Assembly: GCA_018822885.1 (NCBI GenBank)
Contig: JAHJJA010000149.1
Span: 771-64,770 of the forward strand
Length of the DNA stretch: 64,000 bases
Reading direction: 5' to 3'
DNA from: Candidatus Omnitrophota bacterium
GTDB lineage: Bacteria > Omnitrophota > Gorgyraeia > Gygaellales > Profunditerraquicolaceae
In this document: in pieces, positions 1 through 64,000 of the stretch
Layout of the letters: every line of letters starts with the position of its first letter
Position numbering within the stretch: position 1 is the first letter of the stretch
Position numbers and translations under genes: made by a program
Notes under the pieces: model-generated
What the model saw: only the letters and a program-made list of their open reading frames with translations
Database searches by the model: none
What the model was told of the DNA's origin: nothing

Positions 1-127
1 TTACCTTTGGGTCTATTCTAACAATCCTGTATTTCTTTGGTCTGCCTCGAGCTTGCATTTACTTAACCTTACCTACTTTTAACCCCGTATTTATAATGAG
101 TACATACTCTTTAATAATTATTTTAAA

Positions 128-152
128 GGGCCTGCAAACCGCAGGCCCTTTT
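128..152. terminator. GC-rich hairpin GGGCCTGC-aaacc-GCAGGCCC followed by TTTT on the plus strand and TTTAAAAT on the minus strand. Probably a bidirectional intrinsic terminator, sitting 34 nt downstream of the 186..440 minus-strand gene.
   Basis: Perfect 8-bp inverted repeat with a 5-nt loop and a flanking T-run, read directly. Confidence 0.55.
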
Positions 153-185
153 GTTACCGAAGCAACACACTAATACATACGAAAA

Positions 186-440
186 CTACCTTTTCATCAT
201 CTTCGGCTGATACTTTAAAACGATAGGACAAGGACCTTTTTTGACAGAAAGTTTATAGAACGCCTTTCCAACTATTGTCAATACAGCTAAAGCAATGATC
301 AGAGTCCCTATAGCAAACCCGATACTCCTTAAATTCTTTTCTTCCCTGTTTGCAAAATAAAGAACGATATAGCCTAAAGCAAGAGCTACTAATAAATCCG
401 AGAAACCGGCACCACCCATGCAACCCATCGCCCTCATCAT
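186..440 (-). CDS. Small hydrophobic membrane protein, hypothetical.
   Basis: 84-aa ORF with two predicted TM stretches (LLVALALGYIVLYF, FAIGTLIIALAVLTIVG). No recognisable family. Confidence 0.35.
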   Translation of the reverse strand: MMRAMGCMGGAGFSDLLVALALGYIVLYFANREEKNLRSIGFAIGTLIIALAVLTIVGKAFYKLSVKKGPCPIVLKYQPKMMKR

Positions 441-455
441 CTTCCTCCTCCTTTT

Positions 456-641
456 TTAAATTTCCGTTTCTTTTATTAACTTGCGGTAATACTCAACGCA
501 CTCGTGGCAGGTTTTTCCATCCTTCTTCCATTCCGGATGATCACGCAAGATCAGCTCCATTATATACTCCTCTGCCTTGGCGTGCGCAAGGCTGGCAAAC
601 TCATCAATATCCCGATTGCAAATCTGGCATCTGTATTTCAT
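456..641 (-). CDS. Small zinc-ribbon protein (CxxC ... CxxC). Start taken at the internal Met (MKYRCQICN).
   Basis: CQIC ... CHEC pairs. TAATG stop/start overlap with the upstream 641..826 gene suggests translational coupling. The longer ORF-track start would overlap that gene by 46 nt. Confidence 0.45.
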   Translation of the reverse strand: MKYRCQICNRDIDEFASLAHAKAEEYIMELILRDHPEWKKDGKTCHECVEYYRKLIKETEI

Positions 642-826
642 TATCTTAAGCAATCGCTGCGCCAACAGCAGGCCATCTGAACGCAAACCCCGCTTTTAGG
701 CGTCCCAAAACAAGGATAGTTCCCTTCGACCTTCTGAATAGATTTTATAAGGTCCTTTTTTGAAAATTTCCAGGTATCCTTTACGCCTGCCCCCCTAGCC
801 TTCTTTTCAATCTCTGACAACCTCAT
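641..826 (-). CDS. Small protein with a Rho_N-like (Rho termination factor N-terminal / SAP-like) helix-turn-helix domain and a Cys-rich C-terminus.
   Basis: N-terminus LSEIEKKARGAGVKDTWKFSKKDLIKSIQK resembles the Rho_N motif (L..LR..A..LGI.G.S.M.K.ELI.AI). C-terminus has 5 Cys. Confidence 0.45.
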   Translation of the reverse strand: MRLSEIEKKARGAGVKDTWKFSKKDLIKSIQKVEGNYPCFGTPKSGVCVQMACCWRSDCLR

Positions 827-845
827 CTCTCCCTCCTCCTTTTTG

Positions 846-1232
846 TTATACCTTGCAAACCAAATCGTGCTGCCTGACCCTAGATGCCACTAAAAGACCT
901 ATTTCCTGACCCTTCTTTGCCTCATCTATAATCTCGTGATCTAACTGCATAGAAACTACACCTTGAGTAAAATCAGTAGTGTGCCCTTTAATCTTAATTG
1001 TATCTCCTGCCTTTAAGGGCCCCTTAAGTTTCACCACAGCCGCTCTTACCTTTGGGAAATAATGCGTGATCACCCCAATTACGTTTTCTTTGATACGGGG
1101 CTTCTTCGCAACAGGCTTTTTTACCGGCTTCTTTATTGCTCTTTTCTTAATAGCCGGCTTTTTCTTTATTGACCTCTTAACCGACTTTTTCTTGGCTGCT
1201 TTCTTTATTACCTTCTTCTTTTTTACCGGCAT
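846..1232 (-). CDS. Lysine-rich histone H1-like basic N-terminal tail fused to a small beta-barrel domain resembling EF-Tu/IF2 domain 2.
   Basis: The first about 55 aa are roughly 50% Lys/Arg (KKKKVIKKAAKKKSVKR...). The C-terminus IGVITHYFPKVRAAVVKLKGPLKAGDTIKIKG...EIGLLV matches the G.V..G.i..G..i.i.g domain-2 barrel pattern. Confidence 0.5.
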   Translation of the reverse strand: MPVKKKKVIKKAAKKKSVKRSIKKKPAIKKRAIKKPVKKPVAKKPRIKENVIGVITHYFPKVRAAVVKLKGPLKAGDTIKIKGHTTDFTQGVVSMQLDHEIIDEAKKGQEIGLLVASRVRQHDLVCKV

Positions 1233-1263
1233 TGCAACCCCCCTTCACAAAAAGAATCACCTA

Positions 1264-1590
1264 TTAGAGGCTGATTTTCTCTGCTGCGTTAGAAATCCAG
1301 GGCAAGCCGAAGAAAACGCCTTTATAGGCATTATATGCCCCCAGCAAAGAAACAACTATAAAAATCGCCACGCCAAACACTCTATAGAACCAGCCTAAAG
1401 GCGGCACGATAGAAAAAATAAAACCGACGACTTCAATGACGAAAAGCACCAGGCCCTGCTTGGCGTGATAAAGAACAAATTTATTATCTTTTTTTAAGAG
1501 CAGACTTACAACACAAAGAAAACTTATATATGAAATAACGGCAAAAAATTTGCCTTCCTCTACCTCTTTATTCCTTATAGCCTCTTTCAT
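1264..1590 (-). CDS. DUF4870-like small integral membrane protein.
   Basis: 108 aa, three TM segments, with a KFVLYHAKQGLVLF motif typical of that family. Confidence 0.5.
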   Translation of the reverse strand: MKEAIRNKEVEEGKFFAVISYISFLCVVSLLLKKDNKFVLYHAKQGLVLFVIEVVGFIFSIVPPLGWFYRVFGVAIFIVVSLLGAYNAYKGVFFGLPWISNAAEKISL

Positions 1591-1602
1591 TTAAAGGAGT
1601 TC

Positions 1603-2706
1603 TTAAGCTGTTTTCTTGCTCGCTACCTCAAGCAAAGAATCCATTTGGCCGTAAGGATTCATTTCACTCAAAGGATTTCCTGAATCTTCGGTCCATTTGC
1701 CATCTATAACAAAACGATAGTGATACCTTCCTTTGGCAAGATTTACACTCTTTCTCCATGTACCGTTATCCGCTTTTTCCATGCGGCCGGAATCGCCTAG
1801 CTGCCAGTTGTTAAAATCACCGGCAACATATACCTCTTTGGCATCAGGGGCAGAGATTGAAAGCACCACTTCAGAGAGCCTGGGCAGTTTCTCTTTGATC
1901 ATTTCCGACATCTTTTTTTCAAGCTTCTTCGTCGTAACTTCTACAGCCGGTTCATCCATCATGATCATTTCACGGGAAAGGCTGAAGTAATCTTTTGCGC
2001 CGCGGCAATATTTATCAAAGTTTAAGATATGCGTGCCTTCATTCTGGGCCTCTTTAAGCTTGACATTCACGTGGATAATATTACTAAAGAGCTTTCCCGC
2101 GAAGGTAGCCTTTATCTTATCCAGCATCTTAAAAGAATGCCTTAGGCGGGAATCAAAGTTAGTCACCAGTATTTTATATTTCACCTCGTGAGAAAGCCTG
2201 TCTCTTACCAGCTCGATTATTCCTACTAACTGACCCAAGCCTTCAAGAGAGAATCTGCTAGCCTCAACAGGAATGATTATCTCCCTGCTTGCGCGGATCG
2301 CATTGATAGTCAAGATGCCTAGATTCGGGGGGCAATCAATAAGGACATAATCATAACTGCCCTTAAAACCATTCAAGACTTCCCAAAGACGGGATTCCCT
2401 TCCGATTTCTCCGGAAAGCTCCTGCTCAAGAGTACTTAATATAATACTTGAAGGCGCAATATCAAAATTTGCGCCGATATTCTGGATTATATTCTCAAGG
2501 CGGGCTTTTTTATTTGTAAGCTTTGAAAGGACATTATAGATGCTAAACTCGGATTTGATGTTGAGCCCTAAAGTCGCGTGAGACTGCGGATCAAGGTCTA
2601 TTAATAGGATCTTCTTGCCGTTTACTGCCAGATTTGCCGCCAGATTTATTGCAGTAGTAGTCTTACCGCATCCACCCTTTTGATTCGTGATGGAAATAAT
2701 GCGCAT
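1603..2706 (-). CDS. ParA/MinD-family P-loop ATPase fused to a C-terminal CBM48 (AMPK-beta-type) glycogen-binding domain.
   Basis: N-terminus MRIISITNQKGGCGKTTTAINLAANLA (deviant Walker A) followed by a ParA fold. C-terminus VYVAGDFNNWQLGDSGRMEKADNGTWRKSVNLAKGRYHYRFVIDGKWTEDSGNP matches the CBM48/AMPK1_CBM signature. Confidence 0.85.
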   Translation of the reverse strand: MRIISITNQKGGCGKTTTAINLAANLAVNGKKILLIDLDPQSHATLGLNIKSEFSIYNVLSKLTNKKARLENIIQNIGANFDIAPSSIILSTLEQELSGEIGRESRLWEVLNGFKGSYDYVLIDCPPNLGILTINAIRASREIIIPVEASRFSLEGLGQLVGIIELVRDRLSHEVKYKILVTNFDSRLRHSFKMLDKIKATFAGKLFSNIIHVNVKLKEAQNEGTHILNFDKYCRGAKDYFSLSREMIMMDEPAVEVTTKKLEKKMSEMIKEKLPRLSEVVLSISAPDAKEVYVAGDFNNWQLGDSGRMEKADNGTWRKSVNLAKGRYHYRFVIDGKWTEDSGNPLSEMNPYGQMDSLLEVASKKTA

Positions 2707-2724
2707 AAAGATACTCCTTTCTTT

Positions 2725-3288
2725 TTACTTCAATAATCTCACGTTGTCTATGTAAACTACACCCTTCTTCTCTCTTGCGTTCCACTCCTCAACGGCAAAA
2801 GAAAGGTTCTCCATCTGTGACCAGTCGCTGATCCCCTTAAACTGAGACAAGTCTATTTTGTAATCAGTCCATTTATGAGGAATATTCCTAAAATAGACTT
2901 CTGATTTCTCCCTGTAATTACTGGTAAACTCGACGCGTAAAGTAATGTTATCCTGAAAATTGGCTTTCTTCACAGCAAAACCTACTTTGCTGTAACGGCT
3001 GACATCCAGTTTATTTAAATTAAGGGTAAAGATTTCTTTTTTGGCGGGATCGAAATTAAAATTTATCTTCAGGGCTTCGGGGGCCAATATAAGCTCTACT
3101 TCTTTGTTAAGAGATCTATTTTTCGGAACAAAAAAAACCAGTGTCGTGCCTAAACCGAATAAAAAGATCAAAGCGCCCGTAAAAATATTCTTTATGAGTA
3201 CTGAATCGACCTTAGATTTATTATCTTTTTTTGAAGAGGCATCCAGATAGATCTTCGCCAGATGCTCGTATATATCTTTCTTATCCAT
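2725..3288 (-). CDS. Membrane-anchored hypothetical protein with one N-proximal TM and a beta-sandwich (CBM-like?) C-terminal domain. Co-operonic with the GH57 and ParA-CBM48 genes.
   Basis: TM IFTGALIFLFGLGTTLVFFV. C-terminal ...EEWNAREKKGVVYIDNVRLLK resembles the terminal strand of carbohydrate-binding beta-sandwiches. Gaps of 18 and 65 bp to its neighbours. Confidence 0.5.
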   Translation of the reverse strand: MDKKDIYEHLAKIYLDASSKKDNKSKVDSVLIKNIFTGALIFLFGLGTTLVFFVPKNRSLNKEVELILAPEALKINFNFDPAKKEIFTLNLNKLDVSRYSKVGFAVKKANFQDNITLRVEFTSNYREKSEVYFRNIPHKWTDYKIDLSQFKGISDWSQMENLSFAVEEWNAREKKGVVYIDNVRLLK

Positions 3289-3353
3289 ATCGGAATTTTA
3301 TAACACAAAACCCTTGTTATGTCAATAGGTTATTGACTTATTAAAAGAATTTC

Positions 3354-4925
3354 TTATTCGATGGGCCTTTGTAAATACTCCGGGGTTTCTTTACCTATAA
3401 TATTGTAGAAATTTGACATATGGACCCGAAACAACCTATCGAAACTACCTCCCGGATCTTCACCATACCACCAAAACCAATCGCTTCCCTCTAGTATATG
3501 CATCTGCTTCCACGCCAAACTTAAGTCCTTACCTGCCCCAAGTTTATCGAAGGGTGAGTTTGCAACCTCCTCCAATTCTTTCCTTGCCTTGGCTAAATAC
3601 TCCCATGCGCGCACCTTTTGGGGCATCCCGATCCATTTACCGAAATCTCCGAAAATCCATGAACCGGCAGCAAGCCTTTTAATATTAAACTGTGGCGGAA
3701 ATTCTTTAAGATACTCGCTAACAGTTACGGATTTAATATTCCTGGATTCCGATAATCCCTGATAAAGCGCATTTAAGAAATCATGCCCGTCATTCGCGTA
3801 ATATTCCCAGGCATTCTCTCCATCCATAGCGATAGTGACAAGGCTGTCTTCATCCTTAAACGCCTTTGCCGTATTCTCCAAATGCTTGATGAAATCCTTC
3901 GCCGCATCATTCGGGTCCCATTTATGATAAACAAAACCTATTAAATCAGAAAGGTTCCTATCGCGAAAAATTATATTTAATTCTCCATCTTTTCTTTTTA
4001 ATAAATGCGGCTGATAAAGTAGGCCCGTATCCCGCTTCTTTCTCCTCAATGATTTAAAAAGGATGGCCTCATCCGTGACTATCCACTTGATGCCGCATTG
4101 CATAAAAAACGGGAGTATCTCTTCGCATACAGACTCCTCCGATGGCCACATACCGCAAGGCATAATTCCAAACCTCTGTTTATAAAACTCAACCGCGCTC
4201 TCAACTTGTTCTTTTGCATCCTGGGGAAAAGAAAATTCTATTCTCGGCAAGAGTGTCTTAGGATTAGCCTCCTTCGCCAGGTTAGTGCTGTAGAGTAATG
4301 GTAAAATAGGATGATAATACGGAGTAACCGAGACTTCGATCTGCCCCTTTTTAATCGATCTATTGTAACCGGGAATTATATCTTTTAGAATCTCAAGGTG
4401 CTTATCAAGGACAGCATGCTTTTCATCTTCGGTGAAATAACGCGCCTTTCTTACTGCGTTTCGTAACTCCGGAAAGCCCTCCCTGAAAGACGGGTCGATC
4501 CAGGCTAAATTAAATAATACCTGCAGATCAAGATAGTCCTGCGTATCGAATTGACAATGGCCTTGTTTTTTAAAATACAGTTCATAATAACGAGGAAAAA
4601 CGGAAACGACTTTATCAGGGTTGATTGAAAAGAAATTTTGCAGGATAAATTCTTTCTCCTGATAAGAGAGCTCTTCTGCTTTCTTATAAGAGAACTCTAA
4701 AAACTTATCTTTTACGGCGTGATTATTATAATCCTCTATCTGTTCGAATAAAGACGGGACAATATTAAAGGTCTGATGTATCGCGGGATAATTATCAAGG
4801 ATCTGCACCATATCCAGGTAATCCTTGACTCCGTGAAGCCGCACCCAAGGAAGCTCTGACTCCTGCGTCAGGATATTCTTGTAATACGGCTGGTGCATGT
4901 GGAAGATAAATGCGAGATATAACAT
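3354..4925 (-). CDS. Glycoside hydrolase family 57 alpha-glucan-active enzyme (AmyC-like alpha-amylase / 4-alpha-glucanotransferase type).
   Basis: N-terminal LYLAFIFHMHQPYY ... WVRLHGVKDY is the GH57 HxHQP signature. 523 aa is a typical length. Confidence 0.8.
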   Translation of the reverse strand: MLYLAFIFHMHQPYYKNILTQESELPWVRLHGVKDYLDMVQILDNYPAIHQTFNIVPSLFEQIEDYNNHAVKDKFLEFSYKKAEELSYQEKEFILQNFFSINPDKVVSVFPRYYELYFKKQGHCQFDTQDYLDLQVLFNLAWIDPSFREGFPELRNAVRKARYFTEDEKHAVLDKHLEILKDIIPGYNRSIKKGQIEVSVTPYYHPILPLLYSTNLAKEANPKTLLPRIEFSFPQDAKEQVESAVEFYKQRFGIMPCGMWPSEESVCEEILPFFMQCGIKWIVTDEAILFKSLRRKKRDTGLLYQPHLLKRKDGELNIIFRDRNLSDLIGFVYHKWDPNDAAKDFIKHLENTAKAFKDEDSLVTIAMDGENAWEYYANDGHDFLNALYQGLSESRNIKSVTVSEYLKEFPPQFNIKRLAAGSWIFGDFGKWIGMPQKVRAWEYLAKARKELEEVANSPFDKLGAGKDLSLAWKQMHILEGSDWFWWYGEDPGGSFDRLFRVHMSNFYNIIGKETPEYLQRPIE

Positions 4926-4927
4926 TT

Positions 4928-4964
4928 ATAAAAAAACCCCCGGGAGATTTCTCTCCCGAGGGTC
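4928..4964 (-). terminator. Intrinsic terminator for the outer-membrane-protein gene. On the minus strand the hairpin CCCTCGGGAGAGAAATCTCCCGGGGG is followed by TTTTTTT.
   Basis: Stem-loop plus T7 tract read directly. The T-tract runs straight into the GH57 ATG at 4925. Confidence 0.6.
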
Positions 4965-4984
4965 TTTGTTTTTACATGAACTGC

Positions 4985-6340
4985 TTAGAAAGTAACCTTC
5001 ATTGAACCAACTAATTCGGTAGCAACGCTTCTGTTTCCGTGATCAGTGCAATCCTGCTTATCGAATGCGCCACCCGGCATAAATATGCCGCCTAAGAGGT
5101 TGAACTGCACATCTTCAGTGTAATCATAAGTCAATGTGGCATCGATTTCCGAGCCGACATATTTTTTATGATTCATTGTGATGGTATCGCCTCTTAATGT
5201 TTGGAGTACCTGTTTGTCACCGTATTTCTTATCCCACCAATAGGCAAAATACTCGCCTTTTACGGTAAGATCGTCCTTAGGCTTGAATACGACGTTTCCG
5301 CCTAATACGTGCGCATTGCTTTGAGGAATCAATGCATTGGCAATGTCACCGGTTTTCTGGTCCTCAAACATCGGATCCCAACCTCTGTAGTAATTCTTGT
5401 TACCCTTGTTTCCCTGGAAGAAGCAATAAATACCAGTGACGGTCGGGCTGTACTTTACATTCTTCAGGTTATAAGAAACCATAACCTCGCCGCCAAAAGC
5501 CCCTCTTGACTGAACATCAGTCTTTGAAAGAGCGCCGGTGTTGTACTTACCAAGCTGATAAGCTGCTTCGACTGAATAGGTCAATGCATCAAGCGGTGCA
5601 CCTGCTATACGCACGCCGGGAACAATGACTTTGTCAGACTTGCTGTGTCCGGAAGCAACCTGATAATTCTTTTTTCTTGTTTCTTTTGCCCAGACATAAC
5701 CTTCGATTGTGGTCTTTTTATCAAGCATGTAATTAGCGTTGATACCATAAAGGTTGATGTCATCGTTATTGTTAAGTACTTTTTCGCTAACCTTAGCCAG
5801 TACAACATCAATGACTAAAGGATCATAGTTCAATGTAGCACGGACCGCGTCAAATGACTTGCGAGTGCTAAGATCCCAATCGCGTCCTGCACCACCAAAT
5901 GCGCTGGAGGTAGGTGCGGATTCAGGAAATGATGTTCCAATGATCATAGCATTTCCGAAACGAAGCTCCTGGCGACCGATAGTCAAGGTCAAAGGTGAAT
6001 ACAGGAACTCTTTCAATGTCGCATAGGCTAAATCGATATCGATCTTGGAGTTATTTGTTGTAGCATCATCATCCTGATTACCCCAATATCTGTCGTTTAA
6101 AAGCCTTACGGTTGTAGACACATTGTCAGTAAGGTCTGCATCAACTCTTACGCGGACAATGCTTGCGAAAGCTCTCTCATCCTTAAGACCAGCCTTTGAA
6201 TCTAAACCAAAGTTATTGCGAGCGATGCCGTACATGTTCAAATCACCGCTAACTTTAACATTCTGCACTTCGGCGTATGCGGCAAAAGCAATACCGACCA
6301 CAAACGCTAAGGCCAGAACTAACATTAAATGTTTCTTCAT
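4985..6340 (-). CDS. Outer-membrane beta-barrel protein (porin-like) with a signal peptide.
   Basis: Signal peptide MKKHLMLVLALAFVVGIAFAAYA. Alternating amphipathic strands. C-terminal ...SMKVTF ends in Phe, as OMP barrels typically do. Confidence 0.6.
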   Translation of the reverse strand: MKKHLMLVLALAFVVGIAFAAYAEVQNVKVSGDLNMYGIARNNFGLDSKAGLKDERAFASIVRVRVDADLTDNVSTTVRLLNDRYWGNQDDDATTNNSKIDIDLAYATLKEFLYSPLTLTIGRQELRFGNAMIIGTSFPESAPTSSAFGGAGRDWDLSTRKSFDAVRATLNYDPLVIDVVLAKVSEKVLNNNDDINLYGINANYMLDKKTTIEGYVWAKETRKKNYQVASGHSKSDKVIVPGVRIAGAPLDALTYSVEAAYQLGKYNTGALSKTDVQSRGAFGGEVMVSYNLKNVKYSPTVTGIYCFFQGNKGNKNYYRGWDPMFEDQKTGDIANALIPQSNAHVLGGNVVFKPKDDLTVKGEYFAYWWDKKYGDKQVLQTLRGDTITMNHKKYVGSEIDATLTYDYTEDVQFNLLGGIFMPGGAFDKQDCTDHGNRSVATELVGSMKVTF

Positions 6341-6565
6341 TTTGTCTAACCTCCTTAAGAGTAAAATACCAAACTATATTTAACTAGGCTTTCAATGTCC
6401 TAGATAATTACTATATATAGTATATCACCGGATCTTGGCTGACCTTGGACTTGTTTTTATCCTCACCCTCCTCTCCGTCCGAGATTAAAGTCATCTCCAG
6501 TGGTATATCCAAATTTGACTTATTTTTTCACATAACCCCTTACTTGTCAAGAGTTTTTTTAGAAA

Positions 6566-7771
6566 TTACTTTTTAAGCGCCTCTTTGAATTTCCTGGTTA
6601 AAGCAGGAATAACCTGGAAAAGGTCACCGACAATGCCATAAGTAGCTACCTTAAAAATAGGCGCGTCAGGGTCCTTATTTATGGCAATGATGATTTTTGA
6701 GGATTGCATACCCACCAAATGTTGGATTTGGCCTGAAATACCGCAGGCAAAGTAGATCTTAGGAGAAACGGTACGTCCGGTTTGACCGACTTGATGCGAA
6801 TAAGGCATCCAGCCGGAATCTACTGCCGCGCGGGAAGCACCAACCGCAGCGCCCAAAACATGGGCAAATTCTTCCAAAAGCTTAAAGTTTTCAGGACAAC
6901 CAATGCCCCGGCCCCCGGAAACAATGATATCTGCCTCCGCTATATTCACCAGAGACTCAATCTCTTCTACTATATCTAAAAGCTTTGTGCGTGAAAAATA
7001 AACTGAATTATTAAAACTTTCTTTGATGATCTTACCCTTACGATGTTTGTCCGGGGCCATCGGCTGGAAAACTTTATGGCGGACCGTAGCCATCTGTGGC
7101 CGGTAATTCGGGCTGATGATTGTTGCCATGATATTTCCGCCAAAAGCAGGCCGTGTCTGTAAAAGAATCTTTTTTTCAGGATCGATATCTAAACCGGTAC
7201 AATCAGCGGTCAAGCCGGCTTTGATATTTATCGCAACGCGAGAGATCAAAGAACGGCCAATAGCGGTTGCGCCGCATAAAAGGATCTCCGGCTTATATTT
7301 CTTTACTAACTCTACTAAAATATTCGTATAAGGCTCATCCTGAAAATTCGCTATCTCCGGAGCCTCTACCAAATAGATATTATCCGCGCCATGCCAAATC
7401 AATTCATCAAGCTGATCTTCCATATTATTACCGATCAGAACACCGCTGACCTGGCAATTCAATTTCCTGGCTAATTCCTGCGCCTTGCCCAAAAGCTCAT
7501 AAGAGACCGATTGGACCTTGCCGTTTTTTTGCTCAATAAAAACCCATATACCTTTATAATCTTTAATATTCGGCAATTCGCACTTTGCCGGGGTCTTCTC
7601 TAAAAGGATAGCCTTGAATTTACATGCCGGCACACAAGCGCCGCAAAGGGTGCATTTATTAAGGTCTATCTGCGCCTTCTTGTCCATAATACGAATAGCA
7701 TCAAACGGACAAGCCTTGACGCAAAGAGTGCACCCGGTGCATTTTTCGATTATGATCTGGATAGACATCAA
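6566..7771 (-). CDS. etfA: Electron-transfer flavoprotein alpha subunit with an N-terminal 2x[4Fe-4S] ferredoxin domain.
   Basis: [12 protein letters not shown] and [12 protein letters not shown] motifs, then an EtfA/FixB fold and a C-terminal FAD-binding region. Confidence 0.85.
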
Positions 7772-8550
7772 TGAACCTCGTCTTTAATCAAGCTTACCAA
7801 TTTCTCGGCTACTTCAGGGATCTCTCCCGACAAGATCTGTCCGCCAGCCCTCTGGGGAGGAGTAAAAATCTTTACCACCTGCGTCGGGGAACCGCACAAA
7901 CCAATACTCTGCGGATCTAAATTAAGCTCCTTCTGTGTCCACACGGTTATCTTGGCTGATTTTGCCTTCATCATACCTTTCAAAGAAGGAAGCCGCGGTT
8001 CATTTATCTCTTTGACCACGGTCAATAGCGCAGGCAAAGGGATTTCAATTACCTCGTAGCCTTCCTCCATCAGTCTCTCCACACGCATAGTCTTATCCTT
8101 TACCTCTTCCACCTTTTTTACATAAGTAACTTGGGGGATGTCTAAATGAGTTGAAATACCTGGCCCAACCTGCGCGGTATCGCCGTCTGAAGCCTGTTTT
8201 CCGCAAATAATCAAATCAAATTCGCCCAGCTTCTTAATAGCTCCGGATAAAGTGTAGCTTGTGGCCCAAGTATCACTTCCGGCAAATGCGCGATCGCCCA
8301 CAAGTACTGCCTCGTCACAACCAAGTGAGATCGCTTCGCGTAAAGCTGCTTCTGCCTGAGGCGGACCCATCGTAAGAACAGTGACCTTGCCTCCGAATTT
8401 CTCCTTAAGCCGCACCCCCTCCTCTATCGCGTACATATCAAAAGGGTTTATTATAGATTTTACTCCCTCGCGGATAAGTGTGTTTGTCTCTGGATTGATC
8501 CGGACTTCGGTAGTCTCTGGGACCTGCTTTATGCAGACGATTATATTCAT
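7768..8550 (-). CDS. etfB: Electron-transfer flavoprotein beta subunit.
   Basis: MNIIVCIKQVPETTEVRINPETNTL... is the typical EtfB/FixA N-terminus. ATGA overlap with etfA. Confidence 0.85.
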   Translation of the reverse strand: MNIIVCIKQVPETTEVRINPETNTLIREGVKSIINPFDMYAIEEGVRLKEKFGGKVTVLTMGPPQAEAALREAISLGCDEAVLVGDRAFAGSDTWATSYTLSGAIKKLGEFDLIICGKQASDGDTAQVGPGISTHLDIPQVTYVKKVEEVKDKTMRVERLMEEGYEVIEIPLPALLTVVKEINEPRLPSLKGMMKAKSAKITVWTQKELNLDPQSIGLCGSPTQVVKIFTPPQRAGGQILSGEIPEVAEKLVSLIKDEVH

Positions 8551-8551
8551 G

Positions 8552-9703
8552 CTACTTCGCCATCTCCTTAATTAACTGCAAGGCAATAATGTTTCTCTGG
8601 ACTTGATTTGTACCCTCGTAGATCTGGGTGATTTTTGCGTCGCGCACATACTTCTCAATAGGATAATCTTTCATGTAGCCGTAGCCACCGAAAATCTGAA
8701 GAGCATCCACTGTCACTTTCATCGCTACATCAGATGCATACATCTTTGCCATGGCTGAATCCTTAGACACATCCTTGACTCCTGCATCAACAGCACGCGC
8801 GCAGGCATAAACTAACGCCCTTGCAGCCTCGATTTCTGTCGCCATATCTGCCATCATCCACTGTATTCCTTGAAAAGAAGAAATCGATTTGCCAAACTGA
8901 TGGCGCTCTTTTGCGTATTTGACCGCTAACTCAAGAGCTCCCTGGGCAATACCCAAAGCCTGCGCAGCTACTCCGGGACGGGACATATCAAAGGTCTTCA
9001 TAGTGACAATAAAACCCATACCTTCCCTTGAGAGCAGATTCTCTGCAGGCACTTTACAATCAGTAAAAACCAACTCACTTGTGGAAGAAGCGCGGATCCC
9101 GAATTTATCCTCTTTCTTTCCAAAGGTAAAACCCTTCATGCCCTTTTCAACGATAAATGCTGAAGCGCCGCGGGCACCCTTAGTTTTATCAGTCATTGCG
9201 ATCACTACATAGGTTTCGGCATCGCCGCCGTTTGTAATAAAATGCTTCAACCCGTTTAGCACATAGTGATTGCCTTCTTTTCTTGCAGTAGTCTTAATAG
9301 CAGAAGCATCAGAACCTGCTTCAGGTTCAGTGATACCGAAAGCCGCGACCTTTTTACCGCTGGCTAAATCAGGCAGATATTTCTTTTTCTGGGCATCGCT
9401 TCCAAAAAGAACAATAGGAAACGTCCCTAAAGCTGAAGCCGCATAGCAAACCGCGATACCGCCGCAGGCCCGAGAAAGCTCTTCCGTAGCAAGACACAGA
9501 TTTAAAACTCCTACACTCATCCCTCCGTACTCTTCGGGAATAAACAATCCAAATAACCCCGCGTCAGCAATTATCTTTAAAACTTCCCAGGGATACTCTT
9601 CTGTCTTATCATATTTAGCCGCGACTGGACGAATCTTTTCCTCTGCGATCTTATGCGACAACTCTTTGATCATCTTTTGTTCATCAGTCAATAAGTAATC
9701 CAT
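8552..9703 (-). CDS. Acyl-CoA dehydrogenase (butyryl-CoA dehydrogenase-like).
   Basis: 383 aa with ACAD N-terminal, middle and C-terminal domain signatures. Immediately upstream of etfBA. Confidence 0.85.
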   Translation of the reverse strand: MDYLLTDEQKMIKELSHKIAEEKIRPVAAKYDKTEEYPWEVLKIIADAGLFGLFIPEEYGGMSVGVLNLCLATEELSRACGGIAVCYAASALGTFPIVLFGSDAQKKKYLPDLASGKKVAAFGITEPEAGSDASAIKTTARKEGNHYVLNGLKHFITNGGDAETYVVIAMTDKTKGARGASAFIVEKGMKGFTFGKKEDKFGIRASSTSELVFTDCKVPAENLLSREGMGFIVTMKTFDMSRPGVAAQALGIAQGALELAVKYAKERHQFGKSISSFQGIQWMMADMATEIEAARALVYACARAVDAGVKDVSKDSAMAKMYASDVAMKVTVDALQIFGGYGYMKDYPIEKYVRDAKITQIYEGTNQVQRNIIALQLIKEMAK

Positions 9704-9810
9704 TGCGCCTCCATTTTTAACTTTATTCTAAAACCTACCCACAACCTAAGGCATATTTAGTGTGCCCTTTGTTATTGGTGATTTTAAAATTTTACCATAA
9801 TAATTATTTT

Positions 9811-10260
9811 TTACAATAATTTTAATAAAGCGATCTCCTGGCAGTTGGGGAATTTGCAGCACTTAATACATTCAACCCAGATTTTATGCGGCAACTCGGC
9901 ATTCTTAATCCTCTTAAAACCGAGTCTCTTAAAGAAGTCAGGTTTATAGGTGAGAACAAAAGCCCGTTTAACGCCCATCTCTTTTGCCTCATTCAGGCAG
10001 GTCAAGACCAATTCCTTTCCTATGCCCTTGCGCTGTTTGTTTTTTGCTACCGCAAGCGATTTGATCTCGGCCAGATCATCCCATGATATGTGTAAGGCCG
10101 CGCAGCCGATGACTTTCTTAGCCTCAACGTAGACCCAAAAATCCCTCAAGTTTTCATACAACTCATTCAACGAACGCGCAAGCATCAGATCCTGCTTAGC
10201 AAAAGCATTGATAAGTTTCTGAATTTGCTTTATATCTTCAATCTTAGCTTTTCTAATCAC
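9811..10260 (-). CDS. GNAT-family N-acetyltransferase (short N-acetylglutamate-synthase-like).
   Basis: 149 aa with an acetyl-CoA-binding motif QRKGIGKELV. Confidence 0.7.
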   Translation of the reverse strand: MIRKAKIEDIKQIQKLINAFAKQDLMLARSLNELYENLRDFWVYVEAKKVIGCAALHISWDDLAEIKSLAVAKNKQRKGIGKELVLTCLNEAKEMGVKRAFVLTYKPDFFKRLGFKRIKNAELPHKIWVECIKCCKFPNCQEIALLKLL

Positions 10261-11483
10261 TTAATCTCCGTCCCTTTCGCTACAACGACAATTCCCGAAT
10301 CAGAAACCACGAATTTTTTCCTATCCTCTTCCAGATCATAGCCAATGACCATCCCCTGCGGGATATTAACACCCTTATCGATGATCGCGCGCTTTATCTT
10401 GGCGTACCGGCCGACATTAACGCCTTCCATGATTATGGAATCATAGACCTCGGAATAGCTATTGATCCTCACATCAGGAGACAAAATAGAGCGCTGGATC
10501 CTGCCGCCGCTGACTACACACCCTCCCGCGACTATAGAATCAAGCGCAAGCCCAACCCTTCCCGCGATAACATCTCCCGAGTGCACAGTTTTTGCCGGAG
10601 GAAACTGCTCTTGATAAGTCCTGACCGGCCACTCCTGATCATAAAGATTAAAGATCGGTTCAGCCTGGATAAGATCCATATTCGCTTCAAAATAGGCATC
10701 AATAGTCCCGATATCACGCCAGTATTTTGCCTGTTTCTTATTTTCATCGTGAAAATTATAAACGCGGATCTTCATGCCTTTTTTAAGCATTTGCGGGATT
10801 ATATTCTTTCCGAAATCATGGTTAGAATCTGTTTTTCTGGCGTCCTCTCGCAGTTCCTGTTTAAGGGCCGACGTCTTAAAAACATAGATACCCATTGAAG
10901 CATAGAACTTATCGGGCTTTCCCGGGATCGTATTAGGTTTTGCCGGCTTCTCCTGAAACCCGGTAACGCAACCAAGCTTATCAACCTCCACAATACCAAA
11001 CTGCTTAGAATCAGCCTTATCCATTTCAACGACGCTGACTGTCAGATCCGCGTCCTGATCACGGTGGAAATCTATCATTGAATAATAATTCATCTTGTAA
11101 ACATGGTCACCGGCCAAAATCAAAACCTCATCCGGCTCTTCTGTGTCAACCGTATAAAGATTCTGATAAATCGCATCGGCAGTCCCCAGATACCAGGAAT
11201 CCCCGATCCTCTGCTGAGCAGGTAACAACTCAATATACTGGCCCAACTCCGAAGGGAGTATATTCCAGCCGAGGCGAATATGCCTCTGCAAAGACTCCGA
11301 CTTATACTGCGTCAGAAGAAAAATCCTGCGCAATCCGGAATTAATACAGTTACTAAGAGTAAAATCTATAATACGGTAAATCCCTCCAAAAGGGACCGCC
11401 GGCTTTGTCCTATCGCGAGTCAAAGGATTCAAACGCTCCCCCTTGCCGCCGGCCATAATAAAAGTCAAGACTTTGCGCATCAT
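10257..11483 (-). CDS. glgC: Glucose-1-phosphate adenylyltransferase (ADP-glucose pyrophosphorylase).
   Basis: FIMAGGKGERLNPLTRDRTKPAVPFGG signature. Start moved to the internal ATG at 11483, which forms an ATGA overlap with the marC-like stop. Confidence 0.85.
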   Translation of the reverse strand: MMRKVLTFIMAGGKGERLNPLTRDRTKPAVPFGGIYRIIDFTLSNCINSGLRRIFLLTQYKSESLQRHIRLGWNILPSELGQYIELLPAQQRIGDSWYLGTADAIYQNLYTVDTEEPDEVLILAGDHVYKMNYYSMIDFHRDQDADLTVSVVEMDKADSKQFGIVEVDKLGCVTGFQEKPAKPNTIPGKPDKFYASMGIYVFKTSALKQELREDARKTDSNHDFGKNIIPQMLKKGMKIRVYNFHDENKKQAKYWRDIGTIDAYFEANMDLIQAEPIFNLYDQEWPVRTYQEQFPPAKTVHSGDVIAGRVGLALDSIVAGGCVVSGGRIQRSILSPDVRINSYSEVYDSIIMEGVNVGRYAKIKRAIIDKGVNIPQGMVIGYDLEEDRKKFVVSDSGIVVVAKGTEIK

Positions 11484-12076
11484 CTTAAAATCACCCCCAT
11501 TATTCCGCGACGGATCATCATCGCTGCGATTGCAGCTAGAAGTATATACATGATCTTGGCGAATGCGCGAGTGCCGCTTACGCCCATTAATTTCATTATA
11601 TGATCTGCCTTGGACAGGCAAAGCCAGACAAATAACATGTTAGTCACCAAAGAAACAAAAGTCGCCCCTACCCCGTAAGTATCCAACATCATCAGGGTAG
11701 TCGTTAAGACCGCCGGACCGGTGATCAAAGGCGTACCCAGCGGAACAACCCCCACCTCTTTATCCGGCGAGCCTAAAACCCTGGCATGCGAAGAAGGAAG
11801 AAGTAGTCTGGCCGCAATAACAAACAAAAGCACGCCGCCGGCTATCTGAAAATCCTGTATAGTAATACCCAACAGGCTCAATACTAACTTACCCACGAAC
11901 ATAAAAGCTACCGCAACTCCAGTAGCAGTAAAAACAGTCTGTAAGATGATCCTGTGCTTTTCCTTCTTAGTCGTCCCGTGCACAAGCGAAACAAACAAAG
12001 GAAGATTGCCGATCGCATCAACCGCCACAAAGATCGGGATGAATGTAAGTAGGTATGGCTTCAATATGTTAAGCAT
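11480..12076 (-). CDS. MarC-family (UPF0056) integral membrane protein.
   Basis: 198 aa, six TM segments, N-terminal LLTFIPIFVAVDAIGNLPLF motif. Confidence 0.75.
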   Translation of the reverse strand: MLNILKPYLLTFIPIFVAVDAIGNLPLFVSLVHGTTKKEKHRIILQTVFTATGVAVAFMFVGKLVLSLLGITIQDFQIAGGVLLFVIAARLLLPSSHARVLGSPDKEVGVVPLGTPLITGPAVLTTTLMMLDTYGVGATFVSLVTNMLFVWLCLSKADHIMKLMGVSGTRAFAKIMYILLAAIAAMMIRRGIMGVILR

Positions 12077-12123
12077 AATTTTAAATTATACTACTTTCAC
12101 TCTCTATCTTCAAGAAATAAATA

Positions 12124-12150
12124 TCAAGACCGGTCTTGACCTTACTTATT
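12124..12150. repeat. Partial copy of the AAGACC(C)GGTCTTGAC palindromic REP-like element, with a perfect 16-nt palindrome TCAAGACCGGTCTTGA.
   Basis: Matches the first half of the 48-bp elements at 31429..31480 and 33781..33840. Lies just downstream of the MFS gene stop. Confidence 0.5.
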
Positions 12151-13312
12151 TCTCCTGCGGAGAATCTTTAATCCTGCTGATCAAAGGCAGACACAAAAAA
12201 CTGGTCAAGCTGGACAAGACAATAAGCCATTTCAACCCGATCCTCGGCAGCAAAAACGCCCCTGATAAGTTGCTGGCGGTAAGCGCTAGATTACTCACGC
12301 TGCAAAGCAAAGCAAAAGAGGTAGCTTCTAAACCACTAATGGTGTTACGGGCCATAAAGTCCATTACCATTAAAAAGATAAACATCCCTATTAAACTGTA
12401 TATCAGATCATAAACCACCGCGGTATAGGGGGTATAATAAAGGTAACTTAAGGTAGTGACAGCGCCTAAAAACACGGAAAAGAAAAGCCATTTCTTGATA
12501 TTTATTCTTTGGCTGAATTTATAATACATCACGGAACCGATGATACCAAAGACCGTTCCGATAGTAGCCAGCCAGCCGATCCAAACCTTGCTCCACTTAA
12601 AAGCATCCCTCTGAATAAAGAAAAGCGGGGTGCCGAAGGAAGGAGAAAACTTATATAGAAAAATGAATAACCCGATTACAAGCAATTCCTTGTGGGCGAA
12701 TAATTTCTTTAGGTCCTTTAAGAGCGTCGATGGGGCTTTTATCCCCTGATAATCCTCCTCTTTATAAAAGAAAGCGCAAGCCCCGACGAGAATATAAACC
12801 GGGATCAAGCCTAAGAATGCCGCTTTATACCCCCATTTTTCCGCTATATAACCTCCCCCTACTCCGGTAATCAAGCCGGATACATAAATAGAGATCCACT
12901 GTACGCTCTGGATTTTTCCGGTGGCCTTGTATTTCTTACCCTCCATGCACATGATCCCGTCTACTGCCACATCCCTAAAAGCAGAATTGGTGGAGTTTAA
13001 CAGTAAAAAGGTCACCAATAAAACGATAGGCAGGGAAAATATACCTAAAAATGAAACTAAGGCAATGTCTCCGGCTAAAGCGATATATATCCAGATCTTC
13101 TTATTGAAAAAATTATCTATGATGTAGCCGATTATAGGTTTTACAAGCCAGGCCATTATGACGATGCTGTTAATGACCATGATCTTTTCAGGAGAGAAGT
13201 TTAGTGTTTCTTTCATATAATAAAACAACCCCTGCGAAGGCAGGCCTTCAATCCCCTGGGTAAAATATACCGCGCTGCTTAACGCGAAGATCCAGAATAG
13301 TTTTTTATTCAC
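12146..13312 (-). CDS. MFS-type transporter (folate/biopterin-transporter-like), GTG start.
   Basis: 388 aa, about 12 TM segments. The MFS assignment is approximate. Confidence 0.6.
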   Translation of the reverse strand: MNKKLFWIFALSSAVYFTQGIEGLPSQGLFYYMKETLNFSPEKIMVINSIVIMAWLVKPIIGYIIDNFFNKKIWIYIALAGDIALVSFLGIFSLPIVLLVTFLLLNSTNSAFRDVAVDGIMCMEGKKYKATGKIQSVQWISIYVSGLITGVGGGYIAEKWGYKAAFLGLIPVYILVGACAFFYKEEDYQGIKAPSTLLKDLKKLFAHKELLVIGLFIFLYKFSPSFGTPLFFIQRDAFKWSKVWIGWLATIGTVFGIIGSVMYYKFSQRINIKKWLFFSVFLGAVTTLSYLYYTPYTAVVYDLIYSLIGMFIFLMVMDFMARNTISGLEATSFALLCSVSNLALTASNLSGAFLLPRIGLKWLIVLSSLTSFLCLPLISRIKDSPQEK

Positions 13313-13360
13313 CCAGCCCTTCTTTCCCTATTACTATCCCAGCCCGTAAGAAGGGCTGGG
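13312..13360 (-). promoter_or_regulatory. 5' leader with mutually exclusive hairpins. The local hairpin CCCAGCCC/GGGCTGGG competes with a 13-bp pairing that sequesters the SD and GTG start of the MFS gene.
   Basis: CCCAGCCCTTCTT (13312..13324) is the reverse complement of AAGAAGGGCTGGG (13348..13360). CCCAGCCC (13338..13345) pairs locally with GGGCTGGG (13353..13360). Confidence 0.3.
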
Positions 13361-13430
13361 TACACCAAAATAAAAAAAGACTATCGCACCTTAGCGAGTA
13401 GCCTTTTTATAAAGTTAACCTGACATTAAA

Positions 13431-13823
13431 TTATTTTGTTTGATTTACCGGCATTTCCTGTTTTAGGGCTTCTGTTTTAACAACCCCCTCTACTTGCTTT
13501 GCAGCCTCTTTAACTGTCTGATTCACTGCCGGTTCAGTAAGCGGCCTTACCCCTTTTGCAGCCACTGGCTTTGCCTGGACATCCTTCATCAGCGAGCGGC
13601 TCTGGCGTACCGATAAAACCGCCAGGCTTAAGCAGGTAAAGAAAAATATTACAGAAAGCACGGTAGTAGCTCGCGTGAGAAGAACGCTTGTCTTTGTCCC
13701 GAACATCGACTCAACACCCTGAAAACTCTCGACCAGACCGCTGCCTCTTCCCCTCTGTATTAACACTATAACGATCAGGCCAAAACACACAATCACATGG
13801 ATTATTATCACGAACATCATCAT
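13431..13823 (-). CDS. secG: Preprotein translocase subunit SecG.
   Basis: N-terminal TM followed by LIQRGRGSGL... FG motif. Conserved position downstream of tpiA. Confidence 0.7.
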   Translation of the reverse strand: MMMFVIIIHVIVCFGLIVIVLIQRGRGSGLVESFQGVESMFGTKTSVLLTRATTVLSVIFFFTCLSLAVLSVRQSRSLMKDVQAKPVAAKGVRPLTEPAVNQTVKEAAKQVEGVVKTEALKQEMPVNQTK

Positions 13824-14587
13824 TTTGTTACCTCATTGGCTTTCTTTACTATATCCACAAAACTCTCAACTTTAAGGCTGGCTCCCCCGACCAAAGCTCC
13901 ATCCACATCAGCCTTCTTCATCAAATCAACAATATTCTCCGGTTTTACGCTTCCCCCGTATTGGATCCTTATACTCTGCGCAATATCAACGCCATATAGC
14001 CTCACCAACAAATCGCGTATATACTTATGCGCCTCTTGCGCCTGCTCGGGAGTTGCCGTCTTTCCCGTGCCAATAGCCCAAACCGGCTCATAAGCAATGA
14101 TTAACTTTTGCGCCTCTTCGGCAGTAATATCCTTTAGGCCGTTAAGGACATGGTCCTCTAAGACTTTAAAGGTGAGGCCCTTTTCCCTCTCGGCGAGCAT
14201 CTCCCCCACGCACATAATAGGAGTCAAATCATACGACAAAGCAGCTTTGACTTTTTTATTTACTGTTTCATTAGTCTCATTAAAAAACTGCCTGCGCTCA
14301 GAGTGGCCTATAATAACGAATTTACAGCCCGCATCCTTAAGCATTTTTCCGGAAACCTCACCCGTAAAAGCCCCCTCATCCTGCCAGTAAAGATCCTGGC
14401 CACCCAGAAGGATATTACTGGTTTCCAAAGCATCAGCCAGATATCCCAGCAATGTAAAGGGCGGACAGATCACCACCTCCGTATCTTCTATCTGAAAAAG
14501 CTCTCTCCTTAAGGCAACCGCTAACTCCTGTCCGTCCTTAAGGGTCTTGTACATCTTCCAGTTTCCGGCAATAATAGTTTTTCGCAT
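13820..14587 (-). CDS. tpiA: Triosephosphate isomerase.
   Basis: IIAGNWKMYKT ... IIGHSERR ... AYEPVWAIGTGKTAT signatures. Confidence 0.9.
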   Translation of the reverse strand: MRKTIIAGNWKMYKTLKDGQELAVALRRELFQIEDTEVVICPPFTLLGYLADALETSNILLGGQDLYWQDEGAFTGEVSGKMLKDAGCKFVIIGHSERRQFFNETNETVNKKVKAALSYDLTPIMCVGEMLAEREKGLTFKVLEDHVLNGLKDITAEEAQKLIIAYEPVWAIGTGKTATPEQAQEAHKYIRDLLVRLYGVDIAQSIRIQYGGSVKPENIVDLMKKADVDGALVGGASLKVESFVDIVKKANEVTK

Positions 14588-14588
14588 A

Positions 14589-15770
14589 TTATTTATCTGT
14601 CAATGCAGCTACTCCCGGCAAAACCTTTCCTTCCAAATATTCTAAGCTAGCCCCTCCGCCGGTAGAAATATGGCTCATCTTGTCTTCACACTTAAATTTC
14701 GCTACCGCGGCTGCCGTATCGCCTCCGCCGATTATCGAAGTTGCCTTAAGAGTCGCTACAAACTTGACGATCTCCTGCGTCCCTTTGCTAAAAGCATCCA
14801 TTTCAAAAATTCCTAAAGGTCCGTTCCATACGATCGTCTTTGCTGATTTTAATTTCTCTTCGAATAAGGCAATGGTTTTTGGACCGATATCTACGCCGAT
14901 CTTTCCCTCCGGAATATTATCTCCGACGATCTCAGTTTTGGCATTAGCATCGATTGCCTCGACAATGACGTTATCTACCGGCAAGAGTATCTCTTTCTTT
15001 AACTGCGCGGCTTTATCAAGGATAGTTTTAGCTAAATCTAGCTTGTCCTTCTCAAGCTTTGAATTACCGATCTGTTTTCCTTGCGCCTTTAAAAAGGTAT
15101 AAGCCATGCCTCCGCCGATCAATATACAGTCGCACTTGGGAAGCAGGTTCTCTATCATCTGTATCTTATCAGAGACCTTTGCCCCTCCTAAAATGACCAT
15201 AAAAGGCCGAGCAGGATTTGCAACCGCGTTTCCCAAATATTGGATCTCCTTTTCCAGAAGAAAACCCGCCGCAGATTTAAGATAATGCGTGACACCTTCA
15301 GTAGAGGCGTGCGCGCGGTGGGCCGTGCCAAAGGCGTCATTCACAAACACATCTCCGAGTGAAGCCAACTGTTTAGCAAAGGCGGCATCATTTGCCTCTT
15401 CTTCGGCGTGATAACGCAGGTTCTCCAATAAAACCACCCTATCTTTGGTCGAACCTATTTCCTTCTTTATGTTCTCGTCCACGCAATCGCTTAAAAAACT
15501 GACATTCTCGCCTAAAAGCTCTTTTAGCCTTGCGGCAACAGGCTTAAGGCTGTATTTAGCCACTACCTTGCCATCCGGCCTGCCTAAATGACTCATCAAA
15601 ACAAGCTTTTTAGCCCCGTTTTGCAGAATATATTTTATGGTCGGCAAAGTCGCTCGAATGCGCGTATCGTCGGTAATATTTAAATTCGCGTCCTGCGGGA
15701 CATTAAAATCAGCGCGCATAAGGACCGTCTTGTCTTTTAAATCGAGGTCTTTCACTGTCATTTTAGCCAT
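14589..15770 (-). CDS. pgk: Phosphoglycerate kinase.
   Basis: RADFNVP ... full PGK fold, 393 aa. Confidence 0.9.
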   Translation of the reverse strand: MAKMTVKDLDLKDKTVLMRADFNVPQDANLNITDDTRIRATLPTIKYILQNGAKKLVLMSHLGRPDGKVVAKYSLKPVAARLKELLGENVSFLSDCVDENIKKEIGSTKDRVVLLENLRYHAEEEANDAAFAKQLASLGDVFVNDAFGTAHRAHASTEGVTHYLKSAAGFLLEKEIQYLGNAVANPARPFMVILGGAKVSDKIQMIENLLPKCDCILIGGGMAYTFLKAQGKQIGNSKLEKDKLDLAKTILDKAAQLKKEILLPVDNVIVEAIDANAKTEIVGDNIPEGKIGVDIGPKTIALFEEKLKSAKTIVWNGPLGIFEMDAFSKGTQEIVKFVATLKATSIIGGGDTAAAVAKFKCEDKMSHISTGGGASLEYLEGKVLPGVAALTDK

Positions 15771-15873
15771 TCTTAAGCCTCCGTTATGAAGTTTAAAATA
15801 TATCTCAAATTCAGGCCTTTGTCAATAACTCATTTTCAAAATAATGGGCCTGGTTTCCTGTTTTTCCTTAAAG

Positions 15874-16611
15874 TTAATATTTGACTTTGACAAGGCATAG
15901 CCCCCGAGCAGGAGCCGTGGGGCCGGCCAATCCCCTATCCTTAGAACGCAATATCCTGATTAAGTCTCCCTTGGTAAATCTGCCCCTGCCTATTTCCAGA
16001 AGCGTTCCCACGATATTTCTCGCCATATTATAAAGAAATCCATCTGCCTCGAGCTGAAACTCTATTAAGTCCCCATCCTTATCGATCCTGATTCTTTTTA
16101 TAGTCTTAAAGGGGTTTCTTTCCGTCTTGTCGGCTGCCTGAAAGGCCTTAAAATTATGCCTGCCCAAGAGGCATTTTGCCTCCTGCCTCATAAGCCTTAG
16201 ATTTAACGGGAAAGAAAATAAATGCGACCTATTCCTTAGAAAAGCGCTAGAATAAGAACGATTTAGAACCATATAACGGTAAATCTTTGATTTGGCGCTA
16301 AAACGCGAGTGGAAATCAACCGGAACTTCCTTTACTTTAGAAACTACGATATCCTTCGGGAGGAAAGTATTCAGGGCCAACTGTAACTTATTAAGAGGTA
16401 TACTGGAACCAGTCTTAAAATTAGCGACTTGGGCTTCGGCATGGACCCCTGCGTCCGTCCTGCCGGAAACAATTAAACTGACTTTTTCCCGCAGGATCTT
16501 CTTAAGGGCTTTCTCTATCGTTGCCTGTATTGATTTACCGCTATCCTGCACCTGCCAGCCGCAATAATTTGTCCCGTCGTATTCTATCTCGAGCCTGATA
16601 TTGCGACTCAA
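15874..16611 (-). CDS. truA: tRNA pseudouridine(38-40) synthase.
   Basis: IEYDGTNYCGWQVQ ... SGRTDAGVHA motifs. Confidence 0.85.
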   Translation of the reverse strand: MSRNIRLEIEYDGTNYCGWQVQDSGKSIQATIEKALKKILREKVSLIVSGRTDAGVHAEAQVANFKTGSSIPLNKLQLALNTFLPKDIVVSKVKEVPVDFHSRFSAKSKIYRYMVLNRSYSSAFLRNRSHLFSFPLNLRLMRQEAKCLLGRHNFKAFQAADKTERNPFKTIKRIRIDKDGDLIEFQLEADGFLYNMARNIVGTLLEIGRGRFTKGDLIRILRSKDRGLAGPTAPARGLCLVKVKY

Positions 16612-17630
16612 CTTATTAAAACCTCGGCGATTTGCACCGCATTAGTAGCAGCGCCCTTACGCAAATTATCGGCAACTACCCAAAGCCACAATCCGTTTTT
16701 TACAAAAGCATCTTTGCGGATCCGGCCGATAAAAGTCTCGTCTTTACCTTCCGAGTCCTTAGGCATAGGATAGAGATTATCCTTGGGTTCATCTATCACA
16801 ATAACGCCCGGGGCTTTTGAAAGAATATCTTTTACCTTTTCAGGTTCAATGTTTTTATCAGTCTCGATGTATACCGACTCAGAATGCCCGGTCCTTACCG
16901 GTACCCTGACGGTAGTAGCGGATATTTTTATTTTATCATCGTGCATGATCTTGTGCGTCTCGCGCACCAGCTTCCACTCTTCGCTGGTATAATCAAGCTC
17001 CGCAAACCCGCCGATATGAGGAAAAACATTGTACGCCAATTGCTGGGACATAGATTTATTCTCTGCGTTCACATGCACATTACTATAACCTCCGGAGCCT
17101 ATCAGGGAATTTTCTTCTTTTAACTGCTCCACGGCAGCCTTGCCCGCGCCGCTTGAAGCCTGAAGGGTAGTGACAATAACCCTCTTTATCCCGGCTTTTT
17201 TATAAATAGGCCAAAGGGCCACAACCATCTGAATGGTCGAGCAATTCGGATTAGCGATGATACCTTTATGTTTTTTTGCGTCTTTTGGGTTTACTTCTGG
17301 GACGACCAATGGGACATCGGGGTCCATCCTAAAGTCAGCCCCGTTATCAATGACCACAGCTCCCCTTTTTACCGCCTCTTTAGCAAAAGTTACTGCGGCG
17401 CCTTTTTCACCTTCGGTCCCGGCAAACAAAGCAATATCCACGCCTTTAAAACCCTCGGCAGAAACGGGTTGGACTGAATAAGTCTGGCCGTCGACTTCGA
17501 TATTTCGAGCTGAACGCGCAAACACGCGTAATTCCCCGAGAGGGAAATTGCGCTGTTTTAAAACGCGCAGCATCTCAACGCCGACTACGCCGGCGCCAAT
17601 GACCGCGACATTGACTTTAGATTTTTTCAT
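16608..17630 (-). CDS. asd: Aspartate-semialdehyde dehydrogenase.
   Basis: VAVIGAGVVG Rossmann motif and the active-site ANPNCST motif. Confidence 0.85.
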   Translation of the reverse strand: MKKSKVNVAVIGAGVVGVEMLRVLKQRNFPLGELRVFARSARNIEVDGQTYSVQPVSAEGFKGVDIALFAGTEGEKGAAVTFAKEAVKRGAVVIDNGADFRMDPDVPLVVPEVNPKDAKKHKGIIANPNCSTIQMVVALWPIYKKAGIKRVIVTTLQASSGAGKAAVEQLKEENSLIGSGGYSNVHVNAENKSMSQQLAYNVFPHIGGFAELDYTSEEWKLVRETHKIMHDDKIKISATTVRVPVRTGHSESVYIETDKNIEPEKVKDILSKAPGVIVIDEPKDNLYPMPKDSEGKDETFIGRIRKDAFVKNGLWLWVVADNLRKGAATNAVQIAEVLIS

Positions 17631-18688
17631 AGGTTCTCCTCCAGGTATTTAACTACGAGGTCTCCAACTTCGGAGGTCGAATGCCCCATCTTTCCTGCGG
17701 CAAGAGAAGCTAATTTTTCCCTGGTGACCTTTATCACCGCATCTTCTATTGCCTTTGCAGCTTTTTCCTCTCCTAAAGTCTCAAGCATCATGCCCCCGGC
17801 GCAAATCGCTGCCAGAGGATTGATCACATTTTTACCTGTATATTTCGGCGCGCTTCCTCCTATCGGTTCAAACATTGAAACACCCTTAGGATTGATATTA
17901 CCTCCGGCGGCAATACCCATGCCACCCTGAACCATAGCCCCTAAATCGGTAACAATGTCTCCGAACATATTATCGGTTACGATCACATCAAACCACTCCG
18001 GGTTCTTTACGAACCACATAGTAGTCGCGTCCACATGAGCGTAATCAGTGGCAATATCGGAATACTCCTTGGCGACCTCATGGAATGTTCTTTCCCATAA
18101 ATCCCAGGCGTATGTAAGGACGTTTGTTTTGCCGCAAAGCGTAAGCTTTTTTCGTTTATTTCGCTTACGGCAATATTCAAAGGCATAGCGGATGCAGCGC
18201 TCAACACCCTTACGGGTGTTGTAAGAGATCTGAATAGCGACCTCCTCTTTGGTGCCTTTTTTCTGAAACTCCCCCATACCTTTATACAGGCCTTCAGAGT
18301 TTTCTCTAACGACCACAAAATCAATATCCTCCGGCTTCTTATCCTTCAAAGGACAGAACCTCTCATCGTATAATTTAACCGGCCGCAGATTTATATATTG
18401 ATCCAGAGAGAATCTTAACTTTAAAAGCACGCTGGTCTCGAGTATCCCCGGTTTTACATCCGGATGGCCTACTGCACCCAAATAAATAGCGTAATATTTT
18501 CTTAACTCCTCTATATCCCCATCCTCTACCAGCTTTCCGGTTTTTAAATAACGCTCCCCGCTAAAGTCAAAAGCCTTGGATTCATATTTAAAACCAAACT
18601 TCTTAGACGCGGCCTCTAATACTTTTAAACCCTCACGAATAACCTCTGGGCCGGTACCATCTCCGGGGATAACAGCTATTTTATACAT
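17627..18688 (-). CDS. leuB: 3-isopropylmalate dehydrogenase.
   Basis: [13 protein letters not shown] ... isocitrate/IPMDH family. Adjacent to leuD and leuC. Confidence 0.8.
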
Positions 18689-18700
18689 GATCTCTCCTAT

Positions 18701-18952
18701 CTATATCTCTTCGATAAACTTAATAGAGCTTCTATTTAAGATAATCGTTTTCCCAGTCCGGGGAATAAACCCCTTGATCAGCCTGAATGAGCGTTTTACG
18801 AATTCCACATTAGTGACCGGAATAAACTTTCTTTTTTCATCATTAACAAAATCCAGCATCCTCTCACCCGGGTTAATATGCACAAACCCCTTAAAGACTA
18901 CTCCGTCCGAACAAATGATGACGACATTATGCTGTTCTTTTTCCACTCTCAT
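18701..18952 (-). CDS. Small hypothetical protein (83 aa) wedged between leuD and leuB.
   Basis: The ORF exactly fills the leuD-leuB spacer (0 nt from the leuD stop, 12 nt from leuB). No recognisable domain. Confidence 0.4.
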   Translation of the reverse strand: MRVEKEQHNVVIICSDGVVFKGFVHINPGERMLDFVNDEKRKFIPVTNVEFVKRSFRLIKGFIPRTGKTIILNRSSIKFIEEI

Positions 18953-19447
18953 TTATCGGCTCCTTTTACGCGCCTTTACCCAATTCAAAAGGCCTCCGCG
19001 CTTCACTATCTCTTCTAAAAACTTAGGAAAAGCCTGCGTATTATAAACTTCGTTCTTCGTAATATTCTTTATGCTCCCTATGCTTAGATCGATCTCAAGC
19101 AAATCCCCGTCCTGAATTTTCTCCGCGTCGCCAGACTCCAAAAAAGGCAATCCGATATTGATGGCGTTTCTAAAGAAGATCGCGGCAAAACTTTTGGCGA
19201 TAACCGCAGAAACTCCGCAACCCTTGATCGCCAGCGGCGCATGCTCCCTTGAAGAACCGCAGCCAAAATTCTTTCCCGCGACAATAATATCTCCCGGCTC
19301 GACATTTTTTATAAAATCAGGGCTGATACTCTCCATGCAAAATTTACCTAACTCTTTGGCATCAGTAGATACAAGATATTTAGCCGCGATAATATCATCG
19401 GTATTTATGTCGTCAGCGAATTTGTGGGCCTTACCTTTTATAATCAT
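18953..19447 (-). CDS. leuD: 3-isopropylmalate dehydratase small subunit (short archaeal-type).
   Basis: 164 aa. HAPLAIKGCGVSAVIAKSFAAIFFRNAINIGL is the LeuD/aconitase swivel domain. Confidence 0.85.
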   Translation of the reverse strand: MIIKGKAHKFADDINTDDIIAAKYLVSTDAKELGKFCMESISPDFIKNVEPGDIIVAGKNFGCGSSREHAPLAIKGCGVSAVIAKSFAAIFFRNAINIGLPFLESGDAEKIQDGDLLEIDLSIGSIKNITKNEVYNTQAFPKFLEEIVKRGGLLNWVKARKRSR

Positions 19448-19620
19448 AGCGTTAATCGTTAATCGGTTGCGTAACTCGAATCGTTAATCGTTGATCGGTT
19501 GCGTAGCTGGAAACGTTAATCGTAAATCGTTAATCGGTTGCGTAGCTGGAAACGTTAATCGTTATACGGTACGTTAAACGTTTAACGTATGACGTTTCGA
19601 TTGACGCAACCGCAACCTTT
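19448..19620. repeat. Tandem array of about 3.5 copies of a 32-39-bp unit (CGTTAATCGTT[A/G]ATCGGTTGCGTAGCTGGAAA), followed by the perfect 18-nt palindrome ACGTTAAACGTTTAACGT. It fills the whole leuC-leuD spacer.
   Basis: Read directly. Units at 19450..19481, 19482..19513 and 19514..19552, plus a partial fourth. Palindrome at about 19571..19588. Confidence 0.7.
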
Positions 19621-20889
19621 TTAACCGATCTTTTCAGGGTGCGTGATTTTACCTGTAATCGCTGAAGCTGCGGCGACAGCAGGATTCGATAGATACACAA
19701 ATGACTTGGGGCTTCCCATCCTGCCTACGAAATTTCGGTTAGTGGTAGCAATAGCGACCTCACCTTCAGCTAAAATACCCATATGGCCTCCCAGGCAAGG
19801 CCCGCAAGTAGGAGTCGAGAATATTCCGCCCGCCTTAACGAAAATCTGCGCCCAACCCTCATCCACGCACTCTAAATATATCTTTTGCGTCGCGGGGATC
19901 ACGATCAACTTCACTCCCGCAGCGACCTTCTTTCCTTTAAGTATTTTTGCTGCCATACGCAGGTCGGAAATCCTGCCATTGGTACAAGAACCAATGACTA
20001 CCTGATCCACTTTTATATCTTTTAATTCACCTACCGGCTTGACATTGCTCGGCAAATGCGGACAAGCTACCTGCGGCTCCAGGCCCGTGACATCCCATTC
20101 ATAAATCTTTTCGTAATCAGCTTCGGGATCAGATCTTAAATTTCTTGCTTTTGATTTATATTTTTGGTTTTGCTGTACATATTTCAGGGTGATCTCATCC
20201 GGCTCAATGATCCCCGCGCGCCCGCCTGCCTCAATAGCCATATTACTCATTGAAAACCGGCCATCCATCGCGAGCTTTTTAATCACAGGGCCGCTAAACT
20301 CCATTACCTTATATAAGGCGCCGTCAACTCCGATCTGTCCGATAGTAAACAAAATCAGGTCCTTGCCCCCTACCCACTTTCCCGGCTTTCCCTTATAAAC
20401 AAACTTGATCGTTGCCGGCACCTTCATCCAGAATTTTCCGTCGGCAAAAGCGCGCGCCAGATCAGTAGAACCTACGCCTGTAGAATATGCCCCTAGGGCG
20501 CCATAAGTACAGGTATGAGAATCAGCCCCAATGATCATATCCCCAGGGCCGACAAGACCCAGCTCGGGCAAAAGCGCATGCTCAATTCCCATGCGGCCGA
20601 CTTCAAAATAGTTTTTTATTTTTTGCTCATTAGCGAAATCTGCGAGGATCTTACATTGATTGGCGCTCTTTAAATCTTTTGCAGGAGCAAAGTGGTCCGG
20701 GACAAGCGCGATTATATTTCTGTTAAAAACTGTCTTAAAACCGGCTTTCTTAAACTCGGAAATCGCTATCGGCGCGGTGATGTCATTACCGAGAGCGAGG
20801 TCGACATCGACTTCGATAAATTCTCCAGGCTTGACACTCTTTAAGCCGGAATGCGCCATTATTATCTTTTCCGCGATTGTGTAAGGCAT
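19621..20889 (-). CDS. leuC: 3-isopropylmalate dehydratase large subunit (archaeal-type, about 420 aa).
   Basis: Aconitase-family catalytic domain with Fe-S ligand cysteines (CTNGR, TCGPCLG). Confidence 0.85.
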   Translation of the reverse strand: MPYTIAEKIIMAHSGLKSVKPGEFIEVDVDLALGNDITAPIAISEFKKAGFKTVFNRNIIALVPDHFAPAKDLKSANQCKILADFANEQKIKNYFEVGRMGIEHALLPELGLVGPGDMIIGADSHTCTYGALGAYSTGVGSTDLARAFADGKFWMKVPATIKFVYKGKPGKWVGGKDLILFTIGQIGVDGALYKVMEFSGPVIKKLAMDGRFSMSNMAIEAGGRAGIIEPDEITLKYVQQNQKYKSKARNLRSDPEADYEKIYEWDVTGLEPQVACPHLPSNVKPVGELKDIKVDQVVIGSCTNGRISDLRMAAKILKGKKVAAGVKLIVIPATQKIYLECVDEGWAQIFVKAGGIFSTPTCGPCLGGHMGILAEGEVAIATTNRNFVGRMGSPKSFVYLSNPAVAAASAITGKITHPEKIG

Positions 20890-20902
20890 TTTTTGGCTTA
20901 GG

Positions 20903-22150
20903 TTAACCCTTGAATTTCTTGACGATCAGCGTTGCGTTGTGCCCGCCGAAGCCTAAAGAATTGGACATACACACTTCAAGGCTCATCTTACGGGCTGTAT
21001 TCGGAACATAATCGAGGTCGCACTCTGGATCGGGGTATTCGTAATTTATGGTAGGGGGAACAACGCCATCCTGTAAAGCCAGGCAGCAAACCACAAACTC
21101 TACTCCTCCGGCAGCTCCCAGCAGATGACCAGTCATGGATTTCGTAGAAGAGACTGCTACCTTCTTCGCATAGTCTCCCATTGCCCTCTTTATCGCCAAG
21201 GTCTCAAGCTTATCATTCAACTTGGTCGAGGTGCCATGCGCATTAATATAATCGACATCCTGCGGATTCAAATGCGAATCCTTTAAAGCAAGATTCATCG
21301 CGCGGGAAGCGCCATCGCCTTGAGGGTCCGGCGCAGTCATGTGATAAGCATCACAAGTCATACCATAACCTACGATTTCAGCCAAGATCTTGGCGTTTCT
21401 CTTCTTAGCGTGATCCAATGTCTCTAAGACTACTAAACCGCAACCTTCAGCCATTATAAAACCATCCCGCTCCTTATCAAACGGACGCGAGGCTTTTTGC
21501 GGTTCATTATTCCTCATAGAAAGCCCTTTAAGGGCGCAGAAACCTCCCACTCCGGTAGCTACAATACAGCTTTCAGTACCGCCGGCGACCATAACATCCG
21601 CGTCTCCGCGTTCCAAAATCCTAAACGCTTCTCCTATCGAATGTGAACCGGAAGCGCAGGCAGTAGCAACGCATGAATTCGGACCTTTTAAACCATAAAC
21701 AATACCAACCTGCCCTGCTGCTTCATTCACAATTAACATAGGAATCAGAAAAGGGGAAAGCCGGGATGGGCCCTTATTCAAGTATATCTTGTGCTGCTCC
21801 TCTATCGTATGCAGGCTTCCGATACCGGAACCGATTAAAGCCCCTATGCGCTCCCTGTCTTCTTTTGCTAGATCTAAACCGGATTGAGTAATCGCCTGTT
21901 TCGCGCTAGCTACGGCAAATTGCACAAATTGGTCCATGCGCTTGGTATCTTTGTGAGTCAAGCCATATAAGGCCGGATCAAAACCCTTGACTTCTCCGGC
22001 AATACGCGAGTCAAAACCAGCCGGGTCAAAATAGGTTATCGGCCCCACTCCGCTCTTTCCCTCTTTGATTGCCTGCCAAAAGCTGGAGACATCATTTCCA
22101 ACAGGAGAAATTATACCTAAACCCGTGACTACTACTCTATTTTCTTGCAT
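20903..22150 (-). CDS. fabF: Beta-ketoacyl-ACP synthase II.
   Basis: Active-site Cys in a GPNSCVATACASG context, with HAHGTSTKLND and GHLLGAAG motifs. 415 aa. Confidence 0.9.
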   Translation of the reverse strand: MQENRVVVTGLGIISPVGNDVSSFWQAIKEGKSGVGPITYFDPAGFDSRIAGEVKGFDPALYGLTHKDTKRMDQFVQFAVASAKQAITQSGLDLAKEDRERIGALIGSGIGSLHTIEEQHKIYLNKGPSRLSPFLIPMLIVNEAAGQVGIVYGLKGPNSCVATACASGSHSIGEAFRILERGDADVMVAGGTESCIVATGVGGFCALKGLSMRNNEPQKASRPFDKERDGFIMAEGCGLVVLETLDHAKKRNAKILAEIVGYGMTCDAYHMTAPDPQGDGASRAMNLALKDSHLNPQDVDYINAHGTSTKLNDKLETLAIKRAMGDYAKKVAVSSTKSMTGHLLGAAGGVEFVVCCLALQDGVVPPTINYEYPDPECDLDYVPNTARKMSLEVCMSNSLGFGGHNATLIVKKFKG

Positions 22151-22187
22151 GTCTAAAATTGGTTTTTTGATTTAAATGCCAATTACT

Positions 22188-22220
22188 AAATACCCCGCCA
22201 GTGTTTATAGCGGGGTATTT
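22188..22220 (-). promoter_or_regulatory. 11-bp-stem hairpin between acpP and fabF with no adjacent T-tract. Possibly an mRNA processing or stability element.
   Basis: AAATACCCCGC ... GCGGGGTATTT inverted repeat read directly. Confidence 0.3.
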
Positions 22221-22244
22221 TTATAGTTGAAATTAAATCATTCT

Positions 22245-22484
22245 TTATTTACTGCCGGCCTTTTCTTCGATGTACTTGACGGCGTCGCCGACTGTGGTTA
22301 TCTTCTCTGCGTCCTCATCGGGTATTTCGATCCCGAATTCCTCTTCTAAGGCCATAACCAGCTCTACGGTATCAAGGGAATCAGCGCCCAAGTCATCCAC
22401 AAAAGACGCTTCAGGAGTGACTTCCTCCGGCTTCACACCTAATTGCTCAGCTATGATTGACTTTACTTTCTCTTGCACTGCCAT
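22245..22484 (-). CDS. acpP: Acyl carrier protein.
   Basis: [20 protein letters not shown] phosphopantetheine-attachment motif. Confidence 0.9.
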
Positions 22485-22506
22485 TTGCTTTCCTCCTTTT
22501 AATAAA

Positions 22507-23250
22507 CTATGCCATTACCATTCCGCCGTCAACCACGATTGTCTGTCCGGTAATATAACTTGCTTCCTCCGAAGCTAAAAACAGACACACATTTGCCACA
22601 TCATCAGGGCTGCCCATCCTGTTCAACGGGATCAAAGCAAGCATTTTGTTCCTTACGTCTTCAGGAAGCTTAGCGGTCATTTCAGTTTGAATGAAACCCG
22701 GGGCAACCGCGTTGACATTTATATTACGGCTCGCGAATTCTTTTGCCGTAGTCTTTGTAAGAGCGATTATGCCTGCTTTTGAAGCTGAATAATTTGCCTG
22801 GCCGGCATTACCGATTATTCCTATTATGGAAGCGATGTTTACGATCTTGCCGTAACGCTGTTTCATCATGACACGGGACACGGCCTTTGTGCAATTGAAT
22901 GTACCTTTAAGGTTTACATTAATGACCGCATCCCAATCAGCATCACTCATTCTAAGCATCAAATTGTCTTTAGTGATGCCGGCGTTGTTAACTAATATAT
23001 CAACCTTTGTTAATTTGTCAAGGATTTTGTTTATTCCTTCTTCGACTTTAGTGAAGTTAGTAACATCCAACTCTAAAGCCAGTGATTTCCTGCCTAAAGC
23101 CTCGATCTCAAGGCATGTTTTTTCGGCATCCGCCTTGTTTATGTCAGCAACAGCTATATCAGCACCCTCCCTTGCCAAGGCAAGCGCGATCGATTTGCCG
23201 ATACCCCTGCCTGCTCCGGTGATCAAAGCGACCCTATCTTTCAGCCTCAT
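22507..23250 (-). CDS. fabG: 3-oxoacyl-ACP reductase.
   Basis: SDR family. [12 protein letters not shown] ... YSASKAG. Start set at the internal ATG, which has a GAGGTG SD. This avoids overlap with fabD. Confidence 0.85.
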
Positions 23251-23260
23251 AGTTTCACCT

Positions 23261-24181
23261 CTAGTTTTGCAAGTTAAGAATGTCTTCCTTCTTCTCAATA
23301 CTAACTACCTGCGCGCTTGGTTCAATGCGGCGCATAAGCCCCTTGAGCACTTTACCAGGCCCAAACTCATAGAATTTAGTTACCCCTTGAGATACTAACA
23401 ACCTTATTGATTCTTCCCATCTGACTGAAGAATACATCTGGTAAACCAGATTCTCTCTTATTTGAGCAGGCCTGTATTCCAGAGCAGCCGTATAATTACT
23501 CACTACGGGCACAACTGCCTGCCCAATAGCGATGTTCTGCAGAAAGCTCTTTAATTCTACGGACGCAGGGAACATGAGCGAAGAGTGAAACCCTCCGCTT
23601 ACCTCCAGCTCGATCACCCGCTTTGCGCCTGCTTCATTACAAAGTTTACTCGCTTCCTTAACCGCTTCGGCCTTGCCTGAAATAACGATCTGGCCCGGGG
23701 CATTGAGATTAGCGATCTCGGCTCCGCTTTTTAAACAGATCTCTTTGACCTTATTCAGATCTAGATCTAACACCGCAGCCATTTTACCGGGAAACCTGCG
23801 CGAGGCGTCATCCATTATCTCCGCCCTTCTTCTTATTAATCTTATGCCATCCTCAAAAGTAAGGCTTCCTGCTGCAATCAAAGCAGAATATTCACCTAAA
23901 CTCAAACCTGCCATAAATAAAGGTGTGACATCAGGAAATTTCACCTTAAAAGCCGCGTAAGCTGCGATTGTCGTAGCAAGAATCGCTGGCTGAGAGTTAA
24001 CCGTAAGCTTTAACACATCAGGCGCACCGGCGAAGCACATCTCTGACAAAGAAATACCCAAGATCTTATCCGCTTTATCAAAAATAGCCCTACTCTCCGG
24101 AAAGGAATCGTAAAGATCCTTTCCCATTCCTACATACTGGCTGCCCTGACCCGCGAATAGAAAAGCGGAATTATCTACCAT
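23261..24181 (-). CDS. fabD: Malonyl-CoA:ACP transacylase.
   Basis: [12 protein letters not shown] ... [10 protein letters not shown] active-site motif. Confidence 0.9.
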
Positions 24182-25152
24182 TTAATAACACAAGCTCCCC
24201 AGACAAGTCCAGCACCAAAAGCATCCAGAAGAATTATATCGCCTTTTTTAACCTTGCCCTCTTTCACTGCCTCGCACAAGGCCGTAGCAGTTGAAGCCGA
24301 GGACATATTGCCGCAACGCTCTATATTTAGGTAAATCTTATCTTCAGTAAGGCCTAATTTCTTTGCAACCGCCATAATGATCCTGGCATTTGCCTGATGA
24401 GGAATGATCAGATCTACATCAGAGAATTTCAAACCAGCCCTTTCCAAAACAGTCTCTGCGGCGTGAGTCATAGACTTTACGGCGATCTTAAACAGCTCAT
24501 TTCCCTCCATCTTAATATAATGGAGATGTTGTTCTACTGTTTCCTTAGAAGCAGGGTTTCTTGAGCCTCCTGCGGGGATCTTTAAAAGTTCGCTTAATCC
24601 TCCGTCACTGCCCAAATAAGTAGCGACTATGCCTCCTTCTTTTACTTCAGACAAAACAGCGGCCGCGGCTCCGTCTCCGAATAAAACGCAAGTGCCCCTA
24701 TCTGTCCAATCAGTGACCGAAGTAAGTTTCTCGGCACCTACGACCAGGGCGTTTTCATACGTTCCGCAGGCAATGAACTGCTGGGCAACGCTTAATCCAT
24801 ACACAAAACCGGCACAGGCAGCAGAGATATCAAAACAAGCAGCTTTTTTAGCAGAGATCGCGTTTTGCAAAAGGCAGGAAACTGCCGGGAATGGCATATC
24901 AGGGGTGATAGTTGCTACGATTATCAAATCCAGGTCTTGCGCCGAAAGATTAGCCTCGGAGAGGGCCTGCTTTGCGGCTTTGATGGCAAGGTCGCTTGTA
25001 GCCTCTTCTTTTTCAGCGATATGCCGCTCTTTAATGCCTGTGCGCGTGGTGATCCACTCATCGGAAGTATCTACCATTTTCTCCAGGTCAGCGTTCGTCA
25101 ATATCTTCTCTGGCAGATACTCGCCCAGGCCTATGACCCCTACTTTTTTCAT
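24175..25152 (-). CDS. fabH: Beta-ketoacyl-ACP synthase III.
   Basis: 325 aa, active-site ACAGF, C-terminal GAGLVWGA. Confidence 0.9.
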   Translation of the reverse strand: MKKVGVIGLGEYLPEKILTNADLEKMVDTSDEWITTRTGIKERHIAEKEEATSDLAIKAAKQALSEANLSAQDLDLIIVATITPDMPFPAVSCLLQNAISAKKAACFDISAACAGFVYGLSVAQQFIACGTYENALVVGAEKLTSVTDWTDRGTCVLFGDGAAAAVLSEVKEGGIVATYLGSDGGLSELLKIPAGGSRNPASKETVEQHLHYIKMEGNELFKIAVKSMTHAAETVLERAGLKFSDVDLIIPHQANARIIMAVAKKLGLTEDKIYLNIERCGNMSSASTATALCEAVKEGKVKKGDIILLDAFGAGLVWGACVIKW

Positions 25153-26147
25153 TTAGCCGCTGTCTTTCCGAGCGTTTCCAATATCTTTGCGTTTACCTGT
25201 CGCTCTACCTCTTCTTTGGCAACACGGATAGCATTCTTTATAGCTTTAACATTAGAACGCCCGTGGCCGATGATGACAACTCCATTTACTCCCAAAAGCG
25301 GAGCTCCGCCGTATTCAGAATAATCCAGGTCCTTTTTAAAACGCTTTAGGCTTGGCATTAAAAAAAGCAGTCCTATCTTTCCCCAGAAACTGCCTAATAT
25401 ATGCCTCTTCAAAAATACCTGCATGGTTTCTGCGGCGCTTTCAGAGACTTTTAACGCTACATTACCCACAAAACCATCGCAGACCACAACATCGCATTTA
25501 CCGGAAAAAAGGTCCTTACCTTCGATGTTACCGATAAAATTCAAGGGGCTCTTTTCAAGCAGATCGAAAGTCTCTTTCATAAACTCGGTGCCCTTTGCCT
25601 CTTCCTCTCCGATATTCAACAACCCTACAATAGGATTAGTTTTATTCAAAATATTGCGGCAATAAGCATCGCCCATGATGCCGTATTGCAATAACTGCGC
25701 CGGCTTTGGGTCGATATTAGCGCCGACATCAATAATAAGCGAAGCGCCTTTTAATGTAGGGGTGACAATAGCAATGCCGGGCCTCTCAATGCCGCTCAAC
25801 ATCCCCAAACCAAGGACTGCCGCGCAGGCGACAGCACCGGTATTTCCGGCGCTAAGAAAAGCATCACCATTACCCTCTTTTACCAAGTTAACCCCGATAA
25901 CAATGGAAGAATTTCTTTTTCTTCTGACGCTTGTGGCCGCAGACTCGGACATCTCAATGACTTCTTGAGCCGGATAAACCGAGATCCTTTCGCCTTTATA
26001 TTTGGATTTTTCAAGAAGGGATTTTATCTTTACTTCATCGCCAACGAGCACTATATTCACATTATACTCTTGTGCCGCTACTATGGCTCCCTCCACGACT
26101 ACGCCGGGAGCATAATCTCCTCCCATGGCATCAACGATGATCTTCAC
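25149..26147 (-). CDS. plsX: Phosphate acyltransferase PlsX.
   Basis: MKIIVDAMGGDYAP ... canonical PlsX. Conserved position rpmF-plsX-fabH. Confidence 0.9.
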   Translation of the reverse strand: MKIIVDAMGGDYAPGVVVEGAIVAAQEYNVNIVLVGDEVKIKSLLEKSKYKGERISVYPAQEVIEMSESAATSVRRKRNSSIVIGVNLVKEGNGDAFLSAGNTGAVACAAVLGLGMLSGIERPGIAIVTPTLKGASLIIDVGANIDPKPAQLLQYGIMGDAYCRNILNKTNPIVGLLNIGEEEAKGTEFMKETFDLLEKSPLNFIGNIEGKDLFSGKCDVVVCDGFVGNVALKVSESAAETMQVFLKRHILGSFWGKIGLLFLMPSLKRFKKDLDYSEYGGAPLLGVNGVVIIGHGRSNVKAIKNAIRVAKEEVERQVNAKILETLGKTAAK

Positions 26148-26161
26148 GAAGCCTCCTGATT

Positions 26162-26362
26162 TTAACGTTTCTTTTTCTTTTCTTTGACCTTGATCTCGAT
26201 CACCTGTTTACCGTTATAATATCCGCAGGCGCCGCAGACGCGGTGAGGTAATTTAGGCTGTTTGCATTGCGGACAAGGCGCAAGGCTTGTCTTTGCTATC
26301 TTCCAATGGGTGCGGCGCTTTCTGCCGCGGGCCTTGGAATGTCTTTGTTTAGGTAATGGCAC
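26162..26362 (-). CDS. rpmF: 50S ribosomal protein L32.
   Basis: MPLPKQRHSKARGRKRRTHWK ... C..C ... C..C zinc ribbon. Confidence 0.85.
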   Translation of the reverse strand: MPLPKQRHSKARGRKRRTHWKIAKTSLAPCPQCKQPKLPHRVCGACGYYNGKQVIEIKVKEKKKKR

Positions 26363-26402
26363 TTTTTCACTCCTTTCAATCTTTTAAAGAATCTTAGTTT
26401 AG

Positions 26403-26816
26403 TTACTTTGAAGCGCAATCACACTTCGAGTCATTTAGATTTGCCCCGCATCTGGGGCAAAGGCCTTTACAATCCGAGCTGCACAAAGGATTGATCGGAT
26501 AATCAATAATGATCTCTTCCCTGATATCCGGATTCAGATCAATAACGGAAGTGGCCTTATCCACCGGATAATTCAAATCTATGCGTCTATTAAGAGCGCA
26601 ATTAAATTCCTTAAGGCAGCGGCTGCAACAACCCTGAATCGTGCCTTTTAGGCTCAAACGTACAGTAATATTATTAGTGCCCTTATATATATCAGCGCTT
26701 ATGCTTATGGGGCCACTGCCCTTGATCAACCCTGTATCAAGATCCAAGGATTCGCTGGCGATCTCTTCCGTCAGAGTAAGCCCTTCAGGAGGAATTTGTC
26801 TTACTTCGATTTTCAC
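26403..26816 (-). CDS. yceD: YceD/DUF177 family protein (large ribosomal RNA accumulation protein).
   Basis: 137 aa with a Cys-rich C-terminus, conserved upstream of rpmF. Confidence 0.7.
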   Translation of the reverse strand: MKIEVRQIPPEGLTLTEEIASESLDLDTGLIKGSGPISISADIYKGTNNITVRLSLKGTIQGCCSRCLKEFNCALNRRIDLNYPVDKATSVIDLNPDIREEIIIDYPINPLCSSDCKGLCPRCGANLNDSKCDCASK

Positions 26817-27301
26817 GGTTGAGTTTTTAGCTTCTTTTTAAGCGCCTTTTCCACAAAATCCGGGACAAAATTAGACAGATTTGCCCCCAAAGAAGCCGCC
26901 TCCTTTAAAAGCTTAGCGGAAAGATAACTGTAAGATTCATGCGGCATAAGAAAAATAGTCTCTACGTCCGGAGATAGCTTTCTATTGGTCAAGGCCATCT
27001 GAAACTCATACTCAAAATCAGAAAGCATTCTTAGGCCGCGGACCAGGACCTTTGTCTTGTGCTTATGCGCAAAATCCACTACCAGGCCGCTAAATTCGCA
27101 AACCTCCACCCCTTTCATGCCGGAAGTGGCTTTTTTAAGCATGGCCACCCTCTCCTGAACCGAAAAAAGAGGTTTTTTATGGGGATTGTGCGCCACAGCT
27201 ACAATCACATTCGAGAAGATCTCTTGAGCTCGTTTGATTATATCAATATGGCCGTAAGTAACTGGGTCGAATGTTCCGGGGTATATCGCTATTTGGCACA
27301 T
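26813..27301 (-). CDS. coaD: Phosphopantetheine adenylyltransferase.
   Basis: IAIYPGTFDPVTYGHIDII signature. Confidence 0.85.
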   Translation of the reverse strand: MCQIAIYPGTFDPVTYGHIDIIKRAQEIFSNVIVAVAHNPHKKPLFSVQERVAMLKKATSGMKGVEVCEFSGLVVDFAHKHKTKVLVRGLRMLSDFEYEFQMALTNRKLSPDVETIFLMPHESYSYLSAKLLKEAASLGANLSNFVPDFVEKALKKKLKTQP

Positions 27302-27852
27302 TGTTTTCTATAAAATGATAATGCAGTGTCTCCGTATCTGGCTTCTTTAACCAAAACGAGCTCACCGCTTTCTTTGGGTAGCTCGTCTTTCTTAGAATGT
27401 TGAGCTATAATAAAACCGCAAGGCGCTAATATATCATACGAGTTTAGGATTTGCAAGGTTTTTTTTGTCAATGATTCCGCATGCTTACTTTTATAATAAG
27501 GAGGATCGAGAAAAACAAGGTCAAACACCCTTTTTTCTTTTTTTAAGAAAGGTATTACTTTTTCAGCCGCATGAGGATATAAAAGGCAATTCCTAGGCCT
27601 AAGCAGTTCAATGTTCCTTTTTATGGCAAGCTGGCACTCCCGGTCAGATTCCGCCAGCACCAGTTCCCTTACTCCCCGAGAAAGCGCCTCAAAGCCAACT
27701 GCTCCTGAACCAGCGAACAACTCAAGAAAAGTCAAGCCCTCTACGTCGCCCAAAATATCAAAAATCGCCTTTCTTACCTTATCCTGCGTCGGCCTTATAC
27801 GCAAAGGCATCCTTAATACCCTACCCTTATATTTGCCTGTGGTGATCCTCAT
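27289..27852 (-). CDS. rsmD: 16S rRNA (guanine966-N2)-methyltransferase RsmD.
   Basis: RITTGKYKGR ... DPPY motif. Start set at the internal ATG adjacent to the upstream stop. Confidence 0.75.
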   Translation of the reverse strand: MRITTGKYKGRVLRMPLRIRPTQDKVRKAIFDILGDVEGLTFLELFAGSGAVGFEALSRGVRELVLAESDRECQLAIKRNIELLRPRNCLLYPHAAEKVIPFLKKEKRVFDLVFLDPPYYKSKHAESLTKKTLQILNSYDILAPCGFIIAQHSKKDELPKESGELVLVKEARYGDTALSFYRKQCAK

Positions 27853-29348
27853 CTTAAATACCTCAAAGCCAGCTCTGCCGCGTCTCTGCCGGAAACAAAA
27901 CAAGCGTGGGCTCCCCCTCCCGGGCGGGTCCAGGCGCCTGCCAAATAAAGCCCCTTTACCTTAGTTTCTTGAGAGAGTCTGTTCATTCCTGACTGCGGGA
28001 TAGTTTGGGCAAACCCGTATATCGCGCCTTCCGGAGAAGATCCATACCTGGCAATAGTCAATGGGGTCGCCACTTCCATGATCTCAATATGCTTTGAGAG
28101 CCCGGGCAAGTACTTTTCAACGCGCTCAATAAATTGCCTTGCTACCTCTATCTTCTTAATCCTGTATTCCTCTTTGGCAAATTTACTCCAATGCTGGAAA
28201 GTATCAAATGAAATAATCAGGATACTTCCCTTGCCCGCAGGGACTACACTCGGGTCGATCTGGGCATGATCTGTCAACAGCAAAGAGCACCTCTGGTAAT
28301 CTTGTTTTAAACTAAAATCGAAACTTTCATTATGATCATAGGTAGTATTAATTGAAAACATGAAATGGTCCATTCCTAATTCTTTTGCCGGAATATCCAA
28401 TCCCAGATAAACCTGGACTGCGGAAATAGATTTTTCTATTCGTGCAAGTTGTTGCGAATAATTTTTAGCAAGCAAGGGGTCATCTATCAATTCTGTCAAT
28501 GTCTCAATAGCGTTGGCGTTTGAGATCACGGTTTTTGACAGGATCTTCTCATCCCTATCCGTAACCACCCCTTTGACAACCCTGCCTTCTACAATGATCT
28601 TCTTAATAGAAGTATTAAATCTAACCTCTGAACCCTGCTCCTTGATCTTCTTGACTATCGCCTCAAAAAGCCTCATAAACCCGCCTTTAATATAAGCAGT
28701 ATGGCTATAATAATAGCCTTTAAACACCAATAAATAATACAATGCTGCCAATCTACGCGGAGGAAGCCCCACAAATCGCCAGATATCAGTAATAACAGAG
28801 GCCAGCTTAGGATCACTGATGAATTTGCTAATAAACTGCTCGACGCTTATAAGCGATGTCTTAATTAAAAGCGGGAATCGAAATGGAAGTATGAGCATAA
28901 CGATCCAACCCGGAAGTTTCAAATCGCAGAAACGATCAAACTGCTCAAAAAACTTTTTATACTCCCTGAATAATCTATCGATATTCTTGGATTCTGCGGG
29001 AAAATCTTTCTTTAACGAAGCCGCTAAGTTATCGCAGTTAAAATCCACCAGGAAATCATGGTCAGGATAAATCAGCCGGCAAAAATCCTTTAACTCAATA
29101 AACTCTACCATCTTGTCAACGCCGAATTCCTCCAAAAACTCCCGCACCTCTCCACCTTCTCCCAGGCTATCAACGCAATGGAGGCTCGACTCAAAAACAA
29201 AGCCTTTACGGGTAAAAGTAGTAGCAAGCCCTGCGCAAACCGTCTGCTTCTCTATGACCAAAACTTTCTTACCCGAGTAGGATAATTTTAAACCGGCAGC
29301 CAGCCCGCCGATTCCGGCTCCGATAATTATGCAATCATATTCTTTCAT
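27849..29348 (-). CDS. FAD/NAD(P)-dependent oxidoreductase of the phytoene-desaturase / amine-oxidase (CrtI-like) family.
   Basis: N-terminal DCIIIGAGIGGLAAGLKL ... VLVIEK dinucleotide-binding motif. 499 aa. Confidence 0.7.
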   Translation of the reverse strand: MKEYDCIIIGAGIGGLAAGLKLSYSGKKVLVIEKQTVCAGLATTFTRKGFVFESSLHCVDSLGEGGEVREFLEEFGVDKMVEFIELKDFCRLIYPDHDFLVDFNCDNLAASLKKDFPAESKNIDRLFREYKKFFEQFDRFCDLKLPGWIVMLILPFRFPLLIKTSLISVEQFISKFISDPKLASVITDIWRFVGLPPRRLAALYYLLVFKGYYYSHTAYIKGGFMRLFEAIVKKIKEQGSEVRFNTSIKKIIVEGRVVKGVVTDRDEKILSKTVISNANAIETLTELIDDPLLAKNYSQQLARIEKSISAVQVYLGLDIPAKELGMDHFMFSINTTYDHNESFDFSLKQDYQRCSLLLTDHAQIDPSVVPAGKGSILIISFDTFQHWSKFAKEEYRIKKIEVARQFIERVEKYLPGLSKHIEIMEVATPLTIARYGSSPEGAIYGFAQTIPQSGMNRLSQETKVKGLYLAGAWTRPGGGAHACFVSGRDAAELALRYLR

Positions 29349-30217
29349 AGCTTATTAAAGAAATTTATCAGTTCAGTTGCTACTTTGTCTTTATCCTTAT
29401 CTATAGTGATCATATGATAACTATTCTCAAGGATGACCAGCGACTTTTGCGTTGAGCCGATATTATCATACACATACCTTGAGTTCTTAAGGCTGGTCAT
29501 ATCATCTTCGCGGGCATGAATGATGACTATAGGAGTATTTACACTTCTGAATTCTTTTTTCGCTACTTTTGTAAAAATGTGGTGCTGGTAAAGACAAGCC
29601 ATAGGAAAAAAAGGGCTACCGAATAAAAGCACTTTTTTGTACGCCTGTTTTGCATCGGCATTCTTATAAAAACGCTCAATATTCTCCCTTAGCTCCTCAT
29701 CTTTAAGGCCATAAGGCCAGCCTTCTCTGATATCAAACAAATTGCGCACAAAAGGCATATGCCAGGTAAGCTCCATCAGGATTTTACCTTTGTGCAAGGC
29801 CCAGCCATCATAGAACAACGTTGGGGCAAGCGCTGCTATTCCTGAGACTTTTGAGGGAAATAGATAAGCCAAGTGTATAGACATTACAGCGCCCATAGAA
29901 AGCCCGCCAACAAAGACTTTTTCATGCCCTTCTTTCAGTCGGTTAAGGTCTTTTACGCAGGCATCTGCGATTTCCTGCCAAGTTACTTTCTTGAGCTCTT
30001 GAAGCGTTCCGCAGTGACGCGGCAAAACACCGCAAAAAACAGAAAAACCCGCCTGATTCAGTAACTTTGCCTGATAGCGCATCTCCGAAGGAGTGCCGGT
30101 TATCCCGTGGATAAGAAGAACAGCTTTACCGTTTCTGCCTTCCAGAAAAAAGTCGTATTTTTTTGTTTGTGCGTTTTCCATAGAGTTGGTATTATACCAT
30201 AATTTAATTAATTTCAA
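29345..30217 (-). CDS. Alpha/beta-hydrolase (carboxylesterase-like).
   Basis: Nucleophile elbow GGLSMG (GxSxG) and an HG oxyanion motif in LLIHGITG. Confidence 0.65.
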   Translation of the reverse strand: MKLIKLWYNTNSMENAQTKKYDFFLEGRNGKAVLLIHGITGTPSEMRYQAKLLNQAGFSVFCGVLPRHCGTLQELKKVTWQEIADACVKDLNRLKEGHEKVFVGGLSMGAVMSIHLAYLFPSKVSGIAALAPTLFYDGWALHKGKILMELTWHMPFVRNLFDIREGWPYGLKDEELRENIERFYKNADAKQAYKKVLLFGSPFFPMACLYQHHIFTKVAKKEFRSVNTPIVIIHAREDDMTSLKNSRYVYDNIGSTQKSLVILENSYHMITIDKDKDKVATELINFFNKL

Positions 30218-30264
30218 TTTTTTTCATTGTTGTCATTTTAAGTATTTGCTATACTAAAACTCTT

Positions 30265-31428
30265 ATGGAAATACTAGACAAAGTAGAATTCAAGATTATT
30301 GACTCCATAAAAGATATCTCCAAAAAAGATTGGGAAAGCCTTTTTGGAACAGACTCTCCTGAAGGCTACGGCTATCAAAAATCCCTAGAAGAATCCGGCA
30401 TACCCGGATTTGACTTTGGCTATGTAGTAGGCACTAGTAATAATAAAACACTAACCACCCTTCCATTCTTTATAAACGATTTCTCGCTAGGCATGTTTTG
30501 CCAGGGCCTTCCAAGAAGCCTTATCGCATCTGCACAAAAAATATTCCCCCGCTTCTTAAGGTTCAAGCTTCTTTTTATCGGTTCTCCTACTACAGAAGAA
30601 TTTAAAACCAGGAGCTTAAATAGTAGCGACCTAAATACTTTGGTAGGGCCCGCCCTAGAAATAATCCATCAATATTGTCGAGATAATAAAATAAACGCAA
30701 CCGTTTTCTACAATTTATCCGGGAATGAAAGAATATTGGCGGATTATTTTAAAACACAAGGATTCTTCTGTATGAATGGCCTGCCCAGCACTATGATAGA
30801 AATCAAAGCAAAATCGCTTGATGAATTCATTCAGAGGCTTGGCAAAAGCACACGCAAAGACCTGCGGCACAAACTAAGAAACTCCGCTCTCCAGGCAAAC
30901 CTTACCACAGAGACCAGAGACAATATCGAAAGCATTGAAAACGAAGTTTACAGCCTATACCTTAACAATTTTAACGGCTCTGATATCCATTTTGAAATAC
31001 TGCCGATCAAATTTTTCAGGGAAATCTCTAATAATATGCCCGGTGTGGCAAAATATTTTATTACCCGCGATAACGGTAAAATCGTCGCCTTTAACTTATG
31101 CCTGATAAAAAATGATACTTGTATTGACAAGTTTATTGGCTTTGACTCTGGAGTCGCGCATAAATACCATCTTTACTTCACCACACTCTCCCATAATATA
31201 GGCTGGTGCATTGATAATGGGATTAGATTTTACCAGACAGGAGCCACTGATTACCTACCCAAGGTACGCCTCGGAGCAAAATTGATCCCCCTATTGATTC
31301 TTTTTAAAGCCTTCAACCCCCTCCTACACCTGACACTGCGCTTATTCTCCGGCTTATTAAAACCGGAAAACCTCGATTCCTCCCTGAAAGAGATCTCAAA
31401 ATTCCGCAAGACCCGGTCTTACAAATAG
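30265..31428 (+). CDS. DUF482/COG3146-like (BioF2/FemAB-like) GNAT-fold acyltransferase.
   Basis: N-terminus DSIKDISKKDWESLFGTDSPEGYGYQKSLEESG resembles the DUF482 N-terminus. 387 aa. Its last 8 codons plus stop lie inside a palindromic repeat element. Confidence 0.5.
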   Translation: MEILDKVEFKIIDSIKDISKKDWESLFGTDSPEGYGYQKSLEESGIPGFDFGYVVGTSNNKTLTTLPFFINDFSLGMFCQGLPRSLIASAQKIFPRFLRFKLLFIGSPTTEEFKTRSLNSSDLNTLVGPALEIIHQYCRDNKINATVFYNLSGNERILADYFKTQGFFCMNGLPSTMIEIKAKSLDEFIQRLGKSTRKDLRHKLRNSALQANLTTETRDNIESIENEVYSLYLNNFNGSDIHFEILPIKFFREISNNMPGVAKYFITRDNGKIVAFNLCLIKNDTCIDKFIGFDSGVAHKYHLYFTTLSHNIGWCIDNGIRFYQTGATDYLPKVRLGAKLIPLLILFKAFNPLLHLTLRLFSGLLKPENLDSSLKEISKFRKTRSYK

Positions 31429-31480
31429 CCAAGACCCGGTCTTGACTTTCTATCACAATGTTAAGACCAGGTCTTGATGC
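31401..31480 (+). repeat. REP-like element with three tandem AAGACC[C/A]GGTCTT palindromes. The 48-bp core (31429..31480) recurs inverted at 33781..33840.
   Basis: Palindromes at 31408..31420, 31430..31444 and 31462..31476. 46 of 52 positions match the reverse complement of 33781..33832. Confidence 0.65.
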
Positions 31481-31599
31481 TATTTTTTTCTCCTAAGCAA
31501 GCGCTTTCTTTTTTGGCGATAATAGCATTGCATCCTTATAATGTATAATACATACTTTAAGCAAGGTCGATATTAAAATTATAATGGAGGACAGTTAAA

Positions 31600-33756
31600 A
31601 TGAAGAAAATAGCAGTCATAGGGCTTTATTTTTGTCTTTTTGTTTGTAGCGCATTTGTTATTCAAAAGGCTTTTGCCGGTGAAGACGGCCTCAGCATCTC
31701 CGGCAGTTACGACAATAGTTTTTCCGCCGATTATGATTACATATTGAATGACAATAATAGCTATGGCTCTTCTTCCAGCTATGATTACATCGCCAATAAC
31801 GATAACTTTGATTACTCCGATTCAAATTACGATTTTTTTAGTAATATCCCTGATTCACTGAGCCTTAGCATGGATAATAATAATTTTTACGCACCTTCCA
31901 ACCTTGATTACCTTAATAATGATAACTACGATTTTGCCAATTTAAATAACAACTATCTTAGTAATATCCCTGACAAATTGTCGCTTAGTATGGGAGACAT
32001 GGGCAACAATCTTTACAACGCCCCTTTCAACGATTTTGATTATTATCCCCCGGCTCAAAATTTCGCTACCGATGTTGTTTCTGTAGGGCTTGAACCGGCA
32101 GGGGCTTTTGGCGTCAGAGGTAATATTCATAATTCCCCCCCTGTCGGAATGCCTCTTGATGCTAATGATCCCTTGGGCTCTCCTATCAATAACGACACTC
32201 TTCCAACTAACCCTGGTATGAATAATCCAGCGGATTTTCCTATCAATACTAAAGCTCTCCAACGCATTGCTGCTGAAGGCTTTATGCTTCCTAAAAACAA
32301 CGTCGATAACCAATCAGATATTTCTATTAATCACGATCCGCTCTGTGGCGGAATGGATTATGATACATCTATGGCAGGCTTAAGCGACATTAACACTGCC
32401 CCTGGCCCAACTGTCGGAATGCCTTTTGACAACAACCAGCAAGCGTCTGCTTCCGTTGATTCTATGGCAGACAATCTCATCTCTATGCCGGGAGCAAGCG
32501 ATCTGGAAATTGCTTCGCTTCCAGCTGCTGATATTACATCATATCCTCATGGCGACTGTCGTTCAGCACAAGATATAGCCGCTCATCCAAGCAATTTCTT
32601 AAATACCCCGGACTTATATACAAAAAGTGCGGCCGCGCCAGTTAATGACTTATCGAAGAATACTCCAGCAACAGTGCCTGCCTATGAACAAACCGTATTA
32701 GAAACCGGTAACCGCGCGCTTGTAAGAGATCCTTCCGATCCTATTGGTTACACCGGGATAGACACCACGCCTGCAAATGATCCTTCAATGCTTAGCAAAA
32801 TAGGCAGCGGCATCGGAAAAGGCCTAAGTTATGTTTGGGAAGGTAAAAAAGGACCAGGAAATGAAGGCGGAGGTATTGCCGGCGTAATTAGCGGCGTAGT
32901 CAGCGTAGTCCCTTATGTAGCTAACGCTTCTATTACCGGGGTAGCGGGGGACATAAAAGATGGTGCCCAAAAAGTGAGTTCTCTCTGGAAAGATGAGCCT
33001 GTTGAAGTTCCAAGCGTAATACAACCCAGGGAAATCGTCCCCCCTCCATTTGTAGAGCCCGGTTCAACGCGAAAAACTACTATTCCCACTATACCAGAGT
33101 CTACTTTCACTAAAATCAACAACAAAGCCGCCGAAGTGGTTGATTATGTAGGCGAAGCTTCTCTTGTCAAAGTAGTAGGTGACATAAAAGAAGGCGTTAA
33201 GTGGACAACTGGTAAAATAGCGAACGGAACGGATTACGTAGTAGACAAAGCAAGCTCTCTTTGGTCGCAATCAGAACCGCAGACTCCGAATCCATATGCC
33301 GGATCAGAAAATTATGATATGCCGGTGCCCCAAGCAGCGCCATTTGACTATATCCCAAACACTGCAGTAACAGAACCAAACACAACCTCTACGTACAATG
33401 GAGAAAATATTGATAACATGATGAGATCTCATGATCCGTATCTTGATGACAACAGCGGAATAAATATCAATGCGGCAAATCCAATAATCGATAGAACCAC
33501 TTTAGGGGCACAAGCTCCAATCCATGACGCACTTTCACCAAGCATCGCGCAACCAAATGACACCAATGATCACATTGAGGCAGATTTTGATTTATATCCT
33601 ACGCTAGACATACAATCTGGCCCTACTGATCACTATGATTTCGTCACACCTCCAGCTCCAAGTTACAATAATCCTATCGGAGATCTTTCTAATCATCCAC
33701 TTAGATTAGATCGCCTCAAATCAGATAGCGATACGAACCCTATAAAATATTACTAA
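31600..33756 (+). CDS. Secreted, low-complexity Asn/Asp/Tyr/Ser-rich repeat protein of unknown function.
   Basis: Signal peptide MKKIAVIGLYFCLFVCSAFVIQKAFA with a GGAGGA SD. Internal repeats (SNIPDSLSLSMDNNN / SNIPDKLSLSMGDMGNN; VGMPLD / VGMPFD; GDIKDGAQKVSSLWKDEP / GDIKEGVKW...SSLWSQSEP). 718 aa. Confidence 0.7.
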   Translation: MKKIAVIGLYFCLFVCSAFVIQKAFAGEDGLSISGSYDNSFSADYDYILNDNNSYGSSSSYDYIANNDNFDYSDSNYDFFSNIPDSLSLSMDNNNFYAPSNLDYLNNDNYDFANLNNNYLSNIPDKLSLSMGDMGNNLYNAPFNDFDYYPPAQNFATDVVSVGLEPAGAFGVRGNIHNSPPVGMPLDANDPLGSPINNDTLPTNPGMNNPADFPINTKALQRIAAEGFMLPKNNVDNQSDISINHDPLCGGMDYDTSMAGLSDINTAPGPTVGMPFDNNQQASASVDSMADNLISMPGASDLEIASLPAADITSYPHGDCRSAQDIAAHPSNFLNTPDLYTKSAAAPVNDLSKNTPATVPAYEQTVLETGNRALVRDPSDPIGYTGIDTTPANDPSMLSKIGSGIGKGLSYVWEGKKGPGNEGGGIAGVISGVVSVVPYVANASITGVAGDIKDGAQKVSSLWKDEPVEVPSVIQPREIVPPPFVEPGSTRKTTIPTIPESTFTKINNKAAEVVDYVGEASLVKVVGDIKEGVKWTTGKIANGTDYVVDKASSLWSQSEPQTPNPYAGSENYDMPVPQAAPFDYIPNTAVTEPNTTSTYNGENIDNMMRSHDPYLDDNSGININAANPIIDRTTLGAQAPIHDALSPSIAQPNDTNDHIEADFDLYPTLDIQSGPTDHYDFVTPPAPSYNNPIGDLSNHPLRLDRLKSDSDTNPIKYY

Positions 33757-33757
33757 A

Positions 33758-33871
33758 CAAAAGGGGACGTTTCTATTTATTAAACATCAAGACCCGGTCT
33801 TAGCATTGAGATAGAAAGTCAAGACCGGGTCTTAATTATGTTTCAGAAAAATAGAAACATCCCCTTTTGTT
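33758..33871. repeat. Compound nested palindrome of about 114 bp. Outer arms are ACAAAAGGGGACGTTTCTATTT and AAATAGAAACATCCCCTTTTGT. The inner part is an inverted copy of the 48-bp AAGACCCGGTCTT double-palindrome element. Likely a bidirectional terminator between convergent genes.
   Basis: Read directly. Inner palindromes at 33788..33802 and 33819..33834. Confidence 0.6.
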
Positions 33872-33879
33872 TATTTCTT

Positions 33880-35067
33880 TTAAAACTTCCTTAAGGCCAA
33901 ACAGGCGTTGTTCCCTCCAAATGCGGAGGCGTTGTTAAGGGCGATATTGACTCCTGCCTTCCGCGCGACATTCGGCACGCAATCAATATCACAATCAGGG
34001 TCAGGTGTTTCGTAGTTAATAGTAGGCGGGATCATATCTGTTTTTAGCGCCATGCAGCAGGTGATTGCCTCAATAGCAGAAGCAGCTCCCATGGTATGGC
34101 CCAACATTGATTTTATCGAACTTACAGGAATATTGCGGTAATTATCCGGAAAGGCTTTTTTTATACCAAGGCACTCTTCCCTGTCGTTTGAAGGCGTACC
34201 TGTGCCATGCGCGCTGATGTAACTAACATCGCTCTTCTTTATCCCTGAATCATTGACCGCTTTTTCCAACGCATCCTTTATCCCTTCGGAAAATGGTGCT
34301 GTCATATGATGAGCGTCACAGCTTAGGCCATAGCCTAAGATCTCCGCGTAAATATTCGCCTTTCGTTTAAGAGCGCTCTCAAGCGGCTCTACCACCACAA
34401 CCCCTGCGCCCTCGCCAACCATCATCCCTTTGCGATTCTTGTCAAAAGGCTGGCATACTTTAGGCGCAACTGCCAAAAGGCGGTTAAAACCAATAAAGGC
34501 TATTCGAGAAAACGCATCAGCCCCACCAGCTAGCATAAACTCCGCCTCGCCTGCGCGGATAAGATCATAGGCATAACCAATAGCATAATTGCCGGCAGCA
34601 CATGCAGTAGGTATGACAAAATTGGGACCTTTTAATTTAAAATGATCAGCAACATTCAGAGACAGAACATTGGTAGGATATTTTGGGATCAGGCTTACGT
34701 CAATAGCATCGATTCCTTTATGGACCCAGGTATCGTTGATCACCTCAAGGACCTGTGACTCACCCATGGTCGTCCCAAGACAGATCCCGAAAGCATTCTT
34801 ATCAGAATCATTAATAGCTAAACCGGAATCCTCTAAAGCAAGCTTTGAAGCGGCTATGGCAAGCTGTGATGCCCTGCCTGGGCCCGCTGTCTTAAAATGC
34901 TTTACTTCTCCGCCAAGATGCGTCGGAAAAGCCGATGTATCAAAAGAGGAGATCTCTGAGATCCCGGATACGCCTTTAGTAAGCGCCTCCCAAAAAGCTT
35001 GCTTGCCAATCCCTATTGATGAAACAACCCCAAGCCCAGTAATGACAATGCGCTTTCCCGAACCCAT
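33880..35067 (-). CDS. Beta-ketoacyl-ACP synthase (KAS I/II family) with an intact catalytic Cys-His-His.
   Basis: PTACAAGNYA (Cys), AHGTGTPSND (His), SMLGHTMGAA (His). 395 aa. Confidence 0.85.
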   Translation of the reverse strand: MGSGKRIVITGLGVVSSIGIGKQAFWEALTKGVSGISEISSFDTSAFPTHLGGEVKHFKTAGPGRASQLAIAASKLALEDSGLAINDSDKNAFGICLGTTMGESQVLEVINDTWVHKGIDAIDVSLIPKYPTNVLSLNVADHFKLKGPNFVIPTACAAGNYAIGYAYDLIRAGEAEFMLAGGADAFSRIAFIGFNRLLAVAPKVCQPFDKNRKGMMVGEGAGVVVVEPLESALKRKANIYAEILGYGLSCDAHHMTAPFSEGIKDALEKAVNDSGIKKSDVSYISAHGTGTPSNDREECLGIKKAFPDNYRNIPVSSIKSMLGHTMGAASAIEAITCCMALKTDMIPPTINYETPDPDCDIDCVPNVARKAGVNIALNNASAFGGNNACLALRKF

Positions 35068-35502
35068 CTAATTTTCCTTCACACTAATACTAAGCTCTCC
35101 CCTGGCAACTTCTTTGTCGCTGACTTGCGCTGTTACGTTGACAATGCCTCCCGTAGAAATCAGCTTGACCGGGACTACGGTGATCCTGATCTGATCACCG
35201 GGAAAAACCGGATTCAAGAACTTAATCTTTACATTCCCCAGATAATAAGAATACTTCTTAGCTGCCTGCTCCGGTTTGGCCCCGGCAAAAAGCATTATTG
35301 AGGCCTGCGCCATTGCCTCGATTATCAAGACTCCCGGCATGACAGGCGCATCAGGAAAATGCCCGGAAAAAAACTCCTCATTTACAGAGACGTTTTTAAT
35401 CGCCACCACTTTTGCGCCCGGCTCTAATTCTATTATGCGGTCGATCATCAAAAACGGAAAGCGCTGGGGCAGTATTTTCTGGATCTCTTCTATGTTATAC
35501 AT
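35068..35502 (-). CDS. FabZ/FabA-like hot-dog 3-hydroxyacyl-ACP dehydratase.
   Basis: FPFLMIDRIIELEPG ... HFPDAPVMPGVLIIEAMAQ signature. Confidence 0.8.
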   Translation of the reverse strand: MYNIEEIQKILPQRFPFLMIDRIIELEPGAKVVAIKNVSVNEEFFSGHFPDAPVMPGVLIIEAMAQASIMLFAGAKPEQAAKKYSYYLGNVKIKFLNPVFPGDQIRITVVPVKLISTGGIVNVTAQVSDKEVARGELSISVKEN

Positions 35503-35503
35503 T

Positions 35504-35752
35504 TTAGACCGCCTTCTTTTCTAAATATTCCTTGGCCACTCTGACTGTATCGCTTAAGGTAGTTAATTGAGTAAGTTTTTCTTCAGGAATGACGATCTTA
35601 TATTTCTTTTCAACCGCAGTGAGGATCTCAAGAGCCATCATAGAATCCACTCCCAGCTCTTCAAAAAACTTTGCTTCAGGTGTTATCTCACTCGGCTCCT
35701 TTTCAATGATCTCCGCAATAAGCCCTCTTATTTCGTTTTCAACATTTTCCAT
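35504..35752 (-). CDS. Dedicated acyl carrier protein (second ACP in the window).
   Basis: LGVDSMMALEIL attachment motif. 82 aa. Confidence 0.8.
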   Translation of the reverse strand: MENVENEIRGLIAEIIEKEPSEITPEAKFFEELGVDSMMALEILTAVEKKYKIVIPEEKLTQLTTLSDTVRVAKEYLEKKAV

Positions 35753-35765
35753 AGTATCCTCTCTC

Positions 35766-35790
35766 TAAAAAAGGGGACGTTTCTATTTTT
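35766..35790. repeat. Copy of the AAAAGGGGACGTTTCTATTT motif (R2 family) in the spacer between the KR gene and the ACP gene.
   Basis: Identical 20-mer at 33760..33779. Inverted near-copy at 33850..33869. Related GGGACGTTTTC at 41572..41582. Confidence 0.4.
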
Positions 35791-35804
35791 CCCCTTTTCC
35801 CCTA

Positions 35805-36551
35805 CTACCTAATAGATAATCCGCCGTCAATAATCATAACCTGCCCGGTAATAAAACTGCTTGCCTCGCTTAGTAAAAACTTGACTACCCCCGTGACATC
35901 TTCGACTTTCCCAAAACGCTCTAAGGGGATATTCTTTATTAACTGGCCTTTATACTCCGGCTTTAAATCGGAGACCATATCAGTCTCGATAAATCCCGGG
36001 GCAACCGCATTGACCCTAATGCCATAAGGAGAAACTTCTCTTGCCAGCGACTTAGTAAAACCGATGATACCGGCTTTGGAAGAGGCGTAATTAGTCTGCC
36101 TTGCCAGGCCAATGACCCCGCTTACCGAAGTAATATTTACTATATTGCCGCTTTTTTGCTTTAAAAAAGCCACGATCGCGTTACGGCTAAGATTAAAGGT
36201 GCCTGTGAGATTCGTGTCGATGACATCCTGCCAATCCTCTTTGCTCATCATCATAAGAGCCTTATCCCTGGTGATGCCGGCGTTGTTCACGATAATATCA
36301 AGCCCGCCAAGCGTTGTTTTGACATTTTCAACCGCTTCTTTGGTCTTATCAAAATCACGCACATCCACTTGTAAGGCCAAGGCTTTTACCCCGGATTTCT
36401 CGATCTCCTTTTTCAAAGAAGCTGCTTCATCAACGCTTTTTAAATAAGTAAAAGCCACGTCCGCGCCTTCTTGGGCAAGCATCAAACAAATTCCCCTGCC
36501 TATCCCCCTTGTCCCGCCGCTGACAATCGCTACTTTGTTTTTTAATATCAT
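35805..36551 (-). CDS. SDR-family 3-oxoacyl-ACP reductase-like ketoreductase.
   Basis: VAIVSGGTRGIGRGI ... NAG ... YASSKAG motifs. Start set at the internal ATG abutting the upstream stop. Confidence 0.8.
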   Translation of the reverse strand: MILKNKVAIVSGGTRGIGRGICLMLAQEGADVAFTYLKSVDEAASLKKEIEKSGVKALALQVDVRDFDKTKEAVENVKTTLGGLDIIVNNAGITRDKALMMMSKEDWQDVIDTNLTGTFNLSRNAIVAFLKQKSGNIVNITSVSGVIGLARQTNYASSKAGIIGFTKSLAREVSPYGIRVNAVAPGFIETDMVSDLKPEYKGQLIKNIPLERFGKVEDVTGVVKFLLSEASSFITGQVMIIDGGLSIR

Positions 36552-37549
36552 TGAAATCTCCCGATAATCATGCTTGTGGCAGTACAATTTAAACCGGAGG
36601 CGCTTATCAAGACTTTATCTATATTTGCATTCTTTTCCATAGAAGCTAATCCTGCTGCTGCAGAAACAGCGCCCTGGGCGCTCAAGCAATCCCCGGTGAG
36701 TGATCTTATCTTCTCCATATCCTGGACCAAATCAATATCTTTATCACTAAGCCCAGCCCTGTTCAAGCAAGAGTTAACAGAATCCTGTAAACCGGATGGG
36801 CCGATACCGTTGCCAAATGCCAGGACTTCAGCGTATATTTTTCTTTTTCTGGCCAAAGCAGATTCCAGATCTTCCAACACTAAAACCGCTGACCCCTCCC
36901 CAAGAATAAAACCATTATTTTCCATTAAGCCAGTTTTGTAAAATCCCAGAAAAGTCTCAAGACACAACTCCTCAACTCCCCCTGTCAACACTGCTTTTAT
37001 CCGCCCCAACCTCAAAAAATCAAAAGCATACTTTAATGCATCAAGGCTCGCGCTAAAACCGGTTGAGAGCGTGGCATTAAATCCCTTAATATTAAACCTT
37101 ATCGAAAGCTGGCTAGCCGGAGAATTAACCACCGTATTTGGAAAAAGCGCCGGATTAACATAATGAGGCCCTTCCCGCAATGCCTCCTTATCGAATTCCA
37201 TGATGCTATGCGCGCTTCCCAAAGTAGAGCCGATAGCAATTCCGGTTGAACGCGAATTTTCTTCGGTGATTTCTAAACCGGAGTCTTTTAAACCAAGATA
37301 TGCCGCGCAAGAAACCAGCTTGATACTCCTATCAAGCGTACGCAAGCCCTTAACTCCTAAGAACTCCTGGGGATTAAAGTCACTTATCTCGCCGGCAGTC
37401 TTAACGGTAAAATCCTTCGTATCAAATAAGGTAATAGGCTTTATCCCGCTCTTGCCGCTTAAAACCGCGTCAAAAAAGGCGTCTTTTCCTGTGCCGCAGG
37501 CGCTTAGTATCCCTATTCCAGTTATTACTACTCTTCTTTTATCCATCAT
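36548..37549 (-). CDS. Truncated ketosynthase-like protein lacking the active-site Cys (chain-length-factor / KS-beta-like partner).
   Basis: N-terminus RVVITGIGILSACG is KS-like. The aligned active-site position reads STGFSAS (Phe in place of Cys). The His-motif region reads GDCLSAQGAV (His replaced by Asp). Only 333 aa. Confidence 0.6.
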   Translation of the reverse strand: MMDKRRVVITGIGILSACGTGKDAFFDAVLSGKSGIKPITLFDTKDFTVKTAGEISDFNPQEFLGVKGLRTLDRSIKLVSCAAYLGLKDSGLEITEENSRSTGIAIGSTLGSAHSIMEFDKEALREGPHYVNPALFPNTVVNSPASQLSIRFNIKGFNATLSTGFSASLDALKYAFDFLRLGRIKAVLTGGVEELCLETFLGFYKTGLMENNGFILGEGSAVLVLEDLESALARKRKIYAEVLAFGNGIGPSGLQDSVNSCLNRAGLSDKDIDLVQDMEKIRSLTGDCLSAQGAVSAAAGLASMEKNANIDKVLISASGLNCTATSMIIGRFQ

Positions 37550-37812
37550 AAATTAATAATTATATACCTTTTACCATCTTATCTCAAGAGTTATTCAATC
37601 AAGAAGGTCAATAAGACTTTATGCCTTTGCTGACGGCACATTGAATTTTTTGCCATCTTCGCACTAGAAACAGGTCTGCGAGGAATTGCGGCGAGCGGAA
37701 GTCCCCAGTGTTAGGAAAGGAATTCTGAGAGCGAGCCGCAAACGGAAGCAGACGGAAAAAAATTCTGTGACGGAAGCAAAGGTATAAAGGCTTATTGTAT
37801 TCAATAATTATC

Positions 37813-39891
37813 TTAGCCTACAAGCATCAACTTTTCATATTCCGGAAATCTCTGCAAGATCTTCTGCTTCAGCTGTATATTCGGGCGAAGCTCAAGGCGC
37901 TGATCAGAGGCGATAAGCTTAAGCGCATCCTCTCTGGCCCTCTTTAGCAGGTGCATCTGGGTAAGCGGATTGGCAATTTTAAGCTCGGTAAGGCCGTGCT
38001 GCCTTGAGCCAAAGAACTCCCCCGGGCCCCTTATTTTCAGGTCCTCTTCAGCTATCCTGAAACCGTCATTGAAATTAACCATTGCTTCAATCCTCGCCTT
38101 AGACTCCTCGGTCTTAGAATCGGCAATAAGAATACAGGTTGATTCCTTCTCTCCTCTGCCGACGCGGCCGCGCAACTGATGCAACTGGCTCAAACCAAAA
38201 CGCTGGGCATGCTCGATTATCATGCACGTGGCATTGGGTATATCAATACCCACCTCTAAGACTGTGGTAGAGATCAAAGCATCGAGCTTCCTATCTTTAA
38301 AACTAGCCATGATCGTCTTTTGTTCCTTTTCATCGAGCCTTCCGTGGATCAAGCCAAGCCTGAATCCCTTGAATTCAGAGCTCTTGAGCTCCTGGAACAT
38401 CCTTTTTGCTCCGGCTAGATCCAGGGCGACTGATTCATCTATGACCGGATAAATAATAAACGCCTGATTACCTTTGGCCAACTCCATACGGGCTATAGCA
38501 TAAGCTTTTCTTTTCTCATCTTCATTAAAGTAGAGTGTTTTAATAGGAAGCCTTCCTTTAGGCATTTCATTTATCACCGAAACATCCAGATCCCCGTATA
38601 AAGTTATAGCAAGCGTGCGCGGGATAGGAGTAGCCGTCATGATCAAAACATCCGGATTTGCCCCTTTAGCAGGAAGCAAAGCCCTTTGCCCGACGCCAAA
38701 CTTATGCTGTTCATCGATCACCACTAATCCTAAATTGCAAAACTCTACCCCCTCTTCTAAAAGCGCGTGCGTCCCGATAACCAAATCTATTTTCCCTTCG
38801 CAGATATCTTTAGAGATATTCTCTTTTTCTTTAATATCTACGCTGCTTGTAAGCAAGCCAATCCTTACTTCTGACTTAAGACTAGAAACTTGCGACTTGA
38901 TCTTCTCATAATGCTGCCTTGCCAATATTTCAGTTGGCGCCATAAAAGCCGCTTGGTAGCCGCCCTGGGCCGCGATTACGCAAGCGCAAGCCGCTACCAC
39001 GGTTTTTCCGCACCCCACATCCCCCTGCAAAAGCCTCTGCATCGCAAGCGGTCCGGACATATCTTTTTTAATCTCTTTAAGCACATTTTGCTGTGAAGCG
39101 GTTAACTCAAAAGTCAAATTCGACAGGAAATCATCGATCAGCTTCCCTTCTGTCTTATGGATTAAGCCCTTCTTTTCTTTTTTATTAAGCTTTCTCATGG
39201 CAAGCGGAAGCTGGAAAATAAAAAACTCCTCAAAAGAAAGCCTCTCAAAGGCCTTTAAACGCAGCGATTCATTTTCCGGAAAATGAATACTGATAAGGCT
39301 TGTGGCCAGATTCAAAAGGTTGTTTCTGGCCCTGATATCATAAGGCAGGCAGTCGGTAATCTGGCCAAGGTACTCATCAAGGGCGCTCTTGACCAGAGCG
39401 CGCATGGTGCGCTGGCCCACCCTTTGCGGCAAAGAATATACCGGGACGATCCTTCCGGTACTAAGCGGCTCCTGTTCTAAGGCAAGCTCAAACTCCGGAG
39501 AGTTCATCTGCAGCTTTGCCCCGTATCGCTGGACCCTGCCATACAATATTACGCTTTGGCCGACTTTAAAATATTCGCTTAAATAAGGCTGATTAAACCA
39601 GACGCAGGAAATCTTTCCGGTTTCATCCCCCACGATCACCTCGGTTATGCTAAAACCCCTGCGGCGAAAAGAGGAACGCTTGCCTTTGACTAACACCTGC
39701 GCTTTTATAGTCTGAAAGGTCCCTTCCTGTAATTTTGATATAGGGCTGAATTTTGTACGGTCTTCATAACGGCGGGGAAAATAATAAAGCAGGTCTTCAA
39801 CAGTCTTGATACCGACAGCGGCAAATGCCTTTGCCCTCTTAGGCCCTATGCCTTTAAGATACTGGATAGAGGTATCGACTGAATTTTTCAT
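37813..39891 (-). CDS. recG: ATP-dependent DNA helicase RecG.
   Basis: Wedge/OB N-terminus, helicase motifs (GDVGCGKT, DEQH), 692 aa. Confidence 0.9.
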   Translation of the reverse strand: MKNSVDTSIQYLKGIGPKRAKAFAAVGIKTVEDLLYYFPRRYEDRTKFSPISKLQEGTFQTIKAQVLVKGKRSSFRRRGFSITEVIVGDETGKISCVWFNQPYLSEYFKVGQSVILYGRVQRYGAKLQMNSPEFELALEQEPLSTGRIVPVYSLPQRVGQRTMRALVKSALDEYLGQITDCLPYDIRARNNLLNLATSLISIHFPENESLRLKAFERLSFEEFFIFQLPLAMRKLNKKEKKGLIHKTEGKLIDDFLSNLTFELTASQQNVLKEIKKDMSGPLAMQRLLQGDVGCGKTVVAACACVIAAQGGYQAAFMAPTEILARQHYEKIKSQVSSLKSEVRIGLLTSSVDIKEKENISKDICEGKIDLVIGTHALLEEGVEFCNLGLVVIDEQHKFGVGQRALLPAKGANPDVLIMTATPIPRTLAITLYGDLDVSVINEMPKGRLPIKTLYFNEDEKRKAYAIARMELAKGNQAFIIYPVIDESVALDLAGAKRMFQELKSSEFKGFRLGLIHGRLDEKEQKTIMASFKDRKLDALISTTVLEVGIDIPNATCMIIEHAQRFGLSQLHQLRGRVGRGEKESTCILIADSKTEESKARIEAMVNFNDGFRIAEEDLKIRGPGEFFGSRQHGLTELKIANPLTQMHLLKRAREDALKLIASDQRLELRPNIQLKQKILQRFPEYEKLMLVG

Positions 39892-39928
39892 AGGCGCCGG
39901 TCATCATGCTGGCTGCTGATCACTTATC

Positions 39929-40393
39929 TTAAAGCGTATACTGCGGCTTATCGGTCTCTGGAATGGCTTGCTCCGAAACAGGGGGATTATCTTCTTTGTT
40001 ATTAGGTATGCGTTTACCCTGCCTGACCTCTATTTCAAAGCTTTGGGAAGAATATTCCTGCTTTGCGATATCGACCACGCTTGGCTCGATCTTGAATTTG
40101 CCTACTTTAGCCGGGGCAAGCACAAAGGCATACACAACAAAAGTGTTAACATCGCCTTTCTTAAGAGAAATCTGAGAAGACTGCGCTTGAGACAAAACAA
40201 TAAAATTATCAAATTTTGGCACTTTAGGCGCGGGGATATTCTTTTCGGAAGAGGTGATTGTCAGCTTATAGGTGATCTGGTCGTCAGTAGTCACAGAGAC
40301 CTTATCTACCTCGGCCTTTACCACGGTCTCCCCAAATAAAGCCGGAGCCGAATAGATCAAAAATAACAATATCAAAGGTAATAACTTTTTCAT
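39929..40393 (-). CDS. Secreted/periplasmic hypothetical protein with a signal peptide.
   Basis: Signal peptide MKKLLPLILLFLIYSAPALFG. 154 aa. No recognisable domain. Confidence 0.5.
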   Translation of the reverse strand: MKKLLPLILLFLIYSAPALFGETVVKAEVDKVSVTTDDQITYKLTITSSEKNIPAPKVPKFDNFIVLSQAQSSQISLKKGDVNTFVVYAFVLAPAKVGKFKIEPSVVDIAKQEYSSQSFEIEVRQGKRIPNNKEDNPPVSEQAIPETDKPQYTL

Positions 40394-40550
40394 AATAAGA
40401 TTTCTAACACATCGTCGCTAAACTGTCAATATTTTTCTTATTCCGGCTGCTTGACAACCTCAAAATTTATGGCATACTATGATTGAAAGTTGAAGTAGGT
40501 TGCTTAACAAGGAGGCCAGATTTGATAGCGAAAGCTACGAGGCCTATCAC

Positions 40551-41585
40551 CTACAAAGAACCCCTAAGAGGAAATGACTCTGCGGGGGTTTTTTGTTTTG
40601 CGGGGCTTGAGCAGTCCTGGATGATTTGGTACATCTCCTTTTTTGTCTTCACTCTGGAGGACTTTTCGCGGAGATGACGCACACCTCTAAAACCCTTGGT
40701 GTACCAGGAAAAGAATTTACGGAATATCACGACTGCTCCCCTCTCGCCGTAGAAATCTACGCAGGCATCCAGATGCTCTGTCATTACCCTTTTTATATCT
40801 TGCCTCGCTGGTTTAGTGATTATTCTCCCATCCTTTAGTAACTCAACTGACTGCTTGAATATCCAGGGGTTCCCCAGCGCACCTCGAGCTATCGCAACAG
40901 CATCACAACCGGTCTCTTCAAACATCTTTTTTACTCCGAAGGCTAAAAACACATTGCCGCTTCCTATGACTGGGACGCCAATCGATTTTTTTACCTCTCT
41001 AATAGCCTGATAATCAACCTCTCCGCCATAACCATCCTCTTTTGTCCTGCCGTGGATAAAAAGCGCGCTTATCCCGGCATCTTCGGCTAACTTTGCGACC
41101 ACCTTAGAATTCTCCGAATGCCTGTCCCATCCGGTGCGGATCTTTAATGTAACGGGAACGTGCGAATTCTTTACCACAAGCTTAAGGATCTTGCTTAATT
41201 CTTCCGGCTCTTTTAACAAGCTCGCCCCCTCTCCCCTGCGCGTGACTTTTTTTGCGGGACAAGCGGCATTAAAATCCAGGATATCAAAATCATAACGGCT
41301 TAAAATATCCAGAGCTCTAAGTATATACTTCTCTTCACATCCTAAGAGCTGCACCCCTAAAGGCCTGTCCTCGGGCACTGAATAGAGCATCTTCTGCGTT
41401 CTCTTACTTCTATAGCCGAGCGAGCGGGCATTTATCATCTCCACAAACGCAAGCTCGCATCCGAATCTACGATTCAGTATGCGAAAAGGAAAATCGCTTA
41501 TCCCGGCCATTGGGGCGAGGATCAAGTTGGATTTTAATTTAAGAGTCCCTATTTTTAGCATTGGTTTCTTAGGGACGTTTTCCAT
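40551..41585 (-). CDS. tRNA-dihydrouridine synthase (DusB-like).
   Basis: LAPMAGISDFPFR ... TIM-barrel Dus family, catalytic Cys region. Confidence 0.8.
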   Translation of the reverse strand: MENVPKKPMLKIGTLKLKSNLILAPMAGISDFPFRILNRRFGCELAFVEMINARSLGYRSKRTQKMLYSVPEDRPLGVQLLGCEEKYILRALDILSRYDFDILDFNAACPAKKVTRRGEGASLLKEPEELSKILKLVVKNSHVPVTLKIRTGWDRHSENSKVVAKLAEDAGISALFIHGRTKEDGYGGEVDYQAIREVKKSIGVPVIGSGNVFLAFGVKKMFEETGCDAVAIARGALGNPWIFKQSVELLKDGRIITKPARQDIKRVMTEHLDACVDFYGERGAVVIFRKFFSWYTKGFRGVRHLREKSSRVKTKKEMYQIIQDCSSPAKQKTPAESFPLRGSL

Positions 41586-41644
41586 TCCAAAGCAAAGAGT
41601 GTCCCCACCGGGGACACTCTTCCGATTGGTTTTGAAAACGTCCC
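41572..41644 (-). promoter_or_regulatory. Nested palindrome between pgi and the dusB-like gene. The inner hairpin is AGAGTGTCCCC-ACC-GGGGACACTCT. Its outer arms GGGACGTTTTC / GAAAACGTCCC overlap the dusB start codon.
   Basis: Read directly. The outer 3' arm coincides with ATGGAAAACGTCCC, the first codons of the dusB-like gene. Confidence 0.4.
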
Positions 41645-41648
41645 TGGT

Positions 41649-43121
41649 TTAAATTATATATTTTGGATTTTTAACGAGCGGGTTATTTTTTATTTCTTCT
41701 GATACTGAGGGGGCCAAGCCTTGTTTTCCTAACTTATAATACATATAATTCTTATACCCTTCTACCCCGGGCTGATCAAAGGCGTTGATATTTAACAACT
41801 CGCCTTCAAAAGCGGTAGTTATCTCAAAAAAGAAAAGTAAGGCGCCCCAATAATACGAAGTCACCGCAGGCATGATTATAGTGCAATTAGGCCGCTCTTG
41901 CCTTACTAGCGCCCATTCAGTCGCTTCCTGGGCAAGCTTTATCAATTCTGAAAACTTCTTTCCGGAAAGGATATCGCTTTTGCCTGGCAGCTTTAAATCG
42001 TTCCTAAACCTCTCGACCCTGATAAAGGTAGTCACCTTATTGTTTTCGCCCTCGATGTTATTCTGCTGAATTGAATGCAAATCATTAGTTCCGCGCGCCG
42101 GGATAGGGGTGCGCCCAAGATTCACTATATTTGCCGGATCTCTTTCCCAAACCTCCGAACCATCCGCCAAAACGCTCACCTTACGGGAGAATTTCTTGCC
42201 AAGGCTTTCCGCCAATAACTGCACATACCACTCCGCGGTAGCTTTAAGCGTTTCCGAAAAAGGCATCATAATAGCTATCGGCTTACCATGCTTCCTGTAA
42301 AGAATGGTATGCAAAACAGCATACATATAAGCAGGATTCCTAGTAAAATCAGCGTTACTGCAAATCTTGCCCATATCATGTGCGCCGCGCAAAACCTCTT
42401 CGATATCGACCCCGGTTATCGCCATATGCAAAAGGCCCATGTTTAATTCCGAGAACCTCCCCCCCACTCCTTTTAATAAAGGAAGGCTCCTAAAGCTTAA
42501 GATATCTTTTTTTTGCGCCTCATCTACCTTTTTCCTCAAAGACCCGGTTTCAGGATCAGTAATAACAACGATCTGCCTGCCGTAATTTTTACCTATACCC
42601 TTCTTAAGCCACGCCTCAACCACCATAAACGCCGCCTTGGTCTCGGTTGTTTCTCCTGATTTAGAAATGACTATTACAAAAGTCTTTTTCGGATTAAGAT
42701 TCTTCAATAGCGCATGCAAAGTATCCGGATCCAGGTTATTGCCTTCAAAGTAGATCTTTGGATTTTTCTTACGAAGAAGGGAGAAATCGTTATAATAAGG
42801 CGGACAAAGCGCGCTTTGCGCAGCCAATAACCCAAGATATGACCCCCCTATCCCCAAAGAGACAACGCTTTCATATTTATTAGCGATCTGCCTGCCGAGT
42901 GTCTGTATCTTTTTTATCGCATTCTTATCCTGCAGGGGAAGTCTCATCCATTCAAGATTAAGGCGTATTCTGCTTGAATCATTTACTGATACTTTCAAAA
43001 GATGATGATGGGCATCAGCTATCGCTTGGCTCATCTGGTTTAAATCATCTTCTTTAACGCCGTGCTCCTCTCCGACGCTAGAACTAAACATGTTATTAAA
43101 ATCGAATTTTAAACGCTCCAT
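41649..43121 (-). CDS. pgi: Glucose-6-phosphate isomerase (SIS-domain PGI family).
   Basis: 490 aa with two SIS domains and PGI-like catalytic region motifs. Confidence 0.7.
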   Translation of the reverse strand: MERLKFDFNNMFSSSVGEEHGVKEDDLNQMSQAIADAHHHLLKVSVNDSSRIRLNLEWMRLPLQDKNAIKKIQTLGRQIANKYESVVSLGIGGSYLGLLAAQSALCPPYYNDFSLLRKKNPKIYFEGNNLDPDTLHALLKNLNPKKTFVIVISKSGETTETKAAFMVVEAWLKKGIGKNYGRQIVVITDPETGSLRKKVDEAQKKDILSFRSLPLLKGVGGRFSELNMGLLHMAITGVDIEEVLRGAHDMGKICSNADFTRNPAYMYAVLHTILYRKHGKPIAIMMPFSETLKATAEWYVQLLAESLGKKFSRKVSVLADGSEVWERDPANIVNLGRTPIPARGTNDLHSIQQNNIEGENNKVTTFIRVERFRNDLKLPGKSDILSGKKFSELIKLAQEATEWALVRQERPNCTIIMPAVTSYYWGALLFFFEITTAFEGELLNINAFDQPGVEGYKNYMYYKLGKQGLAPSVSEEIKNNPLVKNPKYII

Positions 43122-43171
43122 AATTATAAACTCCTATCTTTTATCCCGACGCTTCGGTCGGGATTCCGCCC

Positions 43172-43411
43172 CTAAAGCTTTCGGTCCGGATGGGCTTCAT
43201 TATAACTTCCGCATCTCGGACAGACCGATATCGTGTCCTCTTTTGTATTGATGTAAGTATAGGTGCAAATAGAACAAAACCATATGAACTTCGGCTCAAT
43301 CGTCACTTCCTTTTCCTTCTCTTTTCTGGTAAATACCCACACGGAAAACACCAGGACCAGAGAAACAGCCGCGTACAAAGCAATGGCCCAGGAAAAATCA
43401 ATAGCGATCAT
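43172..43411 (-). CDS. Small membrane-anchored zinc-ribbon protein, hypothetical.
   Basis: N-terminal TM plus CSIC ... CPRC pairs. 79 aa. Confidence 0.4.
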   Translation of the reverse strand: MIAIDFSWAIALYAAVSLVLVFSVWVFTRKEKEKEVTIEPKFIWFCSICTYTYINTKEDTISVCPRCGSYNEAHPDRKL

Positions 43412-44049
43412 TATTTATCCTTTGCCGAAAGGTCGATCTTGACCGAGTTCCACTGATTCGGGGTTATCCTTGCCTGCTGCATAAAAAGATACCGGTTGAT
43501 ATAACGCATACTTAAAAGATCGACCTCTAGGTTACCCGAAGATATCTTCCTCTTTACTACTATCGAATTCCTGATGCCGGAGGGAATAATATTATAGGCA
43601 AGTTCAACGTGTGCTACCTGCCTATCCTGAAAATAAAGCATAAAACCATAAGGAAGCACAGGGTGGAATATGATCGAGGTATCCTGTGACCTTACAAGCG
43701 GCGGGGCAACAGGGGCCTCCGGAAAAAATGGAGCCTTTTCTATTCTTAATATTAGTGCGCTATTTGGTTTAGAATAATACCTTCCGAAAGCGAAATCTGC
43801 TCCTGTGCCTGCTTTTCTTAAATCGGAGAGCTCATGTATAACCGGCAATAACTCTTTTGACTTTACCGCAACGCTTGCAACAGGCTTAGAGATCTGAGAG
43901 TTGCTCAAAAACTGCCCCCAGAAATAAACGGCAGAATAACTACCGGGTGCCGCCATTTTACCAAAGGAAAAGCTTATAAGGGCAAACAGGGCAATGTGCC
44001 CGAATACAGAAATAAAAATGGTCTTCTTAAAAGTATTCTCAAGAATCAT
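43411..44049 (-). CDS. TonB/TolA-like energy-transducer candidate (N-terminal TM anchor). The C-terminal domain is atypical.
   Basis: Its position immediately downstream of exbB-exbD and the single N-terminal TM suggest this role. No canonical TonB C-terminal motif was seen. Confidence 0.35.
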   Translation of the reverse strand: MILENTFKKTIFISVFGHIALFALISFSFGKMAAPGSYSAVYFWGQFLSNSQISKPVASVAVKSKELLPVIHELSDLRKAGTGADFAFGRYYSKPNSALILRIEKAPFFPEAPVAPPLVRSQDTSIIFHPVLPYGFMLYFQDRQVAHVELAYNIIPSGIRNSIVVKRKISSGNLEVDLLSMRYINRYLFMQQARITPNQWNSVKIDLSAKDK

Positions 44050-44454
44050 CTATCGCCCTTGATTCGTGGCAACATTTATCTGTTTTATCCCGGATTCGCG
44101 GCTCATATCACAGATCTCGACTACTTTCTCCAATGAGGCTCGCTTATCCGCCTTGATCAAGACTGTCTGAGCCCTGGATGCGGCCTGCTTCAAGATCGCC
44201 CGTAAACTATCCACATTGACAATATTTCCGTCTAAATAGATATAATTCTCGCTGTTTACAATAACTTCGACATTATCACTACTTATGCTCTCGCTAGTCA
44301 CAACCCTGGGCAAGTTAACTTTTATACCCGGGGGCAAAATAAGAATGGGGGTCAAGATAAAAAATATGAGCAGCAAGAATATGACATTTATCAAAGGCAG
44401 GATATCTATCTGCTTAAGCCCTTGCTCTAATTCTATCTTACCTTTAAGTTTCAT
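44050..44454 (-). CDS. exbD: Biopolymer transport protein ExbD/TolR.
   Basis: 134 aa, N-terminal TM, ExbD/TolR fold pattern. Confidence 0.8.
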   Translation of the reverse strand: MKLKGKIELEQGLKQIDILPLINVIFLLLIFFILTPILILPPGIKVNLPRVVTSESISSDNVEVIVNSENYIYLDGNIVNVDSLRAILKQAASRAQTVLIKADKRASLEKVVEICDMSRESGIKQINVATNQGR

Positions 44455-44505
44455 ATATTGATAATCGAAGTGTTACAAAGTTACAAGCACAGTTTGCAAC
44501 CCGTC

Positions 44506-45138
44506 CTATTCCGTTAAGAAATTCACTAATTCCGTCGAAGCCTTTTCCATCTCAAGAATTATGCTATTAACCCGGTTAACCAAGTAATTATAAGCCACGA
44601 ATGTCGGAATGGCGACCAGTAAACCAGCGACAGTAGCTAACAACGCCTGCCAGACCCCACCGGCTAAATCAACCGGGGAAACCGGCTGATTCAACGCTGC
44701 CTTTGCCTGGATCACCTGAAAACACCTGATCATCCCTACAACTGTGCCGAGAAGGCCTAAAAGGGGAGAGATGTGGGCAATGGTCGAGAGAACAGGCAAA
44801 TTCTTCTGCAACCGGGGCACCTGATATAAAGAGGCGTCTTCAATTGCTTCAATGATCTGCGGGCGTGGCCGGTCATATCTTAAAATACCGGCTTTTAAGA
44901 TGTTGGCTACAGGACTCTTTGTGTTATCGCAAATCTGTATCGCCTCTTTAGTCTCATGCCGCTTCATCTTATCAAGCACCTGCCTTAAGAATTCCTGGGT
45001 GTCTATCCTGATCTTCTTAAAATACAGGAATTTTTCTAAGATTATCGCGAAGGCAAAAATAGAGCATAATAATATGGGCCACATGACCGGGCCGCCAGCC
45101 AAAAGAAATTGCCAAAGGCTCATTTTATAAATCACCAC
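44506..45138 (-). CDS. exbB: MotA/TolQ/ExbB proton-channel protein.
   Basis: 210 aa, three TM segments, conserved C-terminal TM region. Confidence 0.8.
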   Translation of the reverse strand: MVIYKMSLWQFLLAGGPVMWPILLCSIFAFAIILEKFLYFKKIRIDTQEFLRQVLDKMKRHETKEAIQICDNTKSPVANILKAGILRYDRPRPQIIEAIEDASLYQVPRLQKNLPVLSTIAHISPLLGLLGTVVGMIRCFQVIQAKAALNQPVSPVDLAGGVWQALLATVAGLLVAIPTFVAYNYLVNRVNSIILEMEKASTELVNFLTE

Positions 45139-45179
45139 TTCTTACCTCCCTTTTATCTTTTACTATTAGCTGTCCTATG

Positions 45180-47681
45180 CTATTTAGTATTCGCCTTGAT
45201 CCAGTCGATCCTCTCCTGCGCAAACTTAGCTTCTTCGGTATTCATCTCTAAAACGCGCCGGTAAATATTCAATGCTTCCTTTAAATCACCCTTATCTTCG
45301 TAAATGCGCGCGACCCGCAAGAGCGCCTTTACCGACAATTTATTATTATCCGAATAAAGATAAGTGACTTTTAGATACTCCTCGATGGAGCGCTGCGGCT
45401 CTCCCAAAGCCTCCCAGGACTCAGCCAATTTAAGCTGGATATTAGCCATCTCTTTTGCCGGCACAATATCAAGGCTTTTCCCGTAAAACTCGGCCGCTTT
45501 CTTCGCGTCGCCTGTTTTTAGGAAAAGGTCCGCCATTTTAGGATAGATAAGATTATTAAGATTAGGATATTCATTGGATACGTTCTCGTAATTTGCAAGC
45601 GCGCTATCGGGCTTATCAAGGCTATTGTAAATATCAGCTATCACGATCGCCGCCTGTGCGGCAAGGTCAGACCTGCCTGATTCAATGACCTTTTTGAAAT
45701 TCTCCAATGCCGCGTCGTGATTAGATTCCTCTTCATAACTTGAGCCCAAGGCATAATACGCATCCGGCACAAGGTTGCTTTTAGGAAAATCCTGGATTAA
45801 AGAACCAAAATACCTGCGGGCAAGCGTAAGGTCATTATGCCGGTAATAGTATTCTCCGAGCCACCATATGATCTCCGCAGTCAGCTTAGAATCCGGGTAT
45901 TTTGAACGCAGCACCTTAAACCTGCTCATCGCCTCTTTCTCGTTGCCCAACTGGTAGAAACAGTCGGCGATCTCGTATTCTGCCTTTTGGACCAATTCCG
46001 AATCCTGCTCGTAGAAACGGATGATATTTTTAAATGCCTCGATCGCCTCATTGTATTTGCCGGTATTATATAGGCTTGTGCCTAACAAATAAAGCGCCTG
46101 GGATTTTAAATTGCTATCGTTAAATTCTGACTGAAACCTCTCAAAGACTTCCCTGCTTGCGTTATAATCCTGCTTTTGAAAATACGCCAGTCCCAGCGCG
46201 TAAGCAGCGTCATCAAGCATCTTGGACTGAGGGTAATTCTTCTTTAAAGCAAGAAAGCTCATGATCGCGCCGTCATAATTAGAAGCCTTAAGCAAAGTCA
46301 AACCAAGCTGATACTGCACATAATCGCTGTAGAAACTATCCGGATAATCCCTCAATATCGTGTCGTAAGTCTCCTCGGCCTTAAGAAAATCTCCGGAATC
46401 CTGATAGGCATCACCTATCTGGCAAAGAGCGCTCACTTTGACAATTTTATCATCGCTGGTTTTTACTATTTTTCTGAATTCCTTTATTCCCTCTTTAAAT
46501 TCCCCCTGCTTTAAATATGCCCAACTTAGACCGGAGTGCAATTTATCCATGATCTCTCCCGGGACATCCCGGTTCTCTGCTTTTTGAAGCGCCTCTTTAT
46601 AAACATCGACAGCCTCTTTATAGTCAGCCAGGTTATAAAGCGCATCAGCCCTGCCGAGGTAACACTGCATTAAAACCTGCGGGTCGGAAGTCGTCTTAAG
46701 TAGCTCGCCGTAGATCTTGCTGGCTTCATTGACCTTGTTTGTCTCCATGCACAATATAGCTTTGCCCAAATAATAAACATCAGAGCTACGCTTATCAAGA
46801 TTCGCGGTTTTAACCACTGAAAAAGCATCTTCTGCTTCTTTGAATTTCTTCAATTTAAGCAGCGACCAGGCAATACCAAGCTCTGATAAAGCCTGGATCT
46901 TCTCATCCGTTGAGCCGGAAATGACTTTCGAGTAACCCTCGATTGCATCATTAAAATTGTTTAAATAATAATCGGCTTCGGCGAGATAAAAATAAAAATA
47001 CGGCAGGCGAAAAGAATCTCCGGAGAACAGTTTAAGGTAAGACTTGGCTCTTTCTTTTAACGCCTCATAATCCTTTAAATTGTAGAGGCATTCGATGATC
47101 TTGAATGAGGCATCGCGCGTCTGCTGCTCCTTAGGAAACTTCTCTTCTACGGCTTTAAAATATTTCAAAGCCTCGCTGAAATTATTCTGCTGCAAAAAAC
47201 ACCATCCCAGAGAATAAAGGCTTGGGGCGATATAACCCGATTCAGGAAATTCCTTGATGACTTTTCCATAATACTCCTGGGCCTTATTAAAATTATTCCC
47301 CTTAAAATGCACCTCGGCGATCCAGTAATAGATACCATCTTTGATCTCTTTTATCCCGGATTTATTTAAAAGTCCCTCAAATTTATTCAAGGCGTTGAAA
47401 TACCTGCCCTGATGAAACAGGCATTCGCCGATCATCAATTCTGCTTCAGGGATACGCGGCGAATCAGGGTAATTCTTAATAAAACGCTCCAGAAGCCCAA
47501 GGCTGACTTCATAGAACCCATCACTAAAGGCCTTTTTTGCCACAAAAATAGCCTCTTCCTCTTTTGCGGGATCCTGGGCAAAACAAGGGCTCAATAAGCC
47601 CAAGCCTAAAAATATAAAAACAAGGCTCAAAACAAATAATTTCTTGTAGCGTTGTGACTTACAACTTGTGACTTTTCTCAT
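45180..47681 (-). CDS. Large secreted tetratricopeptide-repeat protein (about 20 TPRs).
   Basis: Signal peptide followed by many 34-aa TPR units (W-LG-Y / A-F-P patterns). 833 aa. Confidence 0.8.
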   Translation of the reverse strand: MRKVTSCKSQRYKKLFVLSLVFIFLGLGLLSPCFAQDPAKEEEAIFVAKKAFSDGFYEVSLGLLERFIKNYPDSPRIPEAELMIGECLFHQGRYFNALNKFEGLLNKSGIKEIKDGIYYWIAEVHFKGNNFNKAQEYYGKVIKEFPESGYIAPSLYSLGWCFLQQNNFSEALKYFKAVEEKFPKEQQTRDASFKIIECLYNLKDYEALKERAKSYLKLFSGDSFRLPYFYFYLAEADYYLNNFNDAIEGYSKVISGSTDEKIQALSELGIAWSLLKLKKFKEAEDAFSVVKTANLDKRSSDVYYLGKAILCMETNKVNEASKIYGELLKTTSDPQVLMQCYLGRADALYNLADYKEAVDVYKEALQKAENRDVPGEIMDKLHSGLSWAYLKQGEFKEGIKEFRKIVKTSDDKIVKVSALCQIGDAYQDSGDFLKAEETYDTILRDYPDSFYSDYVQYQLGLTLLKASNYDGAIMSFLALKKNYPQSKMLDDAAYALGLAYFQKQDYNASREVFERFQSEFNDSNLKSQALYLLGTSLYNTGKYNEAIEAFKNIIRFYEQDSELVQKAEYEIADCFYQLGNEKEAMSRFKVLRSKYPDSKLTAEIIWWLGEYYYRHNDLTLARRYFGSLIQDFPKSNLVPDAYYALGSSYEEESNHDAALENFKKVIESGRSDLAAQAAIVIADIYNSLDKPDSALANYENVSNEYPNLNNLIYPKMADLFLKTGDAKKAAEFYGKSLDIVPAKEMANIQLKLAESWEALGEPQRSIEEYLKVTYLYSDNNKLSVKALLRVARIYEDKGDLKEALNIYRRVLEMNTEEAKFAQERIDWIKANTK

Positions 47682-47702
47682 AAGAAAGAATATAACATTT
47701 CT

Positions 47703-50492
47703 CTAACTGCTGCGCAACACTTTCTTTAAATACTGCCCCGTATAAGAACTGCCCATCTTCACTATCTCCTCCGGAGAACCGCATGCGACGATCTCTCCGC
47801 CCCTATCGCCCCCCTCCGGACCGAGGTCTATGATATAATCGCAACATTTGATCACTTCAAGGTTATGCTCAATTACTATGACAGTATTGCCTTTTTCAAC
47901 CAGCCTTTCTAAAACAGAAACGAGCTTCGCCACATCCGCAAAATGTAAACCCGTAGTCGGTTCATCCAGAATATACATGGTATTTCCTGTAGCACGCTTA
48001 CTTAACTCCGAAGAAAGCTTTACTCTCTGTGCCTCGCCTCCGGAAAGGGTTGTCGCGGCCTGCCCTAATTGAATATAGCCCAGGCCCACGTCATAAAGGT
48101 AAGTCATGGTATTTTTAATACGAGGTATATTCTCAAATAGTCCAAGCGCCTCTTCAACCGTCATTTCTAAAACATCGGCGATCGAATTTCCCTTATATTT
48201 TACCTCTAGCGTAGAGGAATTAAACCTAAGGCCTTTACAAACATCGCACTTCACATAGACATCGGCGAGAAAATGCATTTCAATCTTTTTTATACCGTCA
48301 CCGGAGCAGGCCTCGCACCGCCCGCCTTTTACATTGAATGAGAACCTTCCGGGGCGATACCCGCGCTGTTTTGACTCCGGCAGCTGACTAAAAATATCCC
48401 TGATCTGGCTAAAAACCCCTGTGTATGTCGCCGGATTTGAGCGGGGCGTCCTTCCTATGGGAGACTGATCCACTACGATGACTTTATCAACATGTTCTAT
48501 CCCTTTTATCCCCTTGAATTTTCCGGGCTTTTCCTTTGATTTATACAACTTCTGGGCAAGTGCACGATAAAGCACCTCATCTATAAGGGTTGATTTCCCT
48601 GAACCAGAAACTCCGGTAATACAAATAAATTTTCCCAAAGGAAACTTTACATCAATATTCTTTAGGTTGTGTTCAGCTGCCCCCTTTACCTCTAAAACCC
48701 TTTTTTCCTTTTGCCGCTGCCTGCTTTGTACGGGTACATTGATGCTTAGCTCCTGCCTAAGATACTTAGCAGTTAAAGAATCTTTAGATTTTAATAATTC
48801 TCCCCTGTCCCCGGCAAATACCACTTCTCCGCCATGCCTGCCTGCCCCCGGGCCTAAATCTACGATGTAATCAGCGGCCAGGATTGTCGCTTCATCATGC
48901 TCTACCACAATCAAGGTATTACCCAGATCCCTTAGAGCTTTTAAAGTGGCCAGAAGCTTGTCGTTATCCTTTTGATGCAAGCCGATGCTCGGCTCATCAA
49001 GGATATAAAGCACACCCACTAAGCCGGAACCCACCTGCGTTGCAAGGCGGATCCTCTGTGCCTCGCCTCCGGAAAGAGTGGCGCTTCTTCTGTCTAAAGT
49101 AAGATAATCCAGCCCTACATCAACGCAGAACTGCAATTTCTGGATGATCTCTTTTAATGCCTGATGCGCGATCAGCTTCTGGCGTTGGGTCAGCTCCAGC
49201 GATTTAAAGAAACGATGTGCCTCTTTGATTGATAGCTGCGTGACATCCCAGATATTCTTTGCGTTTATTTTTACGGCTAAGCTCTCCTTCTTAAGCCTGG
49301 CACCCTTGCAGACAGGGCAAGGCAAGCTCGACATAAACCTGGAGATCTCTTCTTTAAGATAATCGCTCTTTGTTTCCCGGAACAATCTCTCAAGATGCGG
49401 GATAAGCCCCTCAAAAGGTTTACTGCCGACGATCTGCTCTGTTCCGTAGAGGACAGCGCTTCTAACATCTCTACTTAACTGCTTAAAAGGAGCATCCAGA
49501 TCAAAACGTAACTTATGGGCAAGCTCCCTGATCAACCACCTGTAATATAGGATATAACCCCTGCCGCCTCTCTTCCATGCCTCGATCGCCCCTCCATTAA
49601 TAGACTTATTCTTATCAGGGATAATCAAATCGGCATCAAATTCAAGCTTAGTGCCCAAGCCATTGCATTCAGGACAGGCCCCATAAGGAGAATTAAAGGA
49701 AAAGTTGCGCGGTTCTACCTCCGAATAACTTATGCCGCACTTCGCGCAGGCATACTGCTCGCTAAAAATCAGATCTTGTGGCTTTGCAACTAAAACAATC
49801 CCCTTACCGACCTTTAACGCTGTCTCTACAGAATCAGTCAAACGCTTCTTCACTTCTGATTTGACAATAAGCCTGTCAACGACAACTTCTATGTTATGTA
49901 TCTTATATTTTGCCAATTTTATCTTTACAGGCAACTCATGAATTACACCATCGACGCGAGCGCGCACAAAACCTGATTTCTGAATCGAGCTAAATATATC
50001 CCGGTATTCTCCTTTTCTCCCCCTAACTATAGGAGCCAAAATCTGGATTTCAGTGCCTGCGGGAAGATCCATGATCCGTTCAATTATCTCTTGAGAGCTC
50101 TGCCGTTCTATAGGCTCACCACACTGATAACAATACACCTTGCCGATACGCGCAAACAAAATCCTTAAGTAATCGTAGATCTCGGTTTGCGTGGCAACTG
50201 TTGAACGGGGATTTCCCCCGGCAGTGCGCTGTTCTATTGCGATCGCAGGAGAAAGCCCCTCGATATACTCGACATCGGGTTTTTGCAGCTGCTCTAAAAA
50301 CTGGCGGGCGTAGCTCGAAAGCGAATCCAGGTACCTGCGCTGGCCTTCAGCGTAAATGGTATCAAAGGCAAGGCTAGATTTGCCTGAACCGGAAAGCCCA
50401 GTAACCACTATCAGCTTATTCCTTGGCAGCTTAAGATTAATATTCTTTAGATTATGTTCTTTTGCCCCGCGTATAATTATAAAGTCATCCAT
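47703..50492 (-). CDS. uvrA: Excinuclease ABC subunit UvrA.
   Basis: Two ABC ATPase modules with zinc fingers. N-terminal [23 protein letters not shown]. Confidence 0.95.
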
Positions 50493-50495
50493 ATT

Positions 50496-51716
50496 CTATT
50501 TTCCTCTTTTTAAAAACCATAGCAAAAATACAAAGATGCTGCCCATTATATTAGCGAACAGCCAACTTAAAGCCATTCCTTTTCCTCCGAAACTGGGCAA
50601 AAGAATAAAACCCAATATCGTTAATAGCGCGAGCACAAAACCGGCAAACAGCGCCACTCTCCCGTTCTGCTTCTTAATATTTAAAGTTGTGATATATATT
50701 TGATTGAAAACAAAGAAAAATATGGAAGAAAATAGTAAGCGCAAAGTCAGGAAAGAATGTTCTGAGAAATCTTTTTTAAATAAAAATAATATCTTATCCC
50801 CTAAGATGAAAAAGGCAAGAAAACCGAAGATGCTCAAAATGAAGCTAAAGGTTACGGCTTTCTTTAAAAGCAGAGGATGATCCTCTCCGTGAGAGGCCTT
50901 CATCAAGAAAACATTATTCACAGAACTGATGAAACTACAGTAAACAGAAAACATCATCCAAGGGATATAAAATAATCCGGCCTCTTTTTCTGAAAATAAA
51001 GAGAGTATCGCCAGGGGGGCGATCATCCCGGGTAAGCTTAATGTCAAGGCATTTAGAAAATTAACCAGGGAAAATGGTAATACCCTCTTGAGTATTGCCG
51101 GATCGAAACCCCATTTTATTTTTAAATCTTTATATTTCAGCAAAAGATAACCGGCGGATAAGACAACGGCTACAATCGCTGAAAGGCAATTGGAGGAGAA
51201 TATCCCGAAACCCCCTAAAGCAGTTAAAATAAACAAAAAAACTATCCTTAAGGTATATTGCGTTGCATTCTTCGCCAGGACTAGGCGCGTTCTTTGCAAT
51301 GAAACAAAAACGCTGTCTAAGATCTGAAAGGTCTGCATAGAAAGGACAAAAATTATAAACAATAGTGAATTCCAGGGATTATTTAAGATCCTGACCTTTG
51401 GCAGAAGGATGCCTTTCGCCGATAAAAATATCATGACAAAAATAATCAAGAGCCCCTGGGAAAACCCGAATAATGTGCCTACCAGCTTTCCCTTGTCTTT
51501 ATCAATAGGCATAAACCTGATAAAACTGGGCAACACTCCCAAAGAAGAAATAAAAATCAGGAATGAAGCCAGTGAAATCAAAACAGAACCCAAACCGACC
51601 CCCTCAACGGTATATAATCGCGCGGCAATAACCCAAAATAGCACCCCGGAAACCGCCAAAATCCCCTGAGAGAGTATAAGATCGAAAGAATGCGAAAAAA
51701 AACTTTTCTTAATCAT
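50496..51716 (-). CDS. Wzx-like polysaccharide/oligosaccharide flippase (MOP superfamily).
   Basis: 406 aa, about 12 TM segments, polysaccharide-biosynthesis-protein-like N-terminus. Confidence 0.6.
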   Translation of the reverse strand: MIKKSFFSHSFDLILSQGILAVSGVLFWVIAARLYTVEGVGLGSVLISLASFLIFISSLGVLPSFIRFMPIDKDKGKLVGTLFGFSQGLLIIFVMIFLSAKGILLPKVRILNNPWNSLLFIIFVLSMQTFQILDSVFVSLQRTRLVLAKNATQYTLRIVFLFILTALGGFGIFSSNCLSAIVAVVLSAGYLLLKYKDLKIKWGFDPAILKRVLPFSLVNFLNALTLSLPGMIAPLAILSLFSEKEAGLFYIPWMMFSVYCSFISSVNNVFLMKASHGEDHPLLLKKAVTFSFILSIFGFLAFFILGDKILFLFKKDFSEHSFLTLRLLFSSIFFFVFNQIYITTLNIKKQNGRVALFAGFVLALLTILGFILLPSFGGKGMALSWLFANIMGSIFVFLLWFLKRGK

Positions 51717-52684
51717 CTTTTTAAACTGTATATAACGGCTCTGGCTTTCTTTAAAAATGCTAAAGGAAGAAAAGTAGCCAGATAAAAAAGGCTTATCCCA
51801 AGATTATCCGGAGTAATCCCGGCTGCCCTCTTCAGAAAAATTCTCGCCTCCGGCATCCTCCCTTGTCCGCATAACGCCCTGCCCCAATTATAATAATAAC
51901 ATGCCAAAGCAACCCGCCTATCCTTAGCGGTAGGCTGCCTTGTCCTGCCTATCAACTTTATCCCTGACATCAACGGTTCCTGTTTTTCGCGGCTCCTGGC
52001 TTTCGCGCATTCACGCGCCAGCTCTACATACTTATCCTGGCTTAACTTCTTATCAATTGAAATTGACGAAGGGTCAAACCGCCACTTATAAAAAAAACCC
52101 TCCAGGTTAGCAACATCATAGCTTTCCGCTATCCTTAAATATAAATCGTAATCCTGGGCATAACGGAATTCCTCCCTGTAACCGTGAACTTTATCAATAC
52201 ATTCCTTTCTAAACATTACCGAACCGTGGCAAAACTGATTATTCAAATATAGTTCCCTACGCAGCCTCGCCATATCAGTTTCATACCTGAAATCAACTAT
52301 CTTATTTCCGGCTTCATCAATCTGCACCACAGAACTGCCCACCAAACCGACATCCGGATGCTTATCGAGAAAACCGGCCTGTTCCCTTAGCCTGTCCGGC
52401 ATAGAAATATCATCCCCATCCATGCGCGCGATATACCTGCCCTCAGCCAGGCCCAAGCCGATATTCAAAGACTTTGTCAACCCCAGATTCTGAGGGTTAT
52501 TAATCACCCTCATCCGTGAGTCATTATAACTCTGCAGTATAGTTCCCGAATTATCCGTAGAAGCGTCATTAATAATTATCAGCTCAAAATCGCTAAAGCT
52601 CTGGTTTAAGATACTGCCTATAGCCTCATGAAGATATTTTTCTTCATTATGAATCGCCGTTAAAACCGAAACAGTTACCGGCAT
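51713..52684 (-). CDS. Glycosyltransferase family 2.
   Basis: VSVLTAIHNEEKYL ... DASTD ... DGDD motifs. Start set at the internal ATG (the ORF-track N-terminal extension overlaps the upstream gene). Confidence 0.75.
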   Translation of the reverse strand: MPVTVSVLTAIHNEEKYLHEAIGSILNQSFSDFELIIINDASTDNSGTILQSYNDSRMRVINNPQNLGLTKSLNIGLGLAEGRYIARMDGDDISMPDRLREQAGFLDKHPDVGLVGSSVVQIDEAGNKIVDFRYETDMARLRRELYLNNQFCHGSVMFRKECIDKVHGYREEFRYAQDYDLYLRIAESYDVANLEGFFYKWRFDPSSISIDKKLSQDKYVELARECAKARSREKQEPLMSGIKLIGRTRQPTAKDRRVALACYYYNWGRALCGQGRMPEARIFLKRAAGITPDNLGISLFYLATFLPLAFLKKARAVIYSLKR

Positions 52685-53463
52685 CTTAAAAAGCCTTTCA
52701 GTATAAGAGAGGCGGACGAAAATAAAAAACGCGCCCCCTCTAAAAGCCTCATCTTCTTTATGAGTACCTTCCCCCATAAAAAATAACTGCTAATTTTTCC
52801 TTTTATAAAGTTTCTCTCATTATCGCTTATGTATTCCTCGATTATTTGCAGATGCCTGTCGGCTATGCTTTCTTTAGACTTACCGCATAAGAACAGAAAA
52901 TACGGACAGGCCCTGCTATAAATTTCGAATATTCTTACGGCAGGGAAAATGCCCGCGAGTGTTCTATGCAGATCTTCTCTCGTGTACATGCAGTAATGAA
53001 ATTTATTCCATTCCAGAAAAACAGGGATCAAACTGTCTTCAGCTACTAACGGAGTAGTCCCGATTATCAGGCCTTCTTGGGAGCAAACGCGTTTTATTTC
53101 CGAAAGATAAGTTAACCCATCCGCTCTTTTAAAATGCTCAATGGCATCCAGGCTTAAGACGATATTAAACGTATCGGCGTCAAATTTCAAGCTCCTGCCA
53201 TCCATGACAAGAAACTCATAATTATCTGACTTACCGTAATCTTTCATGGCTGATTCGCACAAATCAACCCCGACGGTAAATTTAGCGACTGGCGCGATAA
53301 GATTTACAGTGCCGAATCCGGTACCGCAGCAGGAATCCAAAACAACCTTGTTTTCCGTAAACAAAGACGCTAAATAATACCTCTCCTTCAGAAGGTCAGC
53401 CCATTTAGTGGACTTCCATTCTTCGCTATCAGGATCTATCCTTCCGGAATAATTTTTGCTCAT
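52675..53463 (-). CDS. Class I SAM-dependent methyltransferase.
   Basis: VLDSCCGTGFGT motif I. ATGA overlap with the radical SAM gene. Confidence 0.65.
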   Translation of the reverse strand: MSKNYSGRIDPDSEEWKSTKWADLLKERYYLASLFTENKVVLDSCCGTGFGTVNLIAPVAKFTVGVDLCESAMKDYGKSDNYEFLVMDGRSLKFDADTFNIVLSLDAIEHFKRADGLTYLSEIKRVCSQEGLIIGTTPLVAEDSLIPVFLEWNKFHYCMYTREDLHRTLAGIFPAVRIFEIYSRACPYFLFLCGKSKESIADRHLQIIEEYISDNERNFIKGKISSYFLWGKVLIKKMRLLEGARFLFSSASLILKGFLRCR

Positions 53464-54584
53464 TTGCCTGGCCTTTCGATTCTTAGTATTCTTCGTAAAA
53501 ACCACCACAAAACAAATGGGGGATTATTGCAAATGCTAGGATAAATCTCGCTATCCCCGCATAATCCGTTTGGATACATACATTCGCCTCTGGCTATTTC
53601 ACCCGCGACCTTTTTGGAGAATGACTCCCAAATCGTATCAAAATCATTCTTCCTAAGATTGCCCATAATCCTATCATCCGTAAGCTTGAAATTACAGGGG
53701 TATACATCGCCATTAGGAGCTACGTGAACTATCTGGCTGCCCGCGTAACAAGGCATCAGGCGCCGATGAATTATATTATCATAGAGGCAATCATGGGTTG
53801 TTTTTGAATCCAGACCTAACAAGCCTCTTATTTTATCAAAGATTGTCTGCGGATTAGGGGGGATACTCTCAACATACTTTCGAAAAATCTCAACCATAGC
53901 AGGTTTCCAAAAAACCAAGTCCTCATCCTCGACATTAAACCGCGAATTCATAACAGTCCAGCAGATATAAGCCCTTGTTCCTTTTTCCCGCGCGAAATTG
54001 CACACCCACTCGAAATAATCGGCATTATGCCGGCAGAAAGTAAAACTGAATTCACAATGGACTATATTTTTCAGCCTTTCATAAGTTTCTACCGCTTTTT
54101 GCCAACTACCGGGCATGCCGCGAGTAAAGTCGTGAATTTCCGGAGGGCCGTTCAGGCTTATGCCTACCAAAGAAAAATTTATGCCCGGGTTATCCTTAAC
54201 GATCTTTCTAAATAAGTTCTCTTCGAGTTGCGGGTTCAATCCGTTAGTGGTTATCTGGAACCTCGCTTTCGGGAGATTCTTATGCAGTACAGAAACAATC
54301 TCCGGCAAATCAGCCCTTAGCGTCGGCTCGCCACCGCTGAAAGTGACATATTCAGTATTGCGAAAATACCTGGACCTGCTAAACCTATCGATCTCTTCTA
54401 CGGATAAGTCATTTATACCGGCTTCGGGAATCTTCCAGATCGAGCATGTAACGCATTTTGAATTACACTTCCATGTAGTAGTAAGCCTTAAACCCATAAT
54501 ATCGCTGCGGGACTTAAACATGTAAACAAGCCATCTCGAATATTTCTTCCTAAGAGTATTAAACCCGTAAGAAAGCTTACTCAT
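53460..54584 (-). CDS. Radical SAM protein with a Cys-rich C-terminal (SPASM/twitch-like) extension.
   Basis: CNSKCVTC is a CX3CX2C motif. C-terminal Cys clusters PCYAGS...YPCNF and GECMYPNGLCGD...SIC. Confidence 0.7.
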   Translation of the reverse strand: MSKLSYGFNTLRKKYSRWLVYMFKSRSDIMGLRLTTTWKCNSKCVTCSIWKIPEAGINDLSVEEIDRFSRSRYFRNTEYVTFSGGEPTLRADLPEIVSVLHKNLPKARFQITTNGLNPQLEENLFRKIVKDNPGINFSLVGISLNGPPEIHDFTRGMPGSWQKAVETYERLKNIVHCEFSFTFCRHNADYFEWVCNFAREKGTRAYICWTVMNSRFNVEDEDLVFWKPAMVEIFRKYVESIPPNPQTIFDKIRGLLGLDSKTTHDCLYDNIIHRRLMPCYAGSQIVHVAPNGDVYPCNFKLTDDRIMGNLRKNDFDTIWESFSKKVAGEIARGECMYPNGLCGDSEIYPSICNNPPFVLWWFLRRILRIERPGK

Positions 54585-54635
54585 TCTGCCTCCTGATTAA
54601 AAGCCGGTTTATGCTGATACCAACCTCTTGCCCGA

Positions 54636-55475
54636 CTAACGCGCCTGGTTGCCCTTTAAATAAGTTTTGCCAGTCAGGGTTTTGCCGTACTTTCTTTCTA
54701 AATAAATAAATACCGGAACAGGCAAAGAGCATGCGATGAAACTTCGTAAAGTAGAAAATAAATTGGTTAAACAAAAAAACACTGCGAGGTATCTGGCTTT
54801 TACCCTGAATCTATCCCAAGCCCTCTTCCTAAGGTCCTTTATAGACATCCCTATCCGGCGCTCCATAATAGAAGTCAGGAATTCCTGCAGATTGCGGATC
54901 TTAAAGCCGCCGCGGATTGCCCTGGCCCATAATTCATAATCTTCCGCGTTGCTATATCGGCGATCGTATCCCTTCAATGTATCAAAAAGCTCTTTCTTTA
55001 TCAAAACCGCCGGATGGACGATGCCGTTTCTTTGATACAAGACTTTAGAATCGACCGCAATAGGAGTAACCCACTCAGCCACTATCCTGCTTTCCGGATC
55101 AATAACATACGCCCAGCTGCCAAGAATATAAACATCCTTATGGCTCTCCATGTATTCAAACTGCTTTTGAAAGCGGTCCGGAGTTGCGGTATCGCCAGAA
55201 TCAATCCTGGCGATGTATTTACCTTTAGCAAAACTAATACCCTTATTAAGCGCGCCGATCAATCCCAAAGAAAACTCATTATGAATAATCCTTACCCTCG
55301 CATCAAGAGCGGCGTATTCTGCCAGAAGCTTCCCGGTGTTGTCAGTAGAACCATCGTTAACAACTATAAGCTCAAAGTCAGAAAATGTTTGGGTTAATAA
55401 GCTATCGAAAGTCGCCTTGAGATATTTCTCTTCATTATGTGCCGGTAAAATTACGCTTATTAGGGGATTGCTCAC
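54636..55475 (-). CDS. Glycosyltransferase family 2.
   Basis: ISVILPAHNEEKYL ... DGSTD ... DSGD motifs. Confidence 0.8.
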   Translation of the reverse strand: MSNPLISVILPAHNEEKYLKATFDSLLTQTFSDFELIVVNDGSTDNTGKLLAEYAALDARVRIIHNEFSLGLIGALNKGISFAKGKYIARIDSGDTATPDRFQKQFEYMESHKDVYILGSWAYVIDPESRIVAEWVTPIAVDSKVLYQRNGIVHPAVLIKKELFDTLKGYDRRYSNAEDYELWARAIRGGFKIRNLQEFLTSIMERRIGMSIKDLRKRAWDRFRVKARYLAVFFCLTNLFSTLRSFIACSLPVPVFIYLERKYGKTLTGKTYLKGNQAR

Positions 55476-56590
55476 TTTATTGCCTCAATATATTCCTTCT
55501 CTATAATATCCGCCTGTTTCTGCCAGGTATACTTTTCTAATACGAGCCTGTAACCATTCTCCCCCATTACGCCTGCTTTTTCCTTATTTATCAAAATAGA
55601 CTCTAAAGCCGAAGCTAAATCAGAAATATCCCTGCTCTTTACCACTATGCCTGCGTTATGACTTTTTATCTCTTCCGCGGTCCCTATGACCTCTGTAACG
55701 ATCACCGGCTTTTTGCAAGCCATTGCTTCCACAGCTACTAGCCCGAACCCCTCCTGGACTGATGAAACCGAAGGCAGGACAAAGCAATCGCAAAGATTAT
55801 AGAATCTGACCAGCTCTTCATCGCTTAAGAAACCTAAAAAGTCAACCGATCCCTCTAGACCATGCTCTTTTACAAATGCCTTATAGAAACCAAGCAGCTC
55901 CCCTTGCCCTCCCACATAAAGCTTAATCGGAATCTTTGATTTAAGCTCTTTTACAGCCGATAGAAGATATTCTAATCCTTTATAGCGGTGAAAATTATCC
56001 AGTTTTGCCATAAAGAAAACGCGGGGGGCCTCTTCTTTTTCTACAGGGATCGGCTTAAATTTCTCTAAATCCACTCCCAAAGGCAGAAAAACCACCTTTT
56101 CACTAAACTTCTTCAAAAACGGCGAGCTTTCGATATAATTTTTATTTATAATAAATATCTTTCTGGCTGTTTTCAGTAATCCGGGCAAGAAAACACGATT
56201 ATAACAACCGGCGATAAACTGGTTGATCCCCGAACCGGTGATATCATTGCAATATGTGAGGAATAGAGGCTTCTTCTTTATTCTTGATGCGATAGCGCTT
56301 ATATCCGCGCTCCAGGGATGCGGTAAATAGGTATGCAGGAGATCAAAATCCTGCTTTAATATTTCACTAAGCAATGCCGGGGTGATATTGGTATTGGCTA
56401 CTTTTGCTACATAATCGAGCCTTTTCACGTTTACCCCGGACACATTAGGGGCGCAAGCGCGCGGTTCATTAGCGCAAATGACGCTTACGGCATGCCCCCT
56501 ATTCACCAGCTCCTTGCCAAGATATAATGCTACCTGCTCTGTGCCTCCGATATAAGGATAAAAACGTACTGGCGTCTGAAGTATTTTCAT
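55472..56590 (-). CDS. Glycosyltransferase family 1 (GT4-type).
   Basis: GT-B fold with a C-terminal E-x7-E-like EGFGLVAVEAMA motif. Confidence 0.8.
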   Translation of the reverse strand: MKILQTPVRFYPYIGGTEQVALYLGKELVNRGHAVSVICANEPRACAPNVSGVNVKRLDYVAKVANTNITPALLSEILKQDFDLLHTYLPHPWSADISAIASRIKKKPLFLTYCNDITGSGINQFIAGCYNRVFLPGLLKTARKIFIINKNYIESSPFLKKFSEKVVFLPLGVDLEKFKPIPVEKEEAPRVFFMAKLDNFHRYKGLEYLLSAVKELKSKIPIKLYVGGQGELLGFYKAFVKEHGLEGSVDFLGFLSDEELVRFYNLCDCFVLPSVSSVQEGFGLVAVEAMACKKPVIVTEVIGTAEEIKSHNAGIVVKSRDISDLASALESILINKEKAGVMGENGYRLVLEKYTWQKQADIIEKEYIEAIK

Positions 56591-56594
56591 TGTC

Positions 56595-57530
56595 TTATGT
56601 TTTCGGCATAAACGCCTTATAAAAACCTAAGTGCCATGAGATGATCCCTTTCAAGGCAAGGCCTAAAGCAGTCAGTTTAAAATTAAAGTAAAATAATAAG
56701 GATATGAAACAAAGAAAAACGAGTATCCCAGTTAAAAACAGTTTATATATCAATAACCCCAGGATAAAAACTAAGACTAAGGGAATTATAATAGGCACGG
56801 CCTGGATCTTTCGAAAGATGCCATATTTCTTCACCAGAAACCCCTGCGCCCAGCCATATCTGTCCATCATTCTTAAGAAAGATGCTGTATCTTGCGGTTT
56901 ATAGTGGTAGACTAGAGCCTTTGGGTTAAAGACTATCCTGTATCCTCTTTTCTTCAGGCGAAAATCAAACTCCACATCTTCTCCCGGCCACAATTCCTCC
57001 AAAAAACCCCCCTCTTGCCGAAACGCCTCCTTTTTATACATCACATTGCATGTAGGATTGTGGTCTACGGATAATATCCCCTCTCCGGATTTACGTAAAT
57101 AATCAGAGATAAACCCGATTTTTTTCATCGCCAGGTATACCTTCTTTCCAAAATCAGTTTCATCGGCAGGGACATCCTGCGAGCCTCCGCAAGAAATGAC
57201 GCCATCCAGGGCAAATCCAGCCAGCAACTCTTTGAGCCAGTTCTTATCCACGATACAATCTGCGTCGGTAAAAGCAAAAAACTCTCCCCTCGCCTTGAAT
57301 ACCCCGACATTTCTTGAAAATGATGGCCCCCTAGCAACAGGATTAGTGATTATATTTATTTTTGGAAGATATTTACTTAAAATAACCGGAGTCTCATCTT
57401 GAGAAAAATCATCAATGATTATTATTTCATAATTATCGTAGTCTAAGACCAGCAAAGAATCCAGACACCTGGCTAGTGTCTTCTCTGCATTCTTGGCGGG
57501 GATAATAATACTTACCAGAGGATTACTCAT
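56595..57530 (-). CDS. Glycosyltransferase family 2 with C-terminal TM helices.
   Basis: VSIIIPAKNAEK ... DDFSQD ... DAD motifs, plus a hydrophobic C-terminal 60 aa. Confidence 0.75.
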   Translation of the reverse strand: MSNPLVSIIIPAKNAEKTLARCLDSLLVLDYDNYEIIIIDDFSQDETPVILSKYLPKINIITNPVARGPSFSRNVGVFKARGEFFAFTDADCIVDKNWLKELLAGFALDGVISCGGSQDVPADETDFGKKVYLAMKKIGFISDYLRKSGEGILSVDHNPTCNVMYKKEAFRQEGGFLEELWPGEDVEFDFRLKKRGYRIVFNPKALVYHYKPQDTASFLRMMDRYGWAQGFLVKKYGIFRKIQAVPIIIPLVLVFILGLLIYKLFLTGILVFLCFISLLFYFNFKLTALGLALKGIISWHLGFYKAFMPKT

Positions 57531-58960
57531 TTCTTAAGAAGGTATGATATAAAGTTAGACGCCCCTCTAATTTTGCGATAAAGATCTGACATAGAACGGG
57601 TACTAAACAGAAACTTCATCATGTAAGATGGCCTGAAATAAAATCTCTTAAGCCCAAGGTCCACAAAATAATTTATACGCTGCAAGGAAAGTCCCGGATA
57701 CTCTATAACCCCTGCCTGCTCTCCGGTATCAAGCCAATCGCTCCACTTCTCTGACTTTAACCAACCCTGATCTTTGCATAAATCAAAAAATCTTGTGCCC
57801 GGAAAAGGCACGGCACCTGAAAACTGCACCGTGGTCAATCCAAGACTTAAAGCAAAATCAATAGTTTCCTTTGCCGTTTCTTCAGTTTCACCGGGAAGGC
57901 CAAACACAAAACACCCATGCACCTCTAAGCCGGCCTCTCTTGCTAAACGCATAAACCTCCTGGACCCTTCTAAGGTAATATTCTTATTCATCTTGTTTAA
58001 GACATCCTGATTTCCTGACTCAAAACCAACGAGCAATTCCCTGCACCCGGATCCTTTCATTATCTTAAATAGCCCTATATCGGCAGTATCAACCCGCGCG
58101 TTGACAGAGAATGTTATTTTTAAATTCCTGCGCTTTATCTCTCTGCAGATCTCAATCGCCCTTTCTTTATCCACTGTAAAGGTATCATCCTCAAAGAAAA
58201 ACTCTCCGCCCTTTAAGACCTGCGGGCATAATTTAATATCATATTCGATCTCATCAACCACATTCTTCGGGCTTCTTAAACGGTAACGCATCCCATGCAT
58301 CACTTGAGGCCAAAGACAGAATATGCAGCGGTTAGGACAGCCCCTTCCTGAGATTATATCTATGTAGGGATAAAGCTTGCCTCCGTCAAAATACTTCATC
58401 AGGTCCAATTGATGCCAAGCCGGAAACGGCAATCCATCCAGATTCTCAATATAGGGCCTGGCGGCATTCACCATGATTTGTCCGTCCTTATAATAAGCGA
58501 TCCCCTTAACGCTGGCTAGATCATTAAAATTTTCTACCGCGTCTCTTACGGAGTAATCGTATTCTCCGATACAGGCGATATCCACCGCGCCTTTTGCCAA
58601 AATCAAGGTCTCTTCGGGCAAGCTAGAAACGTGCGGGCCGACCATGATGACTTTAGCCCCGGATTCTTCTTTGACTATTCTAGCGCATTCAATATCAGAA
58701 TAAATCGAAGGCGTAGTAGAATCTAAAACCACAAAATCCGGATTTTCTTTCCTGATAATAAGGCGCAGGTCATCTTTGGTCTGCCCCTTAGCAACCATAT
58801 CTAAAAGGATGGCTTTGTGGCCTGCCTTTTCCAATACCGTAGCAGAATAAGCCAGCCAATCAGGAGCACGCAAAACCCTTCCGCGGGTGCGCGCGGCCCA
58901 TCTCTGCGTCCGGCAGAAATCTTTGACAAAAGGCTCATTAATCAATAATATCTTAGGCAT
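57527..58960 (-). CDS. B12-binding-domain radical SAM enzyme (class B radical SAM, methyltransferase-like).
   Basis: N-terminal B12-binding-like region, CPNRCIFC (CX3CX2C). 477 aa. Confidence 0.75.
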   Translation of the reverse strand: MPKILLINEPFVKDFCRTQRWAARTRGRVLRAPDWLAYSATVLEKAGHKAILLDMVAKGQTKDDLRLIIRKENPDFVVLDSTTPSIYSDIECARIVKEESGAKVIMVGPHVSSLPEETLILAKGAVDIACIGEYDYSVRDAVENFNDLASVKGIAYYKDGQIMVNAARPYIENLDGLPFPAWHQLDLMKYFDGGKLYPYIDIISGRGCPNRCIFCLWPQVMHGMRYRLRSPKNVVDEIEYDIKLCPQVLKGGEFFFEDDTFTVDKERAIEICREIKRRNLKITFSVNARVDTADIGLFKIMKGSGCRELLVGFESGNQDVLNKMNKNITLEGSRRFMRLAREAGLEVHGCFVFGLPGETEETAKETIDFALSLGLTTVQFSGAVPFPGTRFFDLCKDQGWLKSEKWSDWLDTGEQAGVIEYPGLSLQRINYFVDLGLKRFYFRPSYMMKFLFSTRSMSDLYRKIRGASNFISYLLKK

Positions 58961-58974
58961 TATTCCTTCACGGG

Positions 58975-59643
58975 CTATATTTTGCTTGCGACAATAAGCA
59001 TCTGCCTTCCCATTATCTTCCAGATAAAAGGAAACCTTAAATACATCCGCACCGCAAAATCATTTTTGGGGATCCTGCTTTTAGTGGTAAAGGGGAGGAA
59101 TTTGGGAATGGCGCGTTCGATTTTAAAACCGATGGCCTGCAACAGCTCGGCCAAAGCCTTATGGCTTAAAGGAATAAAATGATCAAAAAAATCCCAGTAT
59201 TCCTTATAGACATACCTGATGTTGGGCCCCATAAGGATTATACGCCCCTTTGGTTTCAAAACACGCAAAGCCTCCAGAAGCGTCTTTACAACCTCTTTTT
59301 TATCCAAGAGGTGCTCTGAGAAATTACTCATAAAGACAGCGTCTACGGAGCCGTCTTTTAAAAAGTTGAGGTCGCAGGCATGGCTGTTAAATAACTTTAC
59401 ATCGGGATCAAAGAATTGCCGTGATTCTTCATTAAGTTCAACGGCAAACTTCTGGCGGCACTTAATATGATTGATAAATTCCCCGTAACCGGCTCCCACA
59501 TCAAGAACAACATCATCTTTACCGATGAACTGTTGAAAAAAATCTTGGCAAAATATTTCCCAAAGATGGTTCCTTACCGCAAGTTCATCTTTATTAAAAC
59601 GGACCTGATAGAGCTTTCCTAGAATATTGTCAAATGTATCCAT
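58975..59643 (-). CDS. Class I SAM-dependent methyltransferase.
   Basis: VLDVGAGYGEF motif I. 222 aa. Confidence 0.65.
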   Translation of the reverse strand: MDTFDNILGKLYQVRFNKDELAVRNHLWEIFCQDFFQQFIGKDDVVLDVGAGYGEFINHIKCRQKFAVELNEESRQFFDPDVKLFNSHACDLNFLKDGSVDAVFMSNFSEHLLDKKEVVKTLLEALRVLKPKGRIILMGPNIRYVYKEYWDFFDHFIPLSHKALAELLQAIGFKIERAIPKFLPFTTKSRIPKNDFAVRMYLRFPFIWKIMGRQMLIVASKI

Positions 59644-59659
59644 GTCGGTTCCTTAAGGA

Positions 59660-60820
59660 TCATTTTTTCTCTAGAAATAAGAGGCTGACAAAAAATGATG
59701 AAAAAATAGTCTGTATTCCGATAACCAATAAAGTTGTCGCCAATATCGCTTCCCTTATCCTGTATAGCGCGCCAAAACCGCTTGAAAACCAGTCGATGAA
59801 TATAAAGGTGATGATGATCAGAGACATCAACACCAATAAGCCTCCTAAGCCCAAGCCCCTCTCAAGGCTGAAATGGCGCTGAAAGAACAGAGTCGTCTGG
59901 TCATATTTCAGGAACCCCTGTCTTATGGCAAAACTATGGGCAAAAACTCCCAGGCCTAAGACCTGATAAGATAATATGCTTATGGCGCTGGCGAAGGTCA
60001 TTAAATGCACATCCCAGCGATGACCAAAAAATAAAAACGGCCCCTTTAATAAAAGAAGCATCACCCCGAAACCAAGAATAAAGCCGACTAGCCCGGGAAT
60101 AAAATACAGCCAAAGCGGACAATATAGCAGCATAAATCTCATGTGACGCCAGGCGTCAAAAAAAGGATTTAATTTAGACTCTCCTTTGCGCGGATGATAA
60201 TGGATGGGAATCTCGCAAGTCTTTAAATCATTCTGCAGAGCAGCCACGACCATCTCGGTAGCAAACTCCATCCCTATTGTCCTTAATTTCATTTTTTGAT
60301 AAGCCTCGAGGCTGAATCCCCGCATACCGCAATGAATATCAGAAAGTTTGGTGCGGAAAAATACCCTTGTCATGCCGGAAAGTATGGGATTGCCTATGTA
60401 GCGGTTCATCCAGGGCATGGCCTTCTTTTGGATCTTTCCCTTAAACCTAGAGCCCATGACAAAATCATTGCCCTCTCTTAAGGCTTTTAAGAATTTCGGA
60501 ATATCATAAAAGTCATAAGTCAGGTCGCTATCAGCCATGACTACGTATTTTCCGGACACCTCTCTGAAACCACGCAGATAAGCTGAACCGTAGCCGCGTT
60601 TATGCTCTATTACGACCTTAGCTCCTTCATTTTTAGCTATTTCTATTGAGCGGTCAGTCGAGCCGTTATCAGCTACGATTATCTCTCCCCTGATCCCCTC
60701 TTTAGCAAAAACTTCTTTTACTCTCTTAACACAGACCCCTATCGCCTCCTCCTCATTCAAGCAAGGCAGGACTACCGACAACTCGATCAAGCTACCCCCT
60801 GTTTCCATGACTACTCCCAT
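59660..60820 (-). CDS. GT2 polyprenol-phosphate glycosyltransferase (Dol-P-Man/Glc-synthase-like) with a C-terminal 4-TM domain. Possibly starts at Met5, 60808.
   Basis: LSVVLPCLNEEE ... ADNGSTD ... DSD motifs and a C-terminal hydrophobic domain. 386 aa. Confidence 0.7.
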   Translation of the reverse strand: MGVVMETGGSLIELSVVLPCLNEEEAIGVCVKRVKEVFAKEGIRGEIIVADNGSTDRSIEIAKNEGAKVVIEHKRGYGSAYLRGFREVSGKYVVMADSDLTYDFYDIPKFLKALREGNDFVMGSRFKGKIQKKAMPWMNRYIGNPILSGMTRVFFRTKLSDIHCGMRGFSLEAYQKMKLRTIGMEFATEMVVAALQNDLKTCEIPIHYHPRKGESKLNPFFDAWRHMRFMLLYCPLWLYFIPGLVGFILGFGVMLLLLKGPFLFFGHRWDVHLMTFASAISILSYQVLGLGVFAHSFAIRQGFLKYDQTTLFFQRHFSLERGLGLGGLLVLMSLIIITFIFIDWFSSGFGALYRIREAILATTLLVIGIQTIFSSFFVSLLFLEKK

Positions 60821-63387
60821 AAGATCCGATAAACCTTAATGTAATCCTCTTCATCATTCTCGGTTATAAATGGCTTAAAATGCTTTAGGCCCTCGCCATT
60901 CAGGAAATACAGCCGCACATACAAACTCTCGGCCAACTCCGGGTCAAGTAAAATCGCCTGCAATTTATTATCTTTTCGGAATATCAGAACAGAAAAGTCT
61001 AAATCACTTTTCTCATAAACAAACTCCTTCATCTTGCCGTCCTCAAAAAGAAAAAGGCTCTTAGGCACTTTATATTTCTTGTCATGACAGGAGTATTGAT
61101 TTACTGTCTGCTGTTTAGGATTATAGACTAACCCTCCCTCAAAAAGGAGTACTTCTTCATTTTTCTCTTCTGTATGCAGCCTACCCCAGAATGAGAGCCT
61201 CTTTGAGACTATCTTATCAAGATTCTTCTTTGAAAGAATAGACGCCTCTCTTAAAAATCCTTCCGCCTCCTCTTTATTCTGGCCGTTAGAAACAAGATAA
61301 TTGATCATTGAGCTGCTATCAATTTTGCCTAGATTCCTAGTGATATAAACCTTGGCGAAATCCCAGTTTCCTATATAAGAAATAGCGCCCATTATATTCT
61401 GCATGGATGTGTAAACAATAAAATAAGCTTGCTCCTTAGGCATGTCAAACATCAAACCCTCGACTTTTATCGCCTCATCGAGAGGAAGATACTTTGACAG
61501 CAGCGTTTGCGCCTCTTTTGGATCAGAAGAAATAAGCCTTTTGATAATCAAGATCGAAAGGAACGGATCCTTTATCCTACCATTAATAATATTAAAAGCG
61601 CTGTTGGCGCCGTTATTTAACATCTTAAGGATCTTTATTGCTTCCTCTTCGTTGTGGCTGATTAGCACCTTAGCCATCCAATAAGCCTGCGGCGTGTTCT
61701 GACTCTGGCCGTCAAAGATTACCCGGCGATTACCAACAGTTTTAAACCAATCCCCCAGATCCCACCAGGAATTTACAATTGCATCGTTAGGCGTGTTTTT
61801 CTTTATATTAGTCAAAACGTTATACCAGGAATCAGTCATATAAGGATAAAGGCCTTTCGCGGAATCATAAGCGTTATTGACAAATACCGCGCCAAGCAGT
61901 ATTGCCCCTAATGCGACAATATAAGCCAAGACCTTTCTTCCGTTTTGCTCGAGTAAAAGTAAAAGTTCGCTGATTCCCCCCCCTAAAAATATCCCTAAAG
62001 GCACAAGTAAGAATACAGCGAAACGTATTCCGCTAAAACAGGCAAAGAACATCGCCGCGAACCAGAAAAAGAAAAGGACCAATGCTTCATATTTACTGCC
62101 ATAAGTCTTTTTTATAAAAAAGTTCAGTAAAATTAAGATGATCAGACAAACCAAACAAATAACAAATAGATATATCCCGCCGGCATAAACAGCTATCTCG
62201 GCAAAGTCCGGCCTCCTTAATTCGTTTACCGTGGAAAAAACATTGGGCCAAATAGAATCGACCAAAGGCTTAGTCAAAAGCAGGGCATTTGTTACTTGTG
62301 AGTACAATATAATGAAGGGCTTTGTACCGCAGAAAAGCATAACCCAGCATAGCGAGAAAGCTATAAATAAAGGCAGAATCAGAGCATGCGCTTTAAAAGG
62401 CCTGCTGATGTCCTCCTTGTATTGCATCTTTATTGAAAGCAGATTAAGCATGGAAAAAACCGCGTAAGTTATCAGGATAATAAAAATAAACCACCAGTTT
62501 CCCCAGGTAAAAGCAAATAAACCTATCCAAAAAGAAGCCAGGCAAGTAAAGAATATCCTTCGTTTAAGATTATTCACGTTTAAGGCGGCCAAATACCCCC
62601 AAGCCGCCAATAACGGAAAGAGCAAATTCAAAACATCGGTATCAAACCAGCCTCCGCAGCTGCGGGAAATAAATATCGGGCATAAACCCACAAAAAGAGT
62701 CGACAGCAACGCGGCCACGCTGCCCCAATAAAAAAAACAGAATAAAAACAAAACGGTAAGAAAAATAATCACAAATAAAAGCGGAAGGTAAAACAGGAAG
62801 GTATTAAGGGCAACAGGCTTAAAAATGCAGAATGTTCTATATAAAAAAGCGGATAAATAATAAAGGAGGTTATTAGAAGGCAGATTTTTGCCCAGAGGAG
62901 CAAGCGCAAAAAGGTCGCGCTCTCTGCCGTCTTTTTGCTCGTCTCCGGGATGCCCGTACCTTAAAACATTTTCAACGTACCTTGCCCAATTCCAGCAATC
63001 AAGCTCCATTAAGTAGGACTGGCCGCTTGCGTCCTGATATTTACTCTTTAGCCTGCTAAACTCTTCTTTGACCTTGGCCTTGATCTCATGACTTTTTTCT
63101 TTTTTTACCTCTGCTGTGCGCAATTCAACAAACTTATCCTTGGCAGGCGCGCTTAGTTTACCGGGTAGTTTATCAAACTCATCATCAACCTGTTTAGCTA
63201 TCTCCTTCTCAATGTTTGCTTTTGCCAAAGGCTTAAGCTGCCATAGATAAGCGGGAAAAAGCCTAAAATACAGATTTAAAAATATAACTAGAATTAAGGC
63301 AAATATCGGTAAAACTAATTTAGCTGTCTTATTAGGCATAATAGCATGATTATACCCGCACCTTTTACTTGGCCTTGGATTTTCCAA
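60811..63387 (-). CDS. STT3/AglB/PglB-family oligosaccharyltransferase-like membrane protein (putative).
   Basis: A polytopic N-terminal half of about 500 aa is followed by SWWDLGDW (compare the STT3 WWDYG motif) and a soluble C-terminal domain of about 300 aa. The first-loop motif ELDCWNWARY resembles the eukaryotic STT3 EFDPYFNYR motif. Confidence 0.55.
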   Translation of the reverse strand: MENPRPSKRCGYNHAIMPNKTAKLVLPIFALILVIFLNLYFRLFPAYLWQLKPLAKANIEKEIAKQVDDEFDKLPGKLSAPAKDKFVELRTAEVKKEKSHEIKAKVKEEFSRLKSKYQDASGQSYLMELDCWNWARYVENVLRYGHPGDEQKDGRERDLFALAPLGKNLPSNNLLYYLSAFLYRTFCIFKPVALNTFLFYLPLLFVIIFLTVLFLFCFFYWGSVAALLSTLFVGLCPIFISRSCGGWFDTDVLNLLFPLLAAWGYLAALNVNNLKRRIFFTCLASFWIGLFAFTWGNWWFIFIILITYAVFSMLNLLSIKMQYKEDISRPFKAHALILPLFIAFSLCWVMLFCGTKPFIILYSQVTNALLLTKPLVDSIWPNVFSTVNELRRPDFAEIAVYAGGIYLFVICLVCLIILILLNFFIKKTYGSKYEALVLFFFWFAAMFFACFSGIRFAVFLLVPLGIFLGGGISELLLLLEQNGRKVLAYIVALGAILLGAVFVNNAYDSAKGLYPYMTDSWYNVLTNIKKNTPNDAIVNSWWDLGDWFKTVGNRRVIFDGQSQNTPQAYWMAKVLISHNEEEAIKILKMLNNGANSAFNIINGRIKDPFLSILIIKRLISSDPKEAQTLLSKYLPLDEAIKVEGLMFDMPKEQAYFIVYTSMQNIMGAISYIGNWDFAKVYITRNLGKIDSSSMINYLVSNGQNKEEAEGFLREASILSKKNLDKIVSKRLSFWGRLHTEEKNEEVLLFEGGLVYNPKQQTVNQYSCHDKKYKVPKSLFLFEDGKMKEFVYEKSDLDFSVLIFRKDNKLQAILLDPELAESLYVRLYFLNGEGLKHFKPFITENDEEDYIKVYRILWE

Positions 63388-63436
63388 AAGCCAAATAAAA
63401 GGTACGGGGCTAGCCGCAAGTGAATACGGCTATTGT

Positions 63437-63679
63437 TTATCTCTTCTTCTTTTTCTTGCCGCCTCTTTTCATCTTGGCGCAGGAAACATCCCCTGCCTTA
63501 TCCAAGAAATAAAGGTAACCTTCTTTTCTCTTGATACCGCACTTGGCTACCTTTTTCGGATTACCGCCTTTTTTGTTGCCTCTTGCCATCTTTGCGCAAG
63601 AAACATCACCCTGCTTGTCAATATAATAGAGGTAACCCTTTTCTCTTTTTACGCCCAGCTTTACGATTTTTTCCGCCAT
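63437..63679 (-). CDS. Small, highly basic protein made of two tandem repeats of about 38 aa each.
   Basis: KLGVKREKGYLYYIDKQGDVSCAKMARGNKKGG and KCGIKRKEGYLYFLDKAGDVSCAKMKRGGKKKKKR. Confidence 0.45.
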   Translation of the reverse strand: MAEKIVKLGVKREKGYLYYIDKQGDVSCAKMARGNKKGGNPKKVAKCGIKRKEGYLYFLDKAGDVSCAKMKRGGKKKKKR

Positions 63680-63717
63680 TGTCTAATTCACCCCCCTTCT
63701 ATTTGTTATATTTTTAG

Positions 63718-64000
63718 TTAAGAGCCCACCTTTACCGGCTCCAGAATCCGTTTTAATACCGCGATCGCCGAGAGCACAGCCAGAAAACTTGTCTTCGGAT
63801 TATCAGGATGCAGTGTATTCTCGGTACGAGTCGATATATTTGCCGCTTCTGATTCAATTGATACCTCATGGATATTCCTTTTTGCGGATAAAGAAGCTAT
63901 GATCCTGACAAACGTCTTGTCCTGCCCTACTCCGGCCAGACTCAAGACTGCCGCTACATTAATATTTTGGGGAAAATATTTGACCGCGTCTTTTGCCTTT
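63718..64000 (-). CDS. C-terminal part of a gene that runs off the window end. Unknown function.
   Basis: The reading frame stays open to position 64000 upstream of the track's TTG-initiated 75-aa ORF (...KAKDAVKYFPQNINVAAV-LSLAGVGQDK...). Confidence 0.4.
   Translation of the reverse strand, partial: KAKDAVKYFPQNINVAAVLSLAGVGQDKTFVRIIASLSAKRNIHEVSIESEAANISTRTENTLHPDNPKTSFLAVLSAIAVLKRILEPVKVGS

Follow-up and report, generated by a model that had tools for sequence, protein, structure and literature searches.

Gene organization of the ParA-CBM48 locus

The window, which is the whole stretch of 64,000 nucleotides analysed from a Candidatus Omnitrophota bacterium, carries on its minus strand a gene for a ParA-type ATPase joined to an AMPK-beta-type carbohydrate-binding module (CBM48), next to genes for the membrane protein p187 and a GH57 enzyme (Table 1). 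These three open reading frames lie where an earlier reading of the letters alone (hereafter the sequence-only reading) had placed them, with the same gaps of 18 bp and 65 bp, and a strong ribosome-binding site precedes the fusion gene. That reading had also considered an assembly chimera, which can now be ruled out, since full-length homologs of the fusion recur in more than 120 protein clusters (68-76% identity). An identical protein was already recorded in an Omnitrophica MAG, and tblastn gave 584 confirmed matches with 80 full-length loci (48-74% identity). Full-length ParA-CBM48 is present in at least 80 species-level genomes, all from Omnitrophota and one of them complete, that of Ca. 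Velamenicoccus archaeovorus. It is evident that the joining of ParA to CBM48 is a genuine fusion conserved across the phylum.

Table 1. Features of the ParA-CBM48 locus, in window positions.
Feature	Position	Strand	Basis or remark
ParA-CBM48 fusion gene, 367 aa	1603..2706	(-)	ORF; Pfam AAA_31 and AMPK1_CBM, both above cut-offs
ParA/Soj-type ATPase domain, aa 1-250	1957..2706	(-)	motifs, sequence relatives, Foldseek
Flexible linker, aa 251-277	1876..1956	(-)	low pLDDT over residues 252-275, poor conservation
AMPK-beta-type CBM48, aa 278-364	1615..1875	(-)	Pfam, phmmer, AF2, kept Trp pair
Shine-Dalgarno AAGGAG before fusion start codon	2714..2719	(-)	read from sequence
p187, single-pass membrane protein, candidate ParA partner, 187 aa	2725..3288	(-)	adjoins fusion, AF2 pLDDT 85
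p187 cytoplasmic N-terminal peptide, aa 1-17	3238..3288	(-)	conservation
p187 transmembrane helix, about aa 34-54	3127..3189	(-)	median hydropathy 2.2
p187 predicted periplasmic beta-jelly-roll, CBM-fold domain, aa 65-187	2728..3096	(-)	
Sigma-70-type promoter TTGACA-N17-TATAAA, extended -10 TG	3297..3325	(-)	8 nt upstream of p187 ATG
GH57 amylopullulanase-like enzyme, 523 aa, cytoplasmic, accessory neighbour	3354..4925	(-)	Pfam GH57 213 bits
Outer-membrane porin, 451 aa, Alginate_exp-type barrel and signal peptide	4985..6340	(-)	Pfam Alginate_exp 81 bits
p108, small multi-pass membrane protein	1264..1590	(-)	ORF, hydrophobic segments
p128, Lys-rich N-terminal tail and EF-Tu-domain-2-like beta-barrel	846..1232	(-)	
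glgC	10257..11621		

What is conserved is the pair p187 and ParA-CBM48, in most loci accompanied by the porin upstream (46/50 loci) and by p108 (55/80) and p128 (61/67) downstream. In 75 of 76 loci the gene immediately upstream of the fusion is that for p187, and the median spacing between the two is about 27 nt. The porin gave a partial match to NCBIfam DESULF_POR1, and p108 a weak MamF/MmsF-like match (weak Pfam flag, L001 ortholog). With regard to p128, its tail contains 25 K+R and zero D/E in 48 aa, and the protein is a candidate for a second ParA partner or a nucleoid protein; in Ca. Velamenicoccus two unrelated genes stand between p128 and ParA.

The GH57 gene is lineage-restricted and accessory to this pair, being found in the cluster at 32 of the 60 assessable loci (28/30 closer relatives, 4/30 distant relatives). 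In the GH57-containing clade, p187 and ParA-CBM48 stand under their own conserved promoter: most of these loci have a like promoter before p187, as a rule 7-14 nt ahead of the start codon. Thus, of the three-gene operon proposed from the sequence, the tight packing is confirmed, but co-transcription with GH57 is doubtful because the conserved promoter intervenes. The enzyme has the GH57 motifs HMHQP, WPSEES (E263), DGENAW (D368) and EGSDW, and matches Aquifex aeolicus AaApu (8zyi/9jlq) over its full length at about 1e-85, with all five conserved regions of the GH57 family and the Glu/Asp dyad in place. It is about 45 aa longer than AaApu, not universal in the module, and its activity is predicted only. 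AaApu hydrolyses glycogen (PMC12106739), and the window enzyme resembles, by sequence, such a glycogen-cleaving amylopullulanase.

The adjoining enzyme gene in closer relatives would suit a static scaffold, in which ParA-CBM48 brings GH57 and other glucan enzymes to glycogen or gates access by ATP-dependent dimerization, with no spatial positioning; a bivalent CBM dimer could indeed gate access to the polymer. We consider this quite improbable, given the rarity of GH57 in the clusters of distant relatives and the intervening promoter, and it leaves the near-universal membrane-protein partner unexplained. The proximity of glgC, to which the sequence-only reading had drawn attention, proved coincidental: among 83 other loci, not one has glgC 10 kb or less from the fusion, and no glycogen-synthesis genes were found linked to the cluster.

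The two halves of the fusion protein

The ATPase half is a Soj-like ParA with a complete set of catalytic residues. Residues 1-176 match Pfam AAA_31/ParA at 181.5 bits (cut-off 27), and the nearest solved structures by sequence are ParA 8ray (1.6e-49 to 3.7e-49) and Soj 1wcv (3.8e-39), McdA 6non (2e-12) being much more distant. Foldseek comparison of the domain with Soj/ParA structures gave TM 0.75-0.79, with 37-41% identity to Soj structures. Chromosomal ParA/Soj proteins (T. thermophilus Soj 1wcv, H. pylori Soj 6iub/8jmj, ParA 8ray) thus share the fold, and the signature-Lys deviant Walker A, Walker A' and Walker B are common to both. The deviant Walker A K10-G-G-C13-G-K15-T-T, D37 and D39 of Walker A' and D124 of Walker B are invariant in 82/82 fusion sequences, and the catalytic K10, K15, T17, D37, D39 and D124 are unchanged in all of them. 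The Cys of the Walker A (KGGCGKT), noticed earlier as unusual, is therefore real; it replaces Val of ParA/Soj in all 82 family members.

The sequence-only reading expected intact Walker motifs together with basic DNA-binding residues. Walker A' and Walker B are indeed intact, whereas the Soj DNA-contact positions are only half kept, as R187 (Bs Soj R189) and K216 (Hp K230). The equivalents of Hp K227 and K247 are V/I/T and Y, and the PRNVR DNA/ATP loop has become HVNVK. This makes nucleoid binding, and with it nucleoid-based positioning, uncertain.

The linker is variable among homologs, with 19-102 aa in the region aligned to aa 247-286. For the C-terminus, the AMPK-beta/CBM48 identity recognized by eye holds: residues 288-364 match Pfam AMPK1_CBM at 47.9 bits (cut-off 26.8), Pfam CBM_48 matches at 28.6 bits (cut-off 22.4), and the AMPK beta1 CBM 1z0n matches at 3.5e-9 (phmmer) over about 85-90 residues; AF2 pLDDT of the module is about 90. 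W301 and W338, which correspond to beta1 W100 and W133, are present in 81/81 aligned sequences, and so are W317 and N350. Position 331, corresponding to beta1 K126, varies as R/Q/K, and D/N stands at the counterpart of beta1 N150. Binding of AMPK to glycogen needs the W100/W133 pair of the beta subunit (PMC7393401), and the CBM48 of the fusion, judged by these residues, probably binds glycogen as well. In AMPK beta (1z0n, 4yef) the module belongs to a kinase scaffold, while in this bacterial protein it rides on a P-loop ATPase.

For some CBM48 modules, for example those in branching and debranching enzymes, glycan binding is not established. The module might accordingly be CBM48-like by fold alone, with a protein or non-glucan ligand and glycogen uninvolved, and the variation at position 331 agrees with this. 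However, it is specifically the glycogen-binding CBMs of AMPK beta that score best by sequence, and both sugar-stacking Trp, W317 and N350 are retained throughout, which makes a ligand other than glycogen very improbable.

Another reading makes the whole protein a sensor of energy reserves: the ATPase would serve to segregate chromosomes or to place the division site (Soj-, MipZ- or PomZ-like), and CBM48, as a regulatory glycogen sensor like that of AMPK beta, would link cell-cycle progress to the carbon store or keep the ATPase sequestered on glycogen. This is consistent with the closeness to chromosomal Soj/ParA, with the housekeeping-like conservation over the phylum (48-76% identity), with the kept R187 and K216 and with the regulatory role of the AMPK-type CBM in eukaryotes (PMC7393401). 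On the other hand, a ParB box or second ParA was absent from 1.26 Mb of sequence around the fusion loci; there is no parAB arrangement and no nearby ParB/parS-type partner as in ParA/Soj systems. Moreover, half of the basic DNA-contact residues are replaced, and the tight pairing with a membrane protein, here the candidate partner, is unexpected of Soj. We regard such a sensor as unlikely, though it deserves some weight.

The membrane protein p187 and the envelope

p187 has 1011 homologs, belongs to no Pfam family, and its named homologs are all from Omnitrophota. Its best-conserved part is the N-terminal peptide MDKKDIYEHLAKIYLDA (mean consensus frequency 0.73). Among 78 homologs, position 3 is basic, position 6 aliphatic and position 11 Ala in every one, and Y7 and H9 are found in 73 and 76, respectively. 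K/R3, I6, Y7 and H9 coincide in position with the contact residues K3, V6, L7 and R9 of HpParB (PMC11229316); this likeness is that of a short motif and could be due to chance, and p128 with its Lys-rich N-terminus is a candidate for the role of partner in place of p187.

Around the transmembrane helix, the median K+R count is 6 on the N-terminal side versus 2 on the C-terminal side, a bias that places the N-terminus inside and the C-terminus outside; by the positive-inside rule the N-terminus is inside in 73/78 homologs. The C-terminal domain has a CBM11/8/30-like fold. The sequence-only reading was thus right about a CBM fold at the C-terminus of the membrane protein, but this domain is predicted to face the periplasm rather than the glycogen side, so that cytoplasmic glycogen would be beyond its binding. 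ParA can reach only the nearly invariant N-terminal peptide of p187, through which the two proteins would make contact. This arrangement recalls CapA/CapB, where a small transmembrane protein activates a cytoplasmic ATPase.

Separately, the conserved porin and the periplasmic CBM fold of p187 hint at a function in the envelope rather than in granule positioning. An envelope-spanning complex can be imagined, in which the porin, the periplasmic p187 domain and ParA-CBM48 connect the import or export of alpha-glucan or maltodextrin with the glycogen of the cytoplasm, with ParA as a BcsQ-like assembly or localization factor. Besides the upstream porin and the orientation of p187, the habits of relatives point this way: BcsQ (Pfam match 1.2e-8) and the BY-kinases (Wzc, CapAB) are P-loop ATPases of one superfamily with the fusion, have membrane partners and serve polysaccharide machines, and Omnitrophota are believed to live as predators or parasites that ingest host material (PMC10066038). 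However, the conserved block lacks transporter, synthase, exporter and glycosyltransferase genes, and the porin matches a generic barrel family. In addition, the ATPase is far nearer to Soj, falling well below the cut-offs of BcsQ (65 bits vs 158) and eps_fam (46 vs 108), and the C-terminal Tyr cluster of BY-kinases is absent. These facts make an envelope complex improbable.

A possible device for glycogen positioning

Positioning of glycogen granules, the proposal of the sequence-only reading, is still the leading hypothesis. We tentatively propose, at a little under an even chance, that the fusion and p187 together tether or position glycogen under the control of an ATP switch. Like other ParA proteins, the ATPase would form an ATP-dependent sandwich dimer, and with one CBM48 per subunit on its flexible linker, the ATP-bound dimer could grip alpha-glucan (glycogen) particles bivalently. 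The basic-then-amphipathic p187 peptide would bind and stimulate ParA in the manner of the N-termini of ParB, McdB and MinE; partners of ParA/MinD ATPases work via positively charged N-termini (PMC10241942). Glycogen would be tethered and then released in an ATP-dependent cycle. Similarly, McdA/McdB and other 'orphan' ParA systems (PpfA, ParC, PomZ) are dedicated to non-DNA cytoplasmic cargo, and in McdA/McdB-type systems, too, a neighbouring gene encodes a product whose N-terminus is charged (PMC10241942). Their ATPase is bound to the nucleoid and their adaptor to the cargo, whereas here it is the ATPase that bears the cargo module, and the putative activator, p187, is embedded in the inner membrane, so that the usual arrangement would be inverted.

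The few glycogen particles of very small cells may in this way be anchored or distributed with respect to the membrane, the nucleoid or both, and the outcome would be reserves inherited by both daughters, or localized storage. Glycogen synthesis is commonly encoded in Omnitrophota MAGs (PMC8542988), and the window itself carries glgC; in E. coli, which is without such a system, glycogen inheritance is passive and asymmetric (PMC12706056). Most Omnitrophota cells are ultra-small (PMC10066038), which counts against positioning since there is little room to position anything. The missing GH57 in 28 of 60 clusters and the absence of linked glycogen-synthesis genes weigh against the proposal as well.

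No link between ParA and glycogen was found in the literature searched, nor any report of polysaccharide as cargo of a ParA-family system, in line with the earlier impression that no such system had been described; a 2024 review of ParA/MinD makes no mention of glycogen, granules or storage. If our proposal is true, ParA-CBM48 and p187 would represent an undescribed bacterial way to tether or distribute sugar reserves.

Results

The ParA-CBM48 fusion is real and widespread in Omnitrophota

The 367-aa protein ParA-CBM48 (the fusion) is composed of a Soj-like ParA ATPase, a linker and an AMPK-beta-type glycogen-binding module, and the sequence-only reading had described it correctly from its deviant Walker A and its C-terminal CBM48. 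Pfam assigned AAA_31/ParA to residues 1-176 (181.5 bits; CbiA, 69.7 bits), AMPK1_CBM (PF16561) to residues 288-364 (47.9 bits, cut-off 26.8) and also CBM_48 (PF02922; 28.6 bits, cut-off 22.4). In agreement, a sequence search of solved structures matched the N-terminal 250 residues to ParA (8ray, 3.7e-49) and Soj proteins, and the C-terminal 90 residues to the glycogen-binding module of AMPK beta1 (1z0n, 3.5e-9). Membership in the BY-kinases or BcsQ was ruled out by low scores (46 bits against 108 for TIGR01007, and Wzc models far under their cut-offs) and by the absence of a tyrosine cluster: BY-kinases carry such a cluster at the C-terminus, whereas the fusion has one Tyr in its last 25 residues.

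An assembly chimera, which the sequence-only reading had named as a concern, is excluded because the full-length fusion recurs in independent genomes. An identical protein is already on record in a Candidatus Omnitrophica MAG, and more than 120 clusters (90% identity) align with it end to end at 68-76% identity, all with PF16561; for many of these clusters the contig is 0.2-0.9 Mb long. With each GTDB species represented by a single genome, a scan gave at least 584 confirmed matches, of which the best 80 are every one full-length fusions (48-74% identity). One of them comes from Ca. Velamenicoccus archaeovorus LiM, which has a closed chromosome; this ortholog matches AMPK1_CBM with 61.7 bits. 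The titles of these 80 records all indicate Omnitrophota, though some read "uncultured Planctomycetales". Many records titled "uncultured Planctomycetales/Planctomycetia bacterium" (L010, L011, L014, L016, L017, L028, L029, L034, L038 and others among our 83 fetched genome regions) have the whole Omnitrophota module, with identities of 50-74%, and such titles of GTDB species-representative records are probably taxonomic mislabels. The source databases name the fusion only "AAA family ATPase" or "chromosome partitioning protein".

Fusions beyond Omnitrophota were sought in a library of 1.8 billion proteins by an exhaustive HMMER search, for which the last 116 aa served as query, and the best 150 matches were tandem CBM48-repeat proteins (2-18 repeats) and a few short single-domain fragments. 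Among these proteins of tandem CBM48/AMPK-CBM-like repeats, a large group has about 470-490 aa and four repeats, and giant ones have 1812 aa with 18 matched stretches or 6207 aa with 16.

The ATPase half keeps its catalytic residues and part of the DNA-binding patch

Residue conservation was followed in an alignment of 82 family members. The deviant Walker A of the fusion (N8-Q-K10-G-G-C-G-K15-T-T) fits KGGxxGK[ST] with the signature lysine; K10, the P-loop K15 and T17 are kept in all 82 members and T16 in 81, and the Walker A' aspartates D37 and D39 (the latter aligning with D41 of H. pylori Soj, HpSoj) and the Walker B D124 are also invariant. With these motifs and with its membership by fold and sequence, the fusion has the features of the ParA/MinD superfamily. 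Foldseek gave TM scores of 0.75-0.79 to Soj/ParA, from an AF2 model of the full fusion that is confident for the CBM only and poor in the ParA half because of a shallow alignment. Since the catalytic residues are all invariant, the ATPase should bind ATP, form a sandwich dimer and hydrolyse ATP. The unusual Cys13 of Walker A (KGGCGKT) is invariant in 82/82 and is a signature of the family; it could make the ATPase redox-sensitive. Two other cysteines are C125 in the Walker B DCPP motif (79/82 members) and C234, conserved at 90% or more among 41 close relatives.

The sequence-only reading expected intact Walker A' and Walker B motifs together with basic residues for nonspecific DNA binding; the former are fully kept, but the basic patch is kept only in part (R187 and K216). 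The DNA contacts K199, K227, K230 and K247 of HpSoj (PMC6393308), in a numbering verified by alignment, fall on F192, V213 (V/I/T in the family), K216 and Y233 of the fusion. K216, the counterpart of K230, is K or R in 81/82 members, and further basic residues are conserved nearly throughout (K218, 80/82; K232, 80/82; R235, 82/82; K238, 82/82). R187, invariant in 82/82, is presumably the equivalent of R189 of B. subtilis Soj; the Soj sequence used for this mapping is of the expected length, with Arg as residue 189. Corrales-Guerrero et al. found CcParA R195 and R224 to be the most widely conserved DNA-binding residues (PMC7229837), and by their spacing we infer that these are R187 and K216 of the fusion. 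With the patch kept only in part, DNA binding by the fusion is possible.

Neither a ParB box (GERRxRA) nor a second ParA-type Walker A was found in the window or in the 1.26 Mb to which the 83 fetched loci add up, and the fusion ATPase is an "orphan" ParA. For such a Soj-like protein with an attached glycogen module, a role as a glycogen-sensing cell-cycle ATPase of the Soj or MipZ kind may be considered, though we regard it as unlikely.

The CBM half has the residues for glucan binding

The C-terminal identity proposed by the sequence-only reading, a CBM48/AMPK1_CBM domain, was confirmed by Pfam scores above cut-off, the match to 1z0n and a confident beta-sandwich model (AF2 pLDDT about 90). 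Foldseek on the full-fusion model returned ParA matches only, so the CBM48 assignment consists of the sequence evidence and this model. Glycogen binding by AMPK requires the Trp pair W100 and W133 of beta1 (PMC7393401). In the alignment to 1z0n these fall on W301 (in FNNW) and W338 (in DGKW), and W301, W338, W317 and N350 are each kept in 81/81 aligned family members. At the positions equivalent to beta1 K126 and N150, the family has R/Q/K and D/N, respectively. The module has what alpha-glucan binding needs and is predicted to bind it. In view of the invariant Trp pair, it is very improbable that the module is CBM-like but binds no glucan. Segment 252-275, between the two halves, is modeled with low confidence and varies in length from 19 to 102 residues across homologs, which is the signature expected of a flexible tether.

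p187 and the fusion form a conserved pair separated from GH57 by a promoter

The fusion gene lies within six closely spaced genes (Table). Among its neighbours, p187 (a single-pass membrane protein) adjoins it most constantly in tblastn searches of the window's proteins against the 83 loci, with a median gap of about 27 nt.

Table. Features of the window, and conservation of the neighbours of the fusion gene in the fetched loci
Feature	Position	Strand	Order in the gene block 846..6340	Gap to next gene (bp)	Place relative to the fusion	Loci (tblastn)
Porin, outer-membrane	4985..6340	minus	first	59	upstream	46/50
GH57 enzyme	3354..4925	minus	second	65	upstream	32/60
Promoter of p187	3297..3325	minus				
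p187, 187 aa	2725..3288	minus	third	18	directly upstream	75/76
ParA-CBM48, 367 aa	1603..2706	minus	fourth	12		
p108, 108-aa membrane protein	1264..1590	minus	fifth	31	downstream, between fusion and p128	55/80
p128, 128-aa Lys-rich protein	846..1232	minus	sixth		downstream	61/67
718-aa ORF	31600..33756	plus				
Glycosylation cluster	50496..63387	minus				

In Velamenicoccus (L051, 11094..11992), nitroreductase and OsmC-like genes stand between the fusion and the p128 homolog and replace p108. Despite this insertion downstream, p187 still directly adjoins the fusion there, and the synteny as a whole, Velamenicoccus included, identifies p187 and ParA-CBM48 as the conserved functional pair.

A near-consensus promoter of the sigma-70 type (TTGACA-17 nt-TATAAA with an upstream TG) occupies the spacer between GH57 and p187 and ends 8 nt before the ATG of p187. 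No Shine-Dalgarno sequence was found at this ATG, and the start codon of ParA-CBM48 is preceded by AAGGAG. In the clade with GH57, most loci have the same promoter ahead of p187, including the spacer motif TTTTGTGyTATAAA (it was noted among L001-L048), and its distance from the start is usually 7-14 nt (27 loci with the pattern placed at 15 nt or less). So close a promoter together with the missing Shine-Dalgarno implies that the mRNA of p187 would be leaderless or nearly so. The -10 hexamer of this promoter ends in A, and for that reason it was missed by a generic scan for promoters and terminators, which counted no more of them than shuffled sequence gave.

GH57 was present in 28/30 relatives of at least 62% identity versus 4/30 below 62%, and tblastn against the 83 loci showed no recurrence of glgC or etf genes near the fusion. 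The sequence-only reading had taken GH57, p187 and the fusion for one operon and had pointed to the nearby glgC; such a conserved unit is ruled out by the promoter, by the presence of GH57 in only 32 of 60 loci and by the failure of glgC to recur. With a conserved promoter between it and p187, GH57 is a neighbour with its own regulation rather than a demonstrated operon partner. Its closest relative is the GH57 amylopullulanase AaApu of Aquifex (about 1e-85), an endo-acting enzyme that hydrolyses glycogen (PMC12106739). Five GH57 motifs are kept (HMHQP at 9, GQIEV at 194, WPSEES with E263, DGENAW with D368 and EGSDW at 479), and the E263/D368 dyad aligns with E256/D352 of AaApu, the Glu nucleophile and the Asp acid/base. 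The enzyme is predicted to be cytoplasmic, because its sequence opens directly with the catalytic domain. A static scaffold for enzymes is an improbable role of the fusion.

Downstream, p128 has a histone-H1-like tail (25 K+R and zero acidic residues in 48 aa) followed by an EF-Tu-domain-2-like beta-barrel. A profile search with it was filled by Omnitrophota entries, which bear the names "translation elongation factor-like protein" or "putative protease", and one against the PDB gave only weak matches to domain 2 of EF-Tu/eIF5B. It may be a second candidate partner of the ParA or a nucleoid-associated protein. The other small protein, p108, is a multi-pass membrane protein, and its L001 ortholog has a weak Pfam flag for MamF/MmsF, a magnetosome membrane protein family.

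p187 is predicted to present a conserved peptide to the cytoplasm

Lys and Arg are more abundant on the N-terminal than on the C-terminal side of the p187 TM helix in 73/78 homologs (medians 6 versus 2), and on this account p187 is predicted to have a cytoplasmic N-terminus and a periplasmic CBM-fold domain. The latter resembles CBM11-like beta-jelly-rolls in fold, with 13-21% identity to the top structural matches of low rmsd, and matches no CBM family in Pfam or NCBIfam. For this membrane protein the sequence-only reading held as to adjacency with the fusion, while the role it had given the protein is changed by the periplasmic placement of the CBM-fold domain. A complex of porin, p187 and ParA at the envelope that handles glucan might be imagined from the recurrent porin gene and this domain, and is in our view a rather unlikely alternative.

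The first 17 residues of p187 are its most conserved part (mean consensus frequency 0.73, versus 0.53 in the sandwich and 0.33 in the TM helix), with the motif M-x-[KR]-x-[DE]-I-Y-[DE]-H-L-A-x-[IV]-Y-L. Being conserved, basic and amphipathic, this peptide is a candidate for interaction with the ATPase. Partners of ParA/MinD ATPases work via positively charged N-termini (PMC10241942), and in the HpParA-DNA-HpParB(1-10) structure the peptide MAKNKVLGRG makes contacts via K3, V6, L7 and R9 (PMC11229316). K/R3, I6, Y7 and H9 of p187 occupy these very positions, a resemblance to a ParB-type peptide that is suggestive, in a motif short enough to arise by chance.

Other genes of the window

The remaining genes are housekeeping genes and a glycosylation cluster. 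This cluster comprises a Polysacc_synt flippase, several GT2 and GT4 glycosyltransferases, a methyltransferase, two radical-SAM enzymes (one B12-binding, one SPASM) and an 858-aa STT3-type oligosaccharyltransferase. Its make-up points to protein glycosylation in this Omnitrophota genome. Nearly all genes of the window are on the minus strand, and over the first 12 kb, where GC skew was profiled in 500-base bins, almost all bins have a negative value, which is consistent with a single replichore with the minus strand leading. An ORF of 718 aa runs opposite to almost all other genes and has no Pfam match at E<=1e-5. The tRNA and Rfam scans found no tRNA or Rfam RNA genes in the whole 64 kb.

Discussion

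ParA/MinD ATPases are a general bacterial device for organising the cell interior. To our knowledge, they act on DNA, carboxysomes, chemoreceptor arrays, flagella and the divisome, and each of these cargos has an adaptor protein of its own that links it to the ATPase. Among the reserves of bacteria glycogen is a major one, and E. coli places it and passes it on passively, which affects the asymmetry of its cells (PMC12706056). In full-text searches no paper came up that connects glycogen with a ParA-type ATPase, a 2024 review of the ParA/MinD family mentions neither glycogen nor granules nor storage, and Omnitrophota genome papers make no mention of the fusion. The ParA-CBM48 module is a specific feature, conserved throughout the phylum and apparently undescribed, and what is new in it is the predicted class of cargo and the architecture, within the known paradigm of ParA positioning.

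Unlike ParABS systems, which have a cognate adjacent ParB, the fusion has no adjacent ParB in the window and the 83 loci (1.26 Mb). Of the basic DNA-binding patch of those systems it keeps R187 and K216; the equivalents of HpSoj K199, K227 and K247 are non-basic, and K218, K232, R235 and K238 are further conserved basic residues. McdAB-like systems link the cargo via a partner, whereas here the ATPase itself carries the sole predicted cytoplasmic cargo module, the CBM48; and where those systems have an adjacent partner with a charged N-terminus, the fusion has two candidates, p187 and p128 with its Lys-rich tail.

We tentatively favour an ATP-switched tethering or distribution of glycogen by ParA-CBM48 and p187, in which every functional step is a prediction. 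With a CBM48 module on a flexible tether in each subunit, the ATP-bound dimer would hold glycogen bivalently. From the membrane, p187 would reach this dimer with its cytoplasmic peptide, bind it and, in the manner of ParB-type peptides, stimulate ATP hydrolysis, so that the fusion would cycle between a glycogen-bound dimer, perhaps also on DNA or membrane, and a monomer. This arrangement would be inverted relative to McdAB and ParABS, with the cargo module on the ATPase and the activator fixed to the envelope. A likely outcome would be that a few glycogen particles are tethered or distributed so that both daughters inherit reserves, or that storage is localised at the envelope. The glycogen-granule positioning system proposed by the sequence-only reading is retained in this way in part: its observation on the sequence stands, and corrections concern the operon, what the membrane protein does and the likely positioning matrix.

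A more far-reaching version is conceivable but doubtful: the ParA system would need no adaptor and would actively partition a storage carbohydrate, with dimers carrying glycogen directly and the p187 peptide resetting them. If true, it would be the first active machinery for glycogen segregation or positioning in any bacterium, and the first ParA with a built-in cargo module and its activator on the envelope instead of the cargo.

Because a ParA with a glycogen-binding module names its own cargo, the question of whether glycogen is actively organised in bacteria becomes a direct experiment. The fusion and p187 can be expressed in E. coli, which is itself a glycogen maker. The two-part design, an ATPase with a cargo module and a short activator peptide, may find use in synthetic positioning systems. 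Finally, the genes of this module provide a functional marker gene set for the biology of Omnitrophota.

Follow-up and report, generated by a model that had tools for sequence, protein, structure and literature searches.

The closest described systems are the REPIN-RAYT systems of Pseudomonas fluorescens SBW25 and the REP/BIME elements of Escherichia coli with RayT/YafM, in which two inverted short palindromic REPs make up one hairpin. These elements are extragenic, lie just downstream of genes and reach tens of copies per genome. Their loop and spacer subfamilies are genome-specific, and the gene for the Y1/HUH transposase keeps a conserved synteny and has inverted copies of the same REP on either side. 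The REP of E. coli has the 5' cleavage tetranucleotide GTAG. Rickettsia palindromic elements (RPEs) are ~100-150 bp long, insert into coding genes and have no link to a RAYT. In the literature, the defining arrangement is a RAYT in single copy with REPs or REPINs on its flanks (PMC5581495).

In hairpin architecture, placement, copy number, transposase context and subfamily structure, the elements described here resemble these REPIN-RAYT systems. They differ in that the REP core, a perfect palindrome of just 13 nt whose central base is free, is kept across many species, that copy numbers seem to stay below the hundreds known from Pseudomonas, and that the Omnitrophota RAYT falls under the NCBIfam equivalog cut-off, its association with the REP being shown in relatives of the source genome. 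The REPIN-RAYT system is a known kind of system; for Omnitrophota, an uncultured phylum, a paper search found no report on RAYT or REPIN. Our reading, to which we assign a probability of roughly 70%, is that the double palindrome is a REPIN of a dispersed Omnitrophota family and that the two copies beside the inserted orphan gene are independent members of this family, not the ends of one mobile or invertible unit.

Two inverted REPINs around an orphan gene

The window (the whole 64-kb stretch of DNA that was analysed) contains at 31431-31479 (plus strand) an element identical at 46 of 49 bases to the reverse complement of 33785-33833, for which the chance expectation is ~3e-16. The preliminary description of this DNA had reported an inverted double-palindrome pair flanking a gene, and this comparison bears it out. 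Its figure of 46 identical bases out of 52 is also reproduced, but with the right copy at 33784-33835; the interval 33781-33832 given for that copy was 3 nt off. The REP core is the 13-nt palindrome AAGACCNGGTCTT, whose central base is free. Five exact copies are present in the window (at 31408, 31431, 31463, 33789 and 33821) compared to 0.13 expected, and all of them adjoin the orphan gene; no excess of degenerate copies was found elsewhere in the window. The left REPIN (31431-31479, plus strand) consists of palindromes at 31431-31443 and 31463-31475 with a 19-nt loop between them; its central bases are C and A, thus making it a rare non-complementary doublet. The right REPIN (33785-33833, minus strand) is inverted relative to the left one, and its palindromes at 33789-33801 and 33821-33833 have complementary central bases, C and G. 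Both copies have two inverted REP palindromes and a short spacer that together form one long hairpin, as expected for a REPIN. A third REP site on the left, which the preliminary description did not contain, is the singlet AAGACCCGGTCTT at 31408-31420; it lies inside the final codons of the FemAB-like gene and encodes the tail KTRSYK* of that reading frame.

The orphan gene (31600-33756, plus strand) codes for a protein of 718 aa. It is preceded by a sigma-70-like promoter match (31513-31542, plus strand; TTGGCG, 18-nt spacer, TATAAT; 10/12) and by the Shine-Dalgarno sequence GGAGG (31586-31590, plus strand). The signal peptide and the low-complexity stretches ascribed to this protein earlier are seen as a hydrophobic signal-like segment at the N-terminus and as an N/D/S/Y-rich region at aa 27-160. 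Internal duplications are present as well, although they are ~40 aa long and not ~60 aa as had been proposed: aa 61-99 match aa 102-142 (z 8.2) and aa 435-467 match aa 512-560 (z 7.5). N-x-S/T sequons, which had been called numerous, amount to 7 against 9.7 +/- 2.8 expected from composition. Neither a word-indexed search of 5.8e9 proteins nor phmmer, run in full on 1.84e9 representatives, returned a homolog beyond the protein itself; comparison with Pfam and NCBIfam gave no family match, and the AlphaFold2 model built from the single sequence (pLDDT 34) could not be used and gave no confident fold. A role as adhesin, in the S-layer, in biomineralisation or as a glycosylation target was thus left without support from a homolog, family match, confident fold or sequon enrichment; for an N-glycosylated surface protein in particular, neither the enrichment nor homology to a glycoprotein or adhesin was found. 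Judged by its sequence, the gene is a lineage-specific orphan that codes for a predicted secreted protein.

A dispersed repeat family with RAYT genes in Omnitrophota

A scan of genome contigs found the doublet, among the matches listed, in more than 103 stretches from at least about 17 MAG assemblies, mostly labelled Omnitrophota. Element clusters numbered at least 45 in JBAZTA01, at least 32 in CAZPNW01, at least 21 in JAHJQM01 and at least 15 in VGKK01, counts which cover the retrieved stretches only and are hence lower bounds; in the source genome, the five palindromes of the window and a probable extra copy at locus L136 were seen. Doublets make up 107 of the 140 clusters, and the central bases of their two halves are complementary in 100 of these 107, compared to 25% by chance. 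Where context could be scored, 106 of 115 clusters lie in intergenic DNA, 13-14 nt (median) past the stop codon of the preceding gene; their neighbour genes are in tandem for 86, convergent for 13 and divergent for 7. Two elements may bracket genes of all kinds in relatives (e.g., glmM, EF-G, EPS operons, permeases and CBM96 proteins), and the idea that single genes bracketed in this way are mostly orphans was rejected on account of this mixture. BLAST searches of plasmids and phages and a scan of viral contigs found nothing for the doublet.

The copy at L136 is the third member of the subfamily seen in the window. It is located on another metagenome contig, at an ordinary, unrelated intergenic site 15 nt after a stop, and its homology to the window copies stops exactly at the REP arms. 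When metagenome contigs were scanned for this subfamily with the 17-mer GGTCTTGACTTTCTATC, 42 matches were obtained, 41 of which were chance matches without the palindrome, leaving L136 as the only true one and bringing the known loci of the subfamily to three, two of them in the window. The L136 copy matches the right REPIN at least as well as the left REPIN does, and by this comparison the two flanking REPINs are not each other's closest relatives. They are probably independent members of the REPIN population of the genome and not the ends of a mobile or invertible unit.

The distribution of the family also bears on a different explanation, in which the five 13-bp palindromes are operators of a dimeric regulator of the orphan gene, acting for example by DNA looping between upstream and downstream sites. 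Dimeric proteins typically bind perfect palindromes such as these 13-bp ones with their free central base, and three sites upstream and two downstream of one gene would suit such a regulator. However, these doublets are found behind unrelated genes at more than 100 sites in many genomes, where they are placed after stop codons and not at promoters, and in the window at least ~40 nt separate the left sites from the -35 element downstream of them. In addition, the central bases covary as in a hairpin or an inverted duplicate, the loop sequences too are conserved within a subfamily, and the palindrome is tightly tied to RAYT genes. We therefore consider an operator function very unlikely.

Some relatives offer a parallel to RPEs: in several of them the doublet lies in frame inside large ORFs, where it encodes RPGL...RPGL and leaves the frame unbroken. 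Unlike RPEs, which are longer and not linked to a RAYT, the window copies are intergenic save for the 7-codon tail of the FemAB-like gene. Other repeat classes were set aside by inspection and from general knowledge: integron attC sites have a different core sequence and are arranged as direct instead of inverted copies, and an integrase is absent; CRISPR would require a regular repeat-spacer array, which is not seen here; and the density is far too low for uptake sequences, with the sites being almost entirely extragenic.

No RAYT gene is present within the 64-kb window. In relatives whose proteins are only ~50% identical, seven loci link the REP to a RAYT: five distinct RAYT proteins are encoded there by genes flanked by AAGACC(G/C)GGTCTT, i.e., by the same REP. 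The ORF at L072:5142-5759 scores 51 bits against Pfam Y1_Tnp (cut-off 23), and its best NCBIfam match is REP_Tyr_transpos at 50 bits, under the equivalog cut-off of 80 bits. It has both the HUH motif (NHFHLL) and the catalytic tyrosine (RYIHLNP) of a Y1/HUH transposase, and on its two sides lie the largest REP arrays that we found, of 10 and 4 palindromes. A 75%-identical ortholog of this protein abuts a REP cluster at L004. Five more loci (L148-L153) code for three distinct RAYT proteins that are 58-61% identical to the L072 protein, with AAGACCGGGTCTT ~33 nt ahead of the ATG and AAGACCCGGTCTT ~15 nt past the stop; here the order is BNR-like gene, RAYT and thioredoxin, followed in the longer loci by CbiA and PTA. 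A BNR-like gene lies beside the RAYT in 7/7 loci, and the full BNR-like–RAYT–thioredoxin–CbiA–PTA order is seen wherever the DNA extends far enough. Each genome has one RAYT match among the retrieved loci, and the JGI name of the homologs is 'REP element-mobilizing transposase RayT'. Of the explanations offered in the preliminary description, the finding of a REP/REPIN-RAYT system in relatives therefore supports the first, a REP/MITE-like terminator family, in the form of a dispersed intergenic hairpin repeat that is present in many Omnitrophota and tied in relatives to RAYT-type genes. A single-copy RAYT of the Y1/HUH type presumably spreads the REP family through the intergenic DNA of an Omnitrophota clade.

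Hairpins and terminator-like structures

The hairpins fold strongly, with z values ranging from -6 to -13. The hairpin of the left REPIN (31425-31482) folds at -27 kcal/mol (z -7) and that of the right REPIN at -23.6 kcal/mol (z -6). On the left, the REPIN stem is lengthened by ATAGC/GCTAT and ends at 31482, directly followed by a run of seven T (31483-31489), which gives the FemAB-like gene a terminator-like structure at 31426-31489 (plus strand). The right REPIN is nested in a super-hairpin (33754-33873) formed by a 25-nt, 96% inverted repeat (33754-33778 and 33849-33873), an enclosing repeat that had not been described previously. This super-hairpin has a folding energy of -57 kcal/mol on the plus strand and -64 kcal/mol on the minus strand, and on both strands it has an A-tract ahead and a T-tract behind, the outer stem being followed by TTTTGTTTATTTCTTTT on the plus strand and by TTTTGTTTAGTAATATTT on the minus strand. 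Nesting of this kind is found in a few cases (L048, L089 and the right REPIN of the window). The idea that REPINs generally sit inside longer hairpins was rejected, as the complementarity of their flanks is not above that of permuted flank pairs (Mann-Whitney p = 0.91). An Rfam search with the element gave only sub-threshold matches to miRNA-precursor hairpins, which are generic for long hairpins.

A G+C-containing stem followed by a T-run, as in intrinsic terminators, is thus found structurally on both sides of the orphan gene: a strong stem with its T-run on the left and, between convergent genes on the right, an A-tract, stem and T-tract as in bidirectional terminators. The REPINs differ from such terminators in their 19-nt loops and in being a conserved, repeated element instead of a local structure that arose in place, and the likeness is one of structure alone. 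A consensus terminator scanner that accepts loops of 3-8 nt only called just a small single-REP hairpin and none of the long-loop hairpins. REPINs located after stop codons would most likely act as transcription terminators or 3'-end stabilisers. The left REPIN would then serve the FemAB-like gene in this way, and the right one, within its bidirectional terminator-like stem, may be common to the orphan gene and the KS gene.

Insertion of the orphan gene and the question of a mobile or invertible unit

The left neighbour of the orphan gene codes for a FemAB-like/GNAT acyltransferase (30265-31428, plus strand), so that the orphan gene is not, as had been stated, the only long plus-strand gene in this part of the window. 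The right neighbour codes for a beta-ketoacyl synthase (KS; 33880-35067, minus strand), and the genes around the segment code for the FemAB-like acyltransferase, KS, FabZ, ACP, FabG and a hydrolase. In three relatives (an ENA/NCBI contig, L154 and L155, the last with the same gene order as the window) the FemAB-like gene and the convergent KS/FabZ gene adjoin or overlap each other, and their junction is free of REPs. The synteny comparison proposed in the preliminary description thus shows the orphan gene to be absent between these two genes in relatives, and since the genes abut there, the ~2.5 kb from the end of the FemAB-like homology to the KS stop codon (approximately 31396-33879, plus strand) is a lineage-specific insertion. 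The closest relatives of the source genome among the doublet matches listed have ~70-75% DNA identity over conserved genes, and the relatives that show the empty site are all distant ones. In the source genome a ~2.5-kb stretch with the gene for the putative secreted protein separates the two genes that abut in these relatives, and both of the resulting spacers hold one REPIN each, with an extra REP singlet on the left.

An acquired cassette or an invertible segment had been considered earlier, and of these only the acquisition agrees with the comparison with the three relatives. The insertion itself might suggest that the REPIN pair and the orphan gene arrived between the FemAB-like and KS genes as one mobile cassette, either as REPIN-bounded cargo moved by a RAYT or in the manner of a mobile insertion cassette. 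The only REPINs of the 64 kb flank exactly this gene, an arrangement with P ~0.05-0.1 by chance; REP DNA lies right at the left junction, where the FemAB-like reading frame ends inside it, and the RAYT genes have the same layout of inverted REP, gene and inverted REP. As in mobile insertion cassettes and composite, MITE-bounded passenger genes, one gene that does not encode a transposase stands between inverted repeats, and relatives lack it at this site. But unlike in those systems, neither the gene nor the unit turned up a second time in the 5.8e9 and 1.84e9 protein sets, plasmids, phages and viral contigs, there are no IS-type terminal inverted repeats, and inspection showed no clear target-site duplication, the two junctions sharing no more than a weak AAAA(C)TTCC similarity. 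The segment also lacks inverted repeats at its exact ends; the right REPIN lies within another, separate inverted repeat and does not mark the boundary of the segment. Moreover, the two copies are no nearer to each other than to L136, and the dispersed hairpin family to which they belong has pairs around ordinary housekeeping genes in relatives as well. We consider arrival as one cassette unlikely. The more general idea that pairs of REPINs in Omnitrophota capture and move genes, and that such RAYT-mobilisable cargo delivered the orphan gene to this site, strikes us as quite improbable. Some link between elements and insertion is nevertheless likely, because their placement in adjacent gaps around one inserted gene has the low chance probability given above; this link could be a preference of REPINs for new, unconstrained spacers, or co-arrival.

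For an invertible DNA switch, in which the 2.3-kb segment would recombine between its inverted copies, the 49-nt inverted repeats have a suitable geometry and 94% identity, and Logan contigs of two samples (SRR2540949 and SRR2544004) break inside the right element. Yet there is no recombinase among the neighbour genes, and the promoter of the orphan gene sits inside the segment, so that inversion would alter nothing obvious. The left junction is in window orientation in the sole sample with a spanning contig (SRR2540949, L001), and the KS-side contigs of both samples enter the right element in window orientation, which is thus the only orientation seen in Logan contigs. Contigs arriving from either side share 13 nt in the hairpin loop, and this fits a gap in coverage at a hairpin of -60 kcal/mol better than it fits a branch. 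An invertible switch is therefore extremely doubtful. The flagged feature is explained instead as a REP/REPIN hairpin repeat, which removes the case for the switch, and the assembly breaks within the right-hand hairpin serve as a practical warning.

For the family as a whole, the REP core is unusually short and perfectly palindromic, and it is retained in species whose RAYTs share only 54-75% identity. The Omnitrophota family therefore offers a clean dataset for the co-evolution of REPs and RAYTs, and the locus in the window is a small, testable case of whether REPINs colonise new DNA or help to bring it in.

Inverted REP doublets around the orphan gene

The orphan gene (31600..33756, plus strand, 718 aa) lies between two elements in opposite orientation, 31431-31479 (+) and 33785-33833 (-), which agree at 46 of 49 bases (repeat finder, and reading of 31201-34100). 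This confirms the flanking inverted pair of the preliminary description, with a negligible role for chance; its figure of 46 of 52 identical positions was reproduced with the right copy placed at 33784-33835, the right-hand coordinates having been 3 nt off. The core of both elements is a 13-nt palindrome, AAGACCNGGTCTT (REP), two inverted copies of which form one hairpin (REPIN). Five exact copies of it are found in the window against 0.13 expected, and all of them (starting at 31408, 31431, 31463, 33789 and 33821) adjoin the orphan gene; elsewhere in the 64-kb window, copies with up to three mismatches show no excess over chance. Two features are additional to the preliminary description: a REP singlet (31408-31420) within the final codons of the upstream FemAB-like ORF (30265..31428), and a further 25-nt inverted repeat (96%), beginning at the stop codon of the orphan gene, that encloses the right REPIN.

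The left REPIN folds with an energy of -27 kcal/mol, its stem being lengthened by ATAGC/GCTAT and followed directly by seven T. It is built like an intrinsic terminator and likely serves the FemAB-like gene in this way. On the right, a 25-bp stem bordered on either side by A and T tracts carries the REPIN in its loop. This nested hairpin (-57 kcal/mol on the plus and -64 kcal/mol on the minus strand) is built like a bidirectional terminator, likely shared by the convergent orphan and KS (33880..35067, minus strand) genes. The left REPIN would then end FemAB-like transcripts, and the right nested hairpin those of the orphan and KS genes. The outer stem of the right hairpin shares GGGACGTTTYC with a palindrome at 41571-41645 (36-nt arms, 81% complementary, 3-nt spacer) between two minus-strand genes. 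The window contains 7 occurrences of this motif where 1.6 would be expected, with sites also at 33764, 35774, 63482 and 9417, and such palindromes may thus represent another family of hairpins or terminators. A separate intergenic stretch (19450-19606) holds three tandem copies of about 32-39 nt, made up of CGTTAATCGTTRATCGGTTGCGTA units, with an overlapping palindrome after them.

The preliminary description had also raised the possibility that the segment between the inverted copies is an invertible switch. We consider this unlikely and found it unsupported: there is no recombinase, the promoter lies inside the segment, and only the window's orientation was seen, with Logan contig L001 spanning the left junction in SRR2540949. 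Two SRA assemblies, independent of each other (SRR2540949 and SRR2544004; contigs L001, L002, L156 and L157), both have an orphan-side contig that ends at 33816 and a KS-side contig that starts at 33804, so that the two sides share only a 13-nt overlap (33804-33816), within the nested hairpin's loop. In both samples this looks like a coverage gap at the hairpin and not like a branch, and the breaks probably reflect drop-out, in sequencing or in assembly, where the hairpin reaches about -60 kcal/mol. The 5' end of L002 (Logan contig SRR2544004_611000) is an artefact, because its bases 1-15 are the Illumina adapter ACGCTCTTCCGATCT joined to window position 31496. The 9.2-kb L001 differs from the window by three substitutions only (27505, 27508 and 27520), which fall within 16 nt (window 27505-27520, L001:2849-2864); the other 9,157 bases are identical.

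A REPIN family in relatives and its association with RAYT

Scanning GTDB representatives (one genome per species) with the pattern AAGACCNGGTCTT-N(10-30)-AAGACCNGGTCTT gave more than 103 stretches; the matches listed come from about 17 MAG assemblies, most of them carrying an Omnitrophota label, with many stretches each from several genomes. The loci fetched contain 140 clusters with 293 palindromes, and 107 of the clusters are doublets, with loops of 10-29 nt and genome-specific subfamilies. The free central base is complementary between the two halves in 100 of the 107, and the doublet is therefore a true inverted repeat or hairpin and not two independent sites. When placement was scored with a crude ORF caller, 106 of 115 scorable clusters were intergenic (86 between tandem, 13 between convergent and 7 between divergent genes), at a median of 13-14 nt from the stop codon of the upstream gene. 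Both the hairpin covariation of the doublets and a genome-wide distribution that follows stop codons contradict the alternative that the elements are operator sites for a regulator. Genes and operons of all kinds are bracketed by element pairs in the relatives. In several relatives, the same crude caller places REP doublets in-frame within large or giant ORFs (to >2,600 aa), where they encode RPGL...RPGL (L015:1034-1088, L044:5478-5523, L077:1033-1087, L098:4269-4311, L105:6070-6107 and L007:3459-3506). These resemble the Rickettsia palindromic elements, which are in-frame.

One gene bracketed by elements, L072:5142-5759 of MAG CAZPNW01, scores 51 bits against Pfam Y1_Tnp. Its top NCBIfam match, 'REP-associated tyrosine transposase' (RAYT), reaches 50 bits where the equivalog cut-off is 80. 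Both an HUH motif (NHFHLL) and a tyrosine motif (RYIHLNP) are present. The tandem REP arrays on either side of the gene (L072:4785-5127 and 5778-5898), made of repeated composite units, contain 10 and 4 palindromes and exceed in size every other cluster in the loci examined. In another genome (L004), an ortholog 75% identical to this protein abuts a REP cluster. Three more homologs, 58-61% identical and named 'REP element-mobilizing transposase RayT' by JGI, led to five further loci. The gene order in all five is BNR/sortilin-like, RAYT and thioredoxin, then CbiA/DRTGG and PTA where the locus is long enough, and in each the RAYT gene has AAGACCGGGTCTT about 33 nt 5' of its start codon and AAGACCCGGTCTT about 15 nt 3' of its stop, as inverted singlets. 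The hallmark of REPIN-RAYT systems is a transposase gene that keeps its genomic position and has the REP abundant in that genome on both sides (PMC5581495). From this family association we infer putative RAYT-driven mobility of the elements. Our literature search found no paper that connects Omnitrophota with RAYT or REPIN.

Metagenome contigs scanned for the subfamily of the window copies yielded one further true copy (L136), located 15 nt 3' of a stop codon in the space that separates a 138-aa gene from the gene downstream. In the alignment of the three copies, the limits of homology are exactly the outer REP arms, and the right copy matches the L136 copy at least as well as it matches the left one. 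Both window copies are probably ordinary members of this REPIN population. The proposal of a REP-like family was right, the doublet being dispersed intergenically in relatives and RAYT-associated; the feature is real, and REPIN-RAYT is a kind of system already known.

The inserted segment and its orphan gene

The nearest FemAB-like homologs are about 53% identical, and three genomic contexts could be read. L155, a locus from a relative, has the window's order (amine oxidase, hydrolase, FemAB-like, then convergent KS, FabZ, ACP, FabG and KS), with the FemAB-like and KS genes overlapping by a few bases; in L154 and one ENA/NCBI contig, FemAB-like likewise abuts KS/FabZ. No REP was found in the L154 and L155 DNA. 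Homology of the FemAB-like protein stops at ...LKEI and the remaining codons of the window enter the REP singlet, which indicates that about 31396-33879 is lineage-specific DNA. The cluster common to window 27849-37549 and L155:4571-12189 (amine oxidase-like, alpha/beta hydrolase, FemAB-like acyltransferase, KS, ApeP/ApeI-like dehydratase, ACP, FabG-like reductase and a second KS; relative about 50% identical) resembles a pathway of the aryl-polyene type or one for a specialised lipid, and the orphan gene's insertion point is in its middle.

The 718-aa ORF has a Shine-Dalgarno sequence (GGAGG) and a promoter-like match. Its product has a hydrophobic N-terminus ending AFA|GE, an N/D/S/Y-rich region (residues 27-160) and two segments of about 40 aa that are duplicated internally. 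No homologs were found in 5.8e9 proteins, nor by full phmmer of 1.84e9 representatives, and Pfam and NCBIfam gave no match; the AlphaFold2 model was unusable (pLDDT 34). The suggestion of a sequon-enriched glycoprotein found no support, with 7 sequons observed vs 9.7 expected. The product is best regarded as an orphan protein, probably secreted and largely of low complexity, for which any functional label is a guess.

Both element sites of the window occupy adjacent gaps (P ~0.05-0.1), and some link between the elements and the insertion is therefore likely. Such placement would fit the co-arrival of the REPINs and the orphan gene as a REPIN-bounded cargo unit, but no second copy of the unit was found in the collections searched and no clear target-site duplication is visible, and its two ends have no special mutual similarity, so that we regard co-arrival as quite improbable. 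Of the earlier idea of an acquired segment, the insertion relative to the three contexts stands, whereas its arrival as a cassette is improbable. We favour instead the reading that REPINs colonised the new, unconstrained spacers.

Follow-up and report, generated by a model that had tools for sequence, protein, structure and literature searches.

The fatty-acid-like gene set of Cluster I, the putative ladderane cluster, has been regarded as exclusive to anammox bacteria that make ladderanes. In Kuenenia (KustE3603-3608), Cluster I encodes amxACP, amxFabZ, amxFabF2, amxFabFmut, a PDH, and a B12 radical-SAM protein. The proteins amxFabF2 and amxFabFmut were crystallised as a heterodimer of the ketosynthase (KS)/chain-length factor (CLF)-like type (PDB 9S5H and 9S5I). 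The interface between them is electrostatically asymmetric. Neither is active without the other, and the pair favours C6-C8 probes over C16; in vitro, they catalysed malonyl-ACP decarboxylation and acetoacetyl-ACP formation only, not elongation (bioRxiv 10.64898/2026.05.19.726425). The closest structural homologue of amxFabF2 is Iga11 (bioRxiv 10.64898/2026.05.19.726425). The dehydratase (DH) amxFabZ is reported to refuse canonical ACP and to prefer short (C6-C8) chains, and its published hallmarks are Ile69 and a hydrophobic residue at position 115 (PMC10139942). In non-anammox MAGs of Omnitrophota and other phyla, "ladderane" gene clusters were previously called by antiSMASH, with their function left open (e.g., PMC9902471 and PMC11968836).

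We analysed a 64,000-nucleotide stretch of DNA from a Candidatus Omnitrophota bacterium (the window), in which an earlier note had described a separate fatty-acid-like module and suggested a polyunsaturated, possibly aryl-polyene-like product. The nearest known system, missed by that note, is anammox Cluster I, which holds the closest characterised relatives: four window proteins (KS, its partner, DH, and ACP) matched Cluster I proteins best among solved structures. We consider it probable that this operon corresponds to the FAS-like core of Cluster I in a non-anammox lineage (probably Omnitrophota).

The five-gene module and its ketosynthase pair

Five tightly packed genes run on the minus strand from 37549 to 33880. 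In order, they encode a KS-like partner protein (36548-37549, 333 aa), a FabG-type ketoreductase (KR; 35805-36551, 248 aa counted from the ATG), an ACP (35504-35752, 82 aa, with a DSM phosphopantetheine site), a FabZ-type DH (35068-35502, 144 aa), and an active KS (33880-35067, 395 aa). All five ORFs lay on the strand and at the positions previously described. Direct reading of the sequence also showed the ATGA already recorded for the KS-like and KR genes, in which the partner stop overlaps the KR start. The other junctions measure 0-1 nt, except for a 52-nt KR-ACP spacer. A 263-bp intergenic region, likewise read directly, lies between recG and the module. Its top sigma-70-like promoter candidate (37559-37587, minus strand; TTGAGA-17-TATAAT, 11/12, a consensus match only) is located 10 nt upstream of the partner gene, the first of the module. 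The same 333-aa protein and operon are present in an independent assembly (Logan SRR2540949) and in MAG GCA_018824265.1; thus, the module is no assembly artefact. The housekeeping FAS II cluster plsX-fabH-fabD-fabG-acpP-fabF (20903-26147) is 7.7 kb (plsX) to 11.7 kb (fabF) away, not 15 kb as had been stated. The scan of the larger window ORFs revealed no FabI/K/L/V-type reductase, and the description of the module as separate from the housekeeping FAS and devoid of an enoyl reductase (ER) was upheld; an ER may be encoded elsewhere in the genome.

Alignment confirmed the intact triad of the KS (Cys156, His287, and His324) and showed the gate residue Phe383. Both KS domains are present according to Pfam, and the tunnel and metal-site residues Ala155, Phe194, Met326, Ser285, Glu333, and Asn378/379 are conserved. 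Among solved structures, the KS matched amxFabF2 (9s5h_B) with 496 bits and 57% identity, followed by Iga11 (336 bits) and FabF proteins (up to 309 bits). A KS-only clade leaving out Iga11 had weak neighbour-joining support (31/100). The KS failed the TIGR03150 equivalog model (409 bits, cut-off 494), exceeded the cut-off of the NF005589 subfamily model by 1 bit, and is 41% identical to the window's own housekeeping FabF.

The partner carries Phe165 at the Cys position (STGFSAS), lacks the His1 segment, and has Asp in place of His2 (GDCLSAQ), so the substitution and the degenerate His motif noticed earlier were confirmed by alignment. In Pfam and NCBIfam, it matched the N-terminal KS domain PF00109 only. 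The tunnel residues Phe136, Thr139, and Val140 (equivalent to Phe/Thr/Val at 135/138/139) are kept. Its best solved match is amxFabFmut with 238 bits; a full-length family member, P0034, reached 411 bits. Partner subunits from anammox and from other bacteria group in a single clade (neighbour-joining bootstrap 95/100). The catalytic triad is missing in 240 of 240 homologues examined: Phe, Ser, or Tyr occupies the Cys position, and His2 is replaced by Glu in 237. This, together with the proven heterodimer of the anammox member, supports the proposal of a CLF-like, Cys-less partner.

The 333-aa ORF could alternatively be a functionless, degraded FabF remnant in a decaying FAS duplicate, since the triad and approximately 80 residues of the C-terminal half are gone. 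We regard this as scarcely credible. Triad-less partners are kept across three phyla as a large conserved family, not as pseudogenes. Within it, the same four segments were lost stepwise, some apparently more than once, with the reading frame intact throughout; the 333-aa protein is the reduced end of this deletion series, and versions of 326 and 338 aa occur in otherwise complete operons. Between genomes, the partner is 52-55% identical (the KS, 63-70%), a divergence comparable to that of PDH and FabZ. Translational coupling links its stop to the start of the KR gene, and its fold was predicted with confidence (pLDDT 91.4, pTM 0.91). The sole uncertain element of the prediction is a helix-loop-helix, which is likewise mostly disordered in amxFabFmut crystallised without amxFabF2 (bioRxiv 10.64898/2026.05.19.726425).

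The DH has His48 and Glu62 and both amxFabZ hallmarks, with Ile69 in the tunnel and Ile115 replacing the canonical Arg/Lys. It passed the TIGR01750 cut-off (156.2 against 155.15 bits), and its best solved match is amxFabZ (135 bits; other FabZ proteins, 115 or less). The KR passed TIGR01830 (302.9 against 297.75 bits) and is 47% identical to the housekeeping FabG. The best PDB matches of the ACP are amxACP entries (7qv0_D, 7auf, and 9s5i_E), although it is not clearly nearer to amxACP than to the housekeeping AcpP (49 versus 61 bits). Its orthology is supported by synteny and is weak by sequence.

Neighbouring genes and related loci

The claim that no thioesterase or tailoring gene was visible proved wrong. 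An α/β-hydrolase of the bacterial monoacylglycerol-lipase/Est30 type is encoded at 29345-30217 on the minus strand, with a GLSMG nucleophile elbow (gene callers place its start at 30181, giving 278 aa). Its stop overlaps by 4 nt with the start of a gene for a 499-aa CrtI-family FAD protein (phytoene-desaturase/carotenoid-isomerase-like; 27849-29348, minus strand). This flavoprotein matches CrtI/CrtD structures and stayed under the cut-offs of TIGR02734 (191.5 against 238 bits) and TIGR02730 (172 bits). Its identity to the PDH of anammox Cluster I is only 27.7%, and it falls outside the subgroup that contains the amx-like PDHs from other Omnitrophota; it may have been recruited independently. 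On the plus strand, a FemAB-like/GNAT (Acetyltransf_6) protein of 387 aa is encoded at 30265-31428, convergent with the KS gene. It is a candidate acyl- or aminoacyl-transferase, for which no NCBIfam or PDB relatives were found.

An apparent inserted cassette of 2.4 kb (31417-33847, plus strand) splits the cluster. It is bounded by inverted repeats of 63 nt each (31417-31479 and 33785-33847) and contains an ORF (31600-33756) for an N/D/Y-rich protein of 718 aa, which has a hydrophobic N-terminal segment and matches no Pfam family. In relatives, the cassette is not at this junction. There, the hydrolase gene directly follows the KS gene (loci L056, L068, L078, and L083), and the position of the FemAB-like gene is conserved in the window's clade (L047, L071, L072, L080, and L084). 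Because these genes are contiguous with the KS gene in relatives, we count hydrolase, flavoprotein, and FemAB-like genes as cluster members; the hydrolase-flavoprotein pair (27849-30217) is a part of the cluster separated from it by the cassette. Locus L083 has a seven-gene unit, CLF-KR-ACP-DH-KS-hydrolase-PDH, in a different chromosomal neighbourhood.

The module recurs in 37 non-anammox genome loci of Omnitrophota and Thermodesulfovibrionia. FabZ is present in 29 of them, FabG in 26, some release enzyme in 18, and PDH in 17, a count to be read with several loci ending close to the module. The usual companions are a CrtI-family flavoprotein and a release enzyme, the latter being the α/β-hydrolase in the clade of the window and a thioester reductase otherwise. 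In both phyla, the module adjoins a housekeeping plsX-fab cluster. Lpd-LipB-lipoyl-domain genes directly precede the module in the Velamenicoccus clade, and in 30 anammox loci an Lpd-like gene follows Cluster I.

These loci bear on the aryl-polyene/flexirubin interpretation, according to which an ER-less KS/CLF, KR, and DH set iterates to a long conjugated, outer-membrane-anchored polyene pigment. The missing ER and the CLF-like partner suit it, as do the ApeI-like and ApeP-like families among the precomputed Pfam matches of the DH and the FlxB SDR among high-scoring KR models. However, FlxB (253.9 bits) stayed under its 340-bit cut-off while generic FabG passed. The comparison of the KSs with Ape types placed ApeR-type enzymes (7F27 and 4EWG; 194-199 bits) lower than ordinary FabF/FabB, and the 60 matches listed included no entry identified as ApeO or ApeC. 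Neither the window nor the 37 related loci contain APE accessory genes (aryl-starter ligase, LolA-like, MMPL, glycosyl/acyltransferase, or methyltransferase). Moreover, Ile69 constricts the FabZ tunnel, and linkage to plsX-fab in two phyla fits core lipid metabolism better than a pigment. A pigment is thus highly improbable. Of the original proposal, the separate ER-less module with a CLF-like partner stands and a specialised lipid remains viable; the aryl-polyene/flexirubin affiliation was not borne out.

A probable dedicated short-chain acyl line

Most likely, the module is a reductase-less line dedicated to short-chain acyl-ACP that feeds into a specialised lipid. Extrapolating from anammox proteins of 44-57% identity, we propose that the active KS and its dead homologue form a KS/CLF-type heterodimer. 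The helix-loop-helix of the partner (Phe136, Thr139, and Val140) would wall a single acyl tunnel, the partner's own vestigial active-site entrance being deleted. The pair would decarboxylate and condense malonyl units on the dedicated ACP, FabG would reduce the 3-keto group, and FabZ with its Ile69-constricted tunnel would dehydrate the product. By analogy with the anammox enzymes, chains would be short, roughly C6-C10. Since the cluster lacks an ER, the chain may stay unsaturated as a short enoyl- or polyenoyl-ACP, or the flavoprotein may saturate, isomerise, or further desaturate the C=C bond. A short polyenoyl product is possible because Iga11 is the second-closest solved KS. The lipase-type hydrolase would free the chain; in sister clusters, release by acyl-ACP or thioester reductase would instead yield an aldehyde or alcohol. 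The end product would be a specialised lipid building block, not a bulk fatty acid.

If the flavoprotein or a distal reductase served as ER, the cluster would be an insulated, complete mini-FAS. It would make a saturated acyl-ACP of medium chain length, such as octanoyl-ACP destined for lipoylation or for a medium-chain substituent on a lipid. The C6-C8 preference of the anammox KS pair and FabZ, the release enzymes, and the Lpd and LipB neighbours described above are compatible with this, and double-bond saturases occur among CrtI-family members. On the other hand, we know of no CrtI-family enoyl-ACP reductase, and the flavoprotein gene is found in fewer than half of the 37 loci. The Lpd/LipB linkage is limited to particular clades and is not seen in the window, and thioester reductases releasing aldehyde or alcohol do not suit a lipoate route. 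We therefore judge a mini-FAS unlikely.

The module might also act, like FabA/FabB or FabX, at an anaerobic branch point to unsaturated fatty acids. In this scenario, a C8-C10 intermediate would undergo isomerisation or dehydrogenation by the flavoprotein, and the specialised KS pair would extend the cis-enoyl chain and return it to bulk FAS. Short-chain specificity corresponds to the usual branch-point length, the flavoprotein family includes cis-trans isomerases (the TIGR02730 match, below cut-off), and the adjoining plsX-fab genes would agree with such a role. Yet the dedicated ACP and the reported inactivity of amxFabZ on canonical ACP argue for insulation from bulk FAS, and release enzymes of the hydrolase or reductase kind imply that the chain is off-loaded and does not go back to FAS. 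This makes a branch point quite improbable, and we retain the dedicated short-chain line as the preferred reading.

Comparison with known systems

The highly reducing type II PKS for the polyene ishigamide (Iga11/Iga12, PDB 6KXD-F) resembles the window module in its KS/CLF pair and its discrete KR, DH, and ACP without ER. Iga11, the polyene-forming KS of this pathway, ranks second among the solved matches of the window KS, far behind amxFabF2. When the partner was used as a query, Iga11 (6kxd_A, 229 bits) ranked below B. subtilis FabF (275 bits), placing the partner nearer to FabF-like proteins. Further differences are the FabZ-type DH with a constricted tunnel and the lack of amide-forming or other ishigamide tailoring genes in the window. 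With the aryl-polyene/flexirubin systems of Gram-negative bacteria, the module shares the concept of KS, CLF, KR, DH, and ACP without ER, but their KSs are more distant than housekeeping FabF. Housekeeping FAS II has the same folds and chemistry, and the window KR and DH pass its generic FabG and FabZ cut-offs. In contrast, the second KS-family gene of the module is inactive, its ACP is separate, and in its FabZ both the canonical Gly of the tunnel and the Arg/Lys for ACP docking are missing. The antiSMASH "ladderane" calls are rule-based and make no comparison with Cluster I at the level of residues, phylogeny, or synteny, and these reports are silent on the missing radical-SAM gene, the release enzymes, and the truncated partner.

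Cluster I shares with the window an active KS and a triad-less partner that belongs to one clade and has identical tunnel residues, a FabZ with the Ile69 and hydrophobic-115 hallmarks, a dedicated ACP, a CrtI-family flavoprotein in the cluster, and the lack of an ER. The window host, by contrast, is not an anammox bacterium. Its module carries its own FabG and has the order partner-KR-ACP-DH-KS instead of ACP-DH-KS-partner; its partner is shortened to 333 aa, with Phe rather than Val/Thr at the Cys position, and its flavoprotein is of another subgroup and paired with an α/β-hydrolase. The window cluster also lacks the B12 radical-SAM gene, which was found beside the cluster in anammox loci only. 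Because the non-anammox module has the active KS, the dead partner, the dedicated ACP, and the narrow-tunnel DH, this difference points to the radical-SAM enzyme as the ladderane-specific step.

The operon and its enzymes

Reading of the ORFs against Pfam and NCBIfam models revealed five close-packed genes on the minus strand, running from 37549 to 33880. The first encodes a 333-aa ketosynthase (KS) homologue, referred to here as the partner, for which an N-terminal KS domain is the sole match. It is followed by a FabG-type ketoreductase (KR) gene, whose ATG overlaps the preceding TGA (ATGA, read directly), an acyl carrier protein (ACP) gene (82 aa), a fabZ gene (144 aa) and the gene of a 395-aa KS with Cys156, His287 and His324. 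The earlier note had described this gene order, the dead KS-like protein, the ATGA overlap and the intact KS triad accurately. It had placed the operon 15 kb from the housekeeping plsX-fabH-fabD-fabG-acpP-fabF cluster (20903-26147); the measured distance is 8-12 kb. The best sigma-70-like motif of the region, a consensus match only, lies 10 nt 5' of the first ATG. The window sequence is also present as contig JAHJGW010000065.1 in the metagenome-assembled genome (MAG) GCA_018824265.1, and an identical 333-aa protein was found with its operon in an independent Logan assembly. The nearest homologues and syntenic loci belong to Candidatus Omnitrophota MAGs.

No FabI/K/L/V-type reductase was detected among the larger window ORFs scanned, and no enoyl reductase among the conserved neighbors of related loci. 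The argument that a KS is paired with a chain-length-factor (CLF)-like subunit in a system lacking an enoyl reductase thus holds. A duplicated fatty acid synthase, which had been considered in case an enoyl reductase adjoined the operon, finds no such gene beside the module.

The best solved-structure match of the KS is amxFabF2 (9s5h_B, chain B of 9S5H/9S5I; 496 bits, 57% identity), the KS of the anammox gene group Cluster I (KustE3603-3608). The next matches are Iga11, the KS of ishigamide (polyene) biosynthesis, with 336 bits, and ordinary FabF with at most 309 bits. Ala164, Phe203, Met337, the metal-site residues and the gate residue Phe394 of amxFabF2 are all conserved in the window KS, which shares 31% identity with the partner. 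Both proteins score below the cut-off of 493.75 for the housekeeping FabF equivalog model TIGR03150 (KS, 409.3; partner, 192.9), and the KS lies just above that of the broader subfamily model NF005589 (388.2 vs 387). In neighbor-joining (NJ) trees with few outgroups, the anammox KS sequences were monophyletic (bootstrap 98). A KS clade without Iga11 had a weak bootstrap of 31/100 with a single FabF outgroup, and a grouping of the KS with Iga11 had 51/100.

The dehydratase shows a similar affinity, its solved matches being amxFabZ (7QV0, 8AYB). Hallmarks of amxFabZ are a bulky residue at position 69, canonically Gly, and a hydrophobic one at 115, canonically Arg/Lys (PMC10139942). The window FabZ, numbered as amxFabZ, has Ile69 in place of the tunnel Gly and Ile115 in place of the ACP-docking Arg/Lys, and retains His48 and Glu62. 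For the ACP, the top PDB matches are amxACP entries; by BLASTP it scores 49 bits to amxACP vs 61 bits to the AcpP of the window.

A motif of 20-25 nt, AAAAGGGGACGTTTCTATTT, was observed at 33754-33778, 33849-33873 and 35769-35791. Identical copies lie in the spacer between the KR and ACP genes and 3' of the KS gene, and an inverted one occurs at a distance of 70 nt; the motif may be a terminator or a REP-like or regulatory element. With Rfam models at gathering thresholds, no RNA element was detected anywhere in the window.

Reduction of the partner subunit

At the triad positions of the partner, alignment shows Phe instead of Cys, deletion of the segment around the first His (His1) and Asp instead of the second His (His2). 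Its best PDB match is amxFabFmut, the triad-less Cluster I protein (9s5h_C, chain C of 9S5H/9S5I; 238 bits, 44% identity); the full-length family member P0034 matches this chain over its whole length with 411 bits. Phe136, Thr139 and Val140 of the partner correspond to the tunnel-lining residues Phe135, Thr138 and Val139 of amxFabFmut. Anammox and non-anammox partners formed one clade in the NJ tree (bootstrap 95/100), within which the anammox proteins were monophyletic (bootstrap 100). The triad is missing in all 240 partner homologues examined: the Cys position is mostly Phe (Val/Thr in anammox), and that of His2 is Glu in 237 of them. The tunnel motif FPNTV was present in 119 of the 120 homologues checked for it.

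Compared to full-length relatives of approximately 410 aa, the window partner lacks four segments, namely, the CPFDKRRNG loop, another loop of approximately 10 residues, the His1 region (approximately 28 residues) and the PPTINY region (approximately 26 residues). These deletions fall in the C-terminal half, which holds the protein's own defunct active site (His1 and His2 regions). The tunnel leading to the corresponding site of amxFabFmut was judged unlikely to be catalytic (bioRxiv 10.64898/2026.05.19.726425). Among 121 family members, segments were lost stepwise, giving length classes of approximately 402, approximately 364 and 326-338 aa. Losses of the loop and of the PPTINY region recur in several other tree groups, which suggests that they occurred independently.

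A degraded FabF pseudogene without partners had been named as the alternative for this protein. The reduced partners still sit in complete operons, and their divergence between genomes (52-55% identity) is comparable to that of other operon genes (KS, 63-70%; PDH, the CrtI-family flavoprotein, 57%). The AlphaFold single-chain model of the partner (pLDDT 91.4, pTM 0.91) aligns with KAS II structures at a query-normalized TM score of approximately 0.9. It is uncertain at residues 131-141 alone, inside the interface helix-loop-helix, an element which is largely disordered in amxFabFmut crystallized without its partner (bioRxiv 10.64898/2026.05.19.726425). When the net charges of the helix-loop-helix and of the helix facing it were calculated from sequence, the published electrostatic asymmetry was not reproduced, even for the crystallized anammox pair, so that such charges are no guide to the interface. 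Altogether, the 333-aa protein looks like a maintained, minimized scaffold subunit rather than a pseudogene. As a natural "minimal" CLF-like subunit, it indicates which parts of the KS fold are dispensable after catalysis is lost, and could be useful for engineering KS/CLF pairs.

Related loci and neighboring genes

A search of GTDB species genomes with a partner-family profile yielded 193 relatives, of which the best 80 were retrieved (43 Brocadiales and 37 non-anammox loci). The latter are mostly from Omnitrophota, among them the closed Ca. Velamenicoccus archaeovorus genome; four come from Thermodesulfovibrionia/Nitrospirota MAGs and several from MAGs labeled "Planctomycetia". Among Thermodesulfovibrionia homologues no cultured host was found, all named entries within the best 120 being MAGs. 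GenBank labels of the type "uncultured Planctomycetia/Planctomycetales" were also noted on Omnitrophota-type clusters (loci L070, L048, L054, L061, L062, L071 and L077). L070 is nearly identical to Ca. Velamenicoccus archaeovorus (90-100% identity for the proteins checked), and at least its taxonomic label therefore looks unreliable.

The anammox gene order, where the contig permits, is ACP-FabZ-FabF2-FabFmut-PDH followed by a gene for a 486-aa B12 radical-SAM protein, and the non-anammox order is partner-(FabG)-ACP-FabZ-KS. In at least two phyla beyond anammox, the KS pair recurs in synteny together with the FabZ hallmarks and a CrtI-family gene. FabZ is encoded at 29, FabG at 26 and a CrtI-family flavoprotein at 17 of the 37 non-anammox loci. 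A release-type enzyme is encoded at 18 of them: a cyanobacterial-AAR-like reductase (6 loci), an NAD_binding_4 thioester reductase (5) or an α/β-hydrolase (7). The module is linked to the plsX-fab cluster in Omnitrophota as well as in Thermodesulfovibrionia. Of the 43 anammox loci, 39 have the radical-SAM ortholog after the PDH gene, and the remaining four are short contigs that end earlier; within ±10 kb of the module, it was found at none of the 37 non-anammox loci. Among the loci examined, it is the sole Cluster I gene found exclusively at anammox loci.

Several further neighbors were observed. A nitroreductase-family (BluB/SagB-like) flavoprotein gene adjoins the amx-like PDH gene at L050 (16108-16752), L076, L077 and L082, lying between the KS and PDH genes in three of these four clusters. 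Directly 5' of the partner gene, L051, L057, L059 (8713-9993), L060 and L064, four from Thermodesulfovibrionia and one from Omnitrophota, encode a 426-aa protein with a SAM-methyltransferase domain. A 7TM-sensor histidine kinase gene is near the cluster at 11 loci, directly after PDH at L050 and L065. At 30 anammox loci (e.g., L003, 14355-15788), the radical-SAM gene of Cluster I is followed by a gene resembling that of dihydrolipoamide dehydrogenase (Lpd). In the Velamenicoccus clade (L074, 7275-9511; L055, L058 and L070), the module is immediately preceded by genes for Lpd, for a LipB recognized by eye as octanoyltransferase-like and for a protein with a lipoyl domain. A short-chain line could thus possibly be linked to octanoyl/lipoyl metabolism. 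We keep this explanation as a rival with low confidence; the Lpd and LipB neighbors are limited to particular clades and are absent from the window.

The clade to which the window belongs (L052, L056, L068, L071, L072, L078, L080, L083 and L084) is characterized by a KS gene directly followed by genes for an α/β-hydrolase and a CrtI-family protein, often with a FemAB/GNAT-like gene convergent to the KS gene. At L083 the unit is placed in an unrelated chromosomal neighborhood, which indicates that it moves as a block. In the window, the hydrolase and flavoprotein genes (27849-30217) overlap by 4 nt. The hydrolase is similar to monoacylglycerol lipases of bacteria and to the esterase Est30, and the flavoprotein to CrtI and CrtD, with a score under the crtI_fam cut-off. 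The flavoprotein shares only 27.7% identity with the anammox PDH; other Omnitrophota carry amx-like PDHs of another subgroup, with 31-39% identity to the anammox protein. For the product of the FemAB-like/GNAT gene (30265-31428), searches found no NCBIfam or PDB relatives.

Between the FemAB-like gene and the KS gene lies a 718-aa ORF on the plus strand (31600-33756), rich in N/D/Y, with a hydrophobic N-terminal segment and without a Pfam or NCBIfam match. On either side is an inverted repeat of 63 nt (31417-31479, 33785-33847; 86% complementary) with the palindrome CAAGACC(C/G)GGTCTTG. Since nothing is inserted at the KS/FemAB junction of the relatives, the region 31417-33847 has the appearance of a mobile cassette that entered the cluster.

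Elsewhere in the window, 50496-63387 is a glycosylation island with several GT2/GT4 glycosyltransferase and methyltransferase genes, a SPASM radical-SAM gene (53460-54584), an HpnJ-like B12 radical-SAM gene (57527-58960) and the gene of an 858-aa STT3-family oligosaccharyltransferase (60811-63387). The gene at 57527-58960 was considered as the Cluster I radical-SAM ortholog and was rejected: it is the only weak match in the window (27.7% identity), is located 20 kb away, is HpnJ-like (390 bits, cut-off 577) and sits in this glycosyltransferase/STT3 island. The region 6566-9703 encodes EtfA with an N-terminal 2x[4Fe-4S] ferredoxin domain (6566-7771), EtfB and an acyl-CoA dehydrogenase (8552-9703), which make up a Bcd/Etf-type enoyl-CoA reductase system that may bifurcate electrons. 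This system, approximately 24 kb away from the module, is CoA dependent, not ACP dependent. A ParA/MinD-type ATPase (AAA_31) carries a fused AMPK1_CBM/CBM48 glycogen-binding domain and adjoins a GH57 glycoside hydrolase (1603-2706 and 3354-4925); the fusion may be a glycogen-granule positioning protein.

Proposed chain-building line and comparison with known systems

The best-supported overall model is a dedicated, insulated chain-building line without an enoyl reductase. By analogy with the anammox pair, the KS and the dead partner may form a heterodimer, which would decarboxylate malonyl-ACP for priming and then elongate on the dedicated ACP. Each round would be processed by FabG and the Ile69-constricted FabZ, and the tunnel residues of the partner, together with the FabZ tunnel, may limit the chains to short ones, as their anammox counterparts suggest. 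The C=C bonds would be the substrate of the CrtI-family flavoprotein, and a hydrolase would off-load the product. The chain would either stay unsaturated or be saturated by the flavoprotein. The former option is supported by the resemblance of the KS to Iga11 and by the polyene substrates of CrtI-type enzymes. The linkage to plsX-fab in two groups and the varied release enzymes argue for a lipid building block and not a pigment.

Ladderane synthesis is a long-standing open problem, for which reviews of August 2026 list three competing mechanisms. Since the module recurs outside anammox, its shared function must be unrelated to cyclobutane formation, and the radical-SAM protein, confined to the anammox loci within the ±10 kb compared, is the prime candidate for ladderane-specific chemistry. 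Tentatively, the module may be old and widespread among anaerobes (Omnitrophota, Thermodesulfovibrionia and Brocadiales) and make a short unsaturated or activated acyl block, from which anammox bacteria would reach ladderanes essentially by one added B12 radical-SAM enzyme; we consider this rather unlikely as it stands. If true, the Omnitrophota product would be the long-sought substrate for ladderane formation or a compound very similar to it, and Omnitrophota would have an undescribed lipid class released, depending on the clade, as acids, aldehydes or alcohols. The sister clusters carry explicit release enzymes, and the shared intermediate could be identified from the simpler non-anammox system. 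Our findings thus bear directly on the unsolved ladderane pathway.

Among known systems, the proposed aryl-polyene (APE)/flexirubin affiliation was not borne out. The ApeR structures 7F27 and 4EWG match the KS with 194-199 bits, below FabF; no entry identified as ApeO or ApeC was among the 60 matches listed, and the FlxB model scored below its cut-off (253.9 bits vs 340). Of the APE accessory genes (a CoA ligase for the aryl starter, a thioesterase, LolA-like or MMPL exporters, acyl- or glycosyltransferases and an APE-type methyltransferase), none was found in the window ORFs scanned or among the conserved neighbors of the 37 loci. Aromatic type II polyketide synthases (PKS) differ as well: their KSβ has Gln at the Cys position, whereas the window partner has Phe. 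Actinorhodin KSα (225 bits) and KSβ (84 bits) both score below FabF, and no aromatic-PKS cyclase genes were found in the window or the related loci. Cispentacin-type models all stayed under their NCBIfam cut-offs (AmcF, 229/325; AmcE, 80.6/140; AmcB, 27.6/80). Highly reducing polyene type II PKS, with KS/CLF, KR, DH and ACP but no enoyl reductase, have the same composition as the window module; Iga11 of the ishigamide system (KS/CLF structure 6KXD) is the second-best solved match of the KS (336 bits), and amxFabF2 is clearly closer (496 bits).

"Ladderane" gene clusters, with their function left open, were listed by antiSMASH surveys in Omnitrophota and other phyla (PMC9902471, PMC11968836); thus, the mere presence of such clusters in Omnitrophota is not new. 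Other anammox lipid clusters are syntenic with Desulfotalea (Rattray et al. 2009), and the accessible part of that report does not tie Cluster I to this synteny. In the literature, we found no prior report of Cluster I core orthology outside anammox at the residue and phylogenetic level, of the restriction of the radical-SAM gene to anammox loci, of alternative release enzymes in sister clusters or of a reductive series of the partner subunit. Cluster I was called unique to ladderane producers (bioRxiv 10.64898/2026.05.19.726425), and the structural papers treat it and the "amx" proteins as specific to them (bioRxiv 10.64898/2026.05.19.726425; PMC10139942). Its amxFabF2 and triad-less amxFabFmut are active only together, as a KS/CLF-like heterodimer, and prefer C6-C8 over C16 probes (bioRxiv 10.64898/2026.05.19.726425). 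The window module matches Cluster I in the active KS, the clade of the triad-less partner and the FabZ hallmarks at positions 69 and 115, but lacks the B12 radical-SAM gene that follows PDH there. Judged by these features, the operon is probably a relative of Cluster I, the putative ladderane cluster of anammox bacteria.
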